Positions 1-64,000 of a stretch of DNA of 64,000 nt are shown here, one piece after another. The translations under genes and the position numbers were made by a program. The first letter of the stretch is position 1; every line of letters starts with the position of its first letter. The DNA lies in NCBI GenBank assembly GCA_036261495.1, contig DATAKR010000156.1:2603-66602 (forward strand), written 5' to 3'. This DNA is from Acidimicrobiales bacterium. GTDB taxonomy: Bacteria > Actinomycetota > Acidimicrobiia > Acidimicrobiales > CADCTF01. A model generated the notes under the pieces. That model saw only the letters and a list, made by a program, of their open reading frames with translations. It was not told where the DNA came from and did no database searches.

Positions 1-83
1 AGCAGGTCCGTCCCATCCGCGACGAGATCGGCGATCGCGTCCGCCGCCTCGTCGCCGACCTCGGGCTCATGCCCCGAGCGTGA
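1..83 (+). CDS. 3' end of a gene truncated by the window edge; tail resembles LMW-phosphatase-type arsenate reductase (ArsC)
   Basis: Open frame from the window edge reads ...QVRPIRDEIGDRVRRLVADLGLMPRA*, with stop TGA at 81-83 overlapping the GTG (80) of the next gene. The family call rests on a 26-aa tail only. Confidence 0.3.
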   Translation, partial: QVRPIRDEIGDRVRRLVADLGLMPRA

Positions 84-802
84 CCGACCGTCCCACGCTC
101 GGCCGGCGGTTGTTCGCCGAGTTCCTCGGCACCGCGCTCCTCCTTGCGGCCGTCGTCGGCTCGGGGATCGCCGCCCAGCGCCTCTCACCCGGCGACGCCG
201 GACTGCAGCTGTTCGAGAACGCGGCGGCCACGGCCGCCGCGCTCGCGGCGATCATCTTCGCGCTCGGCCCGGTGTCGGGGGCCCACCTCAACCCGGTGGT
301 CACGCTCGCCGACCGCGCCTTCGGCGGTCTCGACGCCCGCAGCGCGTTCGGGTACCTCGCCGCCCAGGTGACCGGGGCCGTCAGCGGGGTCGTCCTCGCC
401 AACCTCATGTTCGGCCTCGACGCCGTGCAGTGGTCCACCCACGTCCGCAGCGGCGGCGGGCTCTGGCTGGCAGAGGGCGTGGCCACCTTCGGCCTCTTGC
501 TCGTGATCTTCGGTGTGGTGCGGTCGGGGCGAACCGAAGCCGCGCCGTTCGCGGTCGCGGGCTACATCGCCGGCGCCTACTTCTTCACGGCGTCGACGAG
601 CTTCGCCAACCCTGCGGTGACGATCGCCCGCATCTTCAGCGACACCTTCGCGGGCATCAAACCGTCCTCCGCTCCGGGCTTCGTGATCGCCCAGATCGCC
701 GGCGCCGCCGTTGCGGTCGTGGCCGTGCGGATCCTGTATCCCGGGATCGAGCGCGAAGCCCGAGACGTCGTCGTTCCCCACGACGGCGACGACGCGTCGT
801 AA
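80..802 (+). CDS. MIP/aquaporin-family channel
   Basis: 240 aa with six hydrophobic segments. First NPA box is variant (HLNPVVT), second is canonical (NPAVT). GTGA overlap with the upstream stop. Confidence 0.9.
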   Translation: MTDRPTLGRRLFAEFLGTALLLAAVVGSGIAAQRLSPGDAGLQLFENAAATAAALAAIIFALGPVSGAHLNPVVTLADRAFGGLDARSAFGYLAAQVTGAVSGVVLANLMFGLDAVQWSTHVRSGGGLWLAEGVATFGLLLVIFGVVRSGRTEAAPFAVAGYIAGAYFFTASTSFANPAVTIARIFSDTFAGIKPSSAPGFVIAQIAGAAVAVVAVRILYPGIEREARDVVVPHDGDDAS

Positions 803-848
803 TCCGCATCGCACGCCGCGCCCGGACGCATCGCGACGCTGCCAGCTC

Positions 849-876
849 TTGACGCGCGACGGTTGATGAGTACATT
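849..876 (+). promoter_or_regulatory. Candidate sigma70-like promoter for the TetR gene
   Basis: TTGACG (849-854), 16-nt spacer, TACATT (871-876), in a locally AT-richer intergenic stretch. By-eye match only. Confidence 0.25.
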
Positions 877-911
877 TAGCGCTACAACTTCTCTCGCCGA
901 ATTGAGGCCGT

Positions 912-1514
912 GTGTCACCGAGGCGTTACCGGATGACGGCCCGTGCGGCCGCCGTGGCCGAGACCCGGGAAGGGATCGTCGCCGCCGCCCGAGCCGCGCA
1001 CGCAGAGCGTGGAGTGCTGGCCACCAGCTGGGACGACATCGCTGCTCGCGCCGGAGTGTCGACCGCCACGGTGTACCGGCACTTCCCCTCGCTGCGAGAG
1101 CTGATCCCCGCCTGCGCCCGTTCGGTGTTCGACGTCATCCAGCCGCCCACCGTGGAGGAGGCCAGTGCCACGTTCGCGGTGCTCGACCGTGCGACCGACC
1201 GCCTCGAGCGGCTGGTGCGTGACTCATGCCATTGCTACGCGGAAGGTCGCGACTGGCTGCATGCGGCCCACCGCGAGCGCGACTTCGTGCCGGAGCTGTC
1301 CGATGCGCTCGATGTGATCGAAGGGACGCTCGCCGTGCTGGTCACCGCGGCCGCGGGCCGGCGTCTGCCCAAGCTCGACCACCGCACCCTCTTCGTGCTG
1401 TGCGACTTCCCGTTCTGGTGGTCGCTGCACAACGCCGGACTGTCGCCGCGCGCCGTCGAGGAGACCGTCGTGCGGCTCGTCCACACCGAAGCGGCCCGCG
1501 TGGGCCTCGACTGA
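912..1514 (+). CDS. TetR-family transcriptional regulator
   Basis: N-terminal HTH TSWDDIAARAGVSTATVYRHFPS. Alternative in-frame ATG at 933. Confidence 0.85.
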   Translation: MSPRRYRMTARAAAVAETREGIVAAARAAHAERGVLATSWDDIAARAGVSTATVYRHFPSLRELIPACARSVFDVIQPPTVEEASATFAVLDRATDRLERLVRDSCHCYAEGRDWLHAAHRERDFVPELSDALDVIEGTLAVLVTAAAGRRLPKLDHRTLFVLCDFPFWWSLHNAGLSPRAVEETVVRLVHTEAARVGLD

Positions 1515-1527
1515 ACAGGAGCCTTCG

Positions 1528-2334
1528 ATGAGAACGTCCACCCGCCTCGTGATCGCCTTCGACGACGTCGGCGACGGCGAGCCTGCCCTGGTGTGCCTGC
1601 CGGGGTGGTGCTCGAACCGCACGGTGTTCCGGCCGATGCTCCCGCGGCTCGCCCGCGGCCACCGCACCGTTGCCCTCGACTGGCGCGACCACGGTGGCTC
1701 CGAACGCCCGGCGGCCGACTACACCACCGACGACCTCGTCGACGACGCCATCGCCGTCCTCGACGAGTCGGGGGTGGGTCGCGCCGTCCCGGTGGCGCTG
1801 TCCCACGCCGGCTGGGCCGCCATCGAGATGCGCCGCCGCCTCGGCCCGGAACGGGTGCCGGGCATGGTGCTGCTCGACTGGATGGTGCTCGGCCCACCGC
1901 CGCCGTTCGTCGCCGCGCTCGCCGCCCTCCAGGACCCACGACGGTGGGAGTCAACGCGAGCCGAGCTCTTCAGAATGTGGAGTACAGGGACCGACCTGCC
2001 GGCACTCGACGCGCACATCGGTGAGATGGCCGAGTACGGCTTCGACACGTGGGCCCGCGCCGGCCGCGAGATCGCCGCCCGGTTCGAGTCGGCGGGCTCG
2101 CCGGTGGCTGCGCTGGAGCGCATCGATCCGCCGTGCCCGACGCTGCACGTCTACGCCCAGCCCGCCGATGACGCACTCCTCGCCGCCCAGGTCGCGTACG
2201 CCGGCGTGCATCCGTGGTTCGCGGTGCACCGCCTCGACGCCAAGAGCCACTTCCCGATGTTCGAGGTGCCCGACGACCTCAGCGAAGTCATCGAGGCGTT
2301 CGTTGCCGCGCTGCCGGCGGCGTCAGCTCGTTAG
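1528..2334 (+). CDS. alpha/beta-fold hydrolase
   Basis: 268 aa with AGGAG upstream of the ATG. N-terminus IAFDDVGDGEPALVCLPGW...ALDWRDHGGS is typical of AB-hydrolase-1 proteins. Confidence 0.8.
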   Translation: MRTSTRLVIAFDDVGDGEPALVCLPGWCSNRTVFRPMLPRLARGHRTVALDWRDHGGSERPAADYTTDDLVDDAIAVLDESGVGRAVPVALSHAGWAAIEMRRRLGPERVPGMVLLDWMVLGPPPPFVAALAALQDPRRWESTRAELFRMWSTGTDLPALDAHIGEMAEYGFDTWARAGREIAARFESAGSPVAALERIDPPCPTLHVYAQPADDALLAAQVAYAGVHPWFAVHRLDAKSHFPMFEVPDDLSEVIEAFVAALPAASAR

Positions 2335-2342
2335 GGTGAGCG

Positions 2343-3170
2343 ATGGCAGACCGGACGGTGCAGGACACCTTGCGGCACTACGTCGTGGACGTGCTCGGCG
2401 TCGAGACTGATCTCGCCACGGCATTGAAGTCGCAGCGAGATGCGATGCGTGCGTTTCCCGAGGTCGCCGATGCCATCGAGCGCTGCTACGCGATGGTCGA
2501 GCGGCACGGCGCCGCCCTCCGGTCGTACTTGGAGGGCGCGGGCGGAGCTGTCGAGGTGCCGCCGAGCATGGGTCGGGTGCTCGACGACGGGGCACCGCGC
2601 TCGCCTCGAGCGGTGTCCGACGTCCTGCGCGCCGACCACATGGCGTTCACCTACGCCGCGACTGGCTATGCCCAGCTGTTCGAGGTGGCGCTGCGGCTGT
2701 ACGACCCGGCCTTGCGCGTGCTCGCTCCCGCGCACCTGCAGGCGCACGCCGAGGCGGCCCACACGATCGGCGAGCTCCTCATCAGCACCGTCGCCGCCGA
2801 GCTCGCGGCCTCGGGGCTGGAGTGCCGCTGCGTGTGTCCGATGTGCAGCATGGGCATCTGCGGGTGCGTCTCGGTCGGTGGCGCGGCGCTCGGCGCGGTG
2901 TGGCACGACGACAAGGCAGCGGGCGCGGGTGCCGCACCGGGGTTTCCTCTACCGCCACCGCGTTCAGGAAGCGCGCTCGCGCTCGCCGGCATCCGGGGAG
3001 GTGCCCGTCTGCTCGAAGTGGACGGCCGGCGGGTCACGTCGATCGGCGAGATCCAGGCCGCCATCCGCTCGCACCCGATCGGGGGCGACGTCCGGCTCCT
3101 CATCGAGACGGGCTCGAGCGCGACACGCGAGATCCACGCGACGCACGTCGGCGACTATCCGCCGGGGTAG
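2343..3170 (+). CDS. Hypothetical protein: helical N-domain, Cys-rich motif and PDZ-like C-terminus
   Basis: 275 aa. Contains CRCVCPMCSMGICGC (6 Cys in 15 aa). C-terminus LAGIRGGARLLEVDGRRVTSIGEIQAAIRSHPIGGDVRLLIE looks PDZ-like. Confidence 0.6.
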   Translation: MADRTVQDTLRHYVVDVLGVETDLATALKSQRDAMRAFPEVADAIERCYAMVERHGAALRSYLEGAGGAVEVPPSMGRVLDDGAPRSPRAVSDVLRADHMAFTYAATGYAQLFEVALRLYDPALRVLAPAHLQAHAEAAHTIGELLISTVAAELAASGLECRCVCPMCSMGICGCVSVGGAALGAVWHDDKAAGAGAAPGFPLPPPRSGSALALAGIRGGARLLEVDGRRVTSIGEIQAAIRSHPIGGDVRLLIETGSSATREIHATHVGDYPPG

Positions 3171-3199
3171 TGCACTCGGGTGCCCATCCAGTCGCGAGG

Positions 3200-3949
3200 C
3201 TACGGCAGCACCGGTGACGGGCCCGGGCCGCGGCGGGAGACGAGCTTGCGGTGCACTCGGTCAGGCAACACGGGCCGGGGCGCCGGCGAGCTGAACCCTC
3301 TGGCGATCAACCAGGCGGCGAGCACCATCTCCTGCACGCCGATGGGCAGGTTGAACGCGACCTGGACCCCCGACAGCGTGCCCACGACTTGGAACAGCAC
3401 GAGCAGCCCGGCGACCAGACCGAGCGCCGTCCCCGCGAGGCCCCACGCCGACAACCATCGCGGGATGAGTCGCGAGCGGTAGAAGACCAGGTAGTACGCG
3501 GTCGCTCCCGTGTAGAAGGCGAGGACTCCCACGACGCCGGCGGCGTCGCGCAGGCTGCGCAGGAGCTCGGCCGACGCCTGCAGCGACGAGGAGGCGGTCG
3601 CGGCGGCCGCGACCTGCTCGGACAGCGCGACGAGCACCAGCGTGCCGGTGGCGGACAGCGCGTAGAACACGCCCTCGATCAGCCGGAACGCGACCGCACC
3701 GAGCGCCGTTCCGGCCGAGTGCTCCTTGAGCACCGGATAGAAGGTGATGGCGATCGCCGCGCTCGAGAAGGCCGCCACGAGCTGGAACAGGGCCGCCGCG
3801 AGCAGCCGGTCCTGGTGCAACGACACGTCGGTCAGGAAGCCGGGCCCGTCGAGAGCCGATCCGAGCAGACCGGTGGCGGTGAGGCTCGCCCCCGTGGCGA
3901 TGATGAAGAGAACGCCGGCCGCCGTGGCTCGAACATCGCGTGATCTCAT
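3200..3949 (-). CDS. Integral membrane protein, tentatively DUF4386-like
   Basis: 249 aa with multiple hydrophobic helices. The opposite-strand ORF is Arg/Gly-rich junk. Confidence 0.7.
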   Translation of the reverse strand: MRSRDVRATAAGVLFIIATGASLTATGLLGSALDGPGFLTDVSLHQDRLLAAALFQLVAAFSSAAIAITFYPVLKEHSAGTALGAVAFRLIEGVFYALSATGTLVLVALSEQVAAAATASSSLQASAELLRSLRDAAGVVGVLAFYTGATAYYLVFYRSRLIPRWLSAWGLAGTALGLVAGLLVLFQVVGTLSGVQVAFNLPIGVQEMVLAAWLIARGFSSPAPRPVLPDRVHRKLVSRRGPGPSPVLP

Positions 3950-4172
3950 GACCGCCTCCAGCCGAGGAATCCGGCCGCAACTCGCTGCTCCACCTCGCTC
4001 TCCAAGGTTGCGAGTGCGCGAATCGTCGAGCCAGAGGCGAACGTCACGGGCCCTGGTACCGATGGCTCACCGGGAGCGGCGGAGGTCGATCGGCGGTAGC
4101 GATGCGGACAGGGCGACGCGTACCAGGGCGAGTCGAGACCATGATGGTCTCATCGGTCGAGAGGAGCACATC

Positions 4173-4526
4173 GTGAGTGACCGCGAACTCGGAAGTCCAC
4201 CCGAACCGGACGTTCGCGACGTCCCCGCCGAGCACCGCTTCGTCGTCGCCTATGACGGGGCGGTCGCCCAGCTCGTCTACCGGCTGGCCCCCGAGCAGCT
4301 CGTCCTCGTGCACACCGAGGTGCCCGACGAGCTCGGGGGTCGCGGCATCGGTGGCCGGCTCGTGCGGGCCGCGGCCGACCGAGCCGCCGCCGATCATCTG
4401 ACCGTGGTGCCGTGGTGCCCCTTCGCCCGTCGCTGGCTCCGCGACCATCCCGATGTGGCCTCGTCGATTGCGATCGACTGGGACTCGGCGCCGCCCGAGC
4501 AGGAGAGCGAGACCGCCGATGGCTGA
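4173..4526 (+). CDS. Small GNAT-family N-acetyltransferase (YjdJ-like)
   Basis: In-frame GTG at 4173 after GAGAGGAG. Motif HTEVPDELGGRGIGGRLV...VVPWCPFARRWL. The longer 260-aa ORF N-terminus is low-complexity. Confidence 0.75.
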   Translation: MSDRELGSPPEPDVRDVPAEHRFVVAYDGAVAQLVYRLAPEQLVLVHTEVPDELGGRGIGGRLVRAAADRAAADHLTVVPWCPFARRWLRDHPDVASSIAIDWDSAPPEQESETADG

Positions 4527-4977
4527 TCGCCACACCCGCCCCCAAGGCTCGAGGTCGACGAGCTGGATCCGCCGGGTGGGCCGGATGCTCCTCGCGTCGC
4601 AGTTCGTGTACGGCGGCTACAAGGCGGCCAAGGACCCCGGCCGGCGGCCCCACGCGCTCGAGAAGGCCGGGGTGCCCGGTGGCGCCGATCTGGTCCGCTT
4701 CAACGGCGCCGCGATGGCGGCGGGTGGGATCGCCTTGGGCCTCGGAATCTTCCCGAGGCTGGCGGCGGCCGGCTTGTTCGCCAGCCTGGTGCCGACCACG
4801 CTCGTCGGCCACCCGTTCTGGCGTGAGGAGGAGCCGGCGGCACGGCAGGCGCAGACCGTGCAGTTCTTGAAGAACGCCTCGATGCTCGGCGGCCTGCTGC
4901 TCGAGCTGGGCTCCCGACGCGGCGAGCAGCCGGGTGCCCGCCGCGCTGCCCAGCCGGAGATCGGCGGAGGGGGATGA
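4519..4977 (+). CDS. DoxX-family membrane protein
   Basis: ATG 4519 overlaps the upstream stop. Sequence LLASQFVYGGYKA...GHPFW...FLKNASMLGGLLL. Confidence 0.8.
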   Translation: MADRHTRPQGSRSTSWIRRVGRMLLASQFVYGGYKAAKDPGRRPHALEKAGVPGGADLVRFNGAAMAAGGIALGLGIFPRLAAAGLFASLVPTTLVGHPFWREEEPAARQAQTVQFLKNASMLGGLLLELGSRRGEQPGARRAAQPEIGGGG

Positions 4978-5906
4978 GCGGGCCGGTGACCGTCACCGAT
5001 GCCGAGGCCGAGGCTGAGTGCTCCGCGCCGGAGGTCGAGGCGATCGAGATCACCGAGAGCCGCGAGAGCCGCGTCGGCGCGTTCCGCGTACGCCGGGCGC
5101 TTCCGCGCCGAGGTCGGCGGACCGTCGGCGCGTGGTGCTTCGTCGATCACATGGGCCCGGCCGCGATCACCGAGGACCGCGGGCTCGACGTCGCGCCGCA
5201 TCCGCACATCGGGCTGCAGACGGTGACCTGGTTGTTCGAGGGTGAGGCGGTCCATCGCGACTCCCTCGGGACGGAGCAGGTCATCACACCGGGCGAGCTC
5301 AACCTGATGACCGCCGGCCACGGCGTGGCCCACTCCGAGGAGGGCACCGGCCGCTATCGCGGTGAGCTCCACGGCGTGCAGCTCTGGGTCGCCCAGCCGT
5401 CCGCGACTCGCGACGGGCCCGCCGCGTTCGAGCACCATGCCGAGCTTCCGAAGCTCGACTTCGAGGCTGCCGTCGCCACCGTGCTCGTGGGTGAGCTCGA
5501 CGGCCTGGCATCGCCGGCCCGGCACGACACCGACCACGTCGGCGTCGACCTCGAGCTCCGGTCGGGAACGACCACGGTGCCGCTCCGCGCCGACTTCGAG
5601 TACGCCGTGGTCGTGTTCACCGGTGGGGTGACGCTCGGGCGTCGCACGATCGATCCCGGCCGGCTCGCCTATCTCGGCCTCGGCCGCGAGGAGATCGCCC
5701 TGTCGGTGGCTGGCCGATCGCGGGCGCTCCTCTTCGGCGGCGTCCCGTTCGACGAGCCGGTGCTGATGTGGTGGAACTACGTCGCCCGGGATCGAGAGGA
5801 GATCGTGAAGGCGCACGCCGAGTGGTCGGCCGGCGGTGAACGGTTCGGGCGCGTCGATTCGGTGCTCCCGCGGATCGAGGTCGCGCCGCCGCCATGGGCA
5901 CGCTGA
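4974..5906 (+). CDS. Pirin-family protein
   Basis: HPHIGLQTVTWLFEGEAVHRDSLG...LMTAGHGVAHSEE. Overlaps the DoxX stop. Confidence 0.9.
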   Translation: MSGPVTVTDAEAEAECSAPEVEAIEITESRESRVGAFRVRRALPRRGRRTVGAWCFVDHMGPAAITEDRGLDVAPHPHIGLQTVTWLFEGEAVHRDSLGTEQVITPGELNLMTAGHGVAHSEEGTGRYRGELHGVQLWVAQPSATRDGPAAFEHHAELPKLDFEAAVATVLVGELDGLASPARHDTDHVGVDLELRSGTTTVPLRADFEYAVVVFTGGVTLGRRTIDPGRLAYLGLGREEIALSVAGRSRALLFGGVPFDEPVLMWWNYVARDREEIVKAHAEWSAGGERFGRVDSVLPRIEVAPPPWAR

Positions 5907-6754
5907 CTCCCGCCGGGTTCTTCGGGCACGGCAGCCCGATGAACACCCTCGACCACAACCGCTACACCGACACGTGGCGGTCCTTCGGTGACGCCGTTGG
6001 GCGACCACGAGCCGTGCTGGTCGTGTCGGCGCACTGGTACACGAACGCGACGGCCGTGACGGCGATGGCCCGCCCGCGCACCATCCACGACTTCTACGGG
6101 TTCCCCGACGAGCTGTTCGCCTTCGACTACCCGGCGCCGGGTGCGCCCGATGTCGCGGAGATGGTCGCCGAGGTGGTCAAGCCGCGATGGGTTGGCCTCG
6201 ACCTCGACAGCTGGGGGATCGATCACGGCACCTGGTCGGTGCTCGCTCACATGTTCCCCGCGGCCGACGTCCCCGTCGTGCAGCTCTCGATCAACGCCCT
6301 CGAACCGCTCGAGTACCACCTCGACCTCGGGACCCGATTGGCCACTCTCCGGGAGCAGGGCGTGCTGATCCTCGGCAGCGGGAACGTCGTGCACAACCTG
6401 CGGAGGATCGACTGGGGCAATCCTCAGGGCGGGTTCGACTGGGCGCGGAGATTCGACGAAGCCGCACGCCGGCTGATGCGGGAGGCGCCGGGCGACATCC
6501 TCGAGCTCGTGGGCCACGCCGACTACGAGCGCGCCGTGCCGACGCCCGACCACTTCATCCCGCTCCTCTACGTCGCGGCGATCGCCGCGGCCACGAACAC
6601 CACGCCGGAGGTGCCGGTCGACGGCTACACCTACGGGTCGCTGTCGATGACCTGCTTCACGATCGGCGCCGACTGCCCACGCGGCACCGGTGACGACGGG
6701 TCGACGGCGCTGCCGTCACCCGACGTCGTCCCGCCGGAGCAGGCCAACATCTGA
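5894..6754 (+). CDS. Class III extradiol dioxygenase (4,5-DOPA dioxygenase / YgiD-like)
   Basis: GFFGHGSPMN...SAHW...DHGTWSVL...GSGNVVHNL. 13-nt overlap with the pirin gene. Confidence 0.85.
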   Translation: MGTLTPAGFFGHGSPMNTLDHNRYTDTWRSFGDAVGRPRAVLVVSAHWYTNATAVTAMARPRTIHDFYGFPDELFAFDYPAPGAPDVAEMVAEVVKPRWVGLDLDSWGIDHGTWSVLAHMFPAADVPVVQLSINALEPLEYHLDLGTRLATLREQGVLILGSGNVVHNLRRIDWGNPQGGFDWARRFDEAARRLMREAPGDILELVGHADYERAVPTPDHFIPLLYVAAIAAATNTTPEVPVDGYTYGSLSMTCFTIGADCPRGTGDDGSTALPSPDVVPPEQANI

Positions 6755-7522
6755 CCGTCGGGACCGCGGCTCGACCAGTGCCGTGCGGAGGCCGCGGAGC
6801 TGGGCCTCGGTCACCCCGATCGAGGCGAGGTATCCGATCACCGACCCGTGGCGGGCGCGGACCTCGTCGAGGAAGCCGTGCATGGCCTCCCGAGGGCACT
6901 CGAGGAACGCGCTCGGTTGCTTCGCCATGGTGTCGGCGGCCTCCGGGCGGTGGGTCGTGATCCAGTCGACGAGGCGCTGCATCGCCGCCGCGCTGCACTG
7001 GTAGTCGTCGGCGATCACGTCGTCGGACGCGCCGAGGGCACTCAGCACGAGAGCGGCGACGACGCCCGTGCGGTCCTTCCCTGCGGAGCAGTGGAAGGCG
7101 AGCGGCCGGCAGCGTTGGCTGCCGACCAGATCGAACACGCCGCTGATCGCGGCGGCGCCCTCGGTGAGCATCTCGACGTATCGCGCCACGAGGAACTCGA
7201 CGGCGTCGCTCGCGTCGTCGACCTCACCGCTCCAGATGGTGCGCAACACCGGGAGGTGGACGACGGTGATGTCGTCGGCGGTGAGCCGGCCGGCATCGCC
7301 GAGCTCTTGATGGGTGCGGAGATCGACGACGGTGCGGATGCCGACGGCGCGCAGCCGTGCGACGTCGTCTTCGGGAAGGCGGTGCAGCCCGTCGGCGCGG
7401 TAGAGCGCACCGCGGCGCACGACACCGTCGCGGGTCGGAAGCCCACCGAGATCGCGCACGTTGAAGGCCGCACTGAACGGGATGGTGCGCTGGGCGAGGG
7501 AGGTCATCCCGTCGTTCAACAC
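6716..7522 (-). CDS. Tyrosine-protein phosphatase (Y_phosphatase3-like)
   Basis: CX5R active site HCSAGKDRTG. Typical N-terminus NVRDLGG. Confidence 0.85.
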   Translation of the reverse strand: MLNDGMTSLAQRTIPFSAAFNVRDLGGLPTRDGVVRRGALYRADGLHRLPEDDVARLRAVGIRTVVDLRTHQELGDAGRLTADDITVVHLPVLRTIWSGEVDDASDAVEFLVARYVEMLTEGAAAISGVFDLVGSQRCRPLAFHCSAGKDRTGVVAALVLSALGASDDVIADDYQCSAAAMQRLVDWITTHRPEAADTMAKQPSAFLECPREAMHGFLDEVRARHGSVIGYLASIGVTEAQLRGLRTALVEPRSRRSDVGLLRRDDVG

Positions 7523-7776
7523 TGCCGGCTCCGCTCCGCGTTCCCGATGGTCGCGAGCTCGTCGTTCGCCACGCCCTCACCTCTCTCTCGGCCGGACCGA
7601 GGGTCCCACGCCCGCCTTATCGGGAGGTAGCCGTTGCGTGAGGTGTGGATGAACGCCAGTCGCCGAAGAGGGGTGGCCCGACGGCGTCGGCGTGGGCTTC
7701 GACCCGGCGTCGCTCGCCGGGAGCTTCGCCAGCACTAGACAGGGCATCGCAGACGAGGCGAGGGGAGGTGAGCGAT

Positions 7777-8259
7777 GTGAGCGAGGTTCCTCACGACGGC
7801 GGCGGCCCACGGGGCGCCGCCCGATGGTCGAGCGCGGCACGACCGGACGTGCTCGCCGCCATTGCGGCCGGGGGCGCGCTGGGCGCGCCGGCGCGGTACG
7901 AGGTCGCGCAGGTGATCCACGTCGCCACCGGCACCTTCCCGTGGGCGACGTTCTGGACGAACGTCTCGGGCAGCTTCGCCCTCGGGTTCATCGTCATCCT
8001 GGTGATCGAACGGTTCCCACCGACCCGGTACCTGCGCCCGTTCTTCGCCACCGGCTTCCTGGGCGCGTTCACCACGTTCTCGACGTTCGCGGTGGAAGCC
8101 GACCTGTTGATCAAGGACGGCCATGCCGCGATCGGAGTCGCCTACGCGATCGGGAGCCTGGCCGCCGGGTTCGCGGCGGTGTGGGCCGGAATCGTGGCGG
8201 CGCGCCTGATCCCGTTGCCCGACGCCGGGCGCCACCGGTCGAGAGAGGGAAGGCGATGA
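7777..8259 (+). CDS. crcB: Fluoride channel CrcB, copy 1
   Basis: [10 protein letters not shown]...[15 protein letters not shown]...[12 protein letters not shown]. Start is uncertain: GTG 7777 follows AGGGGAGG, while GTG 7849 would give a more typical 137-aa protein. GC3 rises from about 79% to about 97% after 7849. Confidence 0.85.
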
Positions 8260-8609
8260 AGCTCGAAGGGCACCAGAAGCGGCTCACCATCTTCATCGGC
8301 GAGTCCGATCACCACGGCCACACGCCGCTCGCCACCGAGATCGTGCAGCGCGCCCACGCCGCGGGCACCGCCGGTGTGAGCGTGTTCCGCGGCGTGGAGG
8401 GCTACGGCGCCTCCAACCACATCCACACCACTCGGATCCTGTCGCTGTCGGACGACCTCCCGATGGCCGTGGTGATCGTCGACTCCGAGGAGGCCATCCA
8501 GGCCTTCCTGCCGACCCTCGACGAGCTGATCACCGAAGGCCTCGTGATCCTCGACGACGTCGAAGTCGTGAAGTACGTCGGCCGAGCCGGCAACGGTCCG
8601 GGGAAGTGA
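8256..8609 (+). CDS. DUF190 (PII-like) protein
   Basis: 117 aa, [22 protein letters not shown]...[12 protein letters not shown] and GTGA overlaps with both flanking crcB genes. Confidence 0.85.
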
Positions 8610-8983
8610 CGCCGGCGATCTTCGCCGGGCTCGTCGTCGCCGGCGCGGTGGGCGCACCGACCCGCTATCTCCTCGACGGCTTCGTCCAGAACCGCACCGC
8701 CGGCGCCTTGCCGTGGGGCACGTTCGTGATCAACGTGAGTGGGTCCCTGCTGCTCGGACTGGTCACGGGCGCAGGCCTCTACCACGCCTTCCCGTCGACG
8801 CCGAGGGTCTGGTTGGGCACCGGCTTCTGTGGCGCCTACACCACGTTCTCGACGTTCACGTTCGAGACCGTCCGGCTGCTCGAGGAGGGCGCCGTCACCG
8901 ACGCCTTCTTCAACGCCGGCGCCAGCCTGATCGCCGGCACCGCGGCCGCCGCGGCCGGCCTCGCGCTGGCCGCCGCGCTCTGA
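8606..8983 (+). CDS. crcB: Fluoride channel CrcB, copy 2
   Basis: GAVGAPTRY...[15 protein letters not shown]...[12 protein letters not shown]. Confidence 0.9.
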
Positions 8984-8997
8984 CGATCCGGCGCGTC

Positions 8998-9495
8998 TCA
9001 GCGGCGGTCGTCGGCGGCGGCCCGGATCTCCGCGTCGAGGTCGAGCGGCATGCGGTCGGGCGTCCGGTCGGCCCACTCGCCCCAACGCTCGCGCGGCAAC
9101 ATCCACAGCACCTCGACGTTGTTGCCGTCGGGATCCCACCCGTACACCGACTTGGTCGCGCCGTGGTCGAACTCGCGGTCGAGGATGCCGTCGGCGGCGA
9201 ACCGCTGCCGCACCTCGGCCAGGTGCTCGGGCGAGTCGACCTCGAGCGCGAAGTGGAACAACCCGAGGGCGCCGTCCGGTCGCGCTGGCGCGTCAGCCTC
9301 GGCCTGCAGCAGCGCGAGGTCGTGGTTGTTGTTGGAGCCCGGCGCCCGTAGGAACGCCATCGCTCGCCCGTACCGTGCGAATGCCTCGGTGAACCCGAAG
9401 TAGCCGCAGTAGAACGCCACCGACCGGTCGAGGTCGCGAACCTTCAGGACGACGTGGTTGACGCGCCGGACCGGCGCAGCGATCTCCATCGACAC
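8998..9495 (-). CDS. VOC-family (glyoxalase / extradiol dioxygenase fold) protein
   Basis: VNHVVLKVRDLDRSVAFYCGYFGF...HFALEV. GTG start. Confidence 0.85.
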   Translation of the reverse strand: MSMEIAAPVRRVNHVVLKVRDLDRSVAFYCGYFGFTEAFARYGRAMAFLRAPGSNNNHDLALLQAEADAPARPDGALGLFHFALEVDSPEHLAEVRQRFAADGILDREFDHGATKSVYGWDPDGNNVEVLWMLPRERWGEWADRTPDRMPLDLDAEIRAAADDRR

Positions 9496-9535
9496 GGCCC
9501 CTCCTGGTCTCGCCCGATCTACAGCCGTACCGTAA

Positions 9536-9556
9536 TCTTACAGTGAGACTGTAAGA
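9536..9556. promoter_or_regulatory. Perfect 9-3-9 inverted repeat, probable TetR operator
   Basis: TCTTACAGT-gag-ACTGTAAGA in the AT-richer divergent region between the VOC gene (-) and the TetR gene (+). Confidence 0.5.
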
Positions 9557-9612
9557 GAGCGCCGGGCGGCAGTGAATACCGTGGCAATGATGACCGGAGG
9601 AGTGCAGCGACG

Positions 9613-10332
9613 GTGACGCGCCCGGCGCGCGAGCGCAGGACGCGGCGCAGCGAGGAGACCCGAGCGCGCGTCATCGGGGCCGCCGGCCGCCTCTTCGTCG
9701 AGCGGGGATATGCCGCGACCACCATCGAGGCCATCGCCGACGCCGCCGACGTGTCGGTCGAGACGGTCTACGTGCGGTTCCGCAACAAGCGGAACCTGCT
9801 CGATGCCTATCTCGACGTGGCCATCGTCGGCGACACGGCCGCCGTCCCCCTGCTCGAGCGGCCGGAGGTCGTGGCCGTCAGCGAAGAGCCTGACCCCCGG
9901 CGTCGGGCCGAGCTGCTCGCCGGCGTCATGGCGGGGGTGCTCGAGCGGACCGCGCCGGTGCAGCGGGTCATCGCCGGCGCGGCCGCCGTCGATCCCGGCC
10001 TCGACGACCTGCTGGCGCAGGACGATCGCCGTCGCCGGGTCACCCACACCGCGTTCGTCGACCTCCTGCGCGGCGCCGCCGGTCTCCGGGACGGCATCAC
10101 CCGGAAGGACGCGGTCGACACGCTCTCCGCGCTCGCGAACCCGGACACCTACCGGTACCTGTCGACTCGTCGCCGGTTCTCGCGCTCCCGGTACGAACGG
10201 TGGCTCGCCGACGCCATCGTGCAGCTCCTGCTACCTGCAGCGCCGGCGGATCGTCAGCCGCGTGGCGAGACGCGCCGGCGGGCCATTCGCCCGAACGCCA
10301 CGCGGTGCACGGGAACGAGCAGCTTCCAGTAG
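9613..10332 (+). CDS. TetR-family transcriptional regulator
   Basis: HTH GYAATTIEAIADAADVSVETVYVRFRNKRNLL. The 3' end overlaps the convergent gene by 79 nt. Confidence 0.85.
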   Translation: MTRPARERRTRRSEETRARVIGAAGRLFVERGYAATTIEAIADAADVSVETVYVRFRNKRNLLDAYLDVAIVGDTAAVPLLERPEVVAVSEEPDPRRRAELLAGVMAGVLERTAPVQRVIAGAAAVDPGLDDLLAQDDRRRRVTHTAFVDLLRGAAGLRDGITRKDAVDTLSALANPDTYRYLSTRRRFSRSRYERWLADAIVQLLLPAAPADRQPRGETRRRAIRPNATRCTGTSSFQ

Positions 10333-11612
10333 AGGAACCCGGGAACGCCGGCGGGGCGGAAGGCGGCCACCTGGAGGAGCCGGTCCGGGCCGGCGCGGTA
10401 GCCCAGCCACGCGTCGCCCGGGAACCAGCCGTCACTGCGGAGCACGAGGACGCCGGGCTCCACGCGAGCAACCCTCCACCAGTCGACCGACGCGCCCGCC
10501 GCGACGACGGCGGCGCGCCGGCGGCGCAGGTGCTCGCCGACGAGGCGACCGAGGGCCACCCGAAGAACCCAGCCGGCGGCGGCGCCGTACCAGCCGAAGC
10601 TGCCCCCGATCCGGGCGAGGTCGCGGCCGACGGCGTCAGCGCGATCACCGGGGATCGCGAGCGCTTCCGTCACCGTGTACACGCCGTCGGCCAGACCGTC
10701 GTGGCGGTCGAACAGCGTGGCGGTCACCGCCAGATCCTGGTCGTCGAGCGCCGATCGCAGCGCGTCCCGGACCGACATCGGGGTCACCGTGAACGCCCGG
10801 CGACTCGGATCCGGGTCGGTCACCACCACCTCGGTGACGAGGCTCTCGATGAGCGCGTGGCTGACGGCCTGATCGACCGGTGTGACGAGATCCACCCAGT
10901 ACGACGACAGGCGGGGCGTGAGCCACGGGATGTCGACGATCCGGCGCCGGTGCAGCCCGCGCACCCGGGCGTACTCGAGGATCATCTCCTCATAGGTCGT
11001 CACGTCGGCGCCGCCGACCTCGTAGATGCCGGGCTCGACGTCGACCGACTGCTCGAGATAGGCGAGGAGGTCTGCGAGGGCGATCGGCTGGATGCGGGTG
11101 CGGACCCAGCGGGGGCACACCATGAATGGCAGCCGCTCCGTCAGGTACCGCAGCATCTCGAAGGAGATGCCGCCGGCGCCGAACACGACGGCAGCGCGCA
11201 GCTCGACCACCGGGAGACCCGAGCCGCGCAGCGCGGCGCCGACTTCGTGCCGGCTGGCGAGGTGGGCCGACGACGGTGCCTCGCCCAGGCCGCCGACGTA
11301 GACGAGGCGGCGAGCGCCGGCCGTCGCCGCGGCGCGCCCGAACGTCTCCGCCAGCCGCCGATCGAGCTCCCGGAACGACGGCCCCGTGGCCAACGAGTGC
11401 ACCAGGTAGTAGGCCATGTCGACGCCGGCGAGCGCGGCGGTGGCGGCCGCCTCGTCGCTCACGTCGACGGCGACCGCGGTCGCGCCCGGCGGCACGGCCA
11501 CCGTCGACCGGGAGAGGGCCACCACCTCGTGCCCCGCCGCGGCCAACCTCGCGGTCAGCGCTCGTCCGACGAACCCCGAGGCACCGGCGATGGCGATTCT
11601 CACGCCACCCAC
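10254..11612 (-). CDS. NAD(P)-binding (atypical SDR/NmrA-like) protein with a DUF2867-like C-terminal domain
   Basis: Rossmann motif RIAIAGASGFVGRAL. Alternative GTG at 11603. Confidence 0.8.
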   Translation of the reverse strand: MGGVRIAIAGASGFVGRALTARLAAAGHEVVALSRSTVAVPPGATAVAVDVSDEAAATAALAGVDMAYYLVHSLATGPSFRELDRRLAETFGRAAATAGARRLVYVGGLGEAPSSAHLASRHEVGAALRGSGLPVVELRAAVVFGAGGISFEMLRYLTERLPFMVCPRWVRTRIQPIALADLLAYLEQSVDVEPGIYEVGGADVTTYEEMILEYARVRGLHRRRIVDIPWLTPRLSSYWVDLVTPVDQAVSHALIESLVTEVVVTDPDPSRRAFTVTPMSVRDALRSALDDQDLAVTATLFDRHDGLADGVYTVTEALAIPGDRADAVGRDLARIGGSFGWYGAAAGWVLRVALGRLVGEHLRRRRAAVVAAGASVDWWRVARVEPGVLVLRSDGWFPGDAWLGYRAGPDRLLQVAAFRPAGVPGFLYWKLLVPVHRVAFGRMARRRVSPRG

Positions 11613-11616
11613 GCGA

Positions 11617-14313
11617 TCACGCCGGCGACCGCGCCGTCACGCGCTCGATCGTGCCCGCGCGTCGCCGGGGTCGTCGCCCCACGAGCACGTGGTGGGTGTA
11701 GCGCCGCGCCCGCCGCGCGACGTGGTGCTCGTGGCGCTGCTCCTCGGTGCGGGTCGGCCGGCGCGGGTGCGGTTCGTTGGCGTAGAAGCGGGTCTTCGCG
11801 ATCTCCACGAGGACGAGGTACGCAGCGATCATGCCGACGAGGATGAGGAAGAAGGCCGCGGGCAGAGCTGCCAGTCCGAGGAAGCGCGCCAGCGGAGTGA
11901 ACGGAAGGGCGGCGCCGATGAGAGCGCACCCGATCGGGGTGATGATCATCGCGGGGCTCGGCCGGCTCCGGATGAACGGGACCCGGCGGGTGCGGATCAG
12001 GTAGACGACGAGCGTCTGGGTGGCGAGCGACTCGACGAACCATCCGCTGCGGAACTCGTCATGCGACGCGTGCAGGATCCCGAGCATCACGAAGAACGTC
12101 GCGAAGTCGAAGATCGAGCTCACCGGTCCGAACAGGCTCATGAACCGGCGGACGAACGCGATGTCCCACGAGGCCGGCCGGGCGAGGACCTCGGGGTCGA
12201 TCCGGTCGGTGGGGATGGCGAGCTGACCGGCGTCGTAGAGCAGGTTGTTGAGCAGGATCTGCGAGGGCAGCATCGGGAGGAAGGTCAGGAACAGAGACGC
12301 CCCGGCCGCGCTGAACATGTTGCCGAAGTTCGACGACGTCGCCATGAGGACGTACTTGAGCGTGTTGGCGAAGATGCGCCGGCCCTCCATCACACCGTCG
12401 GCGAGCACGCCGAGGTCCTTGTCGAGCAGCACGATGTCGGCCGCGTCCTTGGCGATGTCGGCCGCCGAGTCGACCGAGATCCCGACGTCGGCGGCGTGGA
12501 GGGCGACCGCATCGTTCACCCCGTCGCCGAGGAACGCGACGTCGGCGCCGGCCCGTCGCGCGATCGAGATGATGCGCGACTTCTGATCGGGGCTCGTCCG
12601 GGCGAACACGGTCGTGGCGGGGATGGCGATGGCGAGGGCGTCGTCGTCGAGCCGGTCGAGGTCGGCTCCCGTCATGATCCCCGCGACCTCGAGGCCGATG
12701 TCGCGGCAGACCTTGGCCGCGACGGTGCCGTTGTCGCCGGTGATGATCTTCACCGCGACGCCCAGCCGGGCCAGCTTGGTGATCGACGTCCCGGCATCGG
12801 CCTTGGGCCGGTCGACGAAGGTGAGGAAGCCGACGAGGTGCAGGTCGCGCTCATCGGCGGGCGACGGCTCGGTGATGCCGGTGCCGTCGCGGGTGGCGAC
12901 GGCGACGACCCGGGCGCCATCGGCGAAGAGCTGGTCGAGCGTGGCGGCGGCGACCGGCTCGGGGGCGTCGCAGAGCGCGAGAACCCGCTCGGGAGCACCC
13001 TTGGTCACGAGCAGCGTGTTGCCCTCGGGGGTGCGGGCGAGCACGGAGGCGAGCTGGCGGTCGTGGTCGAACGGGACCAGACCGAGGCGCTCGTAGCTCC
13101 GCGGGGCTCCGGCATCCAGGCCGGCTCCGGCGGCGCCGGCCCAGAGCGCACCGTCGAGCGCGTTGCCGCCGAAGGGGCCGGACGGCGTCATCGTCGCCTC
13201 GTTGCACACCAGCCCGAGGATCAAGGGGGCGACGGCCGGTGCGCCGGCGGGGTCGAGGGCGCGGTCGAAGGTGATCGTTCCTTCGGTCAGGGTCCCGGTC
13301 TTGTCGGTGAAGAGGACTTCGATGTTGCCGAGGTCCTCGATGGTGACCAGCCGTTTGACGAGCACCCGGCGTCGGGCGAGCTGCCGTGATCCCGACGAGA
13401 GGCTCACGCTGACGATGGCGGGAAGCAGCTGGGGTGTGATCCCGATCGCGATGGCGAGCGAGAAGAGCAGCGCCTCGAGGAGCGGTCGCGAGAAGGCGAC
13501 GTTGATCACGAAGATCGAGACCGTGAGCACCGCGGCCACCCGCACCAGCAGCCGCGAGAAGCCGCGCAGCCCGACCTGGAAGGCCGTCTCCGCGGGGCGG
13601 GCCACGAGCCCGACGGCGATCTTGCCGAACGCGGTCGACGATCCCGTGGCGACGACGACCGCCCGCGCCGAGCCCTGCCCCACGACGGTGCCCATGAACG
13701 CGCACGACGGCAGGTCGACGGCCGAATCGCTGGAGGCCGGTGCGACTCGTTTCGCCGACGGGACCGACTCGCCGGTGAGCACCGCCTCGTCACACTCGAG
13801 CCCGTTCACCTCGATGAGCCGCACATCGGCGGGCACGAGGTCACCGACGCTCAACGAGACGATGTCGCCGGGCACGAGCTCGCTCACTGCGACGCGCTGC
13901 TCCGCGCCCCCGCGCCACACCAGCGCCTCGTGGCGGATGTTCGCGTGCAGCGCCGCCACCGCCGCCTCGGAGCGGTACTCGTTGACGAAACCGAGCCCCA
14001 CGCTCAGCAGAACGATCGCGGCGATGATCCCGCCGTCGGTGGTGTCGCCGGTGGCCTGGGCGACCGCGGCGGCGGAAAGCAGCAGGATCAGCAGCGGATT
14101 GCGCAGCTGGCGCACGAGAACCGAGGCCCACGTCACGCGGTGGGCCGCCAGGACGTTGGGGCCGAAGACCTGCAGGCGGCGGGCCACCTCGTCGGGCGCG
14201 ATGCCCGACTCGGCCGAGGCGAGCCGCCGCAACACGTCGGTCACCGGCAGGCCGCCGGCCGTGACGAGATCGAGTGGTGCCGCCGCCGACGCCGGCGCGC
14301 CGATCGTGCTCAC
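11617..14313 (-). CDS. mgtA: Mg2+-transporting P-type ATPase (MgtA-type)
   Basis: 898 aa with DKTGTLT, TGDN, GDGVNDAVAL and SSNFGNMFS motifs. GTG start. Confidence 0.9.
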   Translation of the reverse strand: MSTIGAPASAAAPLDLVTAGGLPVTDVLRRLASAESGIAPDEVARRLQVFGPNVLAAHRVTWASVLVRQLRNPLLILLLSAAAVAQATGDTTDGGIIAAIVLLSVGLGFVNEYRSEAAVAALHANIRHEALVWRGGAEQRVAVSELVPGDIVSLSVGDLVPADVRLIEVNGLECDEAVLTGESVPSAKRVAPASSDSAVDLPSCAFMGTVVGQGSARAVVVATGSSTAFGKIAVGLVARPAETAFQVGLRGFSRLLVRVAAVLTVSIFVINVAFSRPLLEALLFSLAIAIGITPQLLPAIVSVSLSSGSRQLARRRVLVKRLVTIEDLGNIEVLFTDKTGTLTEGTITFDRALDPAGAPAVAPLILGLVCNEATMTPSGPFGGNALDGALWAGAAGAGLDAGAPRSYERLGLVPFDHDRQLASVLARTPEGNTLLVTKGAPERVLALCDAPEPVAAATLDQLFADGARVVAVATRDGTGITEPSPADERDLHLVGFLTFVDRPKADAGTSITKLARLGVAVKIITGDNGTVAAKVCRDIGLEVAGIMTGADLDRLDDDALAIAIPATTVFARTSPDQKSRIISIARRAGADVAFLGDGVNDAVALHAADVGISVDSAADIAKDAADIVLLDKDLGVLADGVMEGRRIFANTLKYVLMATSSNFGNMFSAAGASLFLTFLPMLPSQILLNNLLYDAGQLAIPTDRIDPEVLARPASWDIAFVRRFMSLFGPVSSIFDFATFFVMLGILHASHDEFRSGWFVESLATQTLVVYLIRTRRVPFIRSRPSPAMIITPIGCALIGAALPFTPLARFLGLAALPAAFFLILVGMIAAYLVLVEIAKTRFYANEPHPRRPTRTEEQRHEHHVARRARRYTHHVLVGRRPRRRAGTIERVTARSPA

Positions 14314-14358
14314 CTCGCGTTGCGCGGCAGGCCCGCGTCGTTCATCCGTGGCCAGAGG

Positions 14359-14706
14359 CTACGGGCGGCGTCGCTGGTTGTTCGACGCGGTCACGCCGAG
14401 GAACCGGATCGCTTCGTCGAGGATCCTCGCACCGGCCTGCGCGTCGGCATCGTCGGCGTGAGCCATCAGGTACGTCCGGCCGATGATCGCCGCGCGCGAC
14501 AGCGCTCGAGGGTCGTGGCGCGCGGCGCGAAGGAGCGCGAGGGCGTCGGCCAAGCCGTCGTGGCGCACGCGGGCGTTGCCCATCCGGTACGCCACCCGCC
14601 AGACGATCTGGCCCGGTTCCAGCGGGGGCGGAGGTACTGGCGGTTGCGCCGGAGCTGCCGCGCGTTCGCTCGGACGGCCGACCGTCCGTGGGCCTCTAAC
14701 CGGCAT
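14359..14706 (-). CDS. Hypothetical protein directly upstream of mgtA
   Basis: GC3 is about 89-95% over 14362-14580, falling upstream, so the true start may be ATG 14583 or GTG 14595. C-terminus ...LADALALLRAARHDPRALSRAAIIGRTYLMAHADD.... No family recognised. Confidence 0.4.
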   Translation of the reverse strand: MPVRGPRTVGRPSERAAAPAQPPVPPPPLEPGQIVWRVAYRMGNARVRHDGLADALALLRAARHDPRALSRAAIIGRTYLMAHADDADAQAGARILDEAIRFLGVTASNNQRRRP

Positions 14707-14932
14707 GGCGGGCCGCCCCTGTGGCGAGGACCCCCACCGGCGTGCGGCCACGACGGTCGCCCAAGAGGGTGGATCGGCACGGTGGGCACAACCACCATCC
14801 GCCCCTCTCGCTGGAACGGTGGGCGGGGTCATCGTCGAACCAGTCGCGACAACGGCCGCACTGGCGTGCTTGCGGGGCGGGCATGGGACTTCTCTCGTGA
14901 TCGCGGAGCCCGCGAACGGACACCACCTGCAT
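14696..14932 (-). CDS. Possible small zinc-ribbon protein
   Basis: 78 aa with CGRC-(21 aa)-CPPC. Its frame has the best GC3 (about 78%) of all frames across 14761-14940, but the signal is weak. Confidence 0.35.
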   Translation of the reverse strand: MQVVSVRGLRDHERSPMPAPQARQCGRCRDWFDDDPAHRSSERGGWWLCPPCRSTLLGDRRGRTPVGVLATGAARHAG

Positions 14933-15119
14933 CGTCTCGCGTGGGGCGCCGAATAGATAGGACCAAATTGTCCCGCGGCCGGGCTTCGAAGGTGCACTGG
15001 TACAGTCGCATCACATCTCCCTTGGGAGAGTCGCCTCACTTGGGCAGGACGGCCGTCAGGTCCCCGCTGTCGCTCCGTGCAGGTTCGACGTCTCGGCCCG
15101 AGCGACTCGAAGGAGCCTT

Positions 15120-16286
15120 GTGCCTGTCGTTGGTACCCCGGCCTCGCCGGTCCGCGTCGCCGCGGCGCGCCTCACCGTCGGCATCCTGAGCACCTATCCC
15201 CCGACGGCGTGCGGGCTGGCCACGTTCAGCGCAGCACTCGCCGCCGGGCTCGTCGCCAAGGGCGCCGACGTGCGGGTCGTGGGTGTGGTCGACGCCGGAG
15301 AAGCTCACCCAGGCGACGTGGTCGCGGTGCTCGTCAACCGGTCACCGGCCTCCGTGGCCGCGGCCGCCGACGTGCTGAACGAGTGCGACATCGTCATCGT
15401 CCAGCACGAGTACGGCGTGTACGGGGGGGCCGACGGCGACGAGGTGGTCGACCTCCTCGGCGCCTTGCGCGTGCCCGCCATCGTCATCGCGCACACCGTG
15501 CTCGTCGAACCGACGCGCCACCAGCGACAGGTGCTCGTCGATGTCGCCAGCCTCGCCGACCGCGTCGTCGTCATGTCGGACGCGGCGCGCACCCGGCTGT
15601 GCGCCGGCTTCGCGGTCGACCCGGCGAAGGTGTCGACCATCCCGCACGGCGCCCGCGTCGCCGGCGCTCGCCCGCCCGCACGGCGGTGGGCGAGGACGAC
15701 GATGCTCACGGCCGGCCTGGTCGGGCCGGGGAAGGGCATCGAGCGGGTCATCGACGCCATGCCCCGGTTGCGCGATCTCGCGGCGCGCCCCCGCTACGTC
15801 GTCGCCGGGCGAACCCACCCCAAGGTGCTCGCCCACGAGGGTGAGAGCTACCGCAACGCCAGGATCGAGCAGGCGTGGCGCCGGGGGGTCGCGGCATCGG
15901 TCACGTTCGATGCGAGCTACCGCGACGTACCCTCGCACACGGCGTTGCTCCAGTCGGCGACGGCCGTCGTGCTGCCCTACGACTCTCGCGAGCAGGCGAC
16001 CTCCGGGGTGCTCGTCGACGCGATCGCCGCGGGGACGCCGGTCGTCGCCACCGCGTTCCCGCATGCGGTGGAGATGCTCGAGTCCGGTGCCGGCATCGTG
16101 GTCGACCACGACGATCCCGACGAGCTGGTGTACGCGCTGCGGCGGTTGCTCGGCGACGAGCGCTGCGCGGCGGGGATGGCCGCGGAGGCGGCGCGCATCG
16201 CGCCGACCCTCGGCTGGCCCGTGGTCGCCGGCGCCTACCTGGAGCTCGCCGCGAACGTGGTCGAAGCTCGGCGCGTGTTCGTGTGA
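15120..16286 (+). CDS. Glycosyltransferase family 4
   Basis: GAAGGAG lies 4 nt before the GTG. STYPPTACGLATF N-terminus and a C-terminal EX7E-type region GVLVDAIAAGTPVVATAFPHAVEMLE. Confidence 0.9.
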   Translation: MPVVGTPASPVRVAAARLTVGILSTYPPTACGLATFSAALAAGLVAKGADVRVVGVVDAGEAHPGDVVAVLVNRSPASVAAAADVLNECDIVIVQHEYGVYGGADGDEVVDLLGALRVPAIVIAHTVLVEPTRHQRQVLVDVASLADRVVVMSDAARTRLCAGFAVDPAKVSTIPHGARVAGARPPARRWARTTMLTAGLVGPGKGIERVIDAMPRLRDLAARPRYVVAGRTHPKVLAHEGESYRNARIEQAWRRGVAASVTFDASYRDVPSHTALLQSATAVVLPYDSREQATSGVLVDAIAAGTPVVATAFPHAVEMLESGAGIVVDHDDPDELVYALRRLLGDERCAAGMAAEAARIAPTLGWPVVAGAYLELAANVVEARRVFV

Positions 16287-17308
16287 CCGCCCCGCCCGAG
16301 CCGCGGTTCGACCACCTCCTGAGCATGACCGATGGCCGGGCCACGTTCGAGCACGCCCTGCTCACCGCGCCCCGGCGCGAGCACGGGTACTGCAGCGACG
16401 ACATGGCGAGGGTTCTCGTCGTGACCGCCCGTGAGCCGGACGCGTCCGCCGACGTATCGCGGCTCCGCCGGAAGAGCTTTCGCTTCCTCGCGGACGCGCA
16501 AGGTCACGACGGCGGCTTCAGGAACCGGATGCGCCCCGACGGGCGGTGGGCCGACCAGCCGGCCTTCGGCGACTGGTGGGGTCGCAGCCTGTGGGGGCTC
16601 GGCACGCTGATCGCACGCGTGCCCGACGGCGCCGGCGCCGCCCTGGCCGCGCGGCAGTTCGCGCACTCGGCGCGCCGGCGGTCGGCGTGGGTGCGCGCCA
16701 TGGCCTTTGCCGCGCTCGGCGCGGCGGAGGTCCTGGCCGTCGACCCGAGCGACCACGAGGCCCGGAGGCTCCTCGCCGACGCTGCCGACCGCGTGAGCGC
16801 GGCGCGTGACGGCTCGGCGTGGCAGTGGCCCGAGCCGCGGCTCTCGTACGCGAACGCCGTGCTGCCCGAGGTGCTCATCGCCGCGGGCACCCTCCTCGAC
16901 ACCCCGCGCCTGGTCCGTCAGGGTCTCGACCTGCTCGGATGGCTGCTCGACCACGAGACCGTCGGCGGCCACCTCTCGGTGACGCCCGCCGGTGGAGGCG
17001 GACCGGGCGCACCCCGCCCCGCGTTCGACCAGCAACCGATCGAAGTGGCCGCGCTCGCCGACGCGTGCGCCCGCGCAGCTGCCGTCGACGGCGATGCGTG
17101 CTGGTCGCGGGGCGTGGTCGCCGCCGTGGCCTGGTTCCTCGGCGACAACGACGGTGGCCGCGTCATGTGGGATCCGCACACCGGCGGCGGTTACGACGGC
17201 CTGCACGCCACCGGCCCCAACCGCAATCAGGGGGCCGAGTCGACGTTGGCGCTCCTCGCCACCCTGCAGCACGCCCGCCGTCCCGCCCCCGTCTCCGTGG
17301 CGACGTGA
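16283..17308 (+). CDS. Hypothetical protein, helical-repeat or (alpha/alpha)-barrel-like
   Basis: GTGA overlap with the GT4 stop. 341 aa with no signal peptide and no family recognised. Confidence 0.7.
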   Translation: MTAPPEPRFDHLLSMTDGRATFEHALLTAPRREHGYCSDDMARVLVVTAREPDASADVSRLRRKSFRFLADAQGHDGGFRNRMRPDGRWADQPAFGDWWGRSLWGLGTLIARVPDGAGAALAARQFAHSARRRSAWVRAMAFAALGAAEVLAVDPSDHEARRLLADAADRVSAARDGSAWQWPEPRLSYANAVLPEVLIAAGTLLDTPRLVRQGLDLLGWLLDHETVGGHLSVTPAGGGGPGAPRPAFDQQPIEVAALADACARAAAVDGDACWSRGVVAAVAWFLGDNDGGRVMWDPHTGGGYDGLHATGPNRNQGAESTLALLATLQHARRPAPVSVAT

Positions 17309-17318
17309 GCGTGACGTC

Positions 17319-18836
17319 GTGAGCAGTGAGGTCCGCGGTGACACCGTGAGCGTTGTGCCCGCCGGTATTCCCGTCAGCCGCGGCCCGCACCTCGCGCCCG
17401 ATCGCTCGCGCGTGATCGCCAGGCTGTTCGTGCCCGGGCAGGAGGGCTTCGGCGACGAGGATGCGCGCACGAGCACGGTCATGGCGCGCGTCCTCGCTCT
17501 GTCCGACGGCGAGAGCGAGACGGCCTACGCCGACGTCGTGGCTCGGACGGAAGGCCGCCACCGTGACATCGTCGGCACGTTCCGGCGGCACGCGGCCTAC
17601 CTGACCGATCGCCTCGATCCGGAGCGCTCGCTGTCCGACACGCGCCGGTTGTTGCTCGGTGCCACGTTCACCAACGAGTACGCCGTCGAGGGTGCGGCGC
17701 TGTGCAACCCGAGCATGGTCGCCCATCCCGACCAGGCGGGCGTGCGCGCCGGCGAGGGGCGTGTCGTGATGAGCGTGCGCTGCATCGGTGAGGGGCACCG
17801 CTCGTCCATCGGGTTCCGGACCGGCACCGTGGACGCCGGCGGTCGCACGACGTTCGAGCAGCCGGTGCCGTTCGCCACCACAGCAGCGAAGGTCGGCGTG
17901 CCCATCGACGCCGCATCGCTGGCCGGAGAGCTGAAGCGACTCGGAGCCGCCGGCGACACCGCCGCCCACGCGCTCGAGGCGCTCGGCCCCCGCTTCACTC
18001 GGTCCGAGCTCGACGAGCGGATCCGCCAGCTCCGCACCAACGCGACGACGCGGCGCCGGGCGGAGCCGACGATCGCGATCATCGAGTCGGTCGCCGACCG
18101 GTCGTACGGCTCCGAGTTCGCGGCCGACACCACCCTCTCGGAGCGGATCCTCTGGCCGGCGATGCGCGCCGAGCAGCACGGCATGGAGGACGCGCGCTTC
18201 GTGAGGTTCGTGCACGACGATGGGAAGGCGGTCTACTTCGCCACGTACACCGCCTACGACGGATCCCACATCGGCCAGCAGCTGCTGGAGACCGACGACT
18301 TCCGGACCTTCACGTCGACACCGCTCACCGGCGCGGCCGCCGCCAACAAGGGCCTGGCGCTCTTCCCGCGCCGGATCGGCGGCCGGTTCGCCGCCCTCTC
18401 GCGGTCCGATCGTGAGACGAACTCCGTCGCCTTCTCCGACGACCTCCGCGTCTGGCCGGCGTCGGTTCCCGTGCAGCGCCCGGAGCAGGCCTGGGAGGTG
18501 CTCCAGCTCGGCAACTGCGGATCGCCCATCGAGACCGATCAGGGGTGGCTCGTGCTCACCCACGGCGTCGGGCCTTTGCGCACCTACAGCATCGGTGCCC
18601 TCCTCCTCGATCTCGACGACCCGACCCACGTGATCGGCAAGCTCGCACGGCCCCTGCTCATGCCGAGCGAGCACGAGCGTGACGGGTACGTTCCCAACGT
18701 CGTGTACTCGTGCGGTTCGCTCGTCGTCGGACGGACCCTTGTCGTTCCGTACGGCATCGGCGACCTCTCGATCGGCGTCGCTACCGTCGCCATGCCCGAT
18801 CTCCTGGCCGCCCTCACGAGCTCCCAGGAACGCTGA
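17319..18836 (+). CDS. GH130-family glycosidase/phosphorylase with an N-terminal extension of about 180 aa
   Basis: C-terminal half EDARFVRF...YFATYTAYDG...NKGLALFPRRIGGRF...IGALLLDLDDP...VPNVVYSCG resembles beta-mannoside phosphorylases. Confidence 0.85.
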   Translation: MSSEVRGDTVSVVPAGIPVSRGPHLAPDRSRVIARLFVPGQEGFGDEDARTSTVMARVLALSDGESETAYADVVARTEGRHRDIVGTFRRHAAYLTDRLDPERSLSDTRRLLLGATFTNEYAVEGAALCNPSMVAHPDQAGVRAGEGRVVMSVRCIGEGHRSSIGFRTGTVDAGGRTTFEQPVPFATTAAKVGVPIDAASLAGELKRLGAAGDTAAHALEALGPRFTRSELDERIRQLRTNATTRRRAEPTIAIIESVADRSYGSEFAADTTLSERILWPAMRAEQHGMEDARFVRFVHDDGKAVYFATYTAYDGSHIGQQLLETDDFRTFTSTPLTGAAAANKGLALFPRRIGGRFAALSRSDRETNSVAFSDDLRVWPASVPVQRPEQAWEVLQLGNCGSPIETDQGWLVLTHGVGPLRTYSIGALLLDLDDPTHVIGKLARPLLMPSEHERDGYVPNVVYSCGSLVVGRTLVVPYGIGDLSIGVATVAMPDLLAALTSSQER

Positions 18837-18841
18837 GCGGC

Positions 18842-19861
18842 GTGCGGATCGCCGTGATCGCGCCGCTCTCGTGGCGGGTCCCGCCCCGCGGCTACGGGCC
18901 GTGGGAGCTCTTCGCGTCGCTGCTCACGGAGGCGCTCGTGGCGCGTGGGCACGAGGTCACCCTGTTCGCCTCCGGTGACTCCCTCACGACCGCTCATCTC
19001 CAGTCCGTCGTCGCCCACTGTTGGTCCGAGGACCCGGCGATCGACCGGAAGGTCGCCGAGTGCCTCCACATCTCGCGGGTGTTCGAACAGGCCGCCGACT
19101 TCGACGTGATCCACAACAGCTTCGACTTCCTGCCCCTCACCTATGCCGGTCTGGTCGACACCCCGGTGGTGACGACGATCCACGGCTTCTCCTCGGCGGC
19201 CATCGTCGAGGTGTACCGGAAGTACAACGGCCGCACCGCCTACGTCGCGATCAGCGATGCCGATCGGCACCGCGATCTCGACTACGTCGCCACGATCCAC
19301 CACGGCATCGACACGTCGGCGTTCGAGCTCCAGACCTCGCCCGGCGACCACCTCGCCTTCTTCGGCCGGATCCACCCTGACAAGGGCACGGCGGAGGCGA
19401 TCGCGGCGGCGGCGCGCGCCGGTCTGCCGCTGGTGATCGCCGGCATCGTCCACGACCAGGCGTACTTCGACGCGAAGATCGCCCCGCTGATCGACGGCGA
19501 CCAGGTCCGCTTCGTCGGCAACGTCGCGGCCGAGGACCGCTCGCCGTTCCTCGGCGGCGCGCTCGCCCTGCTCCATCTCATCGACTTCGACGAGCCGTTC
19601 GGCTACAGCGTGGTCGAGGCGATGGCCTGCGGCACGCCCGTGATCGCCTTCGACCGTGGGTCGATGCCCGAGCTCGTCGACCACGGCACGACCGGGTTCC
19701 TCGTCCACGACGTCGCCGGCGCGGCCGCCGCGGTCGAAGCGGCGAGAGCGCTCGACCGGGCCGCGATCCGTGGCGCCGCCGTGGCGCGCTTCGGCGTCGA
19801 CCGCATGGCCGACGAGTACGTCGCGGTGTACGAGGAGGTCGTCGCTCGTGCGCGTCGCTGA
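18842..19861 (+). CDS. Glycosyltransferase family 4
   Basis: VRIAVIAPLSWRVPPRGYGPWE...FGRIHPDKG...EPFGYSVVEAMACGTPVIA. Confidence 0.9.
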   Translation: MRIAVIAPLSWRVPPRGYGPWELFASLLTEALVARGHEVTLFASGDSLTTAHLQSVVAHCWSEDPAIDRKVAECLHISRVFEQAADFDVIHNSFDFLPLTYAGLVDTPVVTTIHGFSSAAIVEVYRKYNGRTAYVAISDADRHRDLDYVATIHHGIDTSAFELQTSPGDHLAFFGRIHPDKGTAEAIAAAARAGLPLVIAGIVHDQAYFDAKIAPLIDGDQVRFVGNVAAEDRSPFLGGALALLHLIDFDEPFGYSVVEAMACGTPVIAFDRGSMPELVDHGTTGFLVHDVAGAAAAVEAARALDRAAIRGAAVARFGVDRMADEYVAVYEEVVARARR

Positions 19862-21032
19862 CCGCTTCCGCCTCGGCGCGAACTACTGGCCGGCGGCGAC
19901 GGCGATGGACTGGCTTCCCCGCTACGACGGCGGTGTCGTCCGTCGCGACTTCTCGCGAATGGCGGCCGCCGGTCTCGACACGGTCCGAATCTTCCTCCGC
20001 TGGGACGACGTCCAGCCGAGCGCCTCGACGCTCGATGCTGTCGCGCTCGCCGCCGTCGTCGACACCGCAGATGCCGCGGCCGACGCGGGGATCGAGCTGA
20101 TCGTCACGCTCTTCACCGGCCACATGAGCGGCGTCAACTGGGTGCCGGCGTGGGCGACCGGAGGCCAGGAGGGCGACGAGCGCTTCCGTGTCGTGTCGGG
20201 CGGTGTCGTCCAACCGAGTCGGAGGATCCTGTGGAACTGGTACTCCGATGTCGGCGTACGCGACGCGCAGGCGTACCTCGCGCACGGTGTGGCGTCCGCG
20301 CTCGCGGGGCACCCCGCAGTGTGGGCGTGGGATCTCGGCAACGAGAGCTCGAACTGCACGATCCCGCCCGACCGTTCCTCCGGCGCCGGGTGGATGGACC
20401 GGATGTCGTCGATCCTGCGGGCGTGCGATCCGCGGGTCCTCGTGACGATCGGGACGCACATGGAGGACCTCGAACAGGATCGAGTGCTCGGCCCGGCCGA
20501 GGTCGCCCCCTGGTGTGACTTCGTCTGCATGCACGGCTACCCGATCTACGCGGACTGGTCGGAGGGGCCGACCGACGACCACCTGGTGCCGTTCCTCGCA
20601 GAGATCACGAGCTGGCTCGCCGGCGACACGCCGGTGCTGTTCGCGGAGTTCGGGCAGTCGACGGCGTCACCGGGCCGCGCACCCGACGCCCTGGAGGTCA
20701 GCGACGACGCCGCCGCCGGCTACGCCGCCCGAGTGCTCGACGCCCTTCGCGCCAACGGGTCGATGGGCGCCCTGGCGTGGTGCTACAGCGACTACGAGGA
20801 AGCGCTGAACGACTGGCCGCCGTTTGACTCCGCGACCCACGAGCGCCGGTTCGGGCTGTGGCGGGCCGACGGGACGGCCAAGCCGTCCGTCGCGGAGTTC
20901 GCCACCCGCGCCGGTCGACCGCGTCGCTCCGTCGAAGACGACCGGCCCTGGCTCGACGTGACCCCGGCCGAGTTCGCGTCGGACCGCCGTCGCCAGCTTC
21001 GCCGGCTCTACCGCCGCTACCGCTCGCGCTGA
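19848..21032 (+). CDS. GH5-like (clan GH-A, TIM-barrel) glycoside hydrolase
   Basis: WDLGNESSN is the acid/base NE motif and PVLFAEFGQS the nucleophile E context. No signal peptide. 14-nt overlap with the GT4 gene. Confidence 0.8.
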   Translation: MRVADRFRLGANYWPAATAMDWLPRYDGGVVRRDFSRMAAAGLDTVRIFLRWDDVQPSASTLDAVALAAVVDTADAAADAGIELIVTLFTGHMSGVNWVPAWATGGQEGDERFRVVSGGVVQPSRRILWNWYSDVGVRDAQAYLAHGVASALAGHPAVWAWDLGNESSNCTIPPDRSSGAGWMDRMSSILRACDPRVLVTIGTHMEDLEQDRVLGPAEVAPWCDFVCMHGYPIYADWSEGPTDDHLVPFLAEITSWLAGDTPVLFAEFGQSTASPGRAPDALEVSDDAAAGYAARVLDALRANGSMGALAWCYSDYEEALNDWPPFDSATHERRFGLWRADGTAKPSVAEFATRAGRPRRSVEDDRPWLDVTPAEFASDRRRQLRRLYRRYRSR

Positions 21033-21057
21033 TGGCCTGCGCCGGCGGCTGCTCGAA

Positions 21058-21789
21058 TCAACCCGAGGGCGGGGGATCGAGCGTGGAGGCGGCGACGCGA
21101 CCGCCGATGACGTCCGAGGCGAGGTCGGCAAGGCGGAGGTTGTGGCGGCGGGCGTGGTTGCGCAGACGGCTGAACGCGCTGGGCATGTCGAGGTCGAGCC
21201 GCTCCGCGATCATTCCCTTCGCCTGTTCGATGACGATGCGACTGTTGAGTGCGTAGTTCAGCTGCTCGTTGAGGGTCTGGGCCTCCGTCACCACCCGGTG
21301 CTGGAGGATCGCGATCGTGGCGACGTCCGCGAACGCCTGCGCGACCGCGAGATCGTCGTCGGTCATCTCGCCGGTCGCGGTGCGGAAGAGGTTGAGCGCC
21401 CCGATCACCGAGCCTCGCAGCCGCATCGGTAGTGCTTGAGCGGAGTGGAACCCCGCGGCGACCGCCTCGGCGGAGAACAGCGGCCACGGCCCGCCGGGTC
21501 TCGAGAGGTCGGCGCTCGCCACCTGCCGGCCGGTCGTGAAGGAGTCGAGGCACGGCCCCTCACGCGATTGCACCTCGAACAGCTCGAGCACGCGCATGGC
21601 CTCACTCGACGAGGCCATCACACGTAGCTCTCCTTCGGGTCCCGCCAGCATCAGCCCGGCCGTCGCCACGTCGAGGATCTCGACGCAGCGGTCGCTGAGC
21701 AGGGTCAGGAGCTCCACGACGTCGAAGTCGTCGACCAGGCTGTCGGCGAGTTGCACCAGGGTTTGGGCCAGCATCGTCTCTCGGGTCAT
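21058..21789 (-). CDS. GAF-ANTAR RNA-binding regulator
   Basis: GAF-like N-domain (EGPCLDSF...GALNLF). ANTAR motif NSRIVIEQAKGMIAERLDLDMPSAFSRLRNHARRHNLRL. GGAG lies 6 nt upstream of ATG 21789. Confidence 0.85.
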   Translation of the reverse strand: MTRETMLAQTLVQLADSLVDDFDVVELLTLLSDRCVEILDVATAGLMLAGPEGELRVMASSSEAMRVLELFEVQSREGPCLDSFTTGRQVASADLSRPGGPWPLFSAEAVAAGFHSAQALPMRLRGSVIGALNLFRTATGEMTDDDLAVAQAFADVATIAILQHRVVTEAQTLNEQLNYALNSRIVIEQAKGMIAERLDLDMPSAFSRLRNHARRHNLRLADLASDVIGGRVAASTLDPPPSG

Positions 21790-21832
21790 CGGCATCTCCA
21801 GTCGACGCGTGGGTTGGCAGAGGATCGGGTGA

Positions 21833-22576
21833 TCACTGTGGTCGGTGCCCTTCGGCGCTGGGCTCAAGGCGGAGGCGGCGCTCGACGACGTCGTGGGCGA
21901 CCTCGGTCAGGTCGCGCCCGTTCCCGAAGGCATGACCACGAAGCCGTACGAGGGCCTGCGCGACGTCGACGCCGAGCTGGGCGGCGATCATCCCGGCGGC
22001 CTGGTGCACCACGAAGTGGAACTCGCCCCCGTCGTCGAGCTCGCTCGCGAGGCGCCCGGGCGGTGCGCCGGCCTGCATCAGGAGAACGGCCTGGGCCGCG
22101 ATGTCGGCGGCGATCAACGCGTCACCGTGTTGCGCATCGCTGAGCGGGCCGGCGGTGGCGCGGTAGAGGTTGAGCGCGCCGAGCCGCGCCGCCCCGACCC
22201 GGAGCGGGAACCCGAACACCGCTCGGGCGCCGGCCGCCAGCGCCGGCGGCGCGAATGCCGGCCACCTGGCTCGTGCGGGCGATCCGATGTCGGGCTCGGC
22301 GACCGGAGCATCGCCCAGATAGGCGTCGATGCACGGACCCTCCCCGAGGTCGTACTGGAGCGACTCGAGCAGCGCGCTCACCGCGTCGGTCGTGCACACC
22401 GACCCGTTCGACGTCGTCGCGGACATCAGCATGATCCCGGCTCCCGTGGCGCCGGTTGCGTCTCGGCACACGTGGCAGAGCCGGAGCGTCCCGCCGTTCC
22501 CGGCCAGCTGGGCCAGCATGTCGAGCCGGCGCTTCCCCGCGCTCCTCGCCGCGTCATCGTCGGCACCTCGGCTCAT
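21833..22576 (-). CDS. GAF-ANTAR RNA-binding regulator (tandem paralog)
   Basis: EGPCIDAY...GALNLY and ANTAR motif FVVHQAAGMIAAQLGVDVAQALVRLRGHAFGNGRDL. The start could instead be ATG 22519. Confidence 0.8.
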   Translation of the reverse strand: MSRGADDDAARSAGKRRLDMLAQLAGNGGTLRLCHVCRDATGATGAGIMLMSATTSNGSVCTTDAVSALLESLQYDLGEGPCIDAYLGDAPVAEPDIGSPARARWPAFAPPALAAGARAVFGFPLRVGAARLGALNLYRATAGPLSDAQHGDALIAADIAAQAVLLMQAGAPPGRLASELDDGGEFHFVVHQAAGMIAAQLGVDVAQALVRLRGHAFGNGRDLTEVAHDVVERRLRLEPSAEGHRPQ

Positions 22577-22723
22577 AGGCGGCCCTGTCCGATCGGGGAG
22601 TACTCGCACCGCCCGTCGGGCGATCGGGGTGAAACGTGCACCGGATCGCCCCGTGAGTCGATCCTCGACCATCGTAGGCCGCAGGGCGGGTCGCTCGTCG
22701 GCGCTCGGACGATCGGGAGGCGG

Positions 22724-23503
22724 ATGCGGTACCGTCATGACGGCGCTCGGGACCCCGGCACCTCCTCCGATGAGACGAGGTCGCCCATGCTCTTCAGCCC
22801 TGAAGCGCCCAGCCAGCCACCTACCGGCACCACAGCCGTCGGTCCCTCCGACGACTTCATCGCCATGGCCGCCCATGAGCTGCGCGGGCCCGCCACCGTG
22901 ATCGCCGGTGTGGCCGAGATGCTCCGCCAGTCCGCCGATGCCGGCGCGCTCGGAGAGCAGGGGCGTGAGCTGCTGGAGCTGCTCGTTCGCAACAGCCGGC
23001 ACCTGCGGAAGCTGACGGTCGACGTGCTGAGCTCGGTGTACCTCGAACGTGGTGACCTTCCCGTCGAGATGGGGACGGCCCCGCTGCTCCCGATCATCCG
23101 ATGGGGGGTCGAGGGCGCGTCGGCGGGCGATGAGGTGCGCATCGAGTGCGACTCCGAGCTGACGGCCCAGGTCGACGCCGATCACCTCGAACGCATCGTC
23201 ACGAACCTCGTCGCCAACGCTCTGCAGCACGGCGGTGCACCGGTCGTCGTCTCGGCGCGGGCGCTCGAGCGCAGCGACACCGCGACGATCTCGGTGCGCG
23301 ACTTCGGTCAGGGCGTCGCCACGGACCGGTCGCATCTCTTGTTCGAACGGTTCAGCCCGCTCGCGGCCCGGACGTCGACCTCCACGGGGCTGGGTCTGTC
23401 GATCGCGCGCGGTCTGGCTCGAGCCATGGGGGGCGATCTCACCTACCGGCCCGCCGACCCCGGGTCGGTGTTCACCGTGACGCTGCGTGCATCGCGGATG
23501 TAG
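22724..23503 (+). CDS. Soluble histidine kinase lacking a sensor or TM domain
   Basis: H-box AMAAHELRGPATVIAG, N-box LERIVTNLVANALQHG, G1 VRDFGQGV, G2 GLGLSIARGLARAMGG. Only 25-45 aa precede the H-box. Alternative ATG at 22787. Confidence 0.8.
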   Translation: MRYRHDGARDPGTSSDETRSPMLFSPEAPSQPPTGTTAVGPSDDFIAMAAHELRGPATVIAGVAEMLRQSADAGALGEQGRELLELLVRNSRHLRKLTVDVLSSVYLERGDLPVEMGTAPLLPIIRWGVEGASAGDEVRIECDSELTAQVDADHLERIVTNLVANALQHGGAPVVVSARALERSDTATISVRDFGQGVATDRSHLLFERFSPLAARTSTSTGLGLSIARGLARAMGGDLTYRPADPGSVFTVTLRASRM

Positions 23504-23506
23504 AGG

Positions 23507-24685
23507 TCAGGGGCCGGCCGGGGCGGTAGCGCCGGCAAGGTCGACGAGCTTCGGTACGACGTCCGCGGCCGGCGGCATGGACGCGATCTCTCTTGCGATG
23601 CGATGGGCGACGTCGCGCTCGGGGCTTCCTCGATCGAGGACGGCCATCACCGCGTCCCGGACCGACGTCGAGGTGACGGCCTCTCCCGCGAGCACGCGTG
23701 CGACCCCGGCGCGGTGGCAGGCCTCGGCGTTGGTGTGCTGATCCGCGCCCTGGGGGACGAGGACGAGCGGAAGGCCCGCGGTGAGGGCGGCGAGGGTGGT
23801 GCCCGATCCGGCGTGGCACACGACCGCGTCGCACCGGGGGAGGAGCGGCGCCAGCGGTAGCCAGCGCTCGATGTGGACGTTCGGAGGCTGCGCGGCCAGC
23901 GCGGCGGGGTCGTTCATCTCGCTGATGGTCACGACGAGCTCGATGTCCTCGTGGGCCAGCGCCGCCAGGAGCGTGTTGAACCGGTCGGGTTGGTTGAAGA
24001 AGGGCACGGTGCCGAGCGAGAGGTAGACGACCGGGCGGCTGCCGAGCGCGCCGGACCACTCGGGTAGGGGAGCGTTCGGGTCACCGGGGATCTCGGGCCG
24101 GATCGGCTGCGCGACGGCTGCAGCCGGCCCAGGCTCGGGCTGCAGGCTGGGCGGGCACGGGTCGAGATACCGCCCGCGGTAGATGCCGGCGCAGGGGTCC
24201 GGGTCGAGACCTGCCGACCGCCACAGCGGTGCCACCCGTTCGGCCAGCGCGGCGACCAGCACCGGCTCGAGGGGTTGGCCGAACCCGTAGGTGGCCGACG
24301 GCAGCCCGCGCTCGGCGGCAAGGAGCGGCGCGGCCAGGTCGACCGGTGCGTGCACGATGAGGTCGGGGCGGTAGGCGTCGGCCAGCTCCCGCAGCGCCGG
24401 CAGCTTTGCCGGCGCGATGACGGCGCCGAACATGGCGCCGCCGAAGTGCCAGTGCTCACCCTCCGGAGCGCTCGCGGACGCCGGATCGGCCATGGCCGCC
24501 ATCGCGCCCTCCATCGCGGTCGGCCCGGCCGCGGCGGTGGTGAACCCCTCCCGGCGCACCCGATCTTCGAGGTCGGGACCGATGGCGACGACGACGTCGT
24601 GGCCCGCGGCGAGCAGCGCCTTGCCGAGCGGCACGAACGGCCCGAACACACCCTCCATCGGTGTGGAACTGCACAGCACCTTCAT
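23507..24685 (-). CDS. GT1-family (MGT/UDP-glycosyltransferase-like) glycosyltransferase
   Basis: Signature HAGSGTTLAALTAGLPLVLVPQGADQHTNA. GGGGGAG lies 6 nt upstream of ATG 24685. Confidence 0.9.
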   Translation of the reverse strand: MKVLCSSTPMEGVFGPFVPLGKALLAAGHDVVVAIGPDLEDRVRREGFTTAAAGPTAMEGAMAAMADPASASAPEGEHWHFGGAMFGAVIAPAKLPALRELADAYRPDLIVHAPVDLAAPLLAAERGLPSATYGFGQPLEPVLVAALAERVAPLWRSAGLDPDPCAGIYRGRYLDPCPPSLQPEPGPAAAVAQPIRPEIPGDPNAPLPEWSGALGSRPVVYLSLGTVPFFNQPDRFNTLLAALAHEDIELVVTISEMNDPAALAAQPPNVHIERWLPLAPLLPRCDAVVCHAGSGTTLAALTAGLPLVLVPQGADQHTNAEACHRAGVARVLAGEAVTSTSVRDAVMAVLDRGSPERDVAHRIAREIASMPPAADVVPKLVDLAGATAPAGP

Positions 24686-24768
24686 GCCTGCTCCCCCTTC
24701 TCGTCGACGCAGCACGCGGTCCTCGCGACACGCGGCGCCGCCCCACTAGTAGACTCGCAATATAGAGT

Positions 24769-25449
24769 ATGACTATAGATAAGAGCACAGAGAAGAGCAA
24801 GAACGGCACCAGGGCACGCCGGCGCCGCGGCGACGACACCCGCCGCAAGGTCGAGGTGGCTGCCGGGCGCCTGTTCACCGAGCGCGGCTACCAGGCCACG
24901 ACGATGCAGGTGATCGCCGACGAGGCGGGTGTGCACGTCCAGACCATCTACCTCGCCTACGGCACGAAGGCCGCCGTGCTGGCGGCGGCAGCCACTCGAC
25001 TCGTGGCGGGCGACGACGACCCGGATTCGCACCCGAGTCAACGGCGCTGGGCGCGAGAGATCATGGCTGCCGACGATCCGGTCGAGAAGGTGCGGCTCTA
25101 CGTGCGCCACGTGCGTGAGGTCACGCCGCGCATCCTGCGATTGGTCGATGTCCTGCGTGCCACCGCGCCCTCGGACCCCGACGTGGCCAGCTTCCTCGCC
25201 CACATGCAGGAGGGACGGCGTGAAGGGCCCTACGCCCTGCTCGCGCCGCTCGCCGACGCCGGCCAGCTGCGCGCCGGACTCACTCGTGCGTCGGCCGCGG
25301 ACATCACCTACGCGCTGGCCAGCGCCGACACGTTCCGGGCCCTCGTCGACGATCGCGGGTGGAGCTGGCCGCGTGCGGAGAGATGGATCGCCGGTCAGCT
25401 GCGTCATGCCCTCCTCTCCGACGACGTCGGGCCGGCAGACCGTTCGTGA
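24769..25449 (+). CDS. TetR-family transcriptional regulator
   Basis: HTH GYQATTMQVIADEAGVHVQTIYLAYGTK. The start sits in a markedly AT-rich patch. Confidence 0.9.
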   Translation: MTIDKSTEKSKNGTRARRRRGDDTRRKVEVAAGRLFTERGYQATTMQVIADEAGVHVQTIYLAYGTKAAVLAAAATRLVAGDDDPDSHPSQRRWAREIMAADDPVEKVRLYVRHVREVTPRILRLVDVLRATAPSDPDVASFLAHMQEGRREGPYALLAPLADAGQLRAGLTRASAADITYALASADTFRALVDDRGWSWPRAERWIAGQLRHALLSDDVGPADRS

Positions 25450-25496
25450 GTGCTGCTTGCCCCACGAGCGGTCAAGCGTTAGACAAAGGCCCCGAG

Positions 25497-26210
25497 ATGA
25501 CGGGGCTCGAGCTCGCCGTCGAGCTCGTCGGTGTGCGACGCCGGTACGGCGAGGGTGCGGTGGCGGTCGATGCGCTCCGAGGCGTCGACCTGTCGATCCG
25601 GTCGGGGGAGTTCGTCGTCCTGCTGGGGCCGAGCGGGTCGGGCAAGACGACCTTGCTGAACATCGTGGGCGGCATCGACTCCGCGACCGACGGCACCGTC
25701 CGGGTCGCCGGTCACGACCTCGCGGGCCTCGACGCCGATGCGCTGGCCGAGTTCCGCCGCACGTGCGTCGGCTTCGTGTTCCAGTTCTTCAACCTCATCC
25801 CGACCCTCACCGCCCGTGAGAACGTGGCCCTTATCGCCGAGCTGGTCGAACGGTCCGACCGCAGCGCCGATCTGCTCCGCGCCGTCGGCCTCGGCGACCG
25901 GCTCGACCACTTCCCCGCAGCGTTGTCCGGGGGCGAGCAGCAGCGCGTGGCGGTGGCGCGGGCGCTGGCCAAGGAGCCGCAGGTGCTGCTGTGCGACGAG
26001 CCCACCGGCGCGCTCGATCTCGACACCGGACGCCAGGTCCTCTCACTGCTGCGCCACGTCAACCGCGAAGAGGGTCGCACGGTGATCGTCGTGACCCACA
26101 ACCAGGTGATCGCGCGGATGGCCGACCGGGTGGTGCGGCTGCACGGCGGCTCGATCAGCGGCGACGAAGCGATCATCGACCCGCTGGGCGCTGAGGCGCT
26201 CGAGTGGTGA
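25497..26210 (+). CDS. ABC transporter ATP-binding protein (MacB/LolD-like)
   Basis: Walker A GPSGSGKTT, signature LSGGEQQRVAVARAL, Walker B LLCDEPTGALD. Confidence 0.95.
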   Translation: MTGLELAVELVGVRRRYGEGAVAVDALRGVDLSIRSGEFVVLLGPSGSGKTTLLNIVGGIDSATDGTVRVAGHDLAGLDADALAEFRRTCVGFVFQFFNLIPTLTARENVALIAELVERSDRSADLLRAVGLGDRLDHFPAALSGGEQQRVAVARALAKEPQVLLCDEPTGALDLDTGRQVLSLLRHVNREEGRTVIVVTHNQVIARMADRVVRLHGGSISGDEAIIDPLGAEALEW

Positions 26211-28543
26211 GCCTCCTCGCACGCAAGCTCGTCCGCGACACCCGGCGTCAATGGGTGCAGTTCGCGGCGGTGGCGCTCACGTTGGCACTCGGCGTGGCGG
26301 TGTTCGGCGCGGCCTACGACAGCTACGACAACCTCAAGTCCTCCTACGCCCACATCTACGACCGGCTCCGCTTCGCCGACGTGACGGTGACCGGCGGCGA
26401 CACCGCAGCGATCGCCGCCGGCGTGCGCGGCCTCGCGGGTGGCCCGGCGGTGGAGACCCGAGTGCAGGCCGACATCCCGTTCCGGGTTCGCCGCGGCGGC
26501 GAGGTGCACACCCTCCTCGGGCGCGTCGTCGGTCAACCTCCCGCGCCCCGCGTCGACGCGCTCTTGATCCAGCGGGGCCGCGGCCTCGACCCCGCCCGGC
26601 CGGCCGGCGTCGTGATCGAGCGGCACATGGCCGACCACTTCCACCTGGCGGTCGGTGACACCGTCGAGGTGTTCGCCGCCACGTGGCGGACGTTGACGGT
26701 CGAGGGCATCGCCGTGTCGCCCGAGTACCTGTGGCCCGCCCGCGACCGCCAAGACCTGCTCACGTCGCCCGACGACTTCGGTGTCGTGTTCGCCGATGAG
26801 GGCCTGGTCGCGGACCTCGCCGGCTCGTCGCCCGCGCACCAGGTCGTGGTGCGCGCGCCCCGCGGGGCCGATGTCGCCGCCTTCGAGCGCCAGGTTCACA
26901 CCATCGCGGCGGCGAACGACGCCGCCGACGTGATGACGCAGGCGGAGCAGCCGTCGAACGCCGCCCTCCAACAGGACGTCGCCGGCTTCGGGCAGCTGGC
27001 GGTCCTGTTCCCGGTGCTGTTCCTGGTGGCTGCCGCCCTGGCCGCCTACGTGCTCCTCGGCCGGCTCGTGCGCACCCAGCGCGGGCAGATCGGAATGCTT
27101 CGCGCCAACGGCTATCCCCGGCGCCGGCTGCTCCGCCACTACCTCGCCTATGGGGCGATCGCCGGCGTCGCGGGCTCGATCGCCGGCGCGGTCGGCGGTC
27201 TCGGCCTGGCCCTGTGGCTCACCAGCACCTACACGTCCTCCCTCGGGATCCCCCTCGCCGTGGCCCACTTCCATCCCCTCACCCCGGTGATCGGGGTGGT
27301 GGTCGGCACCGTCGCCGGCGCCCTCGCCGCGTTCGGTCCTGCCCGGACCGCTTCCCGGGTCGCACCGGCCGAGGCCATGCGCGGCGTCGTCCCCCTCGGC
27401 GTCGCCCATCGCAGCGTCGTCGAGCGGGTGCCAGGGCTGCGAGGGCTGCCGGTGCGGACCCGGCTCGCGCTCCGGAACCTCGGACGGAGCCCGCGCCGAG
27501 CCGTGTCGACCGGTGCGGGGGTCGCCCTCGCCGCCGTTCTCGTGCTGTCGTCTCTCGGGATGCTCGACACGGTGACGCTGGTGATGAACGACCAGTTCCA
27601 CCACATCCAACGGCAGGACGCGCAGCTGTACCTGGCGTCGCCGGCCGACGCCAACCTCCAGGCCGCCGTCCGCGCCGTGCCGGGGGTCGCGGCGGAGGAG
27701 CCGGCCATCGAGGCGCCGGTGGTGATCAGCAACGGTGGACGCCGCTACCAGACGGCGCTCACCGGGTTCGCGCCCAACACCGCCATGCACCGCTTCGACG
27801 CCGCGCTCCCGGATGGCGGTCTCCTCCTCGGCGACGCGCTGGGCTCCATCCTCCACGTCGGCGCCGGGCAGACCGTCGACGTGGCGGTCGACGGCAACCC
27901 CCCGGCGCCGGTGCGAGTCGCCGGCTTCGTGCACGAGCCGATCGGCAGCCTCGCCTACACCACGATCGCCCATGCACAGCAGCTGGCCGGAGGCAACGCG
28001 CTGCCGTCGCTGCTGGTCCGCTACGACGCGCACGCCGACCGCACCGCCGTGCGCACCGCCCTCGTCGATCTCCCCGGTGTGGTCGCCTTCCGAGACGTTC
28101 GGGGGAGCGAGGAGACGGTGCGGCAGCTGCTCGGGCTGTTCTACGCCATCGTCGGCGTGATGCTGCTGTTCGGCTCGATCCTGGCCGTCGTCGTGCTCTT
28201 CAACACGCTCTCGGTGAACCTCTCGGAGCGCACCGTCGAGCTCGCCACGTTGCGCGCTGCCGGCGGGCGGGTCGCGACCCTCGCCCGCATGATGACCGGT
28301 GAGAACCTCCTCCTCGTGGCCGCGGCCATCCCTGCCGGGCTCGTCGCCGGCTGGCTCACGGGTCGCTGGCTCATGAGCTCGTTCAACAGCGACCTCTATC
28401 ACTTCACCCTGCGTCTCCGGCCCACCACGCCGTTGCTCCTCGTCGCCGCGCTGCTCGCGATCGCGCTGTTGATGCACATCCCGAGCCGGCGCAGCATCCG
28501 CCGGCTCGACGTCGCGCGTGTGGTGCGCGAGCGGGCGCTCTGA
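26204..28543 (+). CDS. ABC transporter permease with two FtsX domains
   Basis: 779 aa. GTG overlaps the ATPase stop. Two FtsX-type 4-TM modules. Confidence 0.9.
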   Translation: MVSLLARKLVRDTRRQWVQFAAVALTLALGVAVFGAAYDSYDNLKSSYAHIYDRLRFADVTVTGGDTAAIAAGVRGLAGGPAVETRVQADIPFRVRRGGEVHTLLGRVVGQPPAPRVDALLIQRGRGLDPARPAGVVIERHMADHFHLAVGDTVEVFAATWRTLTVEGIAVSPEYLWPARDRQDLLTSPDDFGVVFADEGLVADLAGSSPAHQVVVRAPRGADVAAFERQVHTIAAANDAADVMTQAEQPSNAALQQDVAGFGQLAVLFPVLFLVAAALAAYVLLGRLVRTQRGQIGMLRANGYPRRRLLRHYLAYGAIAGVAGSIAGAVGGLGLALWLTSTYTSSLGIPLAVAHFHPLTPVIGVVVGTVAGALAAFGPARTASRVAPAEAMRGVVPLGVAHRSVVERVPGLRGLPVRTRLALRNLGRSPRRAVSTGAGVALAAVLVLSSLGMLDTVTLVMNDQFHHIQRQDAQLYLASPADANLQAAVRAVPGVAAEEPAIEAPVVISNGGRRYQTALTGFAPNTAMHRFDAALPDGGLLLGDALGSILHVGAGQTVDVAVDGNPPAPVRVAGFVHEPIGSLAYTTIAHAQQLAGGNALPSLLVRYDAHADRTAVRTALVDLPGVVAFRDVRGSEETVRQLLGLFYAIVGVMLLFGSILAVVVLFNTLSVNLSERTVELATLRAAGGRVATLARMMTGENLLLVAAAIPAGLVAGWLTGRWLMSSFNSDLYHFTLRLRPTTPLLLVAALLAIALLMHIPSRRSIRRLDVARVVRERAL

Positions 28544-28683
28544 GCCCGGGGCCGCGCCGCGCGCGTACGGGGCCGACAGCCATGCTGGTGGGACCTTCGA
28601 CCCTGTGGGAATGCGCCGCATGCGGCGTTGTGTCGGACAGGCAGACCTCGATGCCGAGGTCGGGATCGTCGCGAAAGGACGCC

Positions 28684-29393
28684 ATGGGTCAGCTTCGTGC
28701 CCAGCGAGTGCTCGTGGTCGACGATGAGACGGCGATCCGCGACATCCTCCACCGCTACCTCGCGGCCGCCGGGTTCGAGGTGGCCGAAGCCGTCGACGGT
28801 GACGACGCGCTCGTCCAGTTCGAGGCGCGGGAACCCGATCTCGTCGTCCTCGACATCATGCTGCCGGGCGTCGACGGGCTCGAGGTGCTCCGCCGTCTCC
28901 GCTCCCGTTCCGACGTCTACGTCATCCTCCTCACCGCGAAGGCGGAGGAGGTCGACAAGCTGGTGGGGCTCTCGGTGGTGCCGACGACTACCTCACCAAG
29001 CCGTTCAGCCCGCGCGAGCTCGTCGCGCGGGTGCGCACCGTGCTTCGCCGCGAGCGCGACGAGCGCCCGGCCGCTCACGACGCCGATGTCCTTCGCTTCG
29101 CGGGTCTCGACATCGACCGCGCCCGGCGCGAGGTGCGCCACGCCGGCCGCCTGGTGGAGCCCAGCGCGTTGGAGTTCGACCTCCTCACGGCGCTCGCCGA
29201 GTCGCCGGGCCGCGTCTTCACGCGCCGCCAGCTGCTGGAGCGCGTGTGGGGATGGGACTACGTCGGCGACGAGCGGGTCGTCGACGTGCACATCCGCAAC
29301 CTGCGCCGCGTGCTCGGCGACGACGCCACCGACCCGGGCGTGATCGCGACCGTGCGGGGCGTCGGCTACAAGTTCGTGGCCGGCCCCGCATGA
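28684..29393 (+). pseudogene. OmpR-family response regulator interrupted by a 1-nt deletion
   Basis: The receiver domain (VLVVDDE...DLVVLDIMLPGVDG...LLTAK) runs to ...LVGLSV in frame 1. The expected continuation GADDYLTKPFSPRELVARV plus the winged-helix domain (...VRGVGYKF) is in frame 3 from 28977. One G appears to be missing in ctcggtGGtgcc near 28975-28977. Confidence 0.8.
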
Positions 29394-30502
29394 GCTGGTG
29401 GCGGCGTCTGACGACGAGGCTCTTCGTCTCCTTCGCCGCGGTCGCGGTCGCGGGGGCGGCCGCGCTCCTCGTGACGACGCGCCTGCTCGTACCGCGCCTG
29501 TTCGATCGGCGCGTCGGCACGGGCGTGGGTCTCGGCAGCGCGGGACGCGGAGTGGCGATGCACGACGCCGTCGTCGGCGCGCTCGACCGGGCGCTCCTCG
29601 TCGCGGTCGTGGTCAGCCTCCTCACGGCGGGGCTGATCGCCGTGGTGGTCGCAAGGCGCATCGTCAAGCCCCTCGACCGGGTCAGGGCAGCCACCCGTCG
29701 CATCGCGGCCGGTCACTACGGGGAGCCGATCGAGCGGCCGGTCGAGCAGGAGCTCGCGGCGCTCGCGGACGACGTCAACGCGCTCGCCCGTTCCCTCGCG
29801 GCGACCGAGCAGCGGCGAGCCGAGCTCGTGAGCGACGTGGCCCACGAGCTGCGGACGCCGCTGACGACGATCCGGGGATATGCGGAGGGGATGGCCGATG
29901 GCGTCATCGCCGCCGACCCCGACGTCCTGGCCGCGGTGCTCGCCGAGGTCGACCGCCTCCAACGGCTCGCCGCGGACCTCAGCACGCTCTCGCGCGCCGA
30001 CGAGGGCGCGCTGACGCCGGCCGCGGTCGCTGTCGACCTCTCCTCGTTGGTGGCGGGAGTGGTCGAGAACGTCCGACCGCTCGCCGCGGCGAAGGGGGTC
30101 GTGGTCGAGGTCGCCGGCGGCGCGACGACCACCGGCGACCCTGACCGCCTCGTGCAGGTGATCACCAACCTCGTCACCAACGCCATCACCTACACACCGG
30201 CGAGCGGCCGCGTCCGCATCGAGATCGGCGTACGGGGTGGCGCGGCGGTCGTCACCGTGGTCGACACCGGCGTCGGCCTCGCGCCCGACGATGTCGAGCG
30301 GGTGTTCGAGCGCTTCTACCGCGTCCCCGGCGTGGAACGACCGCCGGGCGGCAGCGGCATCGGCCTGGCCATTGCCCGAGCGATCGCCCGTGCGCACCAC
30401 GGCGAGCTCTCGGCCGAGTCGCCCGGACCGGGCCGGGGCACGACGTTCACCCTGCGCCTTCCGGCGGGCGACGCCGCCCCCGGGTCGAGCGCCCCCGCCT
30501 GA
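29390..30502 (+). CDS. Sensor histidine kinase (2 TM, HAMP, HisKA, HATPase)
   Basis: ATGA overlap with the regulator stop. H-box SDVAHELRTPLTTIRGY; GSGIGLAIARAIARAHHG. Confidence 0.9.
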   Translation: MSWWRRLTTRLFVSFAAVAVAGAAALLVTTRLLVPRLFDRRVGTGVGLGSAGRGVAMHDAVVGALDRALLVAVVVSLLTAGLIAVVVARRIVKPLDRVRAATRRIAAGHYGEPIERPVEQELAALADDVNALARSLAATEQRRAELVSDVAHELRTPLTTIRGYAEGMADGVIAADPDVLAAVLAEVDRLQRLAADLSTLSRADEGALTPAAVAVDLSSLVAGVVENVRPLAAAKGVVVEVAGGATTTGDPDRLVQVITNLVTNAITYTPASGRVRIEIGVRGGAAVVTVVDTGVGLAPDDVERVFERFYRVPGVERPPGGSGIGLAIARAIARAHHGELSAESPGPGRGTTFTLRLPAGDAAPGSSAPA

Positions 30503-30572
30503 GCTTCTCGGTGCTTCACGGAAGCTTCACGCGAGCGCTCGCGGGCGCTTCATCTGGCGGCTCGATGCTTCG
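30503..30572 (+). promoter_or_regulatory. Phased GCTTC(A/T/G) direct repeats, candidate OmpR-type regulator binding sites
   Basis: GCTTCT at 30503, GCTTCACG at 30513, GCTTCACG at 30524, GCTTCAT at 30547, GCTTCG at 30567. Spacings are 10, 11, 23 and 20 nt. Located upstream of the secreted-protein gene. Confidence 0.4.
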
Positions 30573-30602
30573 GGTGTCCCCCACAAGAAGGAGCTCGATC
30601 AG

Positions 30603-30992
30603 ATGATGAAGTTGCGCAAGGGCCTCATCGCCGGAGCCGTCGGCCTCGCCGTTCTCGTGCCCACCGGCATGGCGGTCGCCGACAGCGTCACCCCGACCGG
30701 CACGACGGCGGTGTGCACGGCCGAGCAGCGGGCCGAGCGCTGGGCGGTTCGCGATCAGCTGCGCACCCAGATCCTCGACCAGCTGAACCAGGAGGGTGTC
30801 ACCGACCCCGCACAGATCCAGGATCAGCTGCGCACCCGCCTCCACGACGCCATGGAACAGCAGTTCGGTGAGGTCAAGGGGCCCAACGCCGGCGCCGGCC
30901 AGGGCGCCGGCCCGGGCGCCGGCCCCGGATCCGGTGGCCGCCACCTCGGTCCGATGGACGGCACCGGCCGCCGCGTCGGTGCGAACCGCTGA
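30603..30992 (+). CDS. Small secreted protein of unknown function
   Basis: AAGAAGGAG SD. Signal peptide MMKLRKGLIAGAVGLAVLVPTGMAVA/DS. DQLRT(Q/R) repeats and a Gly/Pro/Ala-rich tail. Confidence 0.7.
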   Translation: MMKLRKGLIAGAVGLAVLVPTGMAVADSVTPTGTTAVCTAEQRAERWAVRDQLRTQILDQLNQEGVTDPAQIQDQLRTRLHDAMEQQFGEVKGPNAGAGQGAGPGAGPGSGGRHLGPMDGTGRRVGANR

Positions 30993-31010
30993 ACAACCGC
31001 ACGACCGTAA

Positions 31011-31039
31011 GGTGGCCCCGGCCCGACGCCGGGGCCACC
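31011..31039 (+). terminator. GC-rich hairpin (12-bp perfect stem, 5-nt loop)
   Basis: GGTGGCCCCGGC-ccgac-GCCGGGGCCACC, 19 nt after the stop at 30992. No U-tract. Confidence 0.5.
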
Positions 31040-31075
31040 GGCGCGTCGAGCGGCGGTGACGGAGGGAGGACTCTG

Positions 31076-31672
31076 ATGGATCGTGACGGCTGGGACGCCC
31101 GCTACGCCGCCACCGAGCTGGTGTGGTCGGCTGGACCCAACCAGCTGCTCGTGGCGGAGGTCGACGGCCTCGCGCCGGGTCGAGCCCTCGACCTGGCGTG
31201 CGGAGAGGGCCGCAACGCCCTCTGGCTGGCGTCGAGGGGCTGGGACGTCGTCGGCGTCGACTTCTCGGGCGTCGCCATCGACAAAGCCCGCGAGATCGCC
31301 GAGCGCCGAGGGCTCGATGTCGACTGGGTGACCGCCGACGTCACCACCTACCGGCCGGCCGCGGCGGCATTCGATCTCGTCGTCGTCGTGTACCTGCACC
31401 TGCCGGCGCCGCAGCTCCGTGCCGTGCTGGCCTCGGCCGTGCACGCGGTCGCACCTGAGGGCGTGCTCGTGGTCATCGGCCACGACATCACCAACCTCAC
31501 CGAGGGTCACGGCGGTCCCCAGGACCCGAACGTGCTCTACGGCCCCGACGACATCGCGCCGGCGCTGGCCGGTCTCGTCGTCGACAAGGCCGAGCGCGTC
31601 CGCCGAACGGTCGACACCGACCACGGTCCGAGCGACGCCATCGACGTGGTGGTCCGGGCGAGGCGTGCCTGA
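31076..31672 (+). CDS. Class I SAM-dependent methyltransferase
   Basis: Motif I LDLACGEGRNALWLASRGWDVVGVDFS. Confidence 0.85.
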   Translation: MDRDGWDARYAATELVWSAGPNQLLVAEVDGLAPGRALDLACGEGRNALWLASRGWDVVGVDFSGVAIDKAREIAERRGLDVDWVTADVTTYRPAAAAFDLVVVVYLHLPAPQLRAVLASAVHAVAPEGVLVVIGHDITNLTEGHGGPQDPNVLYGPDDIAPALAGLVVDKAERVRRTVDTDHGPSDAIDVVVRARRA

Positions 31673-31685
31673 CGGGCGCCGATCG

Positions 31686-32060
31686 TCAGGCGGCCTCTCG
31701 AAAGCCCGAGCACATGATCCGCAACCAGGTGATCCGTCCCTCGTCGACGCCGTAGTAGGCCTGCTGCTCCACCACGAAGCGGCCGTCGGGTGTGACGACC
31801 GACAGGCGGTACCCGACCCGGTCACGGTCGGCCACGCGGTCGTGGTCGATGGCGATCACGCCGTCGATCCGGTCCTGTTCCTCGAACCACCTTCCGAGGA
31901 TCACGTCGTCGACGACGGCCGCCGGCGAGTCAGCCTCCCAGAACCGGTTCGGCGTCATGGCGCGGAAGTCGATGTCGGGACCGAGGAGGGCTTGCAGTGC
32001 CTCGCGGTCCTTGGCGGCGACGGCGTGGACGAATGCCTCTCCGACGGGGTTGGTCGTCAC
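31686..32060 (-). CDS. NTF2/SnoaL-like fold protein
   Basis: About 124 aa, VGEAFVHAVAAKDREALQALL...ITWLRIMCSGF. The start (GTG 32060) is uncertain. Confidence 0.6.
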   Translation of the reverse strand: MTTNPVGEAFVHAVAAKDREALQALLGPDIDFRAMTPNRFWEADSPAAVVDDVILGRWFEEQDRIDGVIAIDHDRVADRDRVGYRLSVVTPDGRFVVEQQAYYGVDEGRITWLRIMCSGFREAA

Positions 32061-32098
32061 GACACCATGATGCTCCCGCGACGGGCCCGGCGTCGCGG

Positions 32099-32824
32099 TC
32101 AGTCCGTGTTCATCATCTCGACGAACCGGTGGGCGACGTTGGCGTCGCCCACCAGCTCGACGGCGTCGGTGGTGACGCGCTTGAAGAGGGTGAGGAGGAT
32201 GTCGGACGCGGCACCGCGGACGGCGACGTCGGCCTTGGCATGGGTCCGCGTCACCTCGCCGGTCGCGTCGACGAACCACTCGCCGTCGGTGTCGGTGCAG
32301 TGCAGGTGCACGGTTCCGGGGAGCGGGTTGTCGGGCCGCACGCACCACGGCAGCGTCACGGCGAGAAGCTCGTCGATCGAGTCCGAGGCGACGTCGGCGT
32401 CGATCGGGGCCGGTGTCGCCGCCGCGTTCTCGAGGTCCCAGCGGTGCACGGCCGCTTCTTGGACCTGGTGGCGGCGGATGAAGCCGACCGTGTGCGCCGC
32501 CTCGTCGAGCGCCCAGGTCCACACCGCCACGTCGTCAGGCGTCGCCCGGAGCGCGTCGATGAGGTGGCCGGCTTGCGCCCGCCCGAACGCGATGAGATCG
32601 CGGTAGTCGGCCGGTCGCGGCGGTGTCGCCGCTTCGGCCGGAGCCGGGTCGTCGAGCCGCTGCTCGATGACCGTGGCCCAGAAGAAGTGCACCTGGCCGA
32701 GATGCCAGACCAGGTCGGCGACGGTCCAGCCGGGGCAGGTCGGCACGCTGCGGGCGGGGTCGGCGGCGTCGGCGGCTCGGTAGAATCGGTCGCTCTCACG
32801 CCGGATCGCGTCGAGGAAGTCCAT
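32099..32824 (-). CDS. Mycothiol-dependent maleylpyruvate-isomerase-family (DinB-fold N-domain) protein
   Basis: N-terminus CPGWTVADLVWHLGQVHFFW. 241 aa. Confidence 0.8.
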   Translation of the reverse strand: MDFLDAIRRESDRFYRAADAADPARSVPTCPGWTVADLVWHLGQVHFFWATVIEQRLDDPAPAEAATPPRPADYRDLIAFGRAQAGHLIDALRATPDDVAVWTWALDEAAHTVGFIRRHQVQEAAVHRWDLENAAATPAPIDADVASDSIDELLAVTLPWCVRPDNPLPGTVHLHCTDTDGEWFVDATGEVTRTHAKADVAVRGAASDILLTLFKRVTTDAVELVGDANVAHRFVEMMNTD

Positions 32825-32907
32825 GGCCCAAGGTGTAGTGCCTGGGGCGCTCCGCCCGCCGCTCAGCGTGGCGCGGTGACCTCTCGCGCCGCCGGCGCGG
32901 CGGTGGC

Positions 32908-33828
32908 TCAGCCCGTCGCGAACAGGTCGGTGCTCAGGTAGCGCTCGCCGGTGTCGGGGAGCACCACCACCACGAGGTGATCGCGGTGCTCGGGCCGGGC
33001 CGCGACCCGGATGGCGGCACACGCGGCGGCGCCGCTCGAGATGCCACAGAGGATGCCCTCCTCGCGGGCAAGGCGCCGCGCACAGTCGGCCGCGTCGCGC
33101 GCGTTCACGCGGACGACCTCGTCGTAGACGCCCGTGTCGAGGATCGCCGGGACGAATCCCGCGCCGATGCCCTGGATGGGATGGGGCGAGGGCTGACCTC
33201 CCGACAGGATCGCGGACTCCTCGGGCTCGACCGCGACCACCAGCAGGTCAGGGTTGTGGGCCTTGAGCGCGCCGCCCGCTCCCGTGATGGTGCCACCCGT
33301 TCCGATCCCGGCGACGAAGACGTCGACCTGCCCGTCGGTGGCGGTCCAGATCTCCTCCCCGGTGGTCCGGCGGTGGATCTCGGGATTCGCCGCGTTCTCG
33401 AACTGCTGGGGCACGAACCCCGAGCGCTCGGACGCGATCTGCTGCGCCCGCGCGATGGCGCCCTTCATCCCCTCGGCGCGGGGCGTGAGGACGACCTCGG
33501 CCCCGTAGGCCTCGAGGATGCGGCGGCGCTCGACGCTCATGCTGTCGGGCATCGTGAACACCGCCTGGTAGCCGCGCGCCGCGGCAACCATGGCGAGGCC
33601 GATGCCCGTGTTCCCGCTCGTCGGCTCGACGATCGTGCCGCCGGGCTCCAACCGGCCCTCGCGCTCGGCGGCCTCGACCATGGCGATCGCGATGCGGTCC
33701 TTCACGCTTCCGCCCGGGTTCGCGCTCTCGAGCTTCGCCACCACCCGGCCGCCGCCCTCGGGGCGCAGCCGTCGAAGCTCGACCAGCGGTGTGCCGCCGA
33801 TCAGCTCGGTCACGTCGTCGTGGATCAT
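32908..33828 (-). CDS. cysK: Cysteine synthase A (O-acetylserine sulfhydrylase)
   Basis: [36 protein letters not shown]. Confidence 0.95.
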
Positions 33829-34424
33829 CAGAGGGCTCCCATCTCGTAGTTCGTCAGCCAGGCGGGCGCGTCTTGCTCGCGCGCGCGGTCGGGTTCGACC
33901 GGCACGCCGTCGGTCATCACCACGCGCCCTCGGGGGGCGACGACGACCGACCGCGCCGGCACGTCGTCGAGCACGAGCGCGTTGGCGCCGATGCGGCAGT
34001 CGTCGCCGATCGTGACCGGCCCGAGCACTGTGGCGCCGGCGCCGAGCACCACGTTGCGTCCCACCTTCGGATGGCGGTCGGCGCCCTTCGGGTCGGCCCA
34101 CCATCCACGGCCGCCGAGCGTCACGCCGTGGTACATCATCGTGTCGTCGCCCACGACGGCCGTCTCACCGATGACGACGCCGGCGCCGTGGTCGATGAAC
34201 ACCCGGTGCCCGATGTGAGCGCCCGGGTGGATCTCGATCCCGGTGACGGCGCGGGCCGCCACCTGCACCAGGCGGGGGATGACGGGCAGCCCCGCGCGCC
34301 ACAGGGCGTGGGCGACGCGGTGGGCCCAGATCGCCCACACGCCGGGATACAGCACGACTTCGAGGGCATGGATGCCGCGCAGCGCCGGATCCTTGGCGTA
34401 CGCGTTGCGCAGGTCGCTCCACAC
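33828..34424 (-). CDS. cysE: Serine O-acetyltransferase
   Basis: Hexapeptide repeats [30 protein letters not shown]. The stop shares 1 nt with the cysK ATG. Confidence 0.95.
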
Positions 34425-34558
34425 GCTCGTCTCCCTCCTCGTGGCGCCCCATGGTGCTCCACCGATCCGGTCGGGTCACGCGCACCGGCGATCGCCGGTG
34501 ACGTAGCGTCCCGCGACGGCCGCCGGCTCGGCGCGGCCGACGGGAGGCGAAGAGGGGC

Positions 34559-35770
34559 GTGACCGAGGTGTTGCGGCAAGCGGAGGAGCTCATCGCGGAG
34601 CGATGGTCGCCGTCGGTCGACGGCCGCGCGTGGCGCGAGCTCGTGGTCGACGAGGGGTGGGCCGCGCTGCGGTGGCCGGTCGAGTGGTACGGGCGCGGAC
34701 TGACCGACGATGAGGCCAAGGAGGTCGAGGCGGTCTTCGCCGCGGCCGGCGCCCCCGGGCCCGGCCAGGACGTCTACAACCTCTGGGCGGGCACGATGTT
34801 CTCGCACGGCAGCGACGAGCTGAAGCGCCGGTTCCTGCGGCCCCTCCTGCTCGACGACGTGGCCATGTGCCTGCTCTACAGCGAGCCCAACGCCGGCTCC
34901 GACCTTGCCGGAGTGCGGACGACGGCCGTGCGCGACGGCGACGAGTGGGTGGTCAACGGCCAGAAGGTGTGGACCTCGGGTGCCGCCGGCGCGGACTACG
35001 GCATGCTCATCGCGCGCACCGACTGGGATCAGCCGAAGCACCGCGGCATCACCTTCTTCTGGTTCCCGATGCGCCAGCCGGGCGTCGAGGTGCGACCCCT
35101 TCGCCAGATCACCGGCGACTCGCGGTTCAACGAGGTGTTCCTCACCGACGCCCGCGTTCCCGACAGCCATCGCCTGGGCGAGCTGAACCAGGGCTGGTGG
35201 GTGCTGCAGACCGCGCTCACCTACGAGCGGGCGGTCATGGGTGCGGCTCGGGGGCGTCCCCGCCCGACCCCCTCCTCCGACGGCGACGCGGCTCCCACCG
35301 GCGCCACCGCGGCCGCGCACGGTCGGATCCCGACGCCCGACCTCTCGCTCGTCGACGTCGCCCGGTCGACCGGGCACGCGGGCGATCGCGTTGCGCGAGA
35401 CGCCATCGCCCGACTCCACGTGCAGCGGACCGTGAACGGATGGAACGGCGAGCGGGCGAAGGCCACCGCGGCCGCCGGCGGATCGTCGCCGCTCGCCTCG
35501 CTCGGCAAGCTCGCCATGTCGGGCATCCTCCACTACGCCGGCCACCTGTCGGGGTTGCTGCTCGGGATGGAAGCCACGCTCGACGGCGACGAGAACCCCC
35601 GCGCCCGCGACGCCAACTACTCGCATCTCAACGCCTACTTCACCTCGATCGGCGGCGGCACCGACCAGATCCAGCGCAACATCATCGGCGAGCGCATCCT
35701 CGGCCTGCCGAAGGAGCCCGACGTCGACCGCGACGTGCCGTTCCGGAACGTCGCGGGCGGCCCCCGATGA
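34559..35770 (+). CDS. Acyl-CoA dehydrogenase-family protein
   Basis: YSEPNAGSDLAG...DGDEWVVNGQKVWTSGA...SIGGGTDQIQRNIIGERILGLP. Confidence 0.9.
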   Translation: MTEVLRQAEELIAERWSPSVDGRAWRELVVDEGWAALRWPVEWYGRGLTDDEAKEVEAVFAAAGAPGPGQDVYNLWAGTMFSHGSDELKRRFLRPLLLDDVAMCLLYSEPNAGSDLAGVRTTAVRDGDEWVVNGQKVWTSGAAGADYGMLIARTDWDQPKHRGITFFWFPMRQPGVEVRPLRQITGDSRFNEVFLTDARVPDSHRLGELNQGWWVLQTALTYERAVMGAARGRPRPTPSSDGDAAPTGATAAAHGRIPTPDLSLVDVARSTGHAGDRVARDAIARLHVQRTVNGWNGERAKATAAAGGSSPLASLGKLAMSGILHYAGHLSGLLLGMEATLDGDENPRARDANYSHLNAYFTSIGGGTDQIQRNIIGERILGLPKEPDVDRDVPFRNVAGGPR

Positions 35771-36534
35771 GCGGGCGATTCGATCTCACCGGGAAGGTGG
35801 CGGTGGTCACCGGCGGCAGCCGCGGCCTCGGCCGGGCCATGGCCGGCGCATTCGCGGAGCAGGGCGCCGACGTCGTGATCGCGAGCCGCAAGCTCGACGC
35901 CTGCCAGGCGGCGGCCGCCGAGATCACCGCGGCCACCGGTTGCCGCACGCTCGCGGTCGCCTTCCACGCCGCCCGGTGGGACGATGCCGACCGGCTGGCC
36001 GGCGCCGTCTACGACGAGTTCGGACGCTGCGACATCGTCGTCAACAACGCCGGCATGTCGCCGCTCTACCCCTCGCTCGCGGAGGTCTCGGAGGACCTGT
36101 TCGACAAGGTCGTGGGCGTCAACTTCAAGGGGCCGTTCCGGCTGTCGGCGCTCCTCGGCGAGCGCATGGCTGCGGCCGACGGCGGGTCGATCATCAACGT
36201 GTCGTCCGTCGCGGCCGTGCAACCCACGCCGGGCGAGCTGGTGTACGCCGGCGCCAAGGCCGCGCTCAACGCCATGACCGTCGGCTTGGCCCGCGCCTAC
36301 GCACCCAAGGTGCGGTGCAACGTGATCATGCCGGGGCCGTTCCTCACCGACATCAGCAAGGCGTGGGATCTCGACGCCTTCCGGCGCTCGGCGGCCACGG
36401 CGATCCCGCTGCAGCGCGGCGGCGAGCCCGACGAGATCGTCGGCGCCGCGCTCTACCTGGCGAGCGACGCGTCGAGCTACACCACCGGCGCGGTGATCAA
36501 GGTCGACGGCGGCATGGCGTTCCCGCCGGCGTGA
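35767..36534 (+). CDS. SDR-family oxidoreductase
   Basis: TGGSRGLG Rossmann motif and YAGAKAAL catalytic motif. ATGA overlap with the ACAD gene. Confidence 0.9.
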   Translation: MSGRFDLTGKVAVVTGGSRGLGRAMAGAFAEQGADVVIASRKLDACQAAAAEITAATGCRTLAVAFHAARWDDADRLAGAVYDEFGRCDIVVNNAGMSPLYPSLAEVSEDLFDKVVGVNFKGPFRLSALLGERMAAADGGSIINVSSVAAVQPTPGELVYAGAKAALNAMTVGLARAYAPKVRCNVIMPGPFLTDISKAWDLDAFRRSAATAIPLQRGGEPDEIVGAALYLASDASSYTTGAVIKVDGGMAFPPA

Positions 36535-37565
36535 TCGACGGCGTCGACCTCGATGCCCTCGCCGCGTGGATGGACGGCGAAGGTCTGCCGGGCGGACCCA
36601 TCACGGCCGTCGAGCAGCTGGCCGGGGGCACGCAGAACGTCCTCGTGCGCTTCGAGCGGGGCGGCGAGCGCTACGTGCTCCGGCGGCCGCCACTCCACAA
36701 GCGGGGCAACAGCGACGAGACGATGCGCCGCGAAGCCCGCGTGCTGGGCGCCCTCGCCGGGTCGGGCGTTCCGCACCCGCGCCTCATCGCGGCCTGTGGC
36801 GCCACCGACGTCCTGGGCGCGGCCTTCTACCTCATGGAGCCCATCGACGGAGCCAACCCCACGGTCGGGTTGCCGGAGCCGTACCTCGCGGATCGGGAGT
36901 GGCGGCGCGCCCTCGGCCTCGCGATGGCCGACGGTGCGGCCGCGGTCGGCGCCGTCGACCATGTCGCCGCCGGGCTCGGCGACCTCGGCAAGGCCGAGGG
37001 CTACCTCGAGCGCCAGGTCGCGCGCTGGCAGCGCCAGCTGGCCTCGTACTCCGACCTCGCCGGCTACCCCGGTCCCGAGATTCCCGGTGTCGACGCGGTG
37101 GGCGGGTGGCTCGACGCCAACCGTCCGACCTCGTGGCGTCCCGGACTCATCCACGGCGACTACCACCTCGCCAACGTCCTGTGCGCCCTCGACCGGCCCG
37201 GGCTGGCGGCCATCGTCGACTGGGAGCTGACCACCATCGGCGACCCTCTGCTCGACCTCGGATGGCTGCTCGCCACCTGGCCCGACGACGGCGACGGGTC
37301 GAGCACGGGCGCGGCACCGGTCGCGCCGTGGGACGGGTTCCCCCGCGCCGCGGAGCTGGTGGCGCGGTACGGCGAGCGCTCCGATCGCAACCTCTCGGCG
37401 ATCGCCTGGTACGAGGTGCTCGCCTGCTACAAGCTCGGGATCATCCTCGAGGGCAGCCACGCCCGCGCCGCCGCCGGTCTTGCGCCGAAGGCGATCGGCG
37501 ACCGGCTGCACGCCACCACGCTCGGGCTCTTCGCCCGAGCGCGGCGGCGCATCGCCACTACTTGA
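36531..37565 (+). CDS. APH-fold phosphotransferase (ACAD10/11-kinase / LvaA-like family)
   Basis: Brenner motif LIHGDYHLANVL and IVDWELTTIGDPLLDLG. GTGA overlap with the SDR gene. Confidence 0.85.
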   Translation: MIDGVDLDALAAWMDGEGLPGGPITAVEQLAGGTQNVLVRFERGGERYVLRRPPLHKRGNSDETMRREARVLGALAGSGVPHPRLIAACGATDVLGAAFYLMEPIDGANPTVGLPEPYLADREWRRALGLAMADGAAAVGAVDHVAAGLGDLGKAEGYLERQVARWQRQLASYSDLAGYPGPEIPGVDAVGGWLDANRPTSWRPGLIHGDYHLANVLCALDRPGLAAIVDWELTTIGDPLLDLGWLLATWPDDGDGSSTGAAPVAPWDGFPRAAELVARYGERSDRNLSAIAWYEVLACYKLGIILEGSHARAAAGLAPKAIGDRLHATTLGLFARARRRIATT

Positions 37566-39714
37566 TCAGCGGATCGCGCGGCAGACCCAGGATCCGCTCG
37601 CCGATCTGGTTGCGCTTGATCTCGGAGGTGCCTCCCGCGATCGACATGGCCCGGTGCATGAGCACGAGCATGTTGCTCATCGCGCCCTCGCCGTCCATGA
37701 ACGCGGCCTCCGGCCCGCTGAGCTCCGACAGGATGGCGGCGGCCTCGTGGCCGATCTCGGAGAGGACGAGCTTCGTCATGGCCCCCTCCGGTCCGGGCTC
37801 TGCACCCGACACGGCGCGGTTGGCGCTGCGCAGGTTCAGCAGGTTCATCGCCTGGTGCTCGGCGATGTAGCGGCCGACTCGGGCCGCGCCGCCGGCGAGG
37901 CGCTCGGGATGAGCATCGAAGGGGGCCACCAGTGCGTCGCCCGGCAGCGACATGCCGCCCTGGCCACCGCCGATGCTGACGCTCTCGTTGCCGAGCGTGG
38001 CGCGGGCGACGGTCCAGCCACCATCGATCGGCCCGACGACGTCGTCGTCGGGCACGAACACGTCGTTGAAGAACACCTCGTTGAACTCCGACATGCCGCT
38101 CGTCATGCGCAGCGGACGGACCTCGACACCCGGGGCCTTCATGTCGATGACCATCGTCGTGATGCCGTCGTGCTTCGGCACGTCGGGGTTGGTGCGGACG
38201 GTGGCGAAGCCCTTGCCGGCGACGTGCGCGCCGCTCGTCCACACCTTCTGGCCGTTGACCAGCCAGCCACCGTCGACGCGGGTCGCCTTGGTCTTGATCC
38301 CCGCGGCGTCGGAGCCGGCGTCCGGCTCGCTGAAGAGCTGGCACCAGATGACCTCCTGGCTGAGCGCGGACGGCACCCAGCGCTGCACCTGGTCGTCGGT
38401 CGCGTGCTGGATGAGCGTGAGGATCACCCACCCGGTGATCCCGTAGCCCGGACGCTTGACGCCGGCCTTCTCGAACTCCTGCTCGATGACGAGCTGCTCG
38501 ATGGCGCCGGCCTCGCGACCCCAGGGCTTGGGCCAGTGGGGCATCACGTAGCCGCTCTTGATGAGGGCGTCGCGCTGGGCGGCGGCGTCGAGGCCCTTGA
38601 TGCTGTCGGCGAAGGCGCGCACCTCTTCGCGGATGGGCTCGGCCTCGGGCGGCAGGTCGACGGTGCGCGCCCGGCGCACGCCCTTCCTCACGAGGTCGGT
38701 CAGCTCCGTGGCGGCCGCGTCGTTGTCGAGGAGCGCGCGCAGCGTCGTGGCGCGGCGGAGGTAGAGGTGCGCGTCGTGCTCCCATGTGAAGCCGATGCCG
38801 CCGTGCACCTGGATGTTGAGGTTGGCGCACAGGTCGGCGGCCGGCCCGGCGAGCGTCGCCGCCACCGCGGCGGCGTAGGTGAGCTGGTCGCCCCCCTTCG
38901 ACGCGGCGCGAGCCGCGTCCCAGACGGCGCTGGTGGCCAGCTCCGTCGCCACCACCATGTTGGCGCAGTGGTGCTTGACGGCCTGGTACATGGCGATGGG
39001 GCGCCCGAACTGCTGGCGCACCTTGGCGTACTCGGCGGCCGACTCGGTGCACTCGCGGGCGATGCCGACCGCCTCGGCCGCCAGGATCACCCGGGCCAGG
39101 TCGACGAACGCCCGGCGGGCGCCCGGCAGCACGGTGGCCGGCGCGTTGTCGAGGACGACCCGCGCCGATCGCCGCGTCGGGTCGAGGTTCGTGGGCGTCT
39201 GCACGGTTACACCGGGGGCGCCGGCCTCGATGACGACGACGTCGTCGCCCGCGCCGACCAGGATCACCGTCGCGAGGCCGCCGCCGAGCACGGTGCCCGC
39301 CGAACCCGACGCGGCACCGTCGCGCACCTCGACGCGGCCGCCGAGGCCGACACCGGCGACCGCCGTGCCGTCGACGAGGCCGGGCAGCAGACCCTTCCTC
39401 GCGGCGTCGTCGCCGGCCGCGACGAGGACGGCGCTGGCGACCACGGTCGGCACGAACGGACCCGGCGCGATGGCGCGGCCGAGCTCCTCGACGACGACGA
39501 CGAGCTCCTCGATGCCGTAGCCGGACCCGCCGTACTCCTCGGGAACGTGGAGGCCCAGCCAGCCCAGCTCGACGGCGTCCTTCCACAGGTCGGGCATCGG
39601 TTCGGTCGACGCTTCCAGCAACGCGCGGGCCGCGGCCCGCGAGTCGCGCCGCTTCAACACATCGGACGCGGTGGCGGCCAGAGCGCGGTGGTCTTCGGTG
39701 ATCGCGATGGACAT
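37558..39714 (-). CDS. Fused two-module acyl-CoA dehydrogenase
   Basis: 718 aa. First ACAD-like module ends ...IQVHGGIGFTWEHDAHLYLRRA. Second module has FSEPDAGSDAAG...NGQKVWTSGA...IAGGTSEIKRNQIGERILGLP. Confidence 0.85.
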   Translation of the reverse strand: MSIAITEDHRALAATASDVLKRRDSRAAARALLEASTEPMPDLWKDAVELGWLGLHVPEEYGGSGYGIEELVVVVEELGRAIAPGPFVPTVVASAVLVAAGDDAARKGLLPGLVDGTAVAGVGLGGRVEVRDGAASGSAGTVLGGGLATVILVGAGDDVVVIEAGAPGVTVQTPTNLDPTRRSARVVLDNAPATVLPGARRAFVDLARVILAAEAVGIARECTESAAEYAKVRQQFGRPIAMYQAVKHHCANMVVATELATSAVWDAARAASKGGDQLTYAAAVAATLAGPAADLCANLNIQVHGGIGFTWEHDAHLYLRRATTLRALLDNDAAATELTDLVRKGVRRARTVDLPPEAEPIREEVRAFADSIKGLDAAAQRDALIKSGYVMPHWPKPWGREAGAIEQLVIEQEFEKAGVKRPGYGITGWVILTLIQHATDDQVQRWVPSALSQEVIWCQLFSEPDAGSDAAGIKTKATRVDGGWLVNGQKVWTSGAHVAGKGFATVRTNPDVPKHDGITTMVIDMKAPGVEVRPLRMTSGMSEFNEVFFNDVFVPDDDVVGPIDGGWTVARATLGNESVSIGGGQGGMSLPGDALVAPFDAHPERLAGGAARVGRYIAEHQAMNLLNLRSANRAVSGAEPGPEGAMTKLVLSEIGHEAAAILSELSGPEAAFMDGEGAMSNMLVLMHRAMSIAGGTSEIKRNQIGERILGLPRDPLIK

Positions 39715-39769
39715 GCGCGCACCGTACGCCCATTTGCACGTCGCGTGCGAGAAGAAGGCCGGTGCGGCC

Positions 39770-40390
39770 TCAGCCCCCGGCTCGCACCGCGGTAGCGAGG
39801 AACAGCGGGTAGGTGCCCGTTGGACGCACGACATCGCCCACGGTCCGGAACGCCACATCGCCGAACCCCGCGGCCCGGAGCCGCTCTTCGAGCCACGGTC
39901 GGGCGAAGCCGTGGTGCCCGTCGAAGCCGTCACCGTGGAACGAGCCGTCCTCCTCCTCGAGGTCGACGATGCAGACGTGGCCACCCGCAGCCGTCAGCGT
40001 CGCGAAGGCCGAGAGCACGGCGTCGACCTCGGGGATGTGGTGGAGGGCCATCGAGGTGACGATCACGTCGAACGTCTCGTCCGGGACCGGACCCGACGAC
40101 AGGTCGACGTCCCAGACCCGGGCGTCGCGGAGCACGCCGGCCTCCACCTTGCGCTGCATGACCTCACGCATGCCGGCGGACGTGTCGGCAAGGGTGACCT
40201 CGCCGACGTCGTCAAGGAGTGCTTCCGTGACCAGCCCGGTGCCGGCGCCGTACTCGAGCATCCGCGCTGACCGGTCGAGGGCGACGGCGTCGCGGATCGC
40301 GGCCGCGACCTCGGCCGCCCTGGCGATCTTTGCCGGGTCGTCGTCCCAGGTGGCGGCCCGCTCATCGAAGCTTCCGTGCATGGCCGCCAT
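39770..40390 (-). CDS. Class I SAM-dependent methyltransferase
   Basis: Motif I MLEYGAGTGLVTEAL and FDVIVTSMALHHI. Confidence 0.85.
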   Translation of the reverse strand: MAAMHGSFDERAATWDDDPAKIARAAEVAAAIRDAVALDRSARMLEYGAGTGLVTEALLDDVGEVTLADTSAGMREVMQRKVEAGVLRDARVWDVDLSSGPVPDETFDVIVTSMALHHIPEVDAVLSAFATLTAAGGHVCIVDLEEEDGSFHGDGFDGHHGFARPWLEERLRAAGFGDVAFRTVGDVVRPTGTYPLFLATAVRAGG

Positions 40391-40449
40391 CTTCACACCC
40401 CGTCGAGCCGGAGCGTGCACCGGCTGCTCCCGTCGATCCCGGGAGCGGC

Positions 40450-41265
40450 TCAGGAGCCCATCATCGGGCTCGTCCCCGGGGTCGTGAGCCCGGGCACGGC
40501 CGACGGTGCGACGAGGAGCAGCACGCCGAGCGCGAGCAGCAGCAGCGCCGTCGTGAGCGACGCGACCCGCCGCCACGGAAGCGTCTTCTCGATGGCGATC
40601 AGGGCCGCGACGAACGCCATCCACACGACGCTCATGACCCCGAGCGCGAACAGCGACGCCATCAGTGCCCAGCAGCAGCCGACGCACCACGCCCCGTTCG
40701 TGGCACCCATGCGCACGGCTCCCGAGCGCCCGCCTCGCCACGTCCCGAGGAGAGACCCGAGCGGGCTCCGGCACTTGCCGAGGCACGCGTCCTTCAACGG
40801 CGTCAGCTCGTACGCGGCCGCGACGACGAGGGTCACGGCGGCGGCCCACCGCCCGGCGCGGTCCCATGCCAGCGCGCCGTGGGCGAGCGCGCCGACGACG
40901 GCGCCGATCGCGTAGGCCACGCTCCCGGCGCCGAGCCACGTGAGCAGGTAGCCCGAAACGAACAGGAGCGGTGACACCGGCGAGCGCTGCCGTGTCATCC
41001 GCGCGTAGAGCGCGACCGTCGGGGCGACCGACGGCAGCATCATCGCCGCCATCATCACGACCCACACCGCGAGGAACCAGCCGAGAGCCCCGAGATGCGT
41101 CCACGGACCGTCGTCCATCCCGCGCATCTGACCGACGGTCCACCACCAGCCGGCTCCTGCGAGCGCGAAGAGAAGGGCGACGAGCCCGAGCCGCGCCTTG
41201 GCTGCGGCGAACGCGGGCGCGAGCCCGGCGGGGCCGGCGACCGCCTCGCCGGCGGGAGCGCTCAT
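40450..41265 (-). CDS. DUF2182-family integral membrane protein (predicted metal-binding)
   Basis: WVVMMAAMMLPS, CLGKCRSP, WCVGCCWALM. Confidence 0.8.
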   Translation of the reverse strand: MSAPAGEAVAGPAGLAPAFAAAKARLGLVALLFALAGAGWWWTVGQMRGMDDGPWTHLGALGWFLAVWVVMMAAMMLPSVAPTVALYARMTRQRSPVSPLLFVSGYLLTWLGAGSVAYAIGAVVGALAHGALAWDRAGRWAAAVTLVVAAAYELTPLKDACLGKCRSPLGSLLGTWRGGRSGAVRMGATNGAWCVGCCWALMASLFALGVMSVVWMAFVAALIAIEKTLPWRRVASLTTALLLLALGVLLLVAPSAVPGLTTPGTSPMMGS

Positions 41266-41269
41266 GCCC

Positions 41270-41872
41270 TCAGGCGGCCCAGGAGAACCGCGACTTCGAG
41301 AGGGCGGTCTTGCCCTCGTACTGGATCCCGAAGGCGTTGATCCTCGAGCGCTTGGCCTCGGCCATCGTGAGATCGGAGCCGACCGGGTGGAACATTCCCG
41401 AGAACCGGACCGGCTCCCCCGTGTCGACGCCGAAGGGCACGACGTCTTCGACCTCGAAGTCGATGGCGTCGCCGACCTTCACGCTGTGGCGAAGGCCGTC
41501 GTCGCTCACGTCGATCGTGGCGCGCTCGGCGCCGAGCACCTCACCGACGAGCGGCGCGAGCGCCGCCATCGGGCCGCCCGCCTGCCCGCTGAACACCTGG
41601 ACGAGCTTCTCGAACTGCTCGTCGGTCGCCGTGTCGTCGATGAACATTCCGAGGCGCCAGTTGCCGTCGGTCATCACCTTCGGTGTGTCGGCGATGGCGG
41701 CCACCTTGAGCCCCCCGATGTCGGTTCCGTCGACCTGCCCCTCGCGGATGTTGAACACGAGCGTCACACGGCAGAAGTCGTACGTCGCACCGTGGTCGAA
41801 CGACAGGTTGCACGGACACATCAGCTCGCACGAGCACGTCTCGACGTAGCTGCCTTCGAGGTTCCACGACAT
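41270..41872 (-). CDS. DUF1326-family protein
   Basis: N-terminus MSWNLEGSYVETCSCELMCPCN. 4-nt gap to the DUF2182 gene. Confidence 0.8.
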   Translation of the reverse strand: MSWNLEGSYVETCSCELMCPCNLSFDHGATYDFCRVTLVFNIREGQVDGTDIGGLKVAAIADTPKVMTDGNWRLGMFIDDTATDEQFEKLVQVFSGQAGGPMAALAPLVGEVLGAERATIDVSDDGLRHSVKVGDAIDFEVEDVVPFGVDTGEPVRFSGMFHPVGSDLTMAEAKRSRINAFGIQYEGKTALSKSRFSWAA

Positions 41873-41974
41873 GGCCCACCCCCCGGGTCGCTGTCGCAGA
41901 TTCTGCGCCGCACCGGCGCCCCGGTCAACCGCGCGAATCGGTCGGTTGCGACCCTCCGCGCCGCGAGCGGCGCG

Positions 41975-42253
41975 CTACCCCGCCAGGGCGGCGACGGCGG
42001 GATCGAGGGTGGCCAGCCGGGCGATGTCGAGCCGCGTCGAGCGGAGCAGGCTCTCGTCACGCCGCGCGACGGCGTCGCAGATCGTCTGAAAGGCGCCGGT
42101 CGCGTTCATCGTGATGGCGTCGAGCGCACCGAGGCCGATGAGCGCCGCTCGGAGCAGGGGCTCCTCCGGCACCTCGCCGCGCTCGCGGAGCGCGACGACG
42201 CAGTCGGACACCCAGGCGTCGAAGTCGGGCGGTATCCGAGGACACGCGGGCAT
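41975..42253 (-). CDS. Hypothetical 92-aa protein
   Basis: GC3 counted at about 91% (84/92 codons). No family recognised. Confidence 0.6.
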   Translation of the reverse strand: MPACPRIPPDFDAWVSDCVVALRERGEVPEEPLLRAALIGLGALDAITMNATGAFQTICDAVARRDESLLRSTRLDIARLATLDPAVAALAG

Positions 42254-42289
42254 GCATCGAGACTACCGGCGCCGGTCGGACGACCGCCC

Positions 42290-43651
42290 TCACCCGCGCG
42301 CGCAGGCGGAGCCGAGATCTCGACCGGCCCGGGCCCAGGGTGCGCCGGCGCCGGCGGGCGTGAAGTCACCGGTGCGCGCGTCCTGCTCGTACTCCACGGG
42401 CGCGGGAGCGCCGGACGCGATGACCGAGAGCGCCTCGAGGAGATGGTCGACGTCGTCCGTCGTCGTCGAGATCCCCGCGCTCGCCCGGACCGCACCCGGC
42501 ATCGACCGCCGGTCGCCGGCGAGCACGTCGGCTCGATACGCGGCGATCTCGGCGGGGCCGAGTCCGAGCAGCCGGAGCAGGTAGGGGTGGGCGCAGAAGC
42601 AGCCATGGCGCACCCCGATGCCGAACTCGATGCTCAGCCGCGCCGCGACGAGCGCGTGGGGAGCACCGTCGACGGTGAAGGTCGCGACCGGTGTCGTCTC
42701 GATGTCGAGCCCGGGCCCGAGCAGCTCGACCCCGTCGATCGACGCGACACCGCGGCGGAGGCGCGCCGAGATGTGGCGATCGTGGTCGACCAACGTCGCC
42801 CACCCGATGCGCCCCAGCTCGTCGATGGCGGTGTGCAGCGCCACCGCTCCGACGACGTTCGGCGATCCCGCCTCCTCCCGCTCTGGCGGATCCGTCCACG
42901 CGACCTCGTCGAGGTCGACGACCTCGACGGCGCCACCGCCGGCAAGGAACGGGTCACCCTCGGCGAAGGTCTCGCGAGGGCCGACGAGGATCCCGGCGCC
43001 GAACGGTGCGTACATCTTGTGCCCGCTCCACACGACGAAGTCCGCGGCAGCCGGGAGGGGGCGGTGTGGGGCCAGCTGCGCGCCGTCGACGAGCACCGGC
43101 ACGCCTCGGTCGTGCGCGGCGTCGATGATGTCGTCGATCGGCGGCAGCCATCCCGTCACGTTCGACGCCCCCGTGATCGCGAGCAGCCGTGGGCGAGGGG
43201 TCGCGTCCAGCGCCGCGATCACGTCCTCCACGCTGAACACACCCTCCCGGCCGCACTCCACATAGCGCCGCCGCGCCACGCGGCCCCATGGGAGGAGGTT
43301 TGCATGGTGCTCGACCGCCGTGGTGACGACGACGTCGTCGGGTTCGAGCCGGAGCCGGTACGCGAGATGGTTGATGGCTTCGGTCGCGTTGCGGCAGATG
43401 ATCGCGATGTCGGGGCCGCCGGCCCGCCGCCCGGCGAACTCGAGCGCGGCGTGCCGAGCGTCCTCGTACGCGGCCGTGGCCATCTGCGACTTGTAGCCCG
43501 CACCCCGGTGGACGCTCGAGTACCACGGCAGGAACTCGTGGATGCGCGCCGCCACAGCGGGAAGAGCCGAGGTGGATGCGGCCGTGTCGAAGGACAGGTA
43601 GGGCCGCTCGCCCCCGATCACCGGCACCGGAAGGCGGTCACCGACGAGCAC
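42290..43651 (-). CDS. Class V aminotransferase-fold PLP enzyme (cysteine-desulfurase-like)
   Basis: TAVEHHANLLPW, SGHKMYAPFGAG (PLP Lys). Start set at GTG 43651 because GC3 is about 88% downstream versus about 71% upstream, with GAGG 8 nt upstream. Alternative GTG at 43735. Confidence 0.85.
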   Translation of the reverse strand: MLVGDRLPVPVIGGERPYLSFDTAASTSALPAVAARIHEFLPWYSSVHRGAGYKSQMATAAYEDARHAALEFAGRRAGGPDIAIICRNATEAINHLAYRLRLEPDDVVVTTAVEHHANLLPWGRVARRRYVECGREGVFSVEDVIAALDATPRPRLLAITGASNVTGWLPPIDDIIDAAHDRGVPVLVDGAQLAPHRPLPAAADFVVWSGHKMYAPFGAGILVGPRETFAEGDPFLAGGGAVEVVDLDEVAWTDPPEREEAGSPNVVGAVALHTAIDELGRIGWATLVDHDRHISARLRRGVASIDGVELLGPGLDIETTPVATFTVDGAPHALVAARLSIEFGIGVRHGCFCAHPYLLRLLGLGPAEIAAYRADVLAGDRRSMPGAVRASAGISTTTDDVDHLLEALSVIASGAPAPVEYEQDARTGDFTPAGAGAPWARAGRDLGSACARG

Positions 43652-43898
43652 GACCGGCGCCTCGGGGCTGGGTCCGCGGGCACTGGCACGTGCCGCGGCG
43701 CCGCCACGCGGCGCGGCATCGGCATCGTGTTCCACAGCCCCATCACACGTGAACGGCCGGTGATCGGGGAGGGCCGTTCGGCCCTCCAAACCGGACCGTA
43801 AGGGTCCCTCGGGCGGCCGCCATCGTGGGCGACCATGGGCGTGCCCCCCGTTCGTGCAAGGGTCACGTACGCGCAACCAGGGCAGGAGGAAGCTCGTC

Positions 43899-44258
43899 AT
43901 GGGCCACTTCACCGAAGTGATCGACGACCTCAAGGAGCCGACGCGCTCGCTCCGCCAGGCCGTACCCGAGCCGTGGGCGGGGTTCGCCGCCCTGCACCAG
44001 GCGGCCGTCGCCGAGGGGGCCCTCCCGGCCCGCATCAAGGAGCTGATGGCGCTCGCGATCGCGGTCGTGAAGCAGTGCGACGGATGCATCGCCTACCACG
44101 CCAAGGCGGCCGCACGCCGCGGCGCGACGCCCGAGGAGGTGGCCGAAGCGCTCGGGGTCGCGCTCCTCATGGATGGAGGCACCGCGTCGGTCTACGGCCC
44201 CCGCGCGTGGGACGCGTTCCGGGAGTTCGCGCCGGCGCCGACGCCCTCGGAGGGGTAG
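43899..44258 (+). CDS. Carboxymuconolactone decarboxylase / AhpD-like protein
   Basis: AGGAGGAAG SD. CxxC-H motif VVKQCDGCIAYHAKAA. Confidence 0.85.
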   Translation: MGHFTEVIDDLKEPTRSLRQAVPEPWAGFAALHQAAVAEGALPARIKELMALAIAVVKQCDGCIAYHAKAAARRGATPEEVAEALGVALLMDGGTASVYGPRAWDAFREFAPAPTPSEG

Positions 44259-44289
44259 CCGGCGCCGCCGAGCCGTTGCCGCGGCGCTA

Positions 44290-44318
44290 TTGACAACGTG
44301 GTTGCCACTACTTAGGTT
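44290..44318 (+). promoter_or_regulatory. Candidate promoter giving a leaderless or near-leaderless transcript
   Basis: TTGACA (44290-44295), 17 nt, TAGGTT (44313-44318). The ATG at 44327 is only 8 nt after the -10 hexamer. Confidence 0.35.
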
Positions 44319-44326
44319 CCCCGCCG

Positions 44327-45064
44327 ATGACGCGGCGCGTGGCGATCGTGAGTGAGGCGGCGGGCTATGTGGGCCCGAACCTGGCCCGGCTGCTGGCCGA
44401 GCGAGGACACGACCTGGTGGTCGGCGACCCGGCCGGCGGCCTCGTCGACGACCTGGCGGCCGCGGGAGCCACGGTCGAGGTCGTCGACGGTGTTCGTGAC
44501 CTGTCGAAGCCGGACGCGTCGGAGCGCCTCGTCCGCGCCGCGCTCGATCGGTTCGGCCGCGTCGACTCCGCCAGCGCGTTCACCGGTCGCATCGTGGTCG
44601 GCCGCTTCCTCCGCTCGTCGGTCGACGACCTGCGGGCCGCGCTCGTCGGGTGCGTCGAGGCTCCCTACAACTTCCTCCGCGCGGTCGTTCCCGTGATGGT
44701 CGAGCAGGGCGAGGGCCAGGTCCTGGTGTTCACGAGCGCATCCGGCGCGCGTCCCACGCCCGGTGCCCCGCTCTACTCCTCGGCCCGAGCCGGGGCCAAC
44801 ATGCTCGTCCGCAACGTCGCGGCCGAGGTGGTCGGCAAGGGCGTACAGGTCAACGCCATCGGAACGAACTTCATGGACTTCCCCGAGTTCCTCAAGGCGA
44901 ACCGGGCCGAGGACCCGGAGGGTCGGGCCCGCGTCGAGTCGATGGTGCCGATGGGCCGCCTCGGCACGCTCGACGAGCTCGCCCACTTCGCCATGCCGTT
45001 CGTCGACGGAACGAGCCGGTTCACGACCGGGCAGTTCGTCGCGTTCGCGGGCGGCTGGGCCTGA
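44327..45064 (+). CDS. SDR-family oxidoreductase
   Basis: 245 aa, VAIVSEAAGYVGPNLA...YSSARAGANML. Confidence 0.85.
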   Translation: MTRRVAIVSEAAGYVGPNLARLLAERGHDLVVGDPAGGLVDDLAAAGATVEVVDGVRDLSKPDASERLVRAALDRFGRVDSASAFTGRIVVGRFLRSSVDDLRAALVGCVEAPYNFLRAVVPVMVEQGEGQVLVFTSASGARPTPGAPLYSSARAGANMLVRNVAAEVVGKGVQVNAIGTNFMDFPEFLKANRAEDPEGRARVESMVPMGRLGTLDELAHFAMPFVDGTSRFTTGQFVAFAGGWA

Positions 45065-45177
45065 GCCTCGCCTCGGCCGGTGAACGTTCAGCCGGCGTTC
45101 GCGGAATCGAAACGCGCCGGCCGTTCCCTCGACGCACCGCCGTGGTTGGCTTCGTTGCGACGAAGGGGGTGGTCGAG

Positions 45178-45411
45178 GTGGATGACGGAATCGGGTGCCC
45201 GGGCGACGACGGCGTGGAGGTGTGGAACACGCTCACGAGGCGCTGGACGTCGGGGTTCGCGATCGACGCCGTGGTCGCCGGCGCCGGCGGGGTCCGCCTG
45301 CGTCGTCGGTCCGACGGTGCGGTGCTGCGCGGGGTGGTGCCGTCGGAGCGGGTCCGCCCGTCCGGCCGCGACGGCCACCCGCGGGTCGGGGAGCTGCGCC
45401 GGTCCGGCTGA
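45178..45411 (+). CDS. Hypothetical 77-aa protein
   Basis: GC3 counted at about 94% versus about 73% just upstream. AAGGGGG lies before the GTG. No family recognised. Confidence 0.5.
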   Translation: MDDGIGCPGDDGVEVWNTLTRRWTSGFAIDAVVAGAGGVRLRRRSDGAVLRGVVPSERVRPSGRDGHPRVGELRRSG

Positions 45412-45565
45412 GGCCCCCCACGGGAGCCCGTCGGAGCGGGTCGTCACGAGAACCGATGAGTTCGCGTGGACCGCTTCGTCTACCGGGCATGGCGATGGAC
45501 CCGGAGCACGGACGATCACCTCGGCGTAGCGTTGGCGTCGACCGAGAGGGCAAGGGGGCGGAGCG

Positions 45566-46681
45566 ATGAGCAGCGTGCGCGTGCTGGTCGGCACCCGCAA
45601 AGGTGCGTTCATCCTCACCGCGGGCGCAGACCGCGAGGCGTGGGAGGTCGACGGGCCGCTCTTCGCCGGCTGGGAGATCTACCACGTCAACGGGTCGCCG
45701 GCTGACCCCGACCGGATCTACGCCTCGCAGTCGACGGGATGGTTCGGTCAGCTGATCCAGCGTTCCGACGACGGCGGGCAGACCTGGAACCCCGTCGGCA
45801 ACGAGTTCCGCTACGACGGCGTCCCGGGCACCCACCAGTGGTACGACGGCACGCCCCATCCCTGGGAGTTCGCCCGCGTCTGGCACCTGGAGCCGTCGCC
45901 GGTCGATCCTGACACGGTGTTCGCCGGCGTGGAGGACGCCGCGCTGTTCAAGTCGGTCGACGGCGGGCTCAGCTGGAACGAGCTCGCGGGGCTGCGCGGT
46001 CACGGGTCGGGCCCGCACTGGCAGCCGGGCGCCGGCGGGATGTGCCTCCACACCATCGTGCTCGACCGCGACGACCCCAACCGGATGTTCGTGGCGATCT
46101 CGGCCGCGGGAGTGTTCCGCTCGCTCGACGCCGGCACGACGTGGGAGCCGGCCAACCGGGGGCTCGTGTCGAACACGATCCCCGACCCCGACGCCGACGT
46201 CGGCCACTGCGTGCACCGGATCGCGATGCACCCCGACCGCCCCGACGTCCTGTTCATGCAGAAGCACTGGGACGTCATGCGCAGCGACGACGGCGGCAGC
46301 TCGTGGCACGAGATCAGCGGCAACCTCCCGACCGACTTCGGCTTCGTGATCGGCGTGCACGCCCACGAGCCCGACACCGTCTACGTCGTGCCGATCAAGA
46401 GCGATTCCGAGCACTTCCCGCCCGACGGGCAGCTGCGCGTCTACCGGAGCCGCACCGGCGGCGACGAGTGGGAGCCACTCACCGAGGGTCTGCCCCAGCG
46501 CGACTGCTACGTGAACGTCCTGCGCGACGCGCTCGCGATCGACGGTCTCGACCCGTGCGGCGTGTACTTCGGTACCACCGGCGGCCAGGTCTACGTGTCG
46601 CCGGACGGCGGTGACACCTGGTCGGCGATCGTGCAGAACCTGCCCGCCGTGCTCTCCGTCGAGGTGCAGACGCTGCCGTGA
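45566..46681 (+). CDS. BNR/Asp-box repeat beta-propeller protein
   Basis: Five SxDxGxTW-type boxes: [45 protein letters not shown]. No signal peptide. Confidence 0.85.
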
Positions 46682-46974
46682 TCCGCGTGGTGCTGCCCGC
46701 CCACCTCCGCACGCTTGCCGACGTGCACGGCGAGGTGCAGCTCGACGTGGATGGGCCGCCGACGCAGCGCGTCCTGCTCGACGCCCTCGAGGCCCGCTTC
46801 CCGATGCTCCGTGGCACCATCCGCGACCAGGCGACGATGCGGCGCCGGCCGTTCATCCGGTTCTTCGTGGGCGAGGAGGATGTCTCGCACGACTCGCCCG
46901 ACGACCCCCTGCCCGAGGCGGTCGGGCGGGGCGCGGAGGTGTTCTACGTGATCGGGGCGATCGCCGGCGGGTAG
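46678..46974 (+). CDS. MoaD/ThiS-like ubiquitin-fold protein ending in Gly-Gly
   Basis: 98 aa with C-terminus ...[12 protein letters not shown] overlap with the BNR gene stop. Confidence 0.75.
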
Positions 46975-47021
46975 CCCGCGATCGTTAGCAGAGGAAAGGA
47001 TCGTGTCGTAGCATCGATCCG

Positions 47022-48305
47022 GTGAGAAGGCGCGTGGGGTCCGCGATCCGCACGACGTTCCGCTCGCTGCGGGTGCGGAACTTCCGCCTGTTCTTCGTCG
47101 GCCAGCTCATCTCCCAGGTCGGCACCTGGTTGACGCAGATCGCCTTGGTGCTGCTCGTCCTCCACCGCACGAAGAGCGGCGTCGCCATCGGCGCGCTCGT
47201 CGCCTGCCAGTTCGGCCCCATGCTCCTGCTCGGCGCCTACGGCGGCGTGGTGGCGGACCGCGCCGACAAGCGCCGCCTCCTGCTCACCACCCAGACGCTG
47301 CAGATGCTGCAGTCGTTCTCGCTCGGCGCGCTCGCCTTCGTGCACGGTGCGCCCCTGCCGGCCTTCTACGCCGCCGCTCTGGCCGGCGGCCTCTTCCTCG
47401 CCTTCGACAACCCGGCACGGCGGTCGTTCGTGGCGGAGATGGTGCCGCTCGACGAGGTGCACAACGCCGTCACGCTCAACAGTGCGCTGATGACGAGCTC
47501 GCGCATCTTCGGACCCGCGCTCGCCGGCGTGCTGGTGGTGTCGTTCGGCTACGGCTGGGCCTTCACCCTCGACGCCATCTCCTACCTCGCCGTGCTCGCC
47601 GGGCTGTGGATGATGCGCACCGAGGAGCTGTTCGTGGCGCCGCCCAGCCGTCGGGGGCGCGGGCAGGTGCGAGAGGGGCTGCGGTACGTGCGGAGCGTGC
47701 CGGCGCTCTGGGTGCCGCTCGCGATGGTGGCCCTCGTCGGCACGCTCACCTTCAACTTCTCGGTGGTGCTGCCGCTGTTCGTCGAGCGGACCCTGGGCGG
47801 AACTGACACGTCCTACACGTTGCTGTACTCGGTCCTGTCGGTCGGCTCCTTGATCGGTGCCCTCATGACGGCGCACCGGCGGTCGGTGGAGGTGCGTCAC
47901 GTCGTCGTCGCCTCGTTCGCCTTCGGCGTCGCCATGCTCGTGTTCGCAGCCATGCCGAACCTGCTCGCCGCGTTCCCGATCGCCCTCGCCGTCGGCCTCA
48001 CCAGCATCGCGTTCATGACGGCCTGCACGGCGATCGTGCAGGTGCGGGCCGCGCCGAACATGCGGGGCCGCGTGCTCGCGCTCCAAGCGATGGTGATGAT
48101 CGGGAGCACCCCCATCGGTGGTCCGGTCCTCGGGGCGGTGTGTGACGCCTTCGGCGCTCGCGTCGGGCTGGTGATCGGCGGCGCCGCCGCGCTCGTCGCG
48201 GCCGGCTGGGGCCACGCCATGCAGCGCACCCGCGACGTGGCGATGACCACGGCCGATAGCGTCGACGACGCGGTCGCCGAGGCCGTCGGCGTCACCCCCG
48301 GCTGA
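47022..48305 (+). CDS. MFS transporter
   Basis: 427 aa with about 12 TM segments. N-terminus RNFRLFFVGQLISQVGTW. Confidence 0.9.
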   Translation: MRRRVGSAIRTTFRSLRVRNFRLFFVGQLISQVGTWLTQIALVLLVLHRTKSGVAIGALVACQFGPMLLLGAYGGVVADRADKRRLLLTTQTLQMLQSFSLGALAFVHGAPLPAFYAAALAGGLFLAFDNPARRSFVAEMVPLDEVHNAVTLNSALMTSSRIFGPALAGVLVVSFGYGWAFTLDAISYLAVLAGLWMMRTEELFVAPPSRRGRGQVREGLRYVRSVPALWVPLAMVALVGTLTFNFSVVLPLFVERTLGGTDTSYTLLYSVLSVGSLIGALMTAHRRSVEVRHVVVASFAFGVAMLVFAAMPNLLAAFPIALAVGLTSIAFMTACTAIVQVRAAPNMRGRVLALQAMVMIGSTPIGGPVLGAVCDAFGARVGLVIGGAAALVAAGWGHAMQRTRDVAMTTADSVDDAVAEAVGVTPG

Positions 48306-48342
48306 CCGCGGCCGCCGTCGCGGCCGCGGCCCCGCAACCGGC

Positions 48343-48510
48343 TGTGATGCTGACGCGCGGTCCTCGCGCGTGAGCATCACCGCCGCTCGAGGGCTCGACG
48401 ACCGGGTGTGATGCTGACGCGCGGTCCTCGCGCGTGAGCATCACCGCCGCTCGAGGGCTCGACGACCGGCTGTGATGCTGACGCGCGGTCCTCGCGCGCC
48501 ACCATCACCT
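48343..48510. repeat. 64-bp tandem repeat, 2 full copies plus a degenerate third, each carrying a 16-bp-stem hairpin
   Basis: Copies start at 48343, 48407 and 48471. Copies 1 and 2 differ at 1 nt. Each has GTGATGCTGACGCGCG-gtcct-CGCGCGTGAGCATCAC, with one G:G mismatch in the stem. Confidence 0.9.
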
Positions 48511-48564
48511 GCGCGTCGCGGCCGGCGTCACCGCCGGGCTGATCCGCGGCCGTACGCTCTCGGC

Positions 48565-49563
48565 ATGGCCGCGACCCGGGTCGCCCTCGCGCTGGGGAGC
48601 GGGGGCGCGCGCGGCTACGCGCACATCGGCGCCATCGAGGTGCTCGAGGAGCGCGGGTTCGACATCGTCGGCGTCGCGGGGTCGTCGATGGGGGCCCTCG
48701 TCGGTGGCCTGCACGCCGCCGGCAAGCTCGGGGAGTACACCGAGTGGGCCCGAACGCTCACCCAGCTCGACGTGCTCAGGCTGCTCGACCCGTCGCTGTC
48801 CGCGCCGGGCGCCATCCGCGCCGAGAAGATCCTCGCGCGGGTGAGCGAGCTGCTCGCGGGCGCGCTCATCGAGGACCTGCCCATCCCGTTCACCGCGGTC
48901 GCCACCGACTTGTTCGCGCGCAAGGAGGTGTGGTTCCAGCGCGGCCCCGTCGACATCGCCATCCGGGCGTCGATCGCCATCCCCAGCATCATCACCCCGG
49001 TGGTGCTCAACGGCCGCCTGCTGGCCGACGGCGGGCTCATGAACCCCGTGCCGATCGCGCCGACGGCCAGCGTCGTGGCCGACGCGACCGTGGGGATCAT
49101 GTTGAACGGGGAACGCCGGGGTGCCGCGGCCGAGGCGGTCGCCGACTCGCCGGCGCGCGAGACCGCCGAGGAGCGGCCGCTCGACGAGTGGCGCGAACGC
49201 CTCCGCCGGGGCGCGGCCCAGCTCCTCGACCGTGAGCTCGTGCGCGTCGTGGTCAACCGGTTCGGTGGCCACGGCGAGCGCGAGCCGGCGTCTGCGGAGG
49301 ACGCCACCGACGAGGGCTTCGGACCGCTGCCGGCGGGCCTCGGGAAGTTCGACGTGATGAACCTGTCGCTCGAGGCCATGCAGGCCGTGCTGACGCGGTA
49401 CCGCCTCGCCGGCTACGCGCCCGACGTGCTCGTCACCGTGCCGAAGGACGCGTGCCGCAGCCTCGACTTCCACCGCGCCAACGAGCTCATCGACCTCGGC
49501 CGCACCCTCACCGCGGCCGCGCTCGACCGCTCCGGCCTCACCGCCGAGCCACCACCTCGTTGA
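48565..49563 (+). CDS. Patatin-like phospholipase
   Basis: GSGGARG oxyanion motif, GSSMG (GxSxG) and the DGG catalytic Asp motif. Confidence 0.9.
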   Translation: MAATRVALALGSGGARGYAHIGAIEVLEERGFDIVGVAGSSMGALVGGLHAAGKLGEYTEWARTLTQLDVLRLLDPSLSAPGAIRAEKILARVSELLAGALIEDLPIPFTAVATDLFARKEVWFQRGPVDIAIRASIAIPSIITPVVLNGRLLADGGLMNPVPIAPTASVVADATVGIMLNGERRGAAAEAVADSPARETAEERPLDEWRERLRRGAAQLLDRELVRVVVNRFGGHGEREPASAEDATDEGFGPLPAGLGKFDVMNLSLEAMQAVLTRYRLAGYAPDVLVTVPKDACRSLDFHRANELIDLGRTLTAAALDRSGLTAEPPPR

Positions 49564-49566
49564 GGG

Positions 49567-51885
49567 TCAGGCGCTCGCGCCCACCGGCGCGGATCGGATG
49601 GCCCGCCACACCCGCTCGGGTGTGCACGGCATGTCGATGTGGGTGATCCCGAGGTGCGACAAGGCGTCGACGACGGCGTTCTGGATGGCCGGTGTGGAGC
49701 CGATGGTGCCGGACTCGCCGATCCCCTTGGCGCCGAGCGGGTTGCGCGGGCTGTCGGTCTCGGTGTTCGACGTCTCGAAGCTGATCAGCTCGGTCGCGGC
49801 CGGGATGGCGTAGTCGGCCAGGTTCGTCGTGAGCGGATTGCCGTCGGCGTCGTACTGCACCCACTCGTAGAGCGCCTGAGCCGCGCCCTGGGCGATCCCT
49901 CCGTGCTGTTGGCCCCGCACGAGCAGCGGGTTGAGGATGCGGCCGCAGTCGTCGACAGCGATGTGGCGCAGCATGGTCGCCCGGCCAGTGTCCATGTCGA
50001 CCTCGACCACCGACACGTGGGTGCCGAAGGGGAACGTCGAGTTGCTGCCGTCGAAGTCGCCTTCGAAGCGCAGGGGCCCCGCCTCGACACCGTCGGGCAG
50101 CCGGCTCGGGTCCTGCGACGCCGCCGCCAGCTCGGTCCACGGCACGGTGCGGCCCGGTACGCCGGCGACGTGGAGGGCGTCGTCGCCGGCGACGATGTCG
50201 TCGGGGCTCGCCTCGAGCAGGTGGGCCGCGATCTGCTTGGCGCGCGCGAGCACCTCATTCGACGCCGCGAGCACGGCGTTGCCGGCGGTCTGGAGCGAGC
50301 GCGACCCGAGCGTGCCGGCACCACGAGGTACGGCCGCGGTGTCGGAGTTGACGAGTCGGATCTTCTCCATGGGGATGCCGAGCACGTCGCTGGCGATCAT
50401 CGCGAACGCGGTGTGGTGGCCCTGACCGTGGACACTCGTGCCGACCGCCATCGACGCAGTGCCGTCGTCGTGGACCTCGACCGCGCCGTACTCGGTGTGA
50501 AGGCCGAGCGGGGCGGTGACCTCGACGTAGGTGGACACGCCGATGCCGAGCTGCATCCGGTCGCCGGCGTCGCGGCGGCGGGTCTGCTCGGCGCGCAGCT
50601 CGTCGTAGCCGGCGGCCGCGAGTGCCGCGTCGAGCGACTTCGCGTACTCGCCGGAGTCGTACTCGCCACCGGTGGTGGTCGTGAGGGGGAAGGCGTCCGG
50701 GTCGAGGAAGTTGCGGCGGCGGATCTCGGCCGGGTCGACGCCGATCTTGTCGGCGGCCACGTCGATCACCCGCTCGATCAGCTGGGTCGCCTCCGGGCGT
50801 CCCGCGCCCCGGTAGGCGCCGACCGGCGTGTTGTTCGTGACCGCGGTCGTGCCCTTGAACCGCACCTTCGGGATGTCGTAGACGCCCACCACCATCATCT
50901 GGGTGAGCATCGGCAGCACCGCGCCGATCACCGGGTAGGCGCCACCGGAGGCGACGATCTCGGCGTCGAGCCCGACGATCCGGCCGTCGTCCCTCACGCC
51001 GAGCTTCGCCGTCATCGTGTAGTCGCGGCCGTGGACGAGGGCGAGCATGTCCTCTGACCGGGTCTCCATCCACTTGACCGGACGGCCGAGCTGCATGGCC
51101 GCCGCTGCAGTCGCGAGGTACTCCACGTAGACGGCCGCCTTGGGCCCGAACCCGCCTCCGACCCACGGGCACACGATGCGCACCTTCTCGGGGTCGAGCC
51201 CGAGCACGCCGGCCACCGCCGGGTGCACGGCGTGGGGGGTCTGGTGGGAGATCCAGCACGTGATCCCGCCCTCCGGCTCGCCGGGCACCGCCAGGCACCC
51301 GTTGGGCTCCATCGGCACGCCGGCGAGCCGCTGGCTCACCATGGTGACCTCGGCGACGGCGTCGGCGCCAACGAGTGGATCCTCGTCGGAGCCGAAGTTG
51401 GTGACGAAGCAGACGTTGCTGCCGGCCTCGGGGAAGAGGATGGGCGCGTCGGGCGCCAGCGCCGCGGCTTGCGACGTGACCGCCGGCAAGGGGTCGATGT
51501 CGACCACGATCGACTCGGCCGCGTCGACCGCCTGCCCGGCCGTCTCGGCGACGACCGCCGCCACGATGTCGCCCACGAACCGCACCCGGTCGCGAGCGAA
51601 GACGGGTCGGTTGAACTCCGGAGGCAGCAACGGGAAGCCCTGGAACGGTTCGAGCCCGAGGTCGTCACCGGCGGCGGAGTACACGGCGATCACGCCGGGC
51701 ATCCCTGTCGCCTCGCTCACGTCGACCGACCGCAGCTCGCCGTGCGCCATGCCCGATCGCACGAAGACGATGCGGGCGGCACCCGTGGTGTCGAGGTCAT
51801 CGACGTACTTGCCGGCGCCGGTCACCAGCGCCGGGTCTTCGAGTCGCGTGACCGCATTGCCCAGGATCGAGCCTGCCTTGGCCAT
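49567..51885 (-). CDS. Molybdopterin-binding large subunit of the xanthine dehydrogenase / CoxL family (form II-like)
   Basis: 772 aa. N-terminus RLEDPALVTGAGKYVDD. Active-site loop VGAYRGAGRPEA. Confidence 0.9.
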   Translation of the reverse strand: MAKAGSILGNAVTRLEDPALVTGAGKYVDDLDTTGAARIVFVRSGMAHGELRSVDVSEATGMPGVIAVYSAAGDDLGLEPFQGFPLLPPEFNRPVFARDRVRFVGDIVAAVVAETAGQAVDAAESIVVDIDPLPAVTSQAAALAPDAPILFPEAGSNVCFVTNFGSDEDPLVGADAVAEVTMVSQRLAGVPMEPNGCLAVPGEPEGGITCWISHQTPHAVHPAVAGVLGLDPEKVRIVCPWVGGGFGPKAAVYVEYLATAAAAMQLGRPVKWMETRSEDMLALVHGRDYTMTAKLGVRDDGRIVGLDAEIVASGGAYPVIGAVLPMLTQMMVVGVYDIPKVRFKGTTAVTNNTPVGAYRGAGRPEATQLIERVIDVAADKIGVDPAEIRRRNFLDPDAFPLTTTTGGEYDSGEYAKSLDAALAAAGYDELRAEQTRRRDAGDRMQLGIGVSTYVEVTAPLGLHTEYGAVEVHDDGTASMAVGTSVHGQGHHTAFAMIASDVLGIPMEKIRLVNSDTAAVPRGAGTLGSRSLQTAGNAVLAASNEVLARAKQIAAHLLEASPDDIVAGDDALHVAGVPGRTVPWTELAAASQDPSRLPDGVEAGPLRFEGDFDGSNSTFPFGTHVSVVEVDMDTGRATMLRHIAVDDCGRILNPLLVRGQQHGGIAQGAAQALYEWVQYDADGNPLTTNLADYAIPAATELISFETSNTETDSPRNPLGAKGIGESGTIGSTPAIQNAVVDALSHLGITHIDMPCTPERVWRAIRSAPVGASA

Positions 51886-52155
51886 TCCAACCCCCCGGTT
51901 CGACGTGTTGCCGGGAGTCTCGCACTCGCGGCGCCGCGATGCTCGCTGGGGACGAAAGGGACCGGCGGCCGGCTCGGTGTTTGGTGAGCTGACACCTCCC
52001 GTGCCAAGACTTCCGCGATGCACCCGCACCTGGCGCGCACGCCCTGGCCGGCCGAGGACGGCGGCCCTCGGCGACAGCAGCGACCTCATGACCTCCCCGG
52101 ACCTCGGGCCGGCCGGGCGACGCTCGCCGCCGTCCGGCCGGCGCCCATCAGCGTG

Positions 52156-53268
52156 ATGGCGCTCCTCGCCCCGGACGATGAGGTGCTGGTGCTGCGCAAC
52201 ACCGTCGGCCCGTCGGGCGTCACCTGGGTGGAGTCGATCGACCCCGAGTCGCTCGCCGAGCGGCGGAGGTCGCCCGACCTGCCGCTCGGTCCGTTCTGGC
52301 CGGGTGGGTTCGCCATCCTCGCCGACGGGGCGGTGGTGATCGTCCAGGGACGATGGGCTCATCGGCTCACTCCCGACCTCCGGATCGAGCGATCGCGGGA
52401 GCTGCCGGTCGACGCGCCCCACAACTCCTTCGTCGTCCTCGGCGACGGCTCGATCGCCACGAAGGACCTGCAGCGGCCGGCGGGGCGGCCGTCGACGCTC
52501 TCGGTGCTCGACCCCGTCACCCTCGAGGACCGGACGGCACCGCTGACCCTCCCCGAACCTTCGGTCGCCCGGCTGTCCGCCGACGGTGACGATCTCGTCG
52601 TCGTCGGCGTCTCGGCCCTCCACCGGCTGCGATGGGACGGGGCCGGCGCAGAGGTCCGACCGGCGGCGCCGCCGGCCGCCTACCTCCGCCACCGCGACCA
52701 GTCGTTCGGGTGGGATCCGGTGGTCGATGCCGGGGCGATCTGGTGGATGGACAACGGCGATCACACCTTCGAGCGCGGCCTCACGATGCTCGGCAACGGT
52801 GTGGCCGCCGGGCCCGTCCGTCTCTGGCGTGCGCCCGTCGGTGGCACGGGCGGCGACAGCGAGGCCTCGTCGGTGGAGGTGAGCGGCCTTGCTGGCGGCG
52901 CGGTGACCAACCCGCCCCTCGTCGACGCGTCGCGGGGCATCGCGATCGCCTACGACTCCGCCAACGGTGTGCTCGCGGCGTTCGATGCCTCCGATCTCAC
53001 GCCGAGGTGGACGCAGCGGATCAACACCGCGCAGCATCTGGTGCTCTTCGCCGACACCGGCGAGGTGCTCGTCAACGATCACGACCCGGCCACGGGCGAC
53101 GCGGTCGCGCTCGTCGGCGTCGACGACGGTCGCGTTCGGGTTCGGGTCGCCGTGGAAAGCCCCGCCCAGTCGGTGGTGTTCGGTGCACCGGGTCGTCGCC
53201 GCGACTTCTACTACGTGTCGCTCTCGACCATCGCCCGCGTCGTCTTCGACGACGGAGACAACTATTGA
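52156..53268 (+). CDS. Hypothetical protein, beta-rich and possibly propeller-like
   Basis: 370 aa with no family recognised. Start (GTG 52153 / ATG 52156) is uncertain. Confidence 0.55.
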   Translation: MALLAPDDEVLVLRNTVGPSGVTWVESIDPESLAERRRSPDLPLGPFWPGGFAILADGAVVIVQGRWAHRLTPDLRIERSRELPVDAPHNSFVVLGDGSIATKDLQRPAGRPSTLSVLDPVTLEDRTAPLTLPEPSVARLSADGDDLVVVGVSALHRLRWDGAGAEVRPAAPPAAYLRHRDQSFGWDPVVDAGAIWWMDNGDHTFERGLTMLGNGVAAGPVRLWRAPVGGTGGDSEASSVEVSGLAGGAVTNPPLVDASRGIAIAYDSANGVLAAFDASDLTPRWTQRINTAQHLVLFADTGEVLVNDHDPATGDAVALVGVDDGRVRVRVAVESPAQSVVFGAPGRRRDFYYVSLSTIARVVFDDGDNY

Positions 53269-53301
53269 CGCAGTGAGTGACAAGTCTTACGGTCGCCGGA
53301 C

Positions 53302-53865
53302 ATGGAGCTGATCCTCGACTCGCTGCGTCGCCGCATGCGCGCCATGCACTCGCTCTGGGAGGACGCGGTTGCGTCGATGGACATCGGCCACGTGAACCAC
53401 GTCGAGCGGGAGCCGGTGCTGCCGATCGCGTTCTCGTTGTTCCACTTCGTGCAGATCGAGGACGGGTCGGCCACGATGCTCGGCGCCGGCCCGATGGTCT
53501 ACGACGAGTCGTGGGGCGAGCGCATGGGCCTCGCCATCGCGGACCACGGCAAGCACCGGACGGTGGAGGAGATGGTGGGGCAGCGGATCGGCGACTACGC
53601 CGCCGCGACGGACTACATGCAGCGCGTCTTCGCGAAGACCGAGTCGTGGCTCGCGTCGCTGGAGCCGGCGGCGCTGGGCGACGTCGTCGTCGCCCGGCCC
53701 TTCCCGCCGGCGATCGCGTCGACCTACAGCGCCCGCGTGGCCGCGAAGGCGGGCATCACCCGCCTCGACGGCATCGAGTGCTGGATCTACCAGCACGGCC
53801 TGCGGCACATGGGTGAGGTCGAGCACGCCCGGGCGCTCGTCGGGCTTCAAGGGATGACGTCCTGA
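53302..53865 (+). CDS. DinB-family (four-helix bundle) protein
   Basis: 187 aa with His-containing helices (HVNHVE..., IYQHGLRHMGEVEH). Confidence 0.65.
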   Translation: MELILDSLRRRMRAMHSLWEDAVASMDIGHVNHVEREPVLPIAFSLFHFVQIEDGSATMLGAGPMVYDESWGERMGLAIADHGKHRTVEEMVGQRIGDYAAATDYMQRVFAKTESWLASLEPAALGDVVVARPFPPAIASTYSARVAAKAGITRLDGIECWIYQHGLRHMGEVEHARALVGLQGMTS

Positions 53866-53895
53866 CGGGCAGCGCCTCCGGACCGGCCGCCCTGC

Positions 53896-56583
53896 TCAGA
53901 CGGGGTCCCGCCGGCGCCGGACGAGCTTCTCGATCTCGACGGCGACGAACGCGGCACTCGAGGCGACGAGCACGACCGCCAGCTGGACGGCGGTGAGCGG
54001 GGTGGTGTCGAAGAGGCTGCGAACGCCGGGCGCGTAGACGGCGGCGAGCTGGGCGCCCACGCCGAGGGCGACGGCGTACATCAGCCACGGGTTCGATCGG
54101 AGACCGAGATGCACGGCGCTGTGCCGCTCCGACCGCACCGCCAAGGCGTTGCCGAGCTGGAGGAACGCGAGCGTCGTGAAGACCATCGTCCGCTCCGGCC
54201 AGCCGGCGGCGCGCGCGAGCACCTGCACGGCGAGCGAGACGCCGGCCATCAGCAGCCCGATCCACAGTGCGTGCTGCCACAGCCCCCGGCCGAGGATCGA
54301 CTCCGACGCCGGCCGCGGGGGGCGCGTCATCGTGTCCGGCTCCGCCGGCTCGAGGCCGAGGGCCACGGCCGGGGGACCGTCGGTGACGAGGTTGATCCAG
54401 AGGATCTGCGCCGGCAGCAGCGGCAGCGGCAGACCGAGCAGGGGCGCGAGGAACATCACCCACACCTCGCCGGAGTTGGTGGCGAGCATGTACCGCACGA
54501 AGCGCCGCACGTTGTCGTAGATGCGCCGGCCTTCCTCGACGGCGCCGACGATGGTGGCGAAGTTGTCGTCGGCGAGCACCATGTCGCCCGCTTCCTTGCT
54601 GACGTCGGTGCCGGTGATGCCCATCGCCACCCCGATGTCGGCCCGCCGGAGCGCGGGGGCGTCGTTCACCCCGTCGCCGGTCATGGCGACGATCGCACCC
54701 TGCCGCTTCCAGGCTTCGACGATGCGCAGCTTCTGCTCCGGCGTGGTCCTCGCGTACACCGACACGCGCTCGACCCGGCCGGCGAGCTCGTCGTCGCCCA
54801 TCGCATCGAGGTCGTGGCCGGTGACGGCGCTCGACGCGCCGTCGAGGAGACCGAGCCGCCGGGCGACGGCCTCCGCCGTCGCGGGGTGGTCGCCGGTGAT
54901 CATGACCGGGGTGATCCCGGCTGCTCGGCACGTGGCGATGGCGGCGGCGGCCTCCGCTCGTGGGGGGTCGGCGATGCCCACGAGACCGACCAGGTGGAGG
55001 TCGCGCTCGATGTCGTCGAGCGGCTCGGGCACCGCGTCGACCCAGCGCTCGGCCAGCGCGATCACCCGGTAGCCGCCGGCGGCGAGGGAGTCGGCGGCGG
55101 CGAGCGCGTTGGCAAGATCTTCGGCGTCCGCCGGCGACACGAGGGGTGCCAGCGCGCCGGGCGCACCCTTCACCGCCACCCACCATCCGTCGGCGGCGCG
55201 GTGGACGGTGAGCATCCGCCGGCGGCCCGCATCGAAGGCGATCTCCGCCACGCGTGGGCGGCCGGCCTCGATCTCGCGTTGCTCGACCCCGAGCTTGGGG
55301 GCGAACGCGAGGAGGGCGCCTTCCGTCGGATCACCGGTGATCGTCCACTCGATCCCCTCACGCGGCGCGTGGAGGGTCGCGTCGTTGCACGCCACCGCGA
55401 CCTCGGCCAGGCGGGTCAGCGAAGGGTCCGGGCTCACCGTCCCCGGAGCCGGCACGACCTCGCCCTCGGGTCGGTACCCGCCGCCGCTCACCGTGTAGCT
55501 GCCGGCGTGGGTCCACACGCGCTCGACCGCCATGCGGTTCTCGGTGAGTGTTCCCGTCTTGTCGGAGCAGATGACGGTCACCGAGCCGAGGGTCTCGACC
55601 GCAGGGAGCCGGCGGACGAGCGCGCGGCGGGCGGCCATGCGCCGGGCGCCGAGCGCGAGGGCCACCGTCACCACCGCGGGCAGCCCCTCGGGGATGGCGG
55701 CGACCGCCAGGCTCACCGCGGTGAGGAACATCTCGTCGGCGGGCTCGCCCGTGAACACGCCCACGATGAACACCACCGCGCACACTGCGAGCGCCGCGGC
55801 GGCGAGCCGGCGGCCGAGGCCACCGAGCCGCTGCTGGAGCGGCGTGGCATCGGCCGAGTGGGTCTGGAGGAGTGTTGCGATCCTGCCGATCTCGGTCGCC
55901 ATGCCGGTGGCGACGACCACGCCGGTGGCGCGGCCGAAGGAGACCACGGTGCCCTTGAAGGCCATGTTGCGGCGGTCGGCGACGAGCGCGCCCCGCTCCG
56001 CGTCGAGCGGTCGGGCCGTCTTCGCGGTCGGCTCCGACTCGCCGGTGAGCGGCGCCTCGTCGACGCGGAGCCCGTGCACCTCGATGAGGCGGAGGTCGGC
56101 GGACACGACGTCGCCGGCCGCGAGCCGGACGAGGTCGCCCGGAACCAGCTCGGCGGCCGGCACCTGGGCGACGGCGCCGTCGCGCATCGTGTTCGCGGTG
56201 GCGGCCGTGAGGCGCTTCAGTGCCGCCATCGCCTCCTCGGCCCGATGCTCCTGCACGAAGCCGACGACGGAGTTCAGCACCACGATCACCGCGATGACGA
56301 TCGTGTCGCGGTACTCGCGGATCACGACGGTGATCGCCGCCGCGGCCGCGAGCACGAGCGTCATGGTGTTGGCGAACTGCGAGAAGAACAGCTGCACGGC
56401 CGAGGTCCGGCGCTGCTCGACCAGCTCGTTCGAGCCGAACCGGGCCAGCCGGCGGGCGCTCTCCTCGGTGGTCAGGCCGCGCTCGGCGTCGGTGCCGTAG
56501 CGCGCCACGACGTCAGCGACGTCGGCCTCCCATGGTTCGGCCGGCGACCCGACGCCGGCGTTCATCGCGTCCACGGCTGCCAC
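53896..56583 (-). CDS. P2-type cation (Ca2+-type) P-type ATPase
   Basis: 895 aa with [32 protein letters not shown] and [16 protein letters not shown]. Confidence 0.9.
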
Positions 56584-56700
56584 CTGCCCAGTAGAGGTCG
56601 GGGGCGGGGGTGAACCCCAGGGGCCAACGTCCCGAGCCGCCAGGTCGATGATCGACCCGCTGCCCGGGTGACGCCGCCCGGATCGGGTAGGCGCGGAATA

Positions 56701-56748
56701 GTTGATGCATCAACCGTGTTCGAGGACGTGAAGGTTGATTCATCAACC
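56701..56748. promoter_or_regulatory. Two GTTGAT-N2-ATCAAC palindromes, probable operator pair
   Basis: GTTGATgcATCAAC at 56701-56714 and gGTTGATtcATCAACc at 56733-56748, centres 33 bp apart, in the divergent region between the ATPase (-) and yceI (+). Confidence 0.5.
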
Positions 56749-56788
56749 AGTCCCATCCGATCGCACGACAAGGAAGCCCGAGACTGCC

Positions 56789-57349
56789 ATGACCACCACG
56801 ACCCTCCCCCAGACCCTCACCGGTGAGTACACCCTCGATCCCTCGCACTCCCGCATCGGCTTCGTCGCCCGCCACGCGATGGTGACCAAGGTCCGCGGCT
56901 CGTTCAACGACGTCGCCGGCACCGGCTACCTCGACACCGAGAACCCCGAGAAGTCCCACCTCGAGCTCGTCATCAAGGCCGACAGCATCGACACCCGCAA
57001 CGCCGACCGCGACGCCCACCTCCGCAGCAACGACTTCTTCGACATGGAGACGTATCCGGAGATCACGTTCAAGAGCACGAGCGTCGAGCGCACCGACGAC
57101 ACCACGTTCCGGGTGACCGGTGACCTCACGATCAAGGGCACCACGAAGCCCGTCACCGTCGACCTCGAGTTCACGGGCAGCGCGACCGATCCGTTCGGCA
57201 ACAACCGCATCGGTCTCGAAGGCAACGTCACCGTCAACCGCAAGGACTGGGGCGTCAACTGGAACGCCGCGCTCGAGGCCGGCGGCGTCCTCGTGAGCGA
57301 GAAGGTCGTCCTCGAGTTCGAGGTGTCGGCCATCAAGCAGACCGCCTGA
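56789..57349 (+). CDS. YceI-family protein
   Basis: AAGGAAG SD. YTLDPSHSRIGFVARHAMVTKVRGSF...GDLTIKGTTKPV. Confidence 0.9.
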   Translation: MTTTTLPQTLTGEYTLDPSHSRIGFVARHAMVTKVRGSFNDVAGTGYLDTENPEKSHLELVIKADSIDTRNADRDAHLRSNDFFDMETYPEITFKSTSVERTDDTTFRVTGDLTIKGTTKPVTVDLEFTGSATDPFGNNRIGLEGNVTVNRKDWGVNWNAALEAGGVLVSEKVVLEFEVSAIKQTA

Positions 57350-57373
57350 TCCTGCAAGCGTCGTGCGCCTCGT

Positions 57374-57402
57374 CGGCGGCGCCCCTCCCCGGGGCGCCGC
57401 CG
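57374..57402 (+). terminator. GC-rich hairpin (12-bp perfect stem, 5-nt loop)
   Basis: CGGCGGCGCCCC-tcccc-GGGGCGCCGCCG, 25 nt after the yceI stop. No U-tract. Confidence 0.5.
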
Positions 57403-57479
57403 CAGAGGCCATCAACGCCGGGACTCCGTGCACCATCTTCCTCTTCTCCGTACCCTCCGTCTCTGCATCGAGGCCCCAC

Positions 57480-58253
57480 ATGAACACCTCCACCCTCACC
57501 CCTCAGGTCGACGTCCGGCGTGCCGGCGACCGCTTCGCGACGCGGCTCGGATGGCTCGACTCCAAGCACTCCTTCTCGTTCAGCCGCCACTGGGACCCGG
57601 CCAACACCCACCACGGCCTGTTGCTCGTGAACAACGACGACCGCGTCATGCCGGGCACCGGCTTCGAGACCCATCCCCACCGCGACATGGAGATCGTCAC
57701 GTGGGTGCTGCAAGGCTCGCTCGTGCACCAGGATTCCGAGGGCAACCGGGGCGTGATCTATCCGGGCCTCGCGCAGCGGATGAGCGCCGGCACGGGGATC
57801 CTCCACTCCGAGAAGAACGACTCCTGGCGCGTGCAGGGCGGCGCCGAGCACGACGAGCCGGTCCACTTCGTCCAGATGTGGGTCGTCCCCGACGAGGACG
57901 GCATCGTCCCCGGATACGAGCAGCTCGAGATAGACGACGAGCTGCTGCGCGGCGGCCTCGTCCCCGTGGCGTCGGGGATGGACGAGCACGCCGGCGCCGC
58001 GGCGATCCGCATCCGCAACCGCTACGCCGCTCTCCACGCCGCCCGCCTCGACCAGGACGGCTCGGTCACGCTGCCCGACGCCCCGTTCGTGCACCTCTTC
58101 GTGCCTCGCGGCACCGTCGAGCTCGAAGGCGCCGGAACGCTCGGAGAGGGAGATGCGGTGCGGCTCACCGCCACGGGCGGCCAGAGGGTGACCGCCGTCG
58201 ATCCCGCCGAGATCCTCGTGTGGGAGATGCACGCCCAGCTGGCCGCGTCGTAG
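57480..58253 (+). CDS. Pirin-family protein (second copy in the window)
   Basis: FETHPHRDMEIVTWVLQGSLVHQDSEGN...MSAGTGILHSEKN. Confidence 0.9.
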   Translation: MNTSTLTPQVDVRRAGDRFATRLGWLDSKHSFSFSRHWDPANTHHGLLLVNNDDRVMPGTGFETHPHRDMEIVTWVLQGSLVHQDSEGNRGVIYPGLAQRMSAGTGILHSEKNDSWRVQGGAEHDEPVHFVQMWVVPDEDGIVPGYEQLEIDDELLRGGLVPVASGMDEHAGAAAIRIRNRYAALHAARLDQDGSVTLPDAPFVHLFVPRGTVELEGAGTLGEGDAVRLTATGGQRVTAVDPAEILVWEMHAQLAAS

Positions 58254-58279
58254 GCCGGCGCGGGGAGCGAGCCATCACG

Positions 58280-58780
58280 ATGCCACCGACCACCGACCAG
58301 CAGTGGCTCAACGACGAGGAGCAGGCGGCGTGGCGCGCCTGGCAGCGGATGCACCTCCAGCTGACCGGCCGGCTCAACCGCCAGCTCGCCGAGGAGAGCG
58401 GGATCTCGCTGCAGGACTACGGCGTGCTCGTGACGCTCACCGATCGGGCCGACGGCCGGATGCGGGCCTTCGAGCTCGGCCGCGAGCTCGGGTGGGAGAA
58501 GAGCCGCCTCTCGCACCACGTCTCCCGCATGGTCGAGCGCGGCTTCGTGACCCGTGAGCGGTGCCCGACCGACCAGCGCGGCCTGTTCATCGCCGTCACG
58601 CCGAAGGGCAGGGCCGCGATCGAGGCGGCCGCGCCCGGGCACGTCGCCGAGGTTCGCCGCTCGTTCATCGACCTGCTCACGCCCGAGCAGCTACGGGCCG
58701 TCGCCGAGGTCGCCGGCGTCGTGCTCGACGCCCTGGCCGAGGAGTGCGCCCGCGCCGTCCCCGAGGCGCCCGACGCCTGA
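58280..58780 (+). CDS. MarR-family transcriptional regulator
   Basis: Winged HTH ISLQDYGVLVTLTD...RMRAFELGRELGWEKSRLSHHVSRMVERGFV. Confidence 0.9.
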   Translation: MPPTTDQQWLNDEEQAAWRAWQRMHLQLTGRLNRQLAEESGISLQDYGVLVTLTDRADGRMRAFELGRELGWEKSRLSHHVSRMVERGFVTRERCPTDQRGLFIAVTPKGRAAIEAAAPGHVAEVRRSFIDLLTPEQLRAVAEVAGVVLDALAEECARAVPEAPDA

Positions 58781-58924
58781 GAAGAGCGGGCAGGGACCGA
58801 AGGTCCTTGACTCGGAGGCTCCCACCCCGTTGGATTGGGGCGCGTGGGCGCGGCGGCAAGTGTCCGGCTCGTCCCATGCGGACGAGCGCGCGGCGACGCC
58901 GGCGCCGACTGACGGAGGGTGAAC

Positions 58925-59314
58925 ATGTTCAAGGAGTTCAAGGCGTTCCTCATGCGTGGGAACGTCGTCGACCTGGCCGTCGCGGTGATCATCGGTGCTG
59001 CGTTCAGCGCGATCGTCGCGGCGATCACCACCGGACTGATCACACCGCTGATCGGGATGATCATCTCCCGCGACTTCACGAAGATGACGTTCGAGGTCAA
59101 CAACAGCGTCTTCAGCTACGGCCTCGTGATCGACGCGGTCATCAAGTTCATCGCGTACGCCGCCGTCATCTTCTTCGTCATCGTGAAGCCGATGCAGGTC
59201 ATGTCCGACCGCCGCAAGCGCGGCGAGGTCGAGCCCGAGGAAGGCCCGGCGCCGAGCGACGAGGCGCTGCTCCTCGCCGAGATCCGCGACCTGCTCTCGG
59301 CCCGCCAGGGGTAG
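58925..59314 (+). CDS. mscL: Large-conductance mechanosensitive channel
   Basis: MFKEFKAFLMRGNVVDLAVAVIIGAAFSAIV. GGAGGG lies 5 nt upstream of the ATG. Confidence 0.9.
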   Translation: MFKEFKAFLMRGNVVDLAVAVIIGAAFSAIVAAITTGLITPLIGMIISRDFTKMTFEVNNSVFSYGLVIDAVIKFIAYAAVIFFVIVKPMQVMSDRRKRGEVEPEEGPAPSDEALLLAEIRDLLSARQG

Positions 59315-59336
59315 TCACCCGGTCCACTGGCGGCGG

Positions 59337-60926
59337 GTGGGGCCGGTCACCGGGTCTCGCCGACGGCTGACGCGTGGAACACTGCGAACGGTGCCGCCCA
59401 CCTCGCCTACCGCCGAACCACCCGCGTGGGCCCGGCACCTTCCCGCCGGCATCGGTCCCCGCGACGTCGACGTCGTCGGCGAGGGGACGCTGCCGGCGGC
59501 ATGGGTGCGGGGATGGCGTGCCGCGCCGGCACGCCGCGTCGTGCACGACGTCGATGAGGAGTGGGTGTCGGGCGCCGACCTGCTGGCGCGCAGCGAGCGC
59601 CTGGCGCGCCGTCTCGTCGGAGCCGGTGTCGATCGGGGCGACCGCGTGCTGCTGTCGGGTTCGGCGTCGGTTGCCTACGTCACCGCCTACGTCGCGGCGC
59701 TACGCGCCGGCTTCGTCGTCGTCCCCGTCAACCCGGCCTACTCGCGCCGGGAGCTCGACGTGATCGTCGACGACGCGTCGCCCCGGGCGGCGATCCTCGA
59801 GTCGACGGCCCTGCGGGCCGCGGCACGTGAGCGCGACCCGTCGATGGTCGTGACAGAGATGGGCGTCGACCTGCCCGACGGCGGCGCGGGTACCGTCCTC
59901 GACGCGGCCCGGCCCGACGACCCCGCGCTGCTGCCCTACACGTCGGGCACCACGGGGCGGCCCAAGGGCGCGCTGCTCTCGCACGCCAACCTGCTCGCGA
60001 GCGCCGAGGCCGTCCGGCTGGCGTGGCGCTGGACCGCCGCCGACGTCCTCATCCTCTGCCTTCCGCTGTTCCACATGCACGGCCTCGGCGTGGGGCTCCA
60101 CGGCACGCTTCTCACCGGCGGTGCCGCGATCCTCCAGCCGCAGTTCGATCCGGAGGCGGTGCTGGCAACGGCCGCCGGCGGCGACGCCACCATGTTCTTC
60201 GGTGTGCCGACGATGTACCGGCGCCTCGTCGCCGCCGACCACCCCGACCGGCTCGCGGCGCTCCGCCTGTGCGTGTCGGGGTCAGCGCCGCTGAGCGGCG
60301 ACCTGCACGCCGCCGTCGCCGAGCGGTGCGGCCAGGTCGTGCTCGAGCGCTACGGCATGACCGAGACGGTGATGCTCGTGTCGAACCCGTACGACGGTGA
60401 GCGCCGGCCCGGCACCGTCGGCTTCCCGCTGCCGGGCGTCGAGGTCCACCTCGACGCGGCGAACGACGAGATCCTCGTGCGAGGACCCAACGTGTTCGCC
60501 GGCTACTTCCGGCGTCCCGACGCCACGGCCGCCGCGTTCACCGACGACGGCTGGTTCCGCACCGGCGACATCGGGTCGACCGACGCCGACGGGTACCTCC
60601 GGATCGTCGGCCGGGCGAAGGAGCTGATCATCAGCGGCGGCTACAACGTCTACCCCCGCGAGATCGAGGACGTCCTGCGTGCCCATCCGTCGGTGATCGA
60701 CGCGGCCGTCGTCGGCACGCCGTCGGAGGAGTGGGGGGAGACCGTCACCGCGTACGTCGAGGCCCGCGACCCGTTCGATCCGGCCGACGTGGTGGCCTGG
60801 GCCGCGACCCAGCTCGCGCCGTACAAGAAGCCGCGCCTCGTCCATCGGGTCGACGCCCTGCCGCGGAACAAGCTGGGCAAGGTGCTCCGCGACGAGCTGC
60901 GGCCGCCCGAGAGCCGAACCGCATGA
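59337..60926 (+). CDS. AMP-binding acyl-CoA synthetase (MatB-like)
   Basis: YTSGTTGRPKGA, TGDIG...GYLRIVGRAKE and a C-terminal PRNKLGKV. Start uncertain (GTG 59337 or 59391). Confidence 0.85.
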   Translation: MGPVTGSRRRLTRGTLRTVPPTSPTAEPPAWARHLPAGIGPRDVDVVGEGTLPAAWVRGWRAAPARRVVHDVDEEWVSGADLLARSERLARRLVGAGVDRGDRVLLSGSASVAYVTAYVAALRAGFVVVPVNPAYSRRELDVIVDDASPRAAILESTALRAAARERDPSMVVTEMGVDLPDGGAGTVLDAARPDDPALLPYTSGTTGRPKGALLSHANLLASAEAVRLAWRWTAADVLILCLPLFHMHGLGVGLHGTLLTGGAAILQPQFDPEAVLATAAGGDATMFFGVPTMYRRLVAADHPDRLAALRLCVSGSAPLSGDLHAAVAERCGQVVLERYGMTETVMLVSNPYDGERRPGTVGFPLPGVEVHLDAANDEILVRGPNVFAGYFRRPDATAAAFTDDGWFRTGDIGSTDADGYLRIVGRAKELIISGGYNVYPREIEDVLRAHPSVIDAAVVGTPSEEWGETVTAYVEARDPFDPADVVAWAATQLAPYKKPRLVHRVDALPRNKLGKVLRDELRPPESRTA

Positions 60927-62113
60927 GCGCGCCGGCGCACCTGCCGCTCGACGACGTGCGTGTGCTCGACCTCACCGTGGCCCGCGCCGGGCCGTCGTGC
61001 GTGCGCCAGCTGGCCGACTGGGGCGCCGACGTGATCCAGATCGAGCCGCCCGTCGACCCCTCGACGCCCGGCATCGCCGGCGAGCGCCGCGACGGGTCCG
61101 ACTGGCAGAACCTCCACCGCAACAAGCGCGCCATCTCACTCGACCTGAAGCAACCGGGCGCGACCGACGTCCTCCTGCGCCTCGTCGACACCGCCGACGT
61201 GCTCGTCGAGAACATGCGGCCCGACGTCAAGTCCCGTCTCGGGTTCGACTTCCCGACCGTGCACGCCCGCAACCCGCGCCTCGTCTACGGCTCGATCTCG
61301 GGCTTCGGCCAGCACGGCCCCTACCGGGACCGCGGTGGCGTCGATCAGATCGCCCAGGGGATGGGTGGGCTCATGAGCGTCACCGGTCTGCCCGGCTCGG
61401 CACCGACGCGCACGGGGACCCCGGTGTCGGATCTCGCGGCCGGGCTCTACCTCGCGGTCGGCGTGCTCGTCGCGCTGCACGACCGCGACCGCACGGGCGA
61501 AGGGCGCTGGGTCCAGACGTCGCTGCTCGAGGCGATGATCGGGATGATGGACTTCCAGGCATCCCGGTGGACGATCGACGGCGTGGTGCCGGAGCAGGAG
61601 GGGAACCACCATCCGACGCTCGTGCCGATGGGCTGCTTCGAGACGGCCGACGGCTACGTGAACGTCGCCGGTCCGAGCGGCCGGCTCCTCCGGTCGTTCT
61701 GCGCGGCGATCGGCCTTCCCGACCTGCCCGCCGACCCTCGCTTCGACACGGCCGCCAAGCGCAGCGAGAACCGGGCCGCGCTGAACGACCTGATCGCGCC
61801 GCGGCTGCGCGAGCGCACGACGGGGGAGTGGGTCACCGTGCTGAACGCAGCGGGCGTGCCGTGCGGTCCGGTGTACGCGATGGACGAGGTGTTCGCCGAC
61901 GAGCAGGTGGTGCACCTCGGGTTGGTCGCGACCGTCGACCACCCCTCGCTCGGCTCGCTCGACATCGTGCGCAATCCCGTGACGATCGAAGGTGGAGGTC
62001 CGACGGTCCGCGCCGCGAGCCCGTTGCCCGGGGCGAACACCGACGAGGTGCTCGCGCAAGCGGGCTTCACCGCCGGCGAGATCGACGACCTGCGCCGGCG
62101 GGGCGTCATCTGA
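60923..62113 (+). CDS. Family III CoA-transferase (CaiB/BaiF)
   Basis: VRVLDLTVARAGPSCVRQLADWGADVIQIEPP. ATGA overlap with the ligase stop. Confidence 0.9.
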   Translation: MSAPAHLPLDDVRVLDLTVARAGPSCVRQLADWGADVIQIEPPVDPSTPGIAGERRDGSDWQNLHRNKRAISLDLKQPGATDVLLRLVDTADVLVENMRPDVKSRLGFDFPTVHARNPRLVYGSISGFGQHGPYRDRGGVDQIAQGMGGLMSVTGLPGSAPTRTGTPVSDLAAGLYLAVGVLVALHDRDRTGEGRWVQTSLLEAMIGMMDFQASRWTIDGVVPEQEGNHHPTLVPMGCFETADGYVNVAGPSGRLLRSFCAAIGLPDLPADPRFDTAAKRSENRAALNDLIAPRLRERTTGEWVTVLNAAGVPCGPVYAMDEVFADEQVVHLGLVATVDHPSLGSLDIVRNPVTIEGGGPTVRAASPLPGANTDEVLAQAGFTAGEIDDLRRRGVI

Positions 62114-62159
62114 ACCGATCCCACCGCCTGCACTGCCGACGACGAAGAGGAGCCCCGCC

Positions 62160-62972
62160 ATGCCGAAGCCCCGAACCCACGACACCGGCACCGACAAGCT
62201 GCTCGTCGAGATCGACGACGGCGTCGCGACGATGACGTTCAACAACCCGGAGAAGCGCAACGCCCTGTCGGAGGAGATCCGCGCCTCGCTTCCCGGTGCC
62301 CTCCGCGCGCTGGCGCGCGACGACGAGGTGCGCGTCGTGGTGCTACGGGGCGCAGGTGAGAAGGCGTTCGTGTCGGGGGCCGACATCTCCGAGTTCGGTG
62401 ATCGCCGCACGAGCCCCGAAGCGCGGGCCGAGTTCGACGCACTCAGCGCGGAGGCGGGCCATGCGTGGAACGCGCTCGAGAAGCCCGTCATCGCGATGAT
62501 CCGGGGCTTCTGCATCGGTGGCGGGCTCCTCATCGCGCTCCAGGCCGACATCCGGATCGCGGCCGACGACGCCCGCTTCGGCGTGCCCGCGGCCAAGCTC
62601 GGGCTCGGCTACGGCTACGGCGGCGTCGAGGCGCTCGTCGGCCTCGTCGGCTGGGCGGCGGCGTCGGAGATCCTGTTCTCCGCCCGCCAGCTCACCGCGG
62701 AGGAGGCCGACCACATCGGGCTCGTGAACCGCGTCGTGCCGGTGGCGAAGCTCGAGTCGGAGGTGAAGGAGCTCGCCGGGCTGATCACCGCCAACGCACC
62801 GCTCACGGTCGCAGCGTGCAAGGCCGCGATCCGCCAGGCACGGAAGGATCCCGACGACCGCGACCTCGCCCACGTCGGCGCCATGGTCGAAGCCTGCTTC
62901 CAGTCGGACGACTACAAGGAGGGCCAGCGCGCCTTCGCCGAGAAGCGCAGCCCCAAGTTCACCGGCCGTTGA
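62160..62972 (+). CDS. Enoyl-CoA hydratase/isomerase (crotonase)
   Basis: TFNNPEKRNAL...VVVLRGAGEKAFVSGADISEF...GFCIGGG. GAAGAGGAG SD. Confidence 0.9.
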   Translation: MPKPRTHDTGTDKLLVEIDDGVATMTFNNPEKRNALSEEIRASLPGALRALARDDEVRVVVLRGAGEKAFVSGADISEFGDRRTSPEARAEFDALSAEAGHAWNALEKPVIAMIRGFCIGGGLLIALQADIRIAADDARFGVPAAKLGLGYGYGGVEALVGLVGWAAASEILFSARQLTAEEADHIGLVNRVVPVAKLESEVKELAGLITANAPLTVAACKAAIRQARKDPDDRDLAHVGAMVEACFQSDDYKEGQRAFAEKRSPKFTGR

Positions 62973-63002
62973 CCCCGGGCCGGTGATCGCCGGCGGGCGG
63001 CG

Positions 63003-63659
63003 TCAGAAGCCGAGCGAGAACTGTCGCCCCGAGAGGGCGCGCTGGCGGGCGTCGTCGACGAGATGGTCGCCGGCGTCGAGGAGCCGCGGCAGGAGGTCAC
63101 GCTCGAGGGTGAGGGCGCGGAACACCATCCCGATCGTCACGTCGTGCGCCGGCCGGAAGTCGACCTCGATGGCGTCGCCCGCCGCGATGGGCCCGGGCGC
63201 CAGGACGCGGAGGTAGGCGCCGGGGGCGGCGCGCCGCGTGAACGCCTTGACCCAACCGGGGCGACCCATCCAGGTCCGGAAGGTGCCGCAGGGGATCCTC
63301 GGCACCGTCACCTCGAGCACCACCTCACGGCCGATGCGCCACCGCTCGCCGACGATCGCTCCCGTCACGTCGAGGTCGACGGTGGTGAGGTTCTCGCCGA
63401 ACGTCCCCCCAGCGAGCGCCATGCCGAGCTCGTGCTCCCACCAGTCGAGGTCCTCGCGGGCGTAGGCGTACACGGCCTGGTCGGGTCCGCCGTGGTTGTC
63501 GGTGTCGCAGATGGCGTCGCCGGCGAGGCCGCTCTGCGACGGTCCTGGCGGCATCACCTCGACCGGCGTGGTGCTCGGCCGCTTGTCGATGCCGGTCAGA
63601 CCCCCCTTCGCCCCGATCTCACGCGGGGCGCCGACGTTGACGGAGACGACGTGGGCCAC
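63003..63659 (-). CDS. MOSC domain protein (YiiM-like)
   Basis: GENLTT...GERWRIG...LEVTVPRIPCGTF. GTG start. Confidence 0.9.
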   Translation of the reverse strand: MAHVVSVNVGAPREIGAKGGLTGIDKRPSTTPVEVMPPGPSQSGLAGDAICDTDNHGGPDQAVYAYAREDLDWWEHELGMALAGGTFGENLTTVDLDVTGAIVGERWRIGREVVLEVTVPRIPCGTFRTWMGRPGWVKAFTRRAAPGAYLRVLAPGPIAAGDAIEVDFRPAHDVTIGMVFRALTLERDLLPRLLDAGDHLVDDARQRALSGRQFSLGF

Positions 63660-63709
63660 GCCGGAGACGGTAAACGACGCGGGCCGCCGGCTCGGTTCGC
63701 GGCCTCGCG

Positions 63710-64000
63710 CTACGACGATGCGGTCGAAAGGTCCTTGTCCTCCATCTCCCAGGCGTGGTCCATCACGTGGTAGGCGCTGTGGCGGACGAGGAACGGCAGC
63801 GTCCAGGTCCGCATCCGGCGCCCCTCGCCACGGTTGTAGGCCCTCATCGCGTCGACGTAGCTCTCGCGGTGGGCGCGCAGGCCTGCCGGCGACAGCGCTG
63901 CGCCCTCCGGTATCCGAAGCCCGAGCCGCTTGGCGAACTCCTCGCTCTCGGTGCGGATCGTGTGGCGGATGATCTTGTCGCGGTCCCGCCCGCCGCCCCG
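63710..64000 (-). CDS. 3' part of a gene truncated by the window edge; DinB-like C-terminus
   Basis: The minus strand reads ...RTWTLPFLVRHSAYHVMDHAWEMEDKDLSTASS* with stop at 63710-63712. Not in the ORF track because it is open to the edge. Confidence 0.5.
   Translation of the reverse strand, partial: RGGGRDRDKIIRHTIRTESEEFAKRLGLRIPEGAALSPAGLRAHRESYVDAMRAYNRGEGRRMRTWTLPFLVRHSAYHVMDHAWEMEDKDLSTASS

What the first reader, a model, noticed from the sequence alone, without database searches (positions are those of the whole stretch)
34559..37565. ACAD-SDR-kinase operon matching the Lva / ACAD10-11 phosphorylation-elimination logic
- Three genes are coupled by ATGA (35767) and GTGA (36531) overlaps. 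They encode an acyl-CoA dehydrogenase-family protein, an SDR and an APH-fold phosphotransferase with intact HGDxxxxN and DWE motifs.
- The same enzyme set defines the Pseudomonas putida levulinate (lva) pathway. There the SDR makes 4-hydroxyacyl-CoA, the kinase phosphorylates it, and the ACAD-like enzyme eliminates phosphate.
- Kinase-ACAD fusions occur in human ACAD10/ACAD11, which are implicated in 4-hydroxy acid catabolism.
- In this ACAD the position of the canonical YEG catalytic Glu reads GGG (SIGGGTDQIQR).
- This may therefore be a 4-oxo/4-hydroxy acid catabolic module rather than ordinary beta-oxidation.
Basis: partly seen in the sequence, partly recalled or inferred. Interest (0 to 1): 0.55.

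Follow-up and report, generated by a model that had tools for sequence, protein, structure and literature searches.

The report
Lva-type SDR-kinase pair beside ordinary ACAD
The three overlapping genes are real, but only the reductase and the kinase belong to the known 4-hydroxy-acid breakdown route; the acyl-CoA dehydrogenase in front of them is an ordinary enzyme of another branch that sits there only in this lineage.

Summary
Three translationally coupled genes on an Acidimicrobiales-like MAG contig encode an ACAD (34559-35770), an SDR (35767-36534) and an APH-fold kinase (36531-37565).

- **Kinase.** It belongs to the ACAD10/11-N / LvaA-type family. Orthologues (62-83% identical) lie within about 2 kb of LvaC/ACAD10-11-type ACADs in 21 of 80 genomes.
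- **SDR.** Orthologues (55-86% identical) sit directly upstream of the kinase in several phyla. One related MAG has a tight LvaC-type ACAD-SDR-kinase operon.
- **ACAD.** It is not LvaC-type. It falls in the ChsE4(FadE26)/PimC branch.
  - The GGG at the YEG site is invariant in that orthogroup, and ChsE4 also has it. The glutamate that aligns with ChsE4 E247 on helix G (E223, YER) is invariant.
  - The catalytic Asp and the HCMR motif are both absent.
  - Its orthologues elsewhere are stand-alone genes without an SDR or kinase.
- **LvaC-type ACAD.** A true one, with its own kinase paralogue, lies on another contig of the same genome.

Most likely this is a known-type LvaD/LvaA-like pair placed next to a conventional dehydrogenase. 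This scan has already reported Lva-type modules in many other genomes.

The parts
34559..35770 (+). P0001: stand-alone acyl-CoA dehydrogenase of the ChsE4(FadE26)/PimC-large branch. Putative helix-G catalytic Glu is E223 (TYER); GGG 365-367 sits at the YEG site. Not LvaC-type.
   Evidence: Translation. Pfam and NCBIfam. Best PDB hit 4x28_A at 3.5e-43, against 1e-13 for ACAD11. E223 and GGG invariant in 38 orthologues. Best fold matches are ChsE4-ChsE5 and Tcur3481-3483.
35767..36534 (+). P0002: classical SDR with TGGSRGLG, NNAG and S...YxxxK. Candidate LvaD-like 4-oxoacyl-CoA reductase. Its start overlaps the ACAD stop (ATGA).
   Evidence: Orthologues 55-86% identical lie directly upstream of the kinase orthologue in 8 of 80 genome loci and in metagenome contigs. 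In L030 the orthologue lies between an LvaC-type ACAD and the kinase.
36531..37565 (+). P0003: ACAD10/11-N / LvaA-type small-molecule kinase. Key residues are R51, R67-E68, R161, D210, N215 and D230-W-E. Its start overlaps the SDR stop (GTGA).
   Evidence: PDB hits: 9o56 8.7e-39, 3dxp 8.5e-38, ACAD11 kinase domain 2e-25. Residues invariant in 84 orthologues. 21 of 80 orthologues lie within about 2.2 kb of an LvaC-type ACAD. Tree placement.
34425..34558 (.). 134-bp divergent intergenic region between the cysE-like gene (minus strand) and the ACAD. A GGGAGG/AGAGGGG ribosome-binding stretch precedes the GTG start. Presumed promoter region of the three-gene unit.
   Evidence: Sequence read; gene phases. 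No promoter was tested.
37558..39714 (-). Context only: a convergent tandem double-ACAD gene whose stop (37558-37560) overlaps the kinase stop region by 8 bp. Not part of the module.
Evidence: Pfam shows two sets of ACAD domains. Junction read.

Best explanation
The locus joins two units of different history.

**SDR plus kinase.** Genes 2 and 3 form a conserved pair of the Lva / ACAD10-11 kind.
- By inference, the NAD(P)H-dependent SDR reduces a 4-oxoacyl-CoA to a 4-hydroxyacyl-CoA, or otherwise supplies the hydroxyl.
- The kinase then phosphorylates the 4-hydroxyl with ATP.

**ACAD.** Gene 1 (P0001) is a conventional alpha,beta-dehydrogenase of the ChsE4/PimC branch.
- Its inferred catalytic base is a helix-G glutamate.
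- It came to lie directly upstream of the pair only in this lineage. It is probably co-transcribed and may serve ordinary beta-oxidation rounds of the same substrates.

**Phosphate elimination.** This step, giving 2-enoyl-CoA, is most likely done in trans. The candidate is the genome's true LvaC/ACAD10-11-type ACAD on contig C135, which has its own kinase paralogue.

**Shown here:** family placement of all three proteins, motif content, and conservation of the SDR-kinase pair but not of the trio.

**Inferred:** substrates, direction of the SDR reaction, co-transcription and action in trans.
For: **Kinase**
- The best solved relatives are 9o56, 3dxp and the ACAD11 kinase domain.
- The beta3 Arg, the alphaC Arg-Glu, the ACAD11 R176 equivalent (ERQV), the HGD...N loop and DWE are invariant in 84 orthologues. 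Their roles come from PMC12440821 and PMC13596139.

**Linkage to LvaC-type ACADs**
- 21 of 80 orthologous kinases (62-83% identical) have an ACAD carrying RLG[GP]GRIHH[AC]MR within about 2.2 kb. The copies read through also carry ADGP[DT]EVH.
- P0003 sits in a well-supported (97) clade with two such kinases. The next sister and the sister clade are also LvaC-adjacent.

**SDR**
- 55-86% identical SDRs lie directly upstream of the kinase in Acidimicrobiia, Myxococcota, Binatia, Thermodesulfobacteriota and Acetobacteraceae.
- L030 has LvaC-type ACAD, then SDR (81%), then kinase (75%), with a 2-nt gap and an ATGA overlap.

**ACAD**
- The best sequence hits are ChsE4 (3.5e-43) and Tcur3483, and pimC_large in NCBIfam.
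- The best fold hits are ChsE4-ChsE5, Tcur3481-3483 and Fic32-33, then LCAD.
- E223 aligns with ChsE4 E247. E223 and GGG365-367 are invariant in 38 orthologues.
- Orthologues at 59-82% identity stand alone in nine varied contexts, with no SDR or kinase beside them.

**True LvaC-type ACAD in the same genome**
- C135:8746-10014 scores 4.6e-63 against ACAD11 and carries RIHHAMR and IADGVDEVH. A kinase follows it directly.
Against: - No enzyme activity is known for any protein of this orthogroup.
- 59 of 80 orthologous kinases have no LvaC-type ACAD within 5 kb. Their neighbours are varied: NMO, hydrolase, luciferase-like oxidoreductase, Coq4 and fatty-acid hydroxylase.
- The orthogroup has an invariant His (HGDYH) where ACAD11 and 9o56 have Lys and the paralogues have Arg. 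That Lys is essential in the C. thermarum enzyme (PMC13596139), so the substrate or mechanism may differ.
- The same kinase family has been reported to phosphorylate 1-O-alkylglycerols (PMC13596139).
- An ACAD directly upstream with a 4-bp overlap is unlikely by chance alone. About 17 ACAD genes were found in 2.64 Mb, so P0001 may have a closer role than assumed here.
- P. putida LvaA, LvaC and LvaD themselves could not be fetched for direct comparison.
Confidence: 0.6

Rival explanations
1. Non-orthologous replacement. P0001 has taken over the LvaC role in this operon and eliminates phosphate from the 4-phosphoacyl-CoA made by P0003, using its helix-G glutamate and FAD. The trio would then be a complete Lva-like module built with a different ACAD.
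For: - P0001 occupies exactly the slot that an LvaC-type ACAD holds in the related operon L030 (ACAD-SDR-kinase).
- It is coupled to the SDR by an ATGA overlap.
- Kinases of this family also sit next to conventional ACADs elsewhere. The second cluster in L030 has kinase, SDR and an ACAD with a canonical TEG glutamate.
Against: - P0001 lacks the Asp base, the HCMR motif and the upstream Arg that PMC12440821 links to binding and turnover of the phosphorylated substrate.
- Its orthologues at 59-82% identity, with the same active-site residues, are stand-alone genes never seen next to an SDR or kinase. The sequence therefore shows no sign of specialisation.
- The genome already has a true LvaC-type ACAD.
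Confidence: 0.08
2. The kinase is a CoA-activated lipid-alcohol kinase (1-O-alkylglycerol or monoacylglycerol type), and the SDR supplies or processes a lipid alcohol or ketone. The pair would serve membrane or ether-lipid metabolism, and the ACAD would be unrelated.
For: - P0003's best solved relative is 9o56 (8.7e-39). Its residue numbering (R61, E78, D214, K216, N219, D234) matches the Caldalkalibacillus thermarum kinase described in PMC13596139.
- That preprint reports that this enzyme and several prokaryotic homologues phosphorylate chimyl alcohol, some with acetyl-CoA activation.
- Many orthologues occur in Myxococcota, and many have no ACAD nearby.
- One orthologue sits between Coq4-like and fatty-acid-hydroxylase genes.
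Against: - 21 of 80 orthologues, and the whole sister clade, are adjacent to LvaC-type ACADs. That points to acyl-CoA chemistry.
- The essential Lys of the C. thermarum enzyme is His in this orthogroup.
- The preprint itself leaves open how the two activities relate.
- Ether-lipid genes were not searched for in this genome.
Confidence: 0.15
3. The three genes share a transcript by accident of rearrangement and act on unrelated or unknown substrates, for example a hydroxylated xenobiotic or a secondary metabolite. No pathway can be read from the trio.
For: - The trio is not conserved anywhere examined.
- Neighbours of the kinase orthologues vary widely.
- The SDR has only generic FabG or gluconate-5-dehydrogenase-like matches.
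Against: - The SDR-kinase pair is conserved across phyla at high identity and with overlapping reading frames.
- The kinase family has repeated linkage to acyl-CoA enzymes.
Confidence: 0.15

Closest known systems
Pseudomonas putida levulinate operon lvaABCDE (Rand et al. 2017, as described in PMC12440821 and PMC11342911)
   Same: An SDR and an APH-fold kinase are encoded together. Orthologues of both are found in tight operons with LvaC-type ACADs. The expected chemistry is reduction to a 4-hydroxyacyl-CoA followed by ATP-dependent phosphorylation.
   Different: The ACAD in the window is not LvaC-type. There is no acyl-CoA synthetase (LvaE) next to the trio and no small ORF in the LvaB position. 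The P. putida sequences themselves could not be compared.
Mammalian ACAD10/ACAD11 (mouse ACAD11, PDB 8v3u/8v3v; PMC12440821, PMC11342911)
   Same: P0003 aligns over the whole ACAD11 kinase domain (2e-25). It conserves the beta3 Arg, the alphaC Arg-Glu, the R176 equivalent, the catalytic Asp/Asn and DWE.
   Different: The proteins are split, not fused. His replaces the Lys two residues after the catalytic Asp. P0001 matches the ACAD11 dehydrogenase domain only at 1e-13 over the middle domain, and it lacks D753, H634/R637 and R626 equivalents.
Mycobacterium tuberculosis ChsE4 (FadE26) of the ChsE4-ChsE5 alpha2beta2 ACAD (PDB 4x28) and Thermomonospora curvata Tcur3483
   Same: These are the best sequence and fold matches of P0001. 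ChsE4 also has GGG at the YEG site. E223 of P0001 aligns with ChsE4 E247 on helix G. From my own recollection of Yang et al. 2015, E247 is the catalytic base.
   Different: P0001 and its orthologues have no adjacent beta-subunit gene. The E-helix proline that widens the steroid pocket (ChsE4 P89; PMC11153573) aligns with Gly in P0001. No steroid genes are nearby.
Caldalkalibacillus thermarum ACAD10-kinase homologue (structure described in PMC13596139; numbering matches PDB 9o56)
   Same: It is the best solved relative of P0003 (8.7e-39), with the same R-E pair, catalytic loop and DWE.
   Different: It is reported as a 1-O-alkylglycerol kinase with an essential HYDxK lysine. P0003 has HGDYH.
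LvaC-type ACAD-SDR-kinase operon of Acidimicrobiales MAG AVDCRST_MAG20 (locus L030)
   Same: Same gene order and tight coupling. The SDR is 81% and the kinase 75% identical to those of the window.
   Different: Its first gene is a true LvaC/ACAD10-11-type ACAD carrying RLGGGRIHHAMR and IADGPTEVH. A TetR gene follows the kinase.

Membership tests
ACAD10/11-N / LvaA-type kinase family (P0003) | APH/protein-kinase-like fold with the HxDxxxxN catalytic loop and the DWE metal-binding motif | tested here: met
   Pfam APH 2.7e-38. HGDYHLAN and DWE are present and invariant in 84 orthologues.
ACAD10/11-N / LvaA-type kinase family (P0003) | Closer to the ACAD11 kinase domain, 3dxp and 9o56 than to antibiotic or choline kinases | tested here: met
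   PDB search: 9o56 8.7e-39, 3dxp 8.5e-38, ACAD11 2e-25. The next hits are at 4e-9 or weaker. NCBIfam APH(3') reaches only 8e-5, far below its cut-off.
ACAD10/11-N / LvaA-type kinase family (P0003) | Beta3 Arg paired with the alphaC Glu, plus the Arg residues proposed to hold the CoA moiety (ACAD11 R176 and the Arg next to the alphaC Glu) | tested here: met
   R51, R67-E68 and R161 align with these positions and are invariant. Their roles are taken from PMC12440821 and PMC13596139.
ACAD10/11-N / LvaA-type kinase family (P0003) | Basic residue (Lys or Arg) two positions after the catalytic Asp (HxDxK) | tested here: not met
   P0003 and all 84 orthologues have His. ACAD11 and 9o56 have Lys, 3dxp has Arg, and the own-genome paralogues have Arg.
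ACAD10/11-N / LvaA-type kinase family (P0003) | Encoded next to, or fused with, an LvaC/ACAD10-11-type ACAD | tested here: inconclusive
   Not so in the window. It is so for 21 of 80 orthologues and for the sister clade. An LvaC-type ACAD exists in trans on C135.
ACAD10/11-N / LvaA-type kinase family (P0003) | ATP-dependent phosphorylation of 4-hydroxyacyl-CoA | not testable with these tools
   Needs an enzyme assay.
LvaC / ACAD10-11-type phosphate-eliminating ACAD (P0001) | Catalytic Asp in the J-K loop (ADGPDEVH; mouse ACAD11 D753) | tested here: not met
   P0001 reads SIGGGTDQIQR, invariant in its orthologues. The C135, L030 and L046 ACADs have ADG at this site.
LvaC / ACAD10-11-type phosphate-eliminating ACAD (P0001) | HCMR motif and upstream Arg on helix G (RLGxGRIHHxMR) | tested here: not met
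   P0001 has LTYERAVMGAARG there. The motif is present in 23 ACADs near kinase orthologues and in the C135 ACAD.
LvaC / ACAD10-11-type phosphate-eliminating ACAD (P0001) | High identity within the clade (LvaC is 56-62% identical to ACAD10/11; PMC11342911) | tested here: not met
   P0001 is 27-36% identical to three LvaC-type ACADs over only 126-221 residues. Its match to ACAD11 is 1e-13, against 4.6e-63 for the C135 ACAD.
ChsE4(FadE26)/PimC-large-type ACAD (P0001) | Best sequence and fold similarity to this branch | tested here: met
   4x28_A 3.5e-43 and Tcur3483 1.3e-39. pimC_large 1.2e-40, partial and below the equivalog cut-off. Foldseek top hits are 4x28 and 6wy9/6wy8 (model pLDDT 77.7, TM about 0.53).
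ChsE4(FadE26)/PimC-large-type ACAD (P0001) | Catalytic Glu on helix G, with Gly at the J-K loop site | tested here: met
   E223 aligns with ChsE4 E247. E223 and G365-G367 are invariant in 38 orthologues, and the Glu is kept in four own-genome paralogues. A catalytic role is inferred only.
ChsE4(FadE26)/PimC-large-type ACAD (P0001) | Adjacent gene for a beta (FAD-tail-binding) subunit, giving an alpha2beta2 enzyme | tested here: not met
   No second ACAD gene lies beside P0001 on its strand, or beside its orthologues. The convergent double ACAD is a separate gene.
ChsE4(FadE26)/PimC-large-type ACAD (P0001) | E-helix proline that opens a steroid-sized pocket (ChsE4 P89; PMC11153573) | tested here: not met
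   In the HMMER alignment, ChsE4 SVAPTIM faces P0001 LWAGTMF. NLWAGT is conserved in the orthologues.
LvaD-like SDR (P0002) | Classical SDR with TGxxxGxG, NNAG and the Ser-Tyr-Lys catalytic residues | tested here: met
   The sequence shows VTGGSRGLG, NNAG, VSS and YAGAK. adh_short 1.4e-48.
LvaD-like SDR (P0002) | Encoded in an operon with an Lva-type kinase and an LvaC-type ACAD | tested here: inconclusive
   It is with the kinase in the window. Its 81% orthologue in L030 lies between an LvaC-type ACAD and the kinase. In seven other loci it is paired with the kinase only.
LvaD-like SDR (P0002) | Sequence relationship to P. putida LvaD, and 4-oxoacyl-CoA reductase activity | not tested
   The LvaD sequence was not obtainable with these tools. 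Activity needs an assay.

The most novel reading that the evidence does not exclude
P0001 is a non-orthologous stand-in for LvaC. A ChsE4/PimC-branch ACAD with a helix-G glutamate, and without the Asp/HCMR signature, would eliminate phosphate from 4-phosphoacyl-CoA. That would show the phospho-elimination chemistry is not confined to the ACAD10/11 clade.
Probability: 0.07. Interest if true: 0.65.

Novelty: new member of a known kind. Interest (0 to 1): 0.25.

Why it matters
The 4-hydroxy-acid route through a phosphorylated acyl-CoA is already established in Pseudomonas, Burkholderia and mammals. This scan has flagged it in many other genomes, so another kinase-SDR pair adds little.

Three points are useful:
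- **A caution for annotation.** An ACAD beside an Lva-type kinase is not necessarily the phosphate-eliminating partner. A Gly at the YEG site does not mark LvaC-like chemistry.
- **A distinct kinase orthogroup.** It is tightly conserved and spread across phyla (62-87% identity across Actinomycetota, Myxococcota, Binatia and Alphaproteobacteria). It has an invariant His in the catalytic loop and is often paired with one particular SDR. It would be a good test case for the open question of whether this family acts on 4-hydroxyacyl-CoAs or on lipid alcohols.
- **A comparison set.** The report lists loci that carry the full LvaC-type ACAD, SDR and kinase set.

Tried and rejected
- **P. putida LvaA/LvaC/LvaD for a direct tree.** No tool gives these sequences, and P. 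putida is not among the control genomes. I used ACAD11 and other PDB chains, plus motif-defined LvaC-type neighbours, as stand-ins.
- **Fused kinase-ACAD forms among the kinase's relatives.** The 150 best cluster representatives are nearly all 210-375 aa stand-alone proteins. This gave no anchor to eukaryotic ACAD10/11.
- **Synteny in 40 relatives.**
  - Kinase orthologues (G005, G008, G032) and ACAD orthologues (G016, G023, G036) occur in different genomes and never together.
  - I rejected the idea that the trio is an inherited operon.
- **A beta-subunit partner for P0001.** None was found.
- **The 228-275 segment of P0001 as an unusual insertion.** Rejected: orthologues and paralogues all have a variable segment there.
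- **AlphaFold model of P0001.**
  - The model has medium confidence only (pLDDT 77.7; the C-terminal 40 residues score about 41-50).
  - I used it only for ranking fold matches, not for active-site geometry.
- **Ether-lipid genes (AGPS) in the genome.** Not searched.


Full report
**What is there**

The window is 72% G+C. It is part of a 67-kb contig of a 2.64-Mb, about 70%-complete MAG. Its closest protein relatives are labelled Acidimicrobiales.

Three plus-strand genes lie at the stated coordinates:
- an ACAD, P0001 (34559-35770, 403 aa);
- an SDR, P0002 (35767-36534, 255 aa);
- an APH-fold kinase, P0003 (36531-37565, 344 aa).

Codon-position G+C confirms the frames. The ATGA and GTGA overlaps were read directly, and a GGGAGG stretch precedes the ACAD's GTG start. 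Pfam assigns Acyl-CoA_dh_M/_1, adh_short and APH.

Upstream, on the other strand, lie a cysE-like hexapeptide transferase and a cysK-like PLP enzyme. Downstream, a convergent tandem double-ACAD gene overlaps the kinase's 3' end by 8 bp.

**The kinase**

P0003's best solved relatives are 9o56 (8.7e-39), 3dxp (8.5e-38) and the kinase domain of mouse ACAD11 (2e-25, aligned over residues 14-316). The next hits are at 4e-9 or weaker. Matches to antibiotic kinases in NCBIfam are marginal.

Several residues with described roles are present and invariant in 84 orthologues. Their roles come from PMC12440821 and PMC13596139:
- the beta3 Arg;
- the alphaC Arg-Glu;
- the ACAD11 R176 equivalent, in ERQV;
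- the catalytic Asp and Asn;
- the DWE motif.

One position differs. Two residues after the catalytic Asp the whole orthogroup has His. ACAD11 and 9o56 have Lys there, 3dxp has Arg, and the genome's own paralogues have Arg.

**The kinase orthogroup and its neighbours**

A scan of species-representative genomes returned 80 loci with kinases 62-83% identical to P0003. They come from Acidimicrobiia, Mycobacteriales, Myxococcota, Binatia and many Alphaproteobacteria.

In 21 of these loci an ACAD with the signature RLG[GP]GRIHH[AC]MR lies within about 2.2 kb of the kinase, and the copies read through also carry ADGP[DT]EVH. These are the HCMR motif, the upstream Arg and the catalytic Asp that PMC12440821 gives as specific to LvaC and ACAD10/11.

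In a 110-sequence tree P0003 falls in a well-supported (97) clade of nine that includes two LvaC-adjacent kinases (L030, L031). The next sister (a Mycobacterium sp.) and the sister clade of the whole orthogroup are also LvaC-adjacent.

**The SDR**

SDRs 55-82% identical to P0002 lie directly upstream of the kinase in eight of the 80 loci, across phyla. Metagenome contigs carrying kinases 82-87% identical to P0003 also have an SDR directly upstream, and the one compared (L027) is 86% identical to P0002. In one contig the order is reversed, kinase then SDR.

In the Acidimicrobiales MAG locus L030 the order is LvaC-type ACAD, SDR (81%) and kinase (75%). There is a 2-nt gap and then an ATGA overlap.

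In about 15 alphaproteobacterial loci a different SDR (33-38% identical) follows the kinase directly. In several of them an LvaC-type ACAD comes next.

The SDR-kinase pair is therefore a conserved unit with a clear Lva-type association. P0002 itself gives only generic SDR matches.

**The ACAD**

P0001 is not of the LvaC type.
- Its best sequence hits are M. tuberculosis ChsE4/FadE26 (4x28_A, 3.5e-43) and T. curvata Tcur3483. ACAD11 scores 1e-13, over the middle domain only.
- The best NCBIfam model is pimC_large.
- It is 27-36% identical to three LvaC-type ACADs, over 126-221 residues.
- An AlphaFold model (pLDDT 77.7) matches ChsE4-ChsE5, Tcur3481-3483 and Fic32-33 first, then LCAD.

It is invariant in 38 orthologues of P0001.

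In this branch, as in IVD and LCAD (PMC11153573), the base is expected on helix G. E223 of P0001 aligns with ChsE4 E247. It is invariant in the orthologues and kept in four own-genome paralogues. Where ACAD11 has RIHHCMR, P0001 has YERAVMG.

**Is the trio conserved?**

It is not.
- Among 40 relatives, kinase orthologues (three genomes) and ACAD orthologues (three other genomes) never coincide.
- None of the 80 genome loci has a P0001-type ACAD upstream of the pair.
- Six contexts of 79-82% identical P0001 orthologues show a single gene among unrelated neighbours. None has an SDR, a kinase or a second ACAD.
- Even the contig with an 87%-identical kinase has a divergent SDR, not an ACAD, upstream of the pair.

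The arrangement in the window is thus a lineage-specific juxtaposition of a widespread stand-alone ACAD with the SDR-kinase pair.

**The rest of the genome**

The same MAG carries a true LvaC/ACAD10-11-type ACAD on contig C135. It scores 4.6e-63 against ACAD11 and has RLGGGRIHHAMR and IADGVDEVH. A kinase paralogue follows it directly and probably continues on contig C60 (its last residues, TVIA, are the first of the C60 fragment). A TetR gene, an SDR and a thioesterase lie nearby.

Two more paralogous kinases sit beside an enoyl-CoA hydratase (C20) and beside luciferase-like oxidoreductases (C37). The C20 kinase is the orthologue (78%) of a second L030 kinase that is clustered with an SDR and a conventional ACAD.

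**Most likely mechanism**

- P0002 reduces a 4-oxoacyl-CoA, or otherwise provides a 4-hydroxyacyl-CoA.
- P0003 phosphorylates the hydroxyl.
- An LvaC-type ACAD encoded elsewhere eliminates phosphate to give 2-enoyl-CoA.
- P0001 is a conventional dehydrogenase that is co-expressed.

Family placement and conservation are shown here. Substrates and action in trans are inferred.

**Rivals**

- P0001 substitutes for LvaC. This is unlikely given its unspecialised, orthogroup-wide active site.
- The kinase is a CoA-activated alkyl- or acylglycerol kinase, as reported for the C. thermarum homologue and others in a 2026 preprint (PMC13596139). The residue numbering in that preprint matches 9o56.
- The grouping is an accident and indicates no shared pathway.

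**Standing**

The pathway type is known (PMC12440821, PMC11342911). This scan has already reported Lva-type modules in at least 65 other genomes, including SDR-kinase-LvaC-type trios. The finding is a new member of a known kind, with one correction: the adjacent ACAD is ordinary. Interest is low to moderate.

Noticed in passing
window 28582-29393: An OmpR-type response regulator is split by a 1-nt deletion inside the GADDY motif. The receiver domain is in one frame and the winged helix in another, upstream of a HAMP/HisKA kinase. This is either a pseudogene or an assembly error.
   Followed up: partly
window 37558-37565: The kinase stop (TGA 37563-37565) and the stop of the convergent double-ACAD gene (37558-37560 on the minus strand) overlap, so the two 3' ends share 8 bp with no room for a terminator.
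   Followed up: partly
G000 contig C135:7052-10656 and C60:2-445 (loci L011, L012): The genome's true LvaC/ACAD10-11-type ACAD (RIHHAMR, IADGVDEVH) is followed by a kinase paralogue cut by the contig end. The last residues on C135 (TVIA) reappear at the start of C60, so the two contigs probably abut. An SDR, a TetR gene and a thioesterase lie upstream.
   Followed up: partly
locus L030 (Acidimicrobiales MAG AVDCRST_MAG20) 2927-6682 and 8001-11023: Two kinase-SDR-ACAD clusters lie about 2 kb apart on opposite strands. One has an LvaC-type ACAD. The other has a conventional ACAD with the canonical Glu (ITEGAEEIQ). They are separated by a TetR gene and a DinB-like polymerase gene.
   Followed up: partly
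P0003 residue 212 (window about 37164-37166) and 84 orthologues: An invariant His (HGDYH) occupies the position where ACAD11 and the C. thermarum enzyme have an essential Lys and other paralogues have Arg. This may mark a different substrate or mechanism for the orthogroup.
   Followed up: partly
loci L032, L045, L059 (Myxococcota, Thermodesulfobacteriota, Binatia): In L032 and L059, about 2.7 kb downstream of the SDR-kinase pair (about 2 kb in L045), lie a hexapeptide-repeat transferase (42-45% identical to the window's cysE-like gene) and then a conventional ACAD. An MgtE transporter lies between in L059. In the window the cysE-like gene sits just upstream of the ACAD.
   Followed up: no
G000 whole genome: There are at least nine paralogues of the ChsE4/PimC-type ACAD, plus the tandem double ACAD, in a 2.64-Mb partial genome. 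This is a large ACAD repertoire for its size.
   Followed up: no
locus L024 5756-6004 and locus L014 8578-9030: Small ORFs (82 and 150 aa, no Pfam match) lie just upstream of the kinase orthologue in two genomes. The 82-aa ORF overlaps the kinase start and the 150-aa ORF ends 4 nt before it. Their position recalls LvaB of P. putida; there is no such ORF in the window.
   Followed up: no
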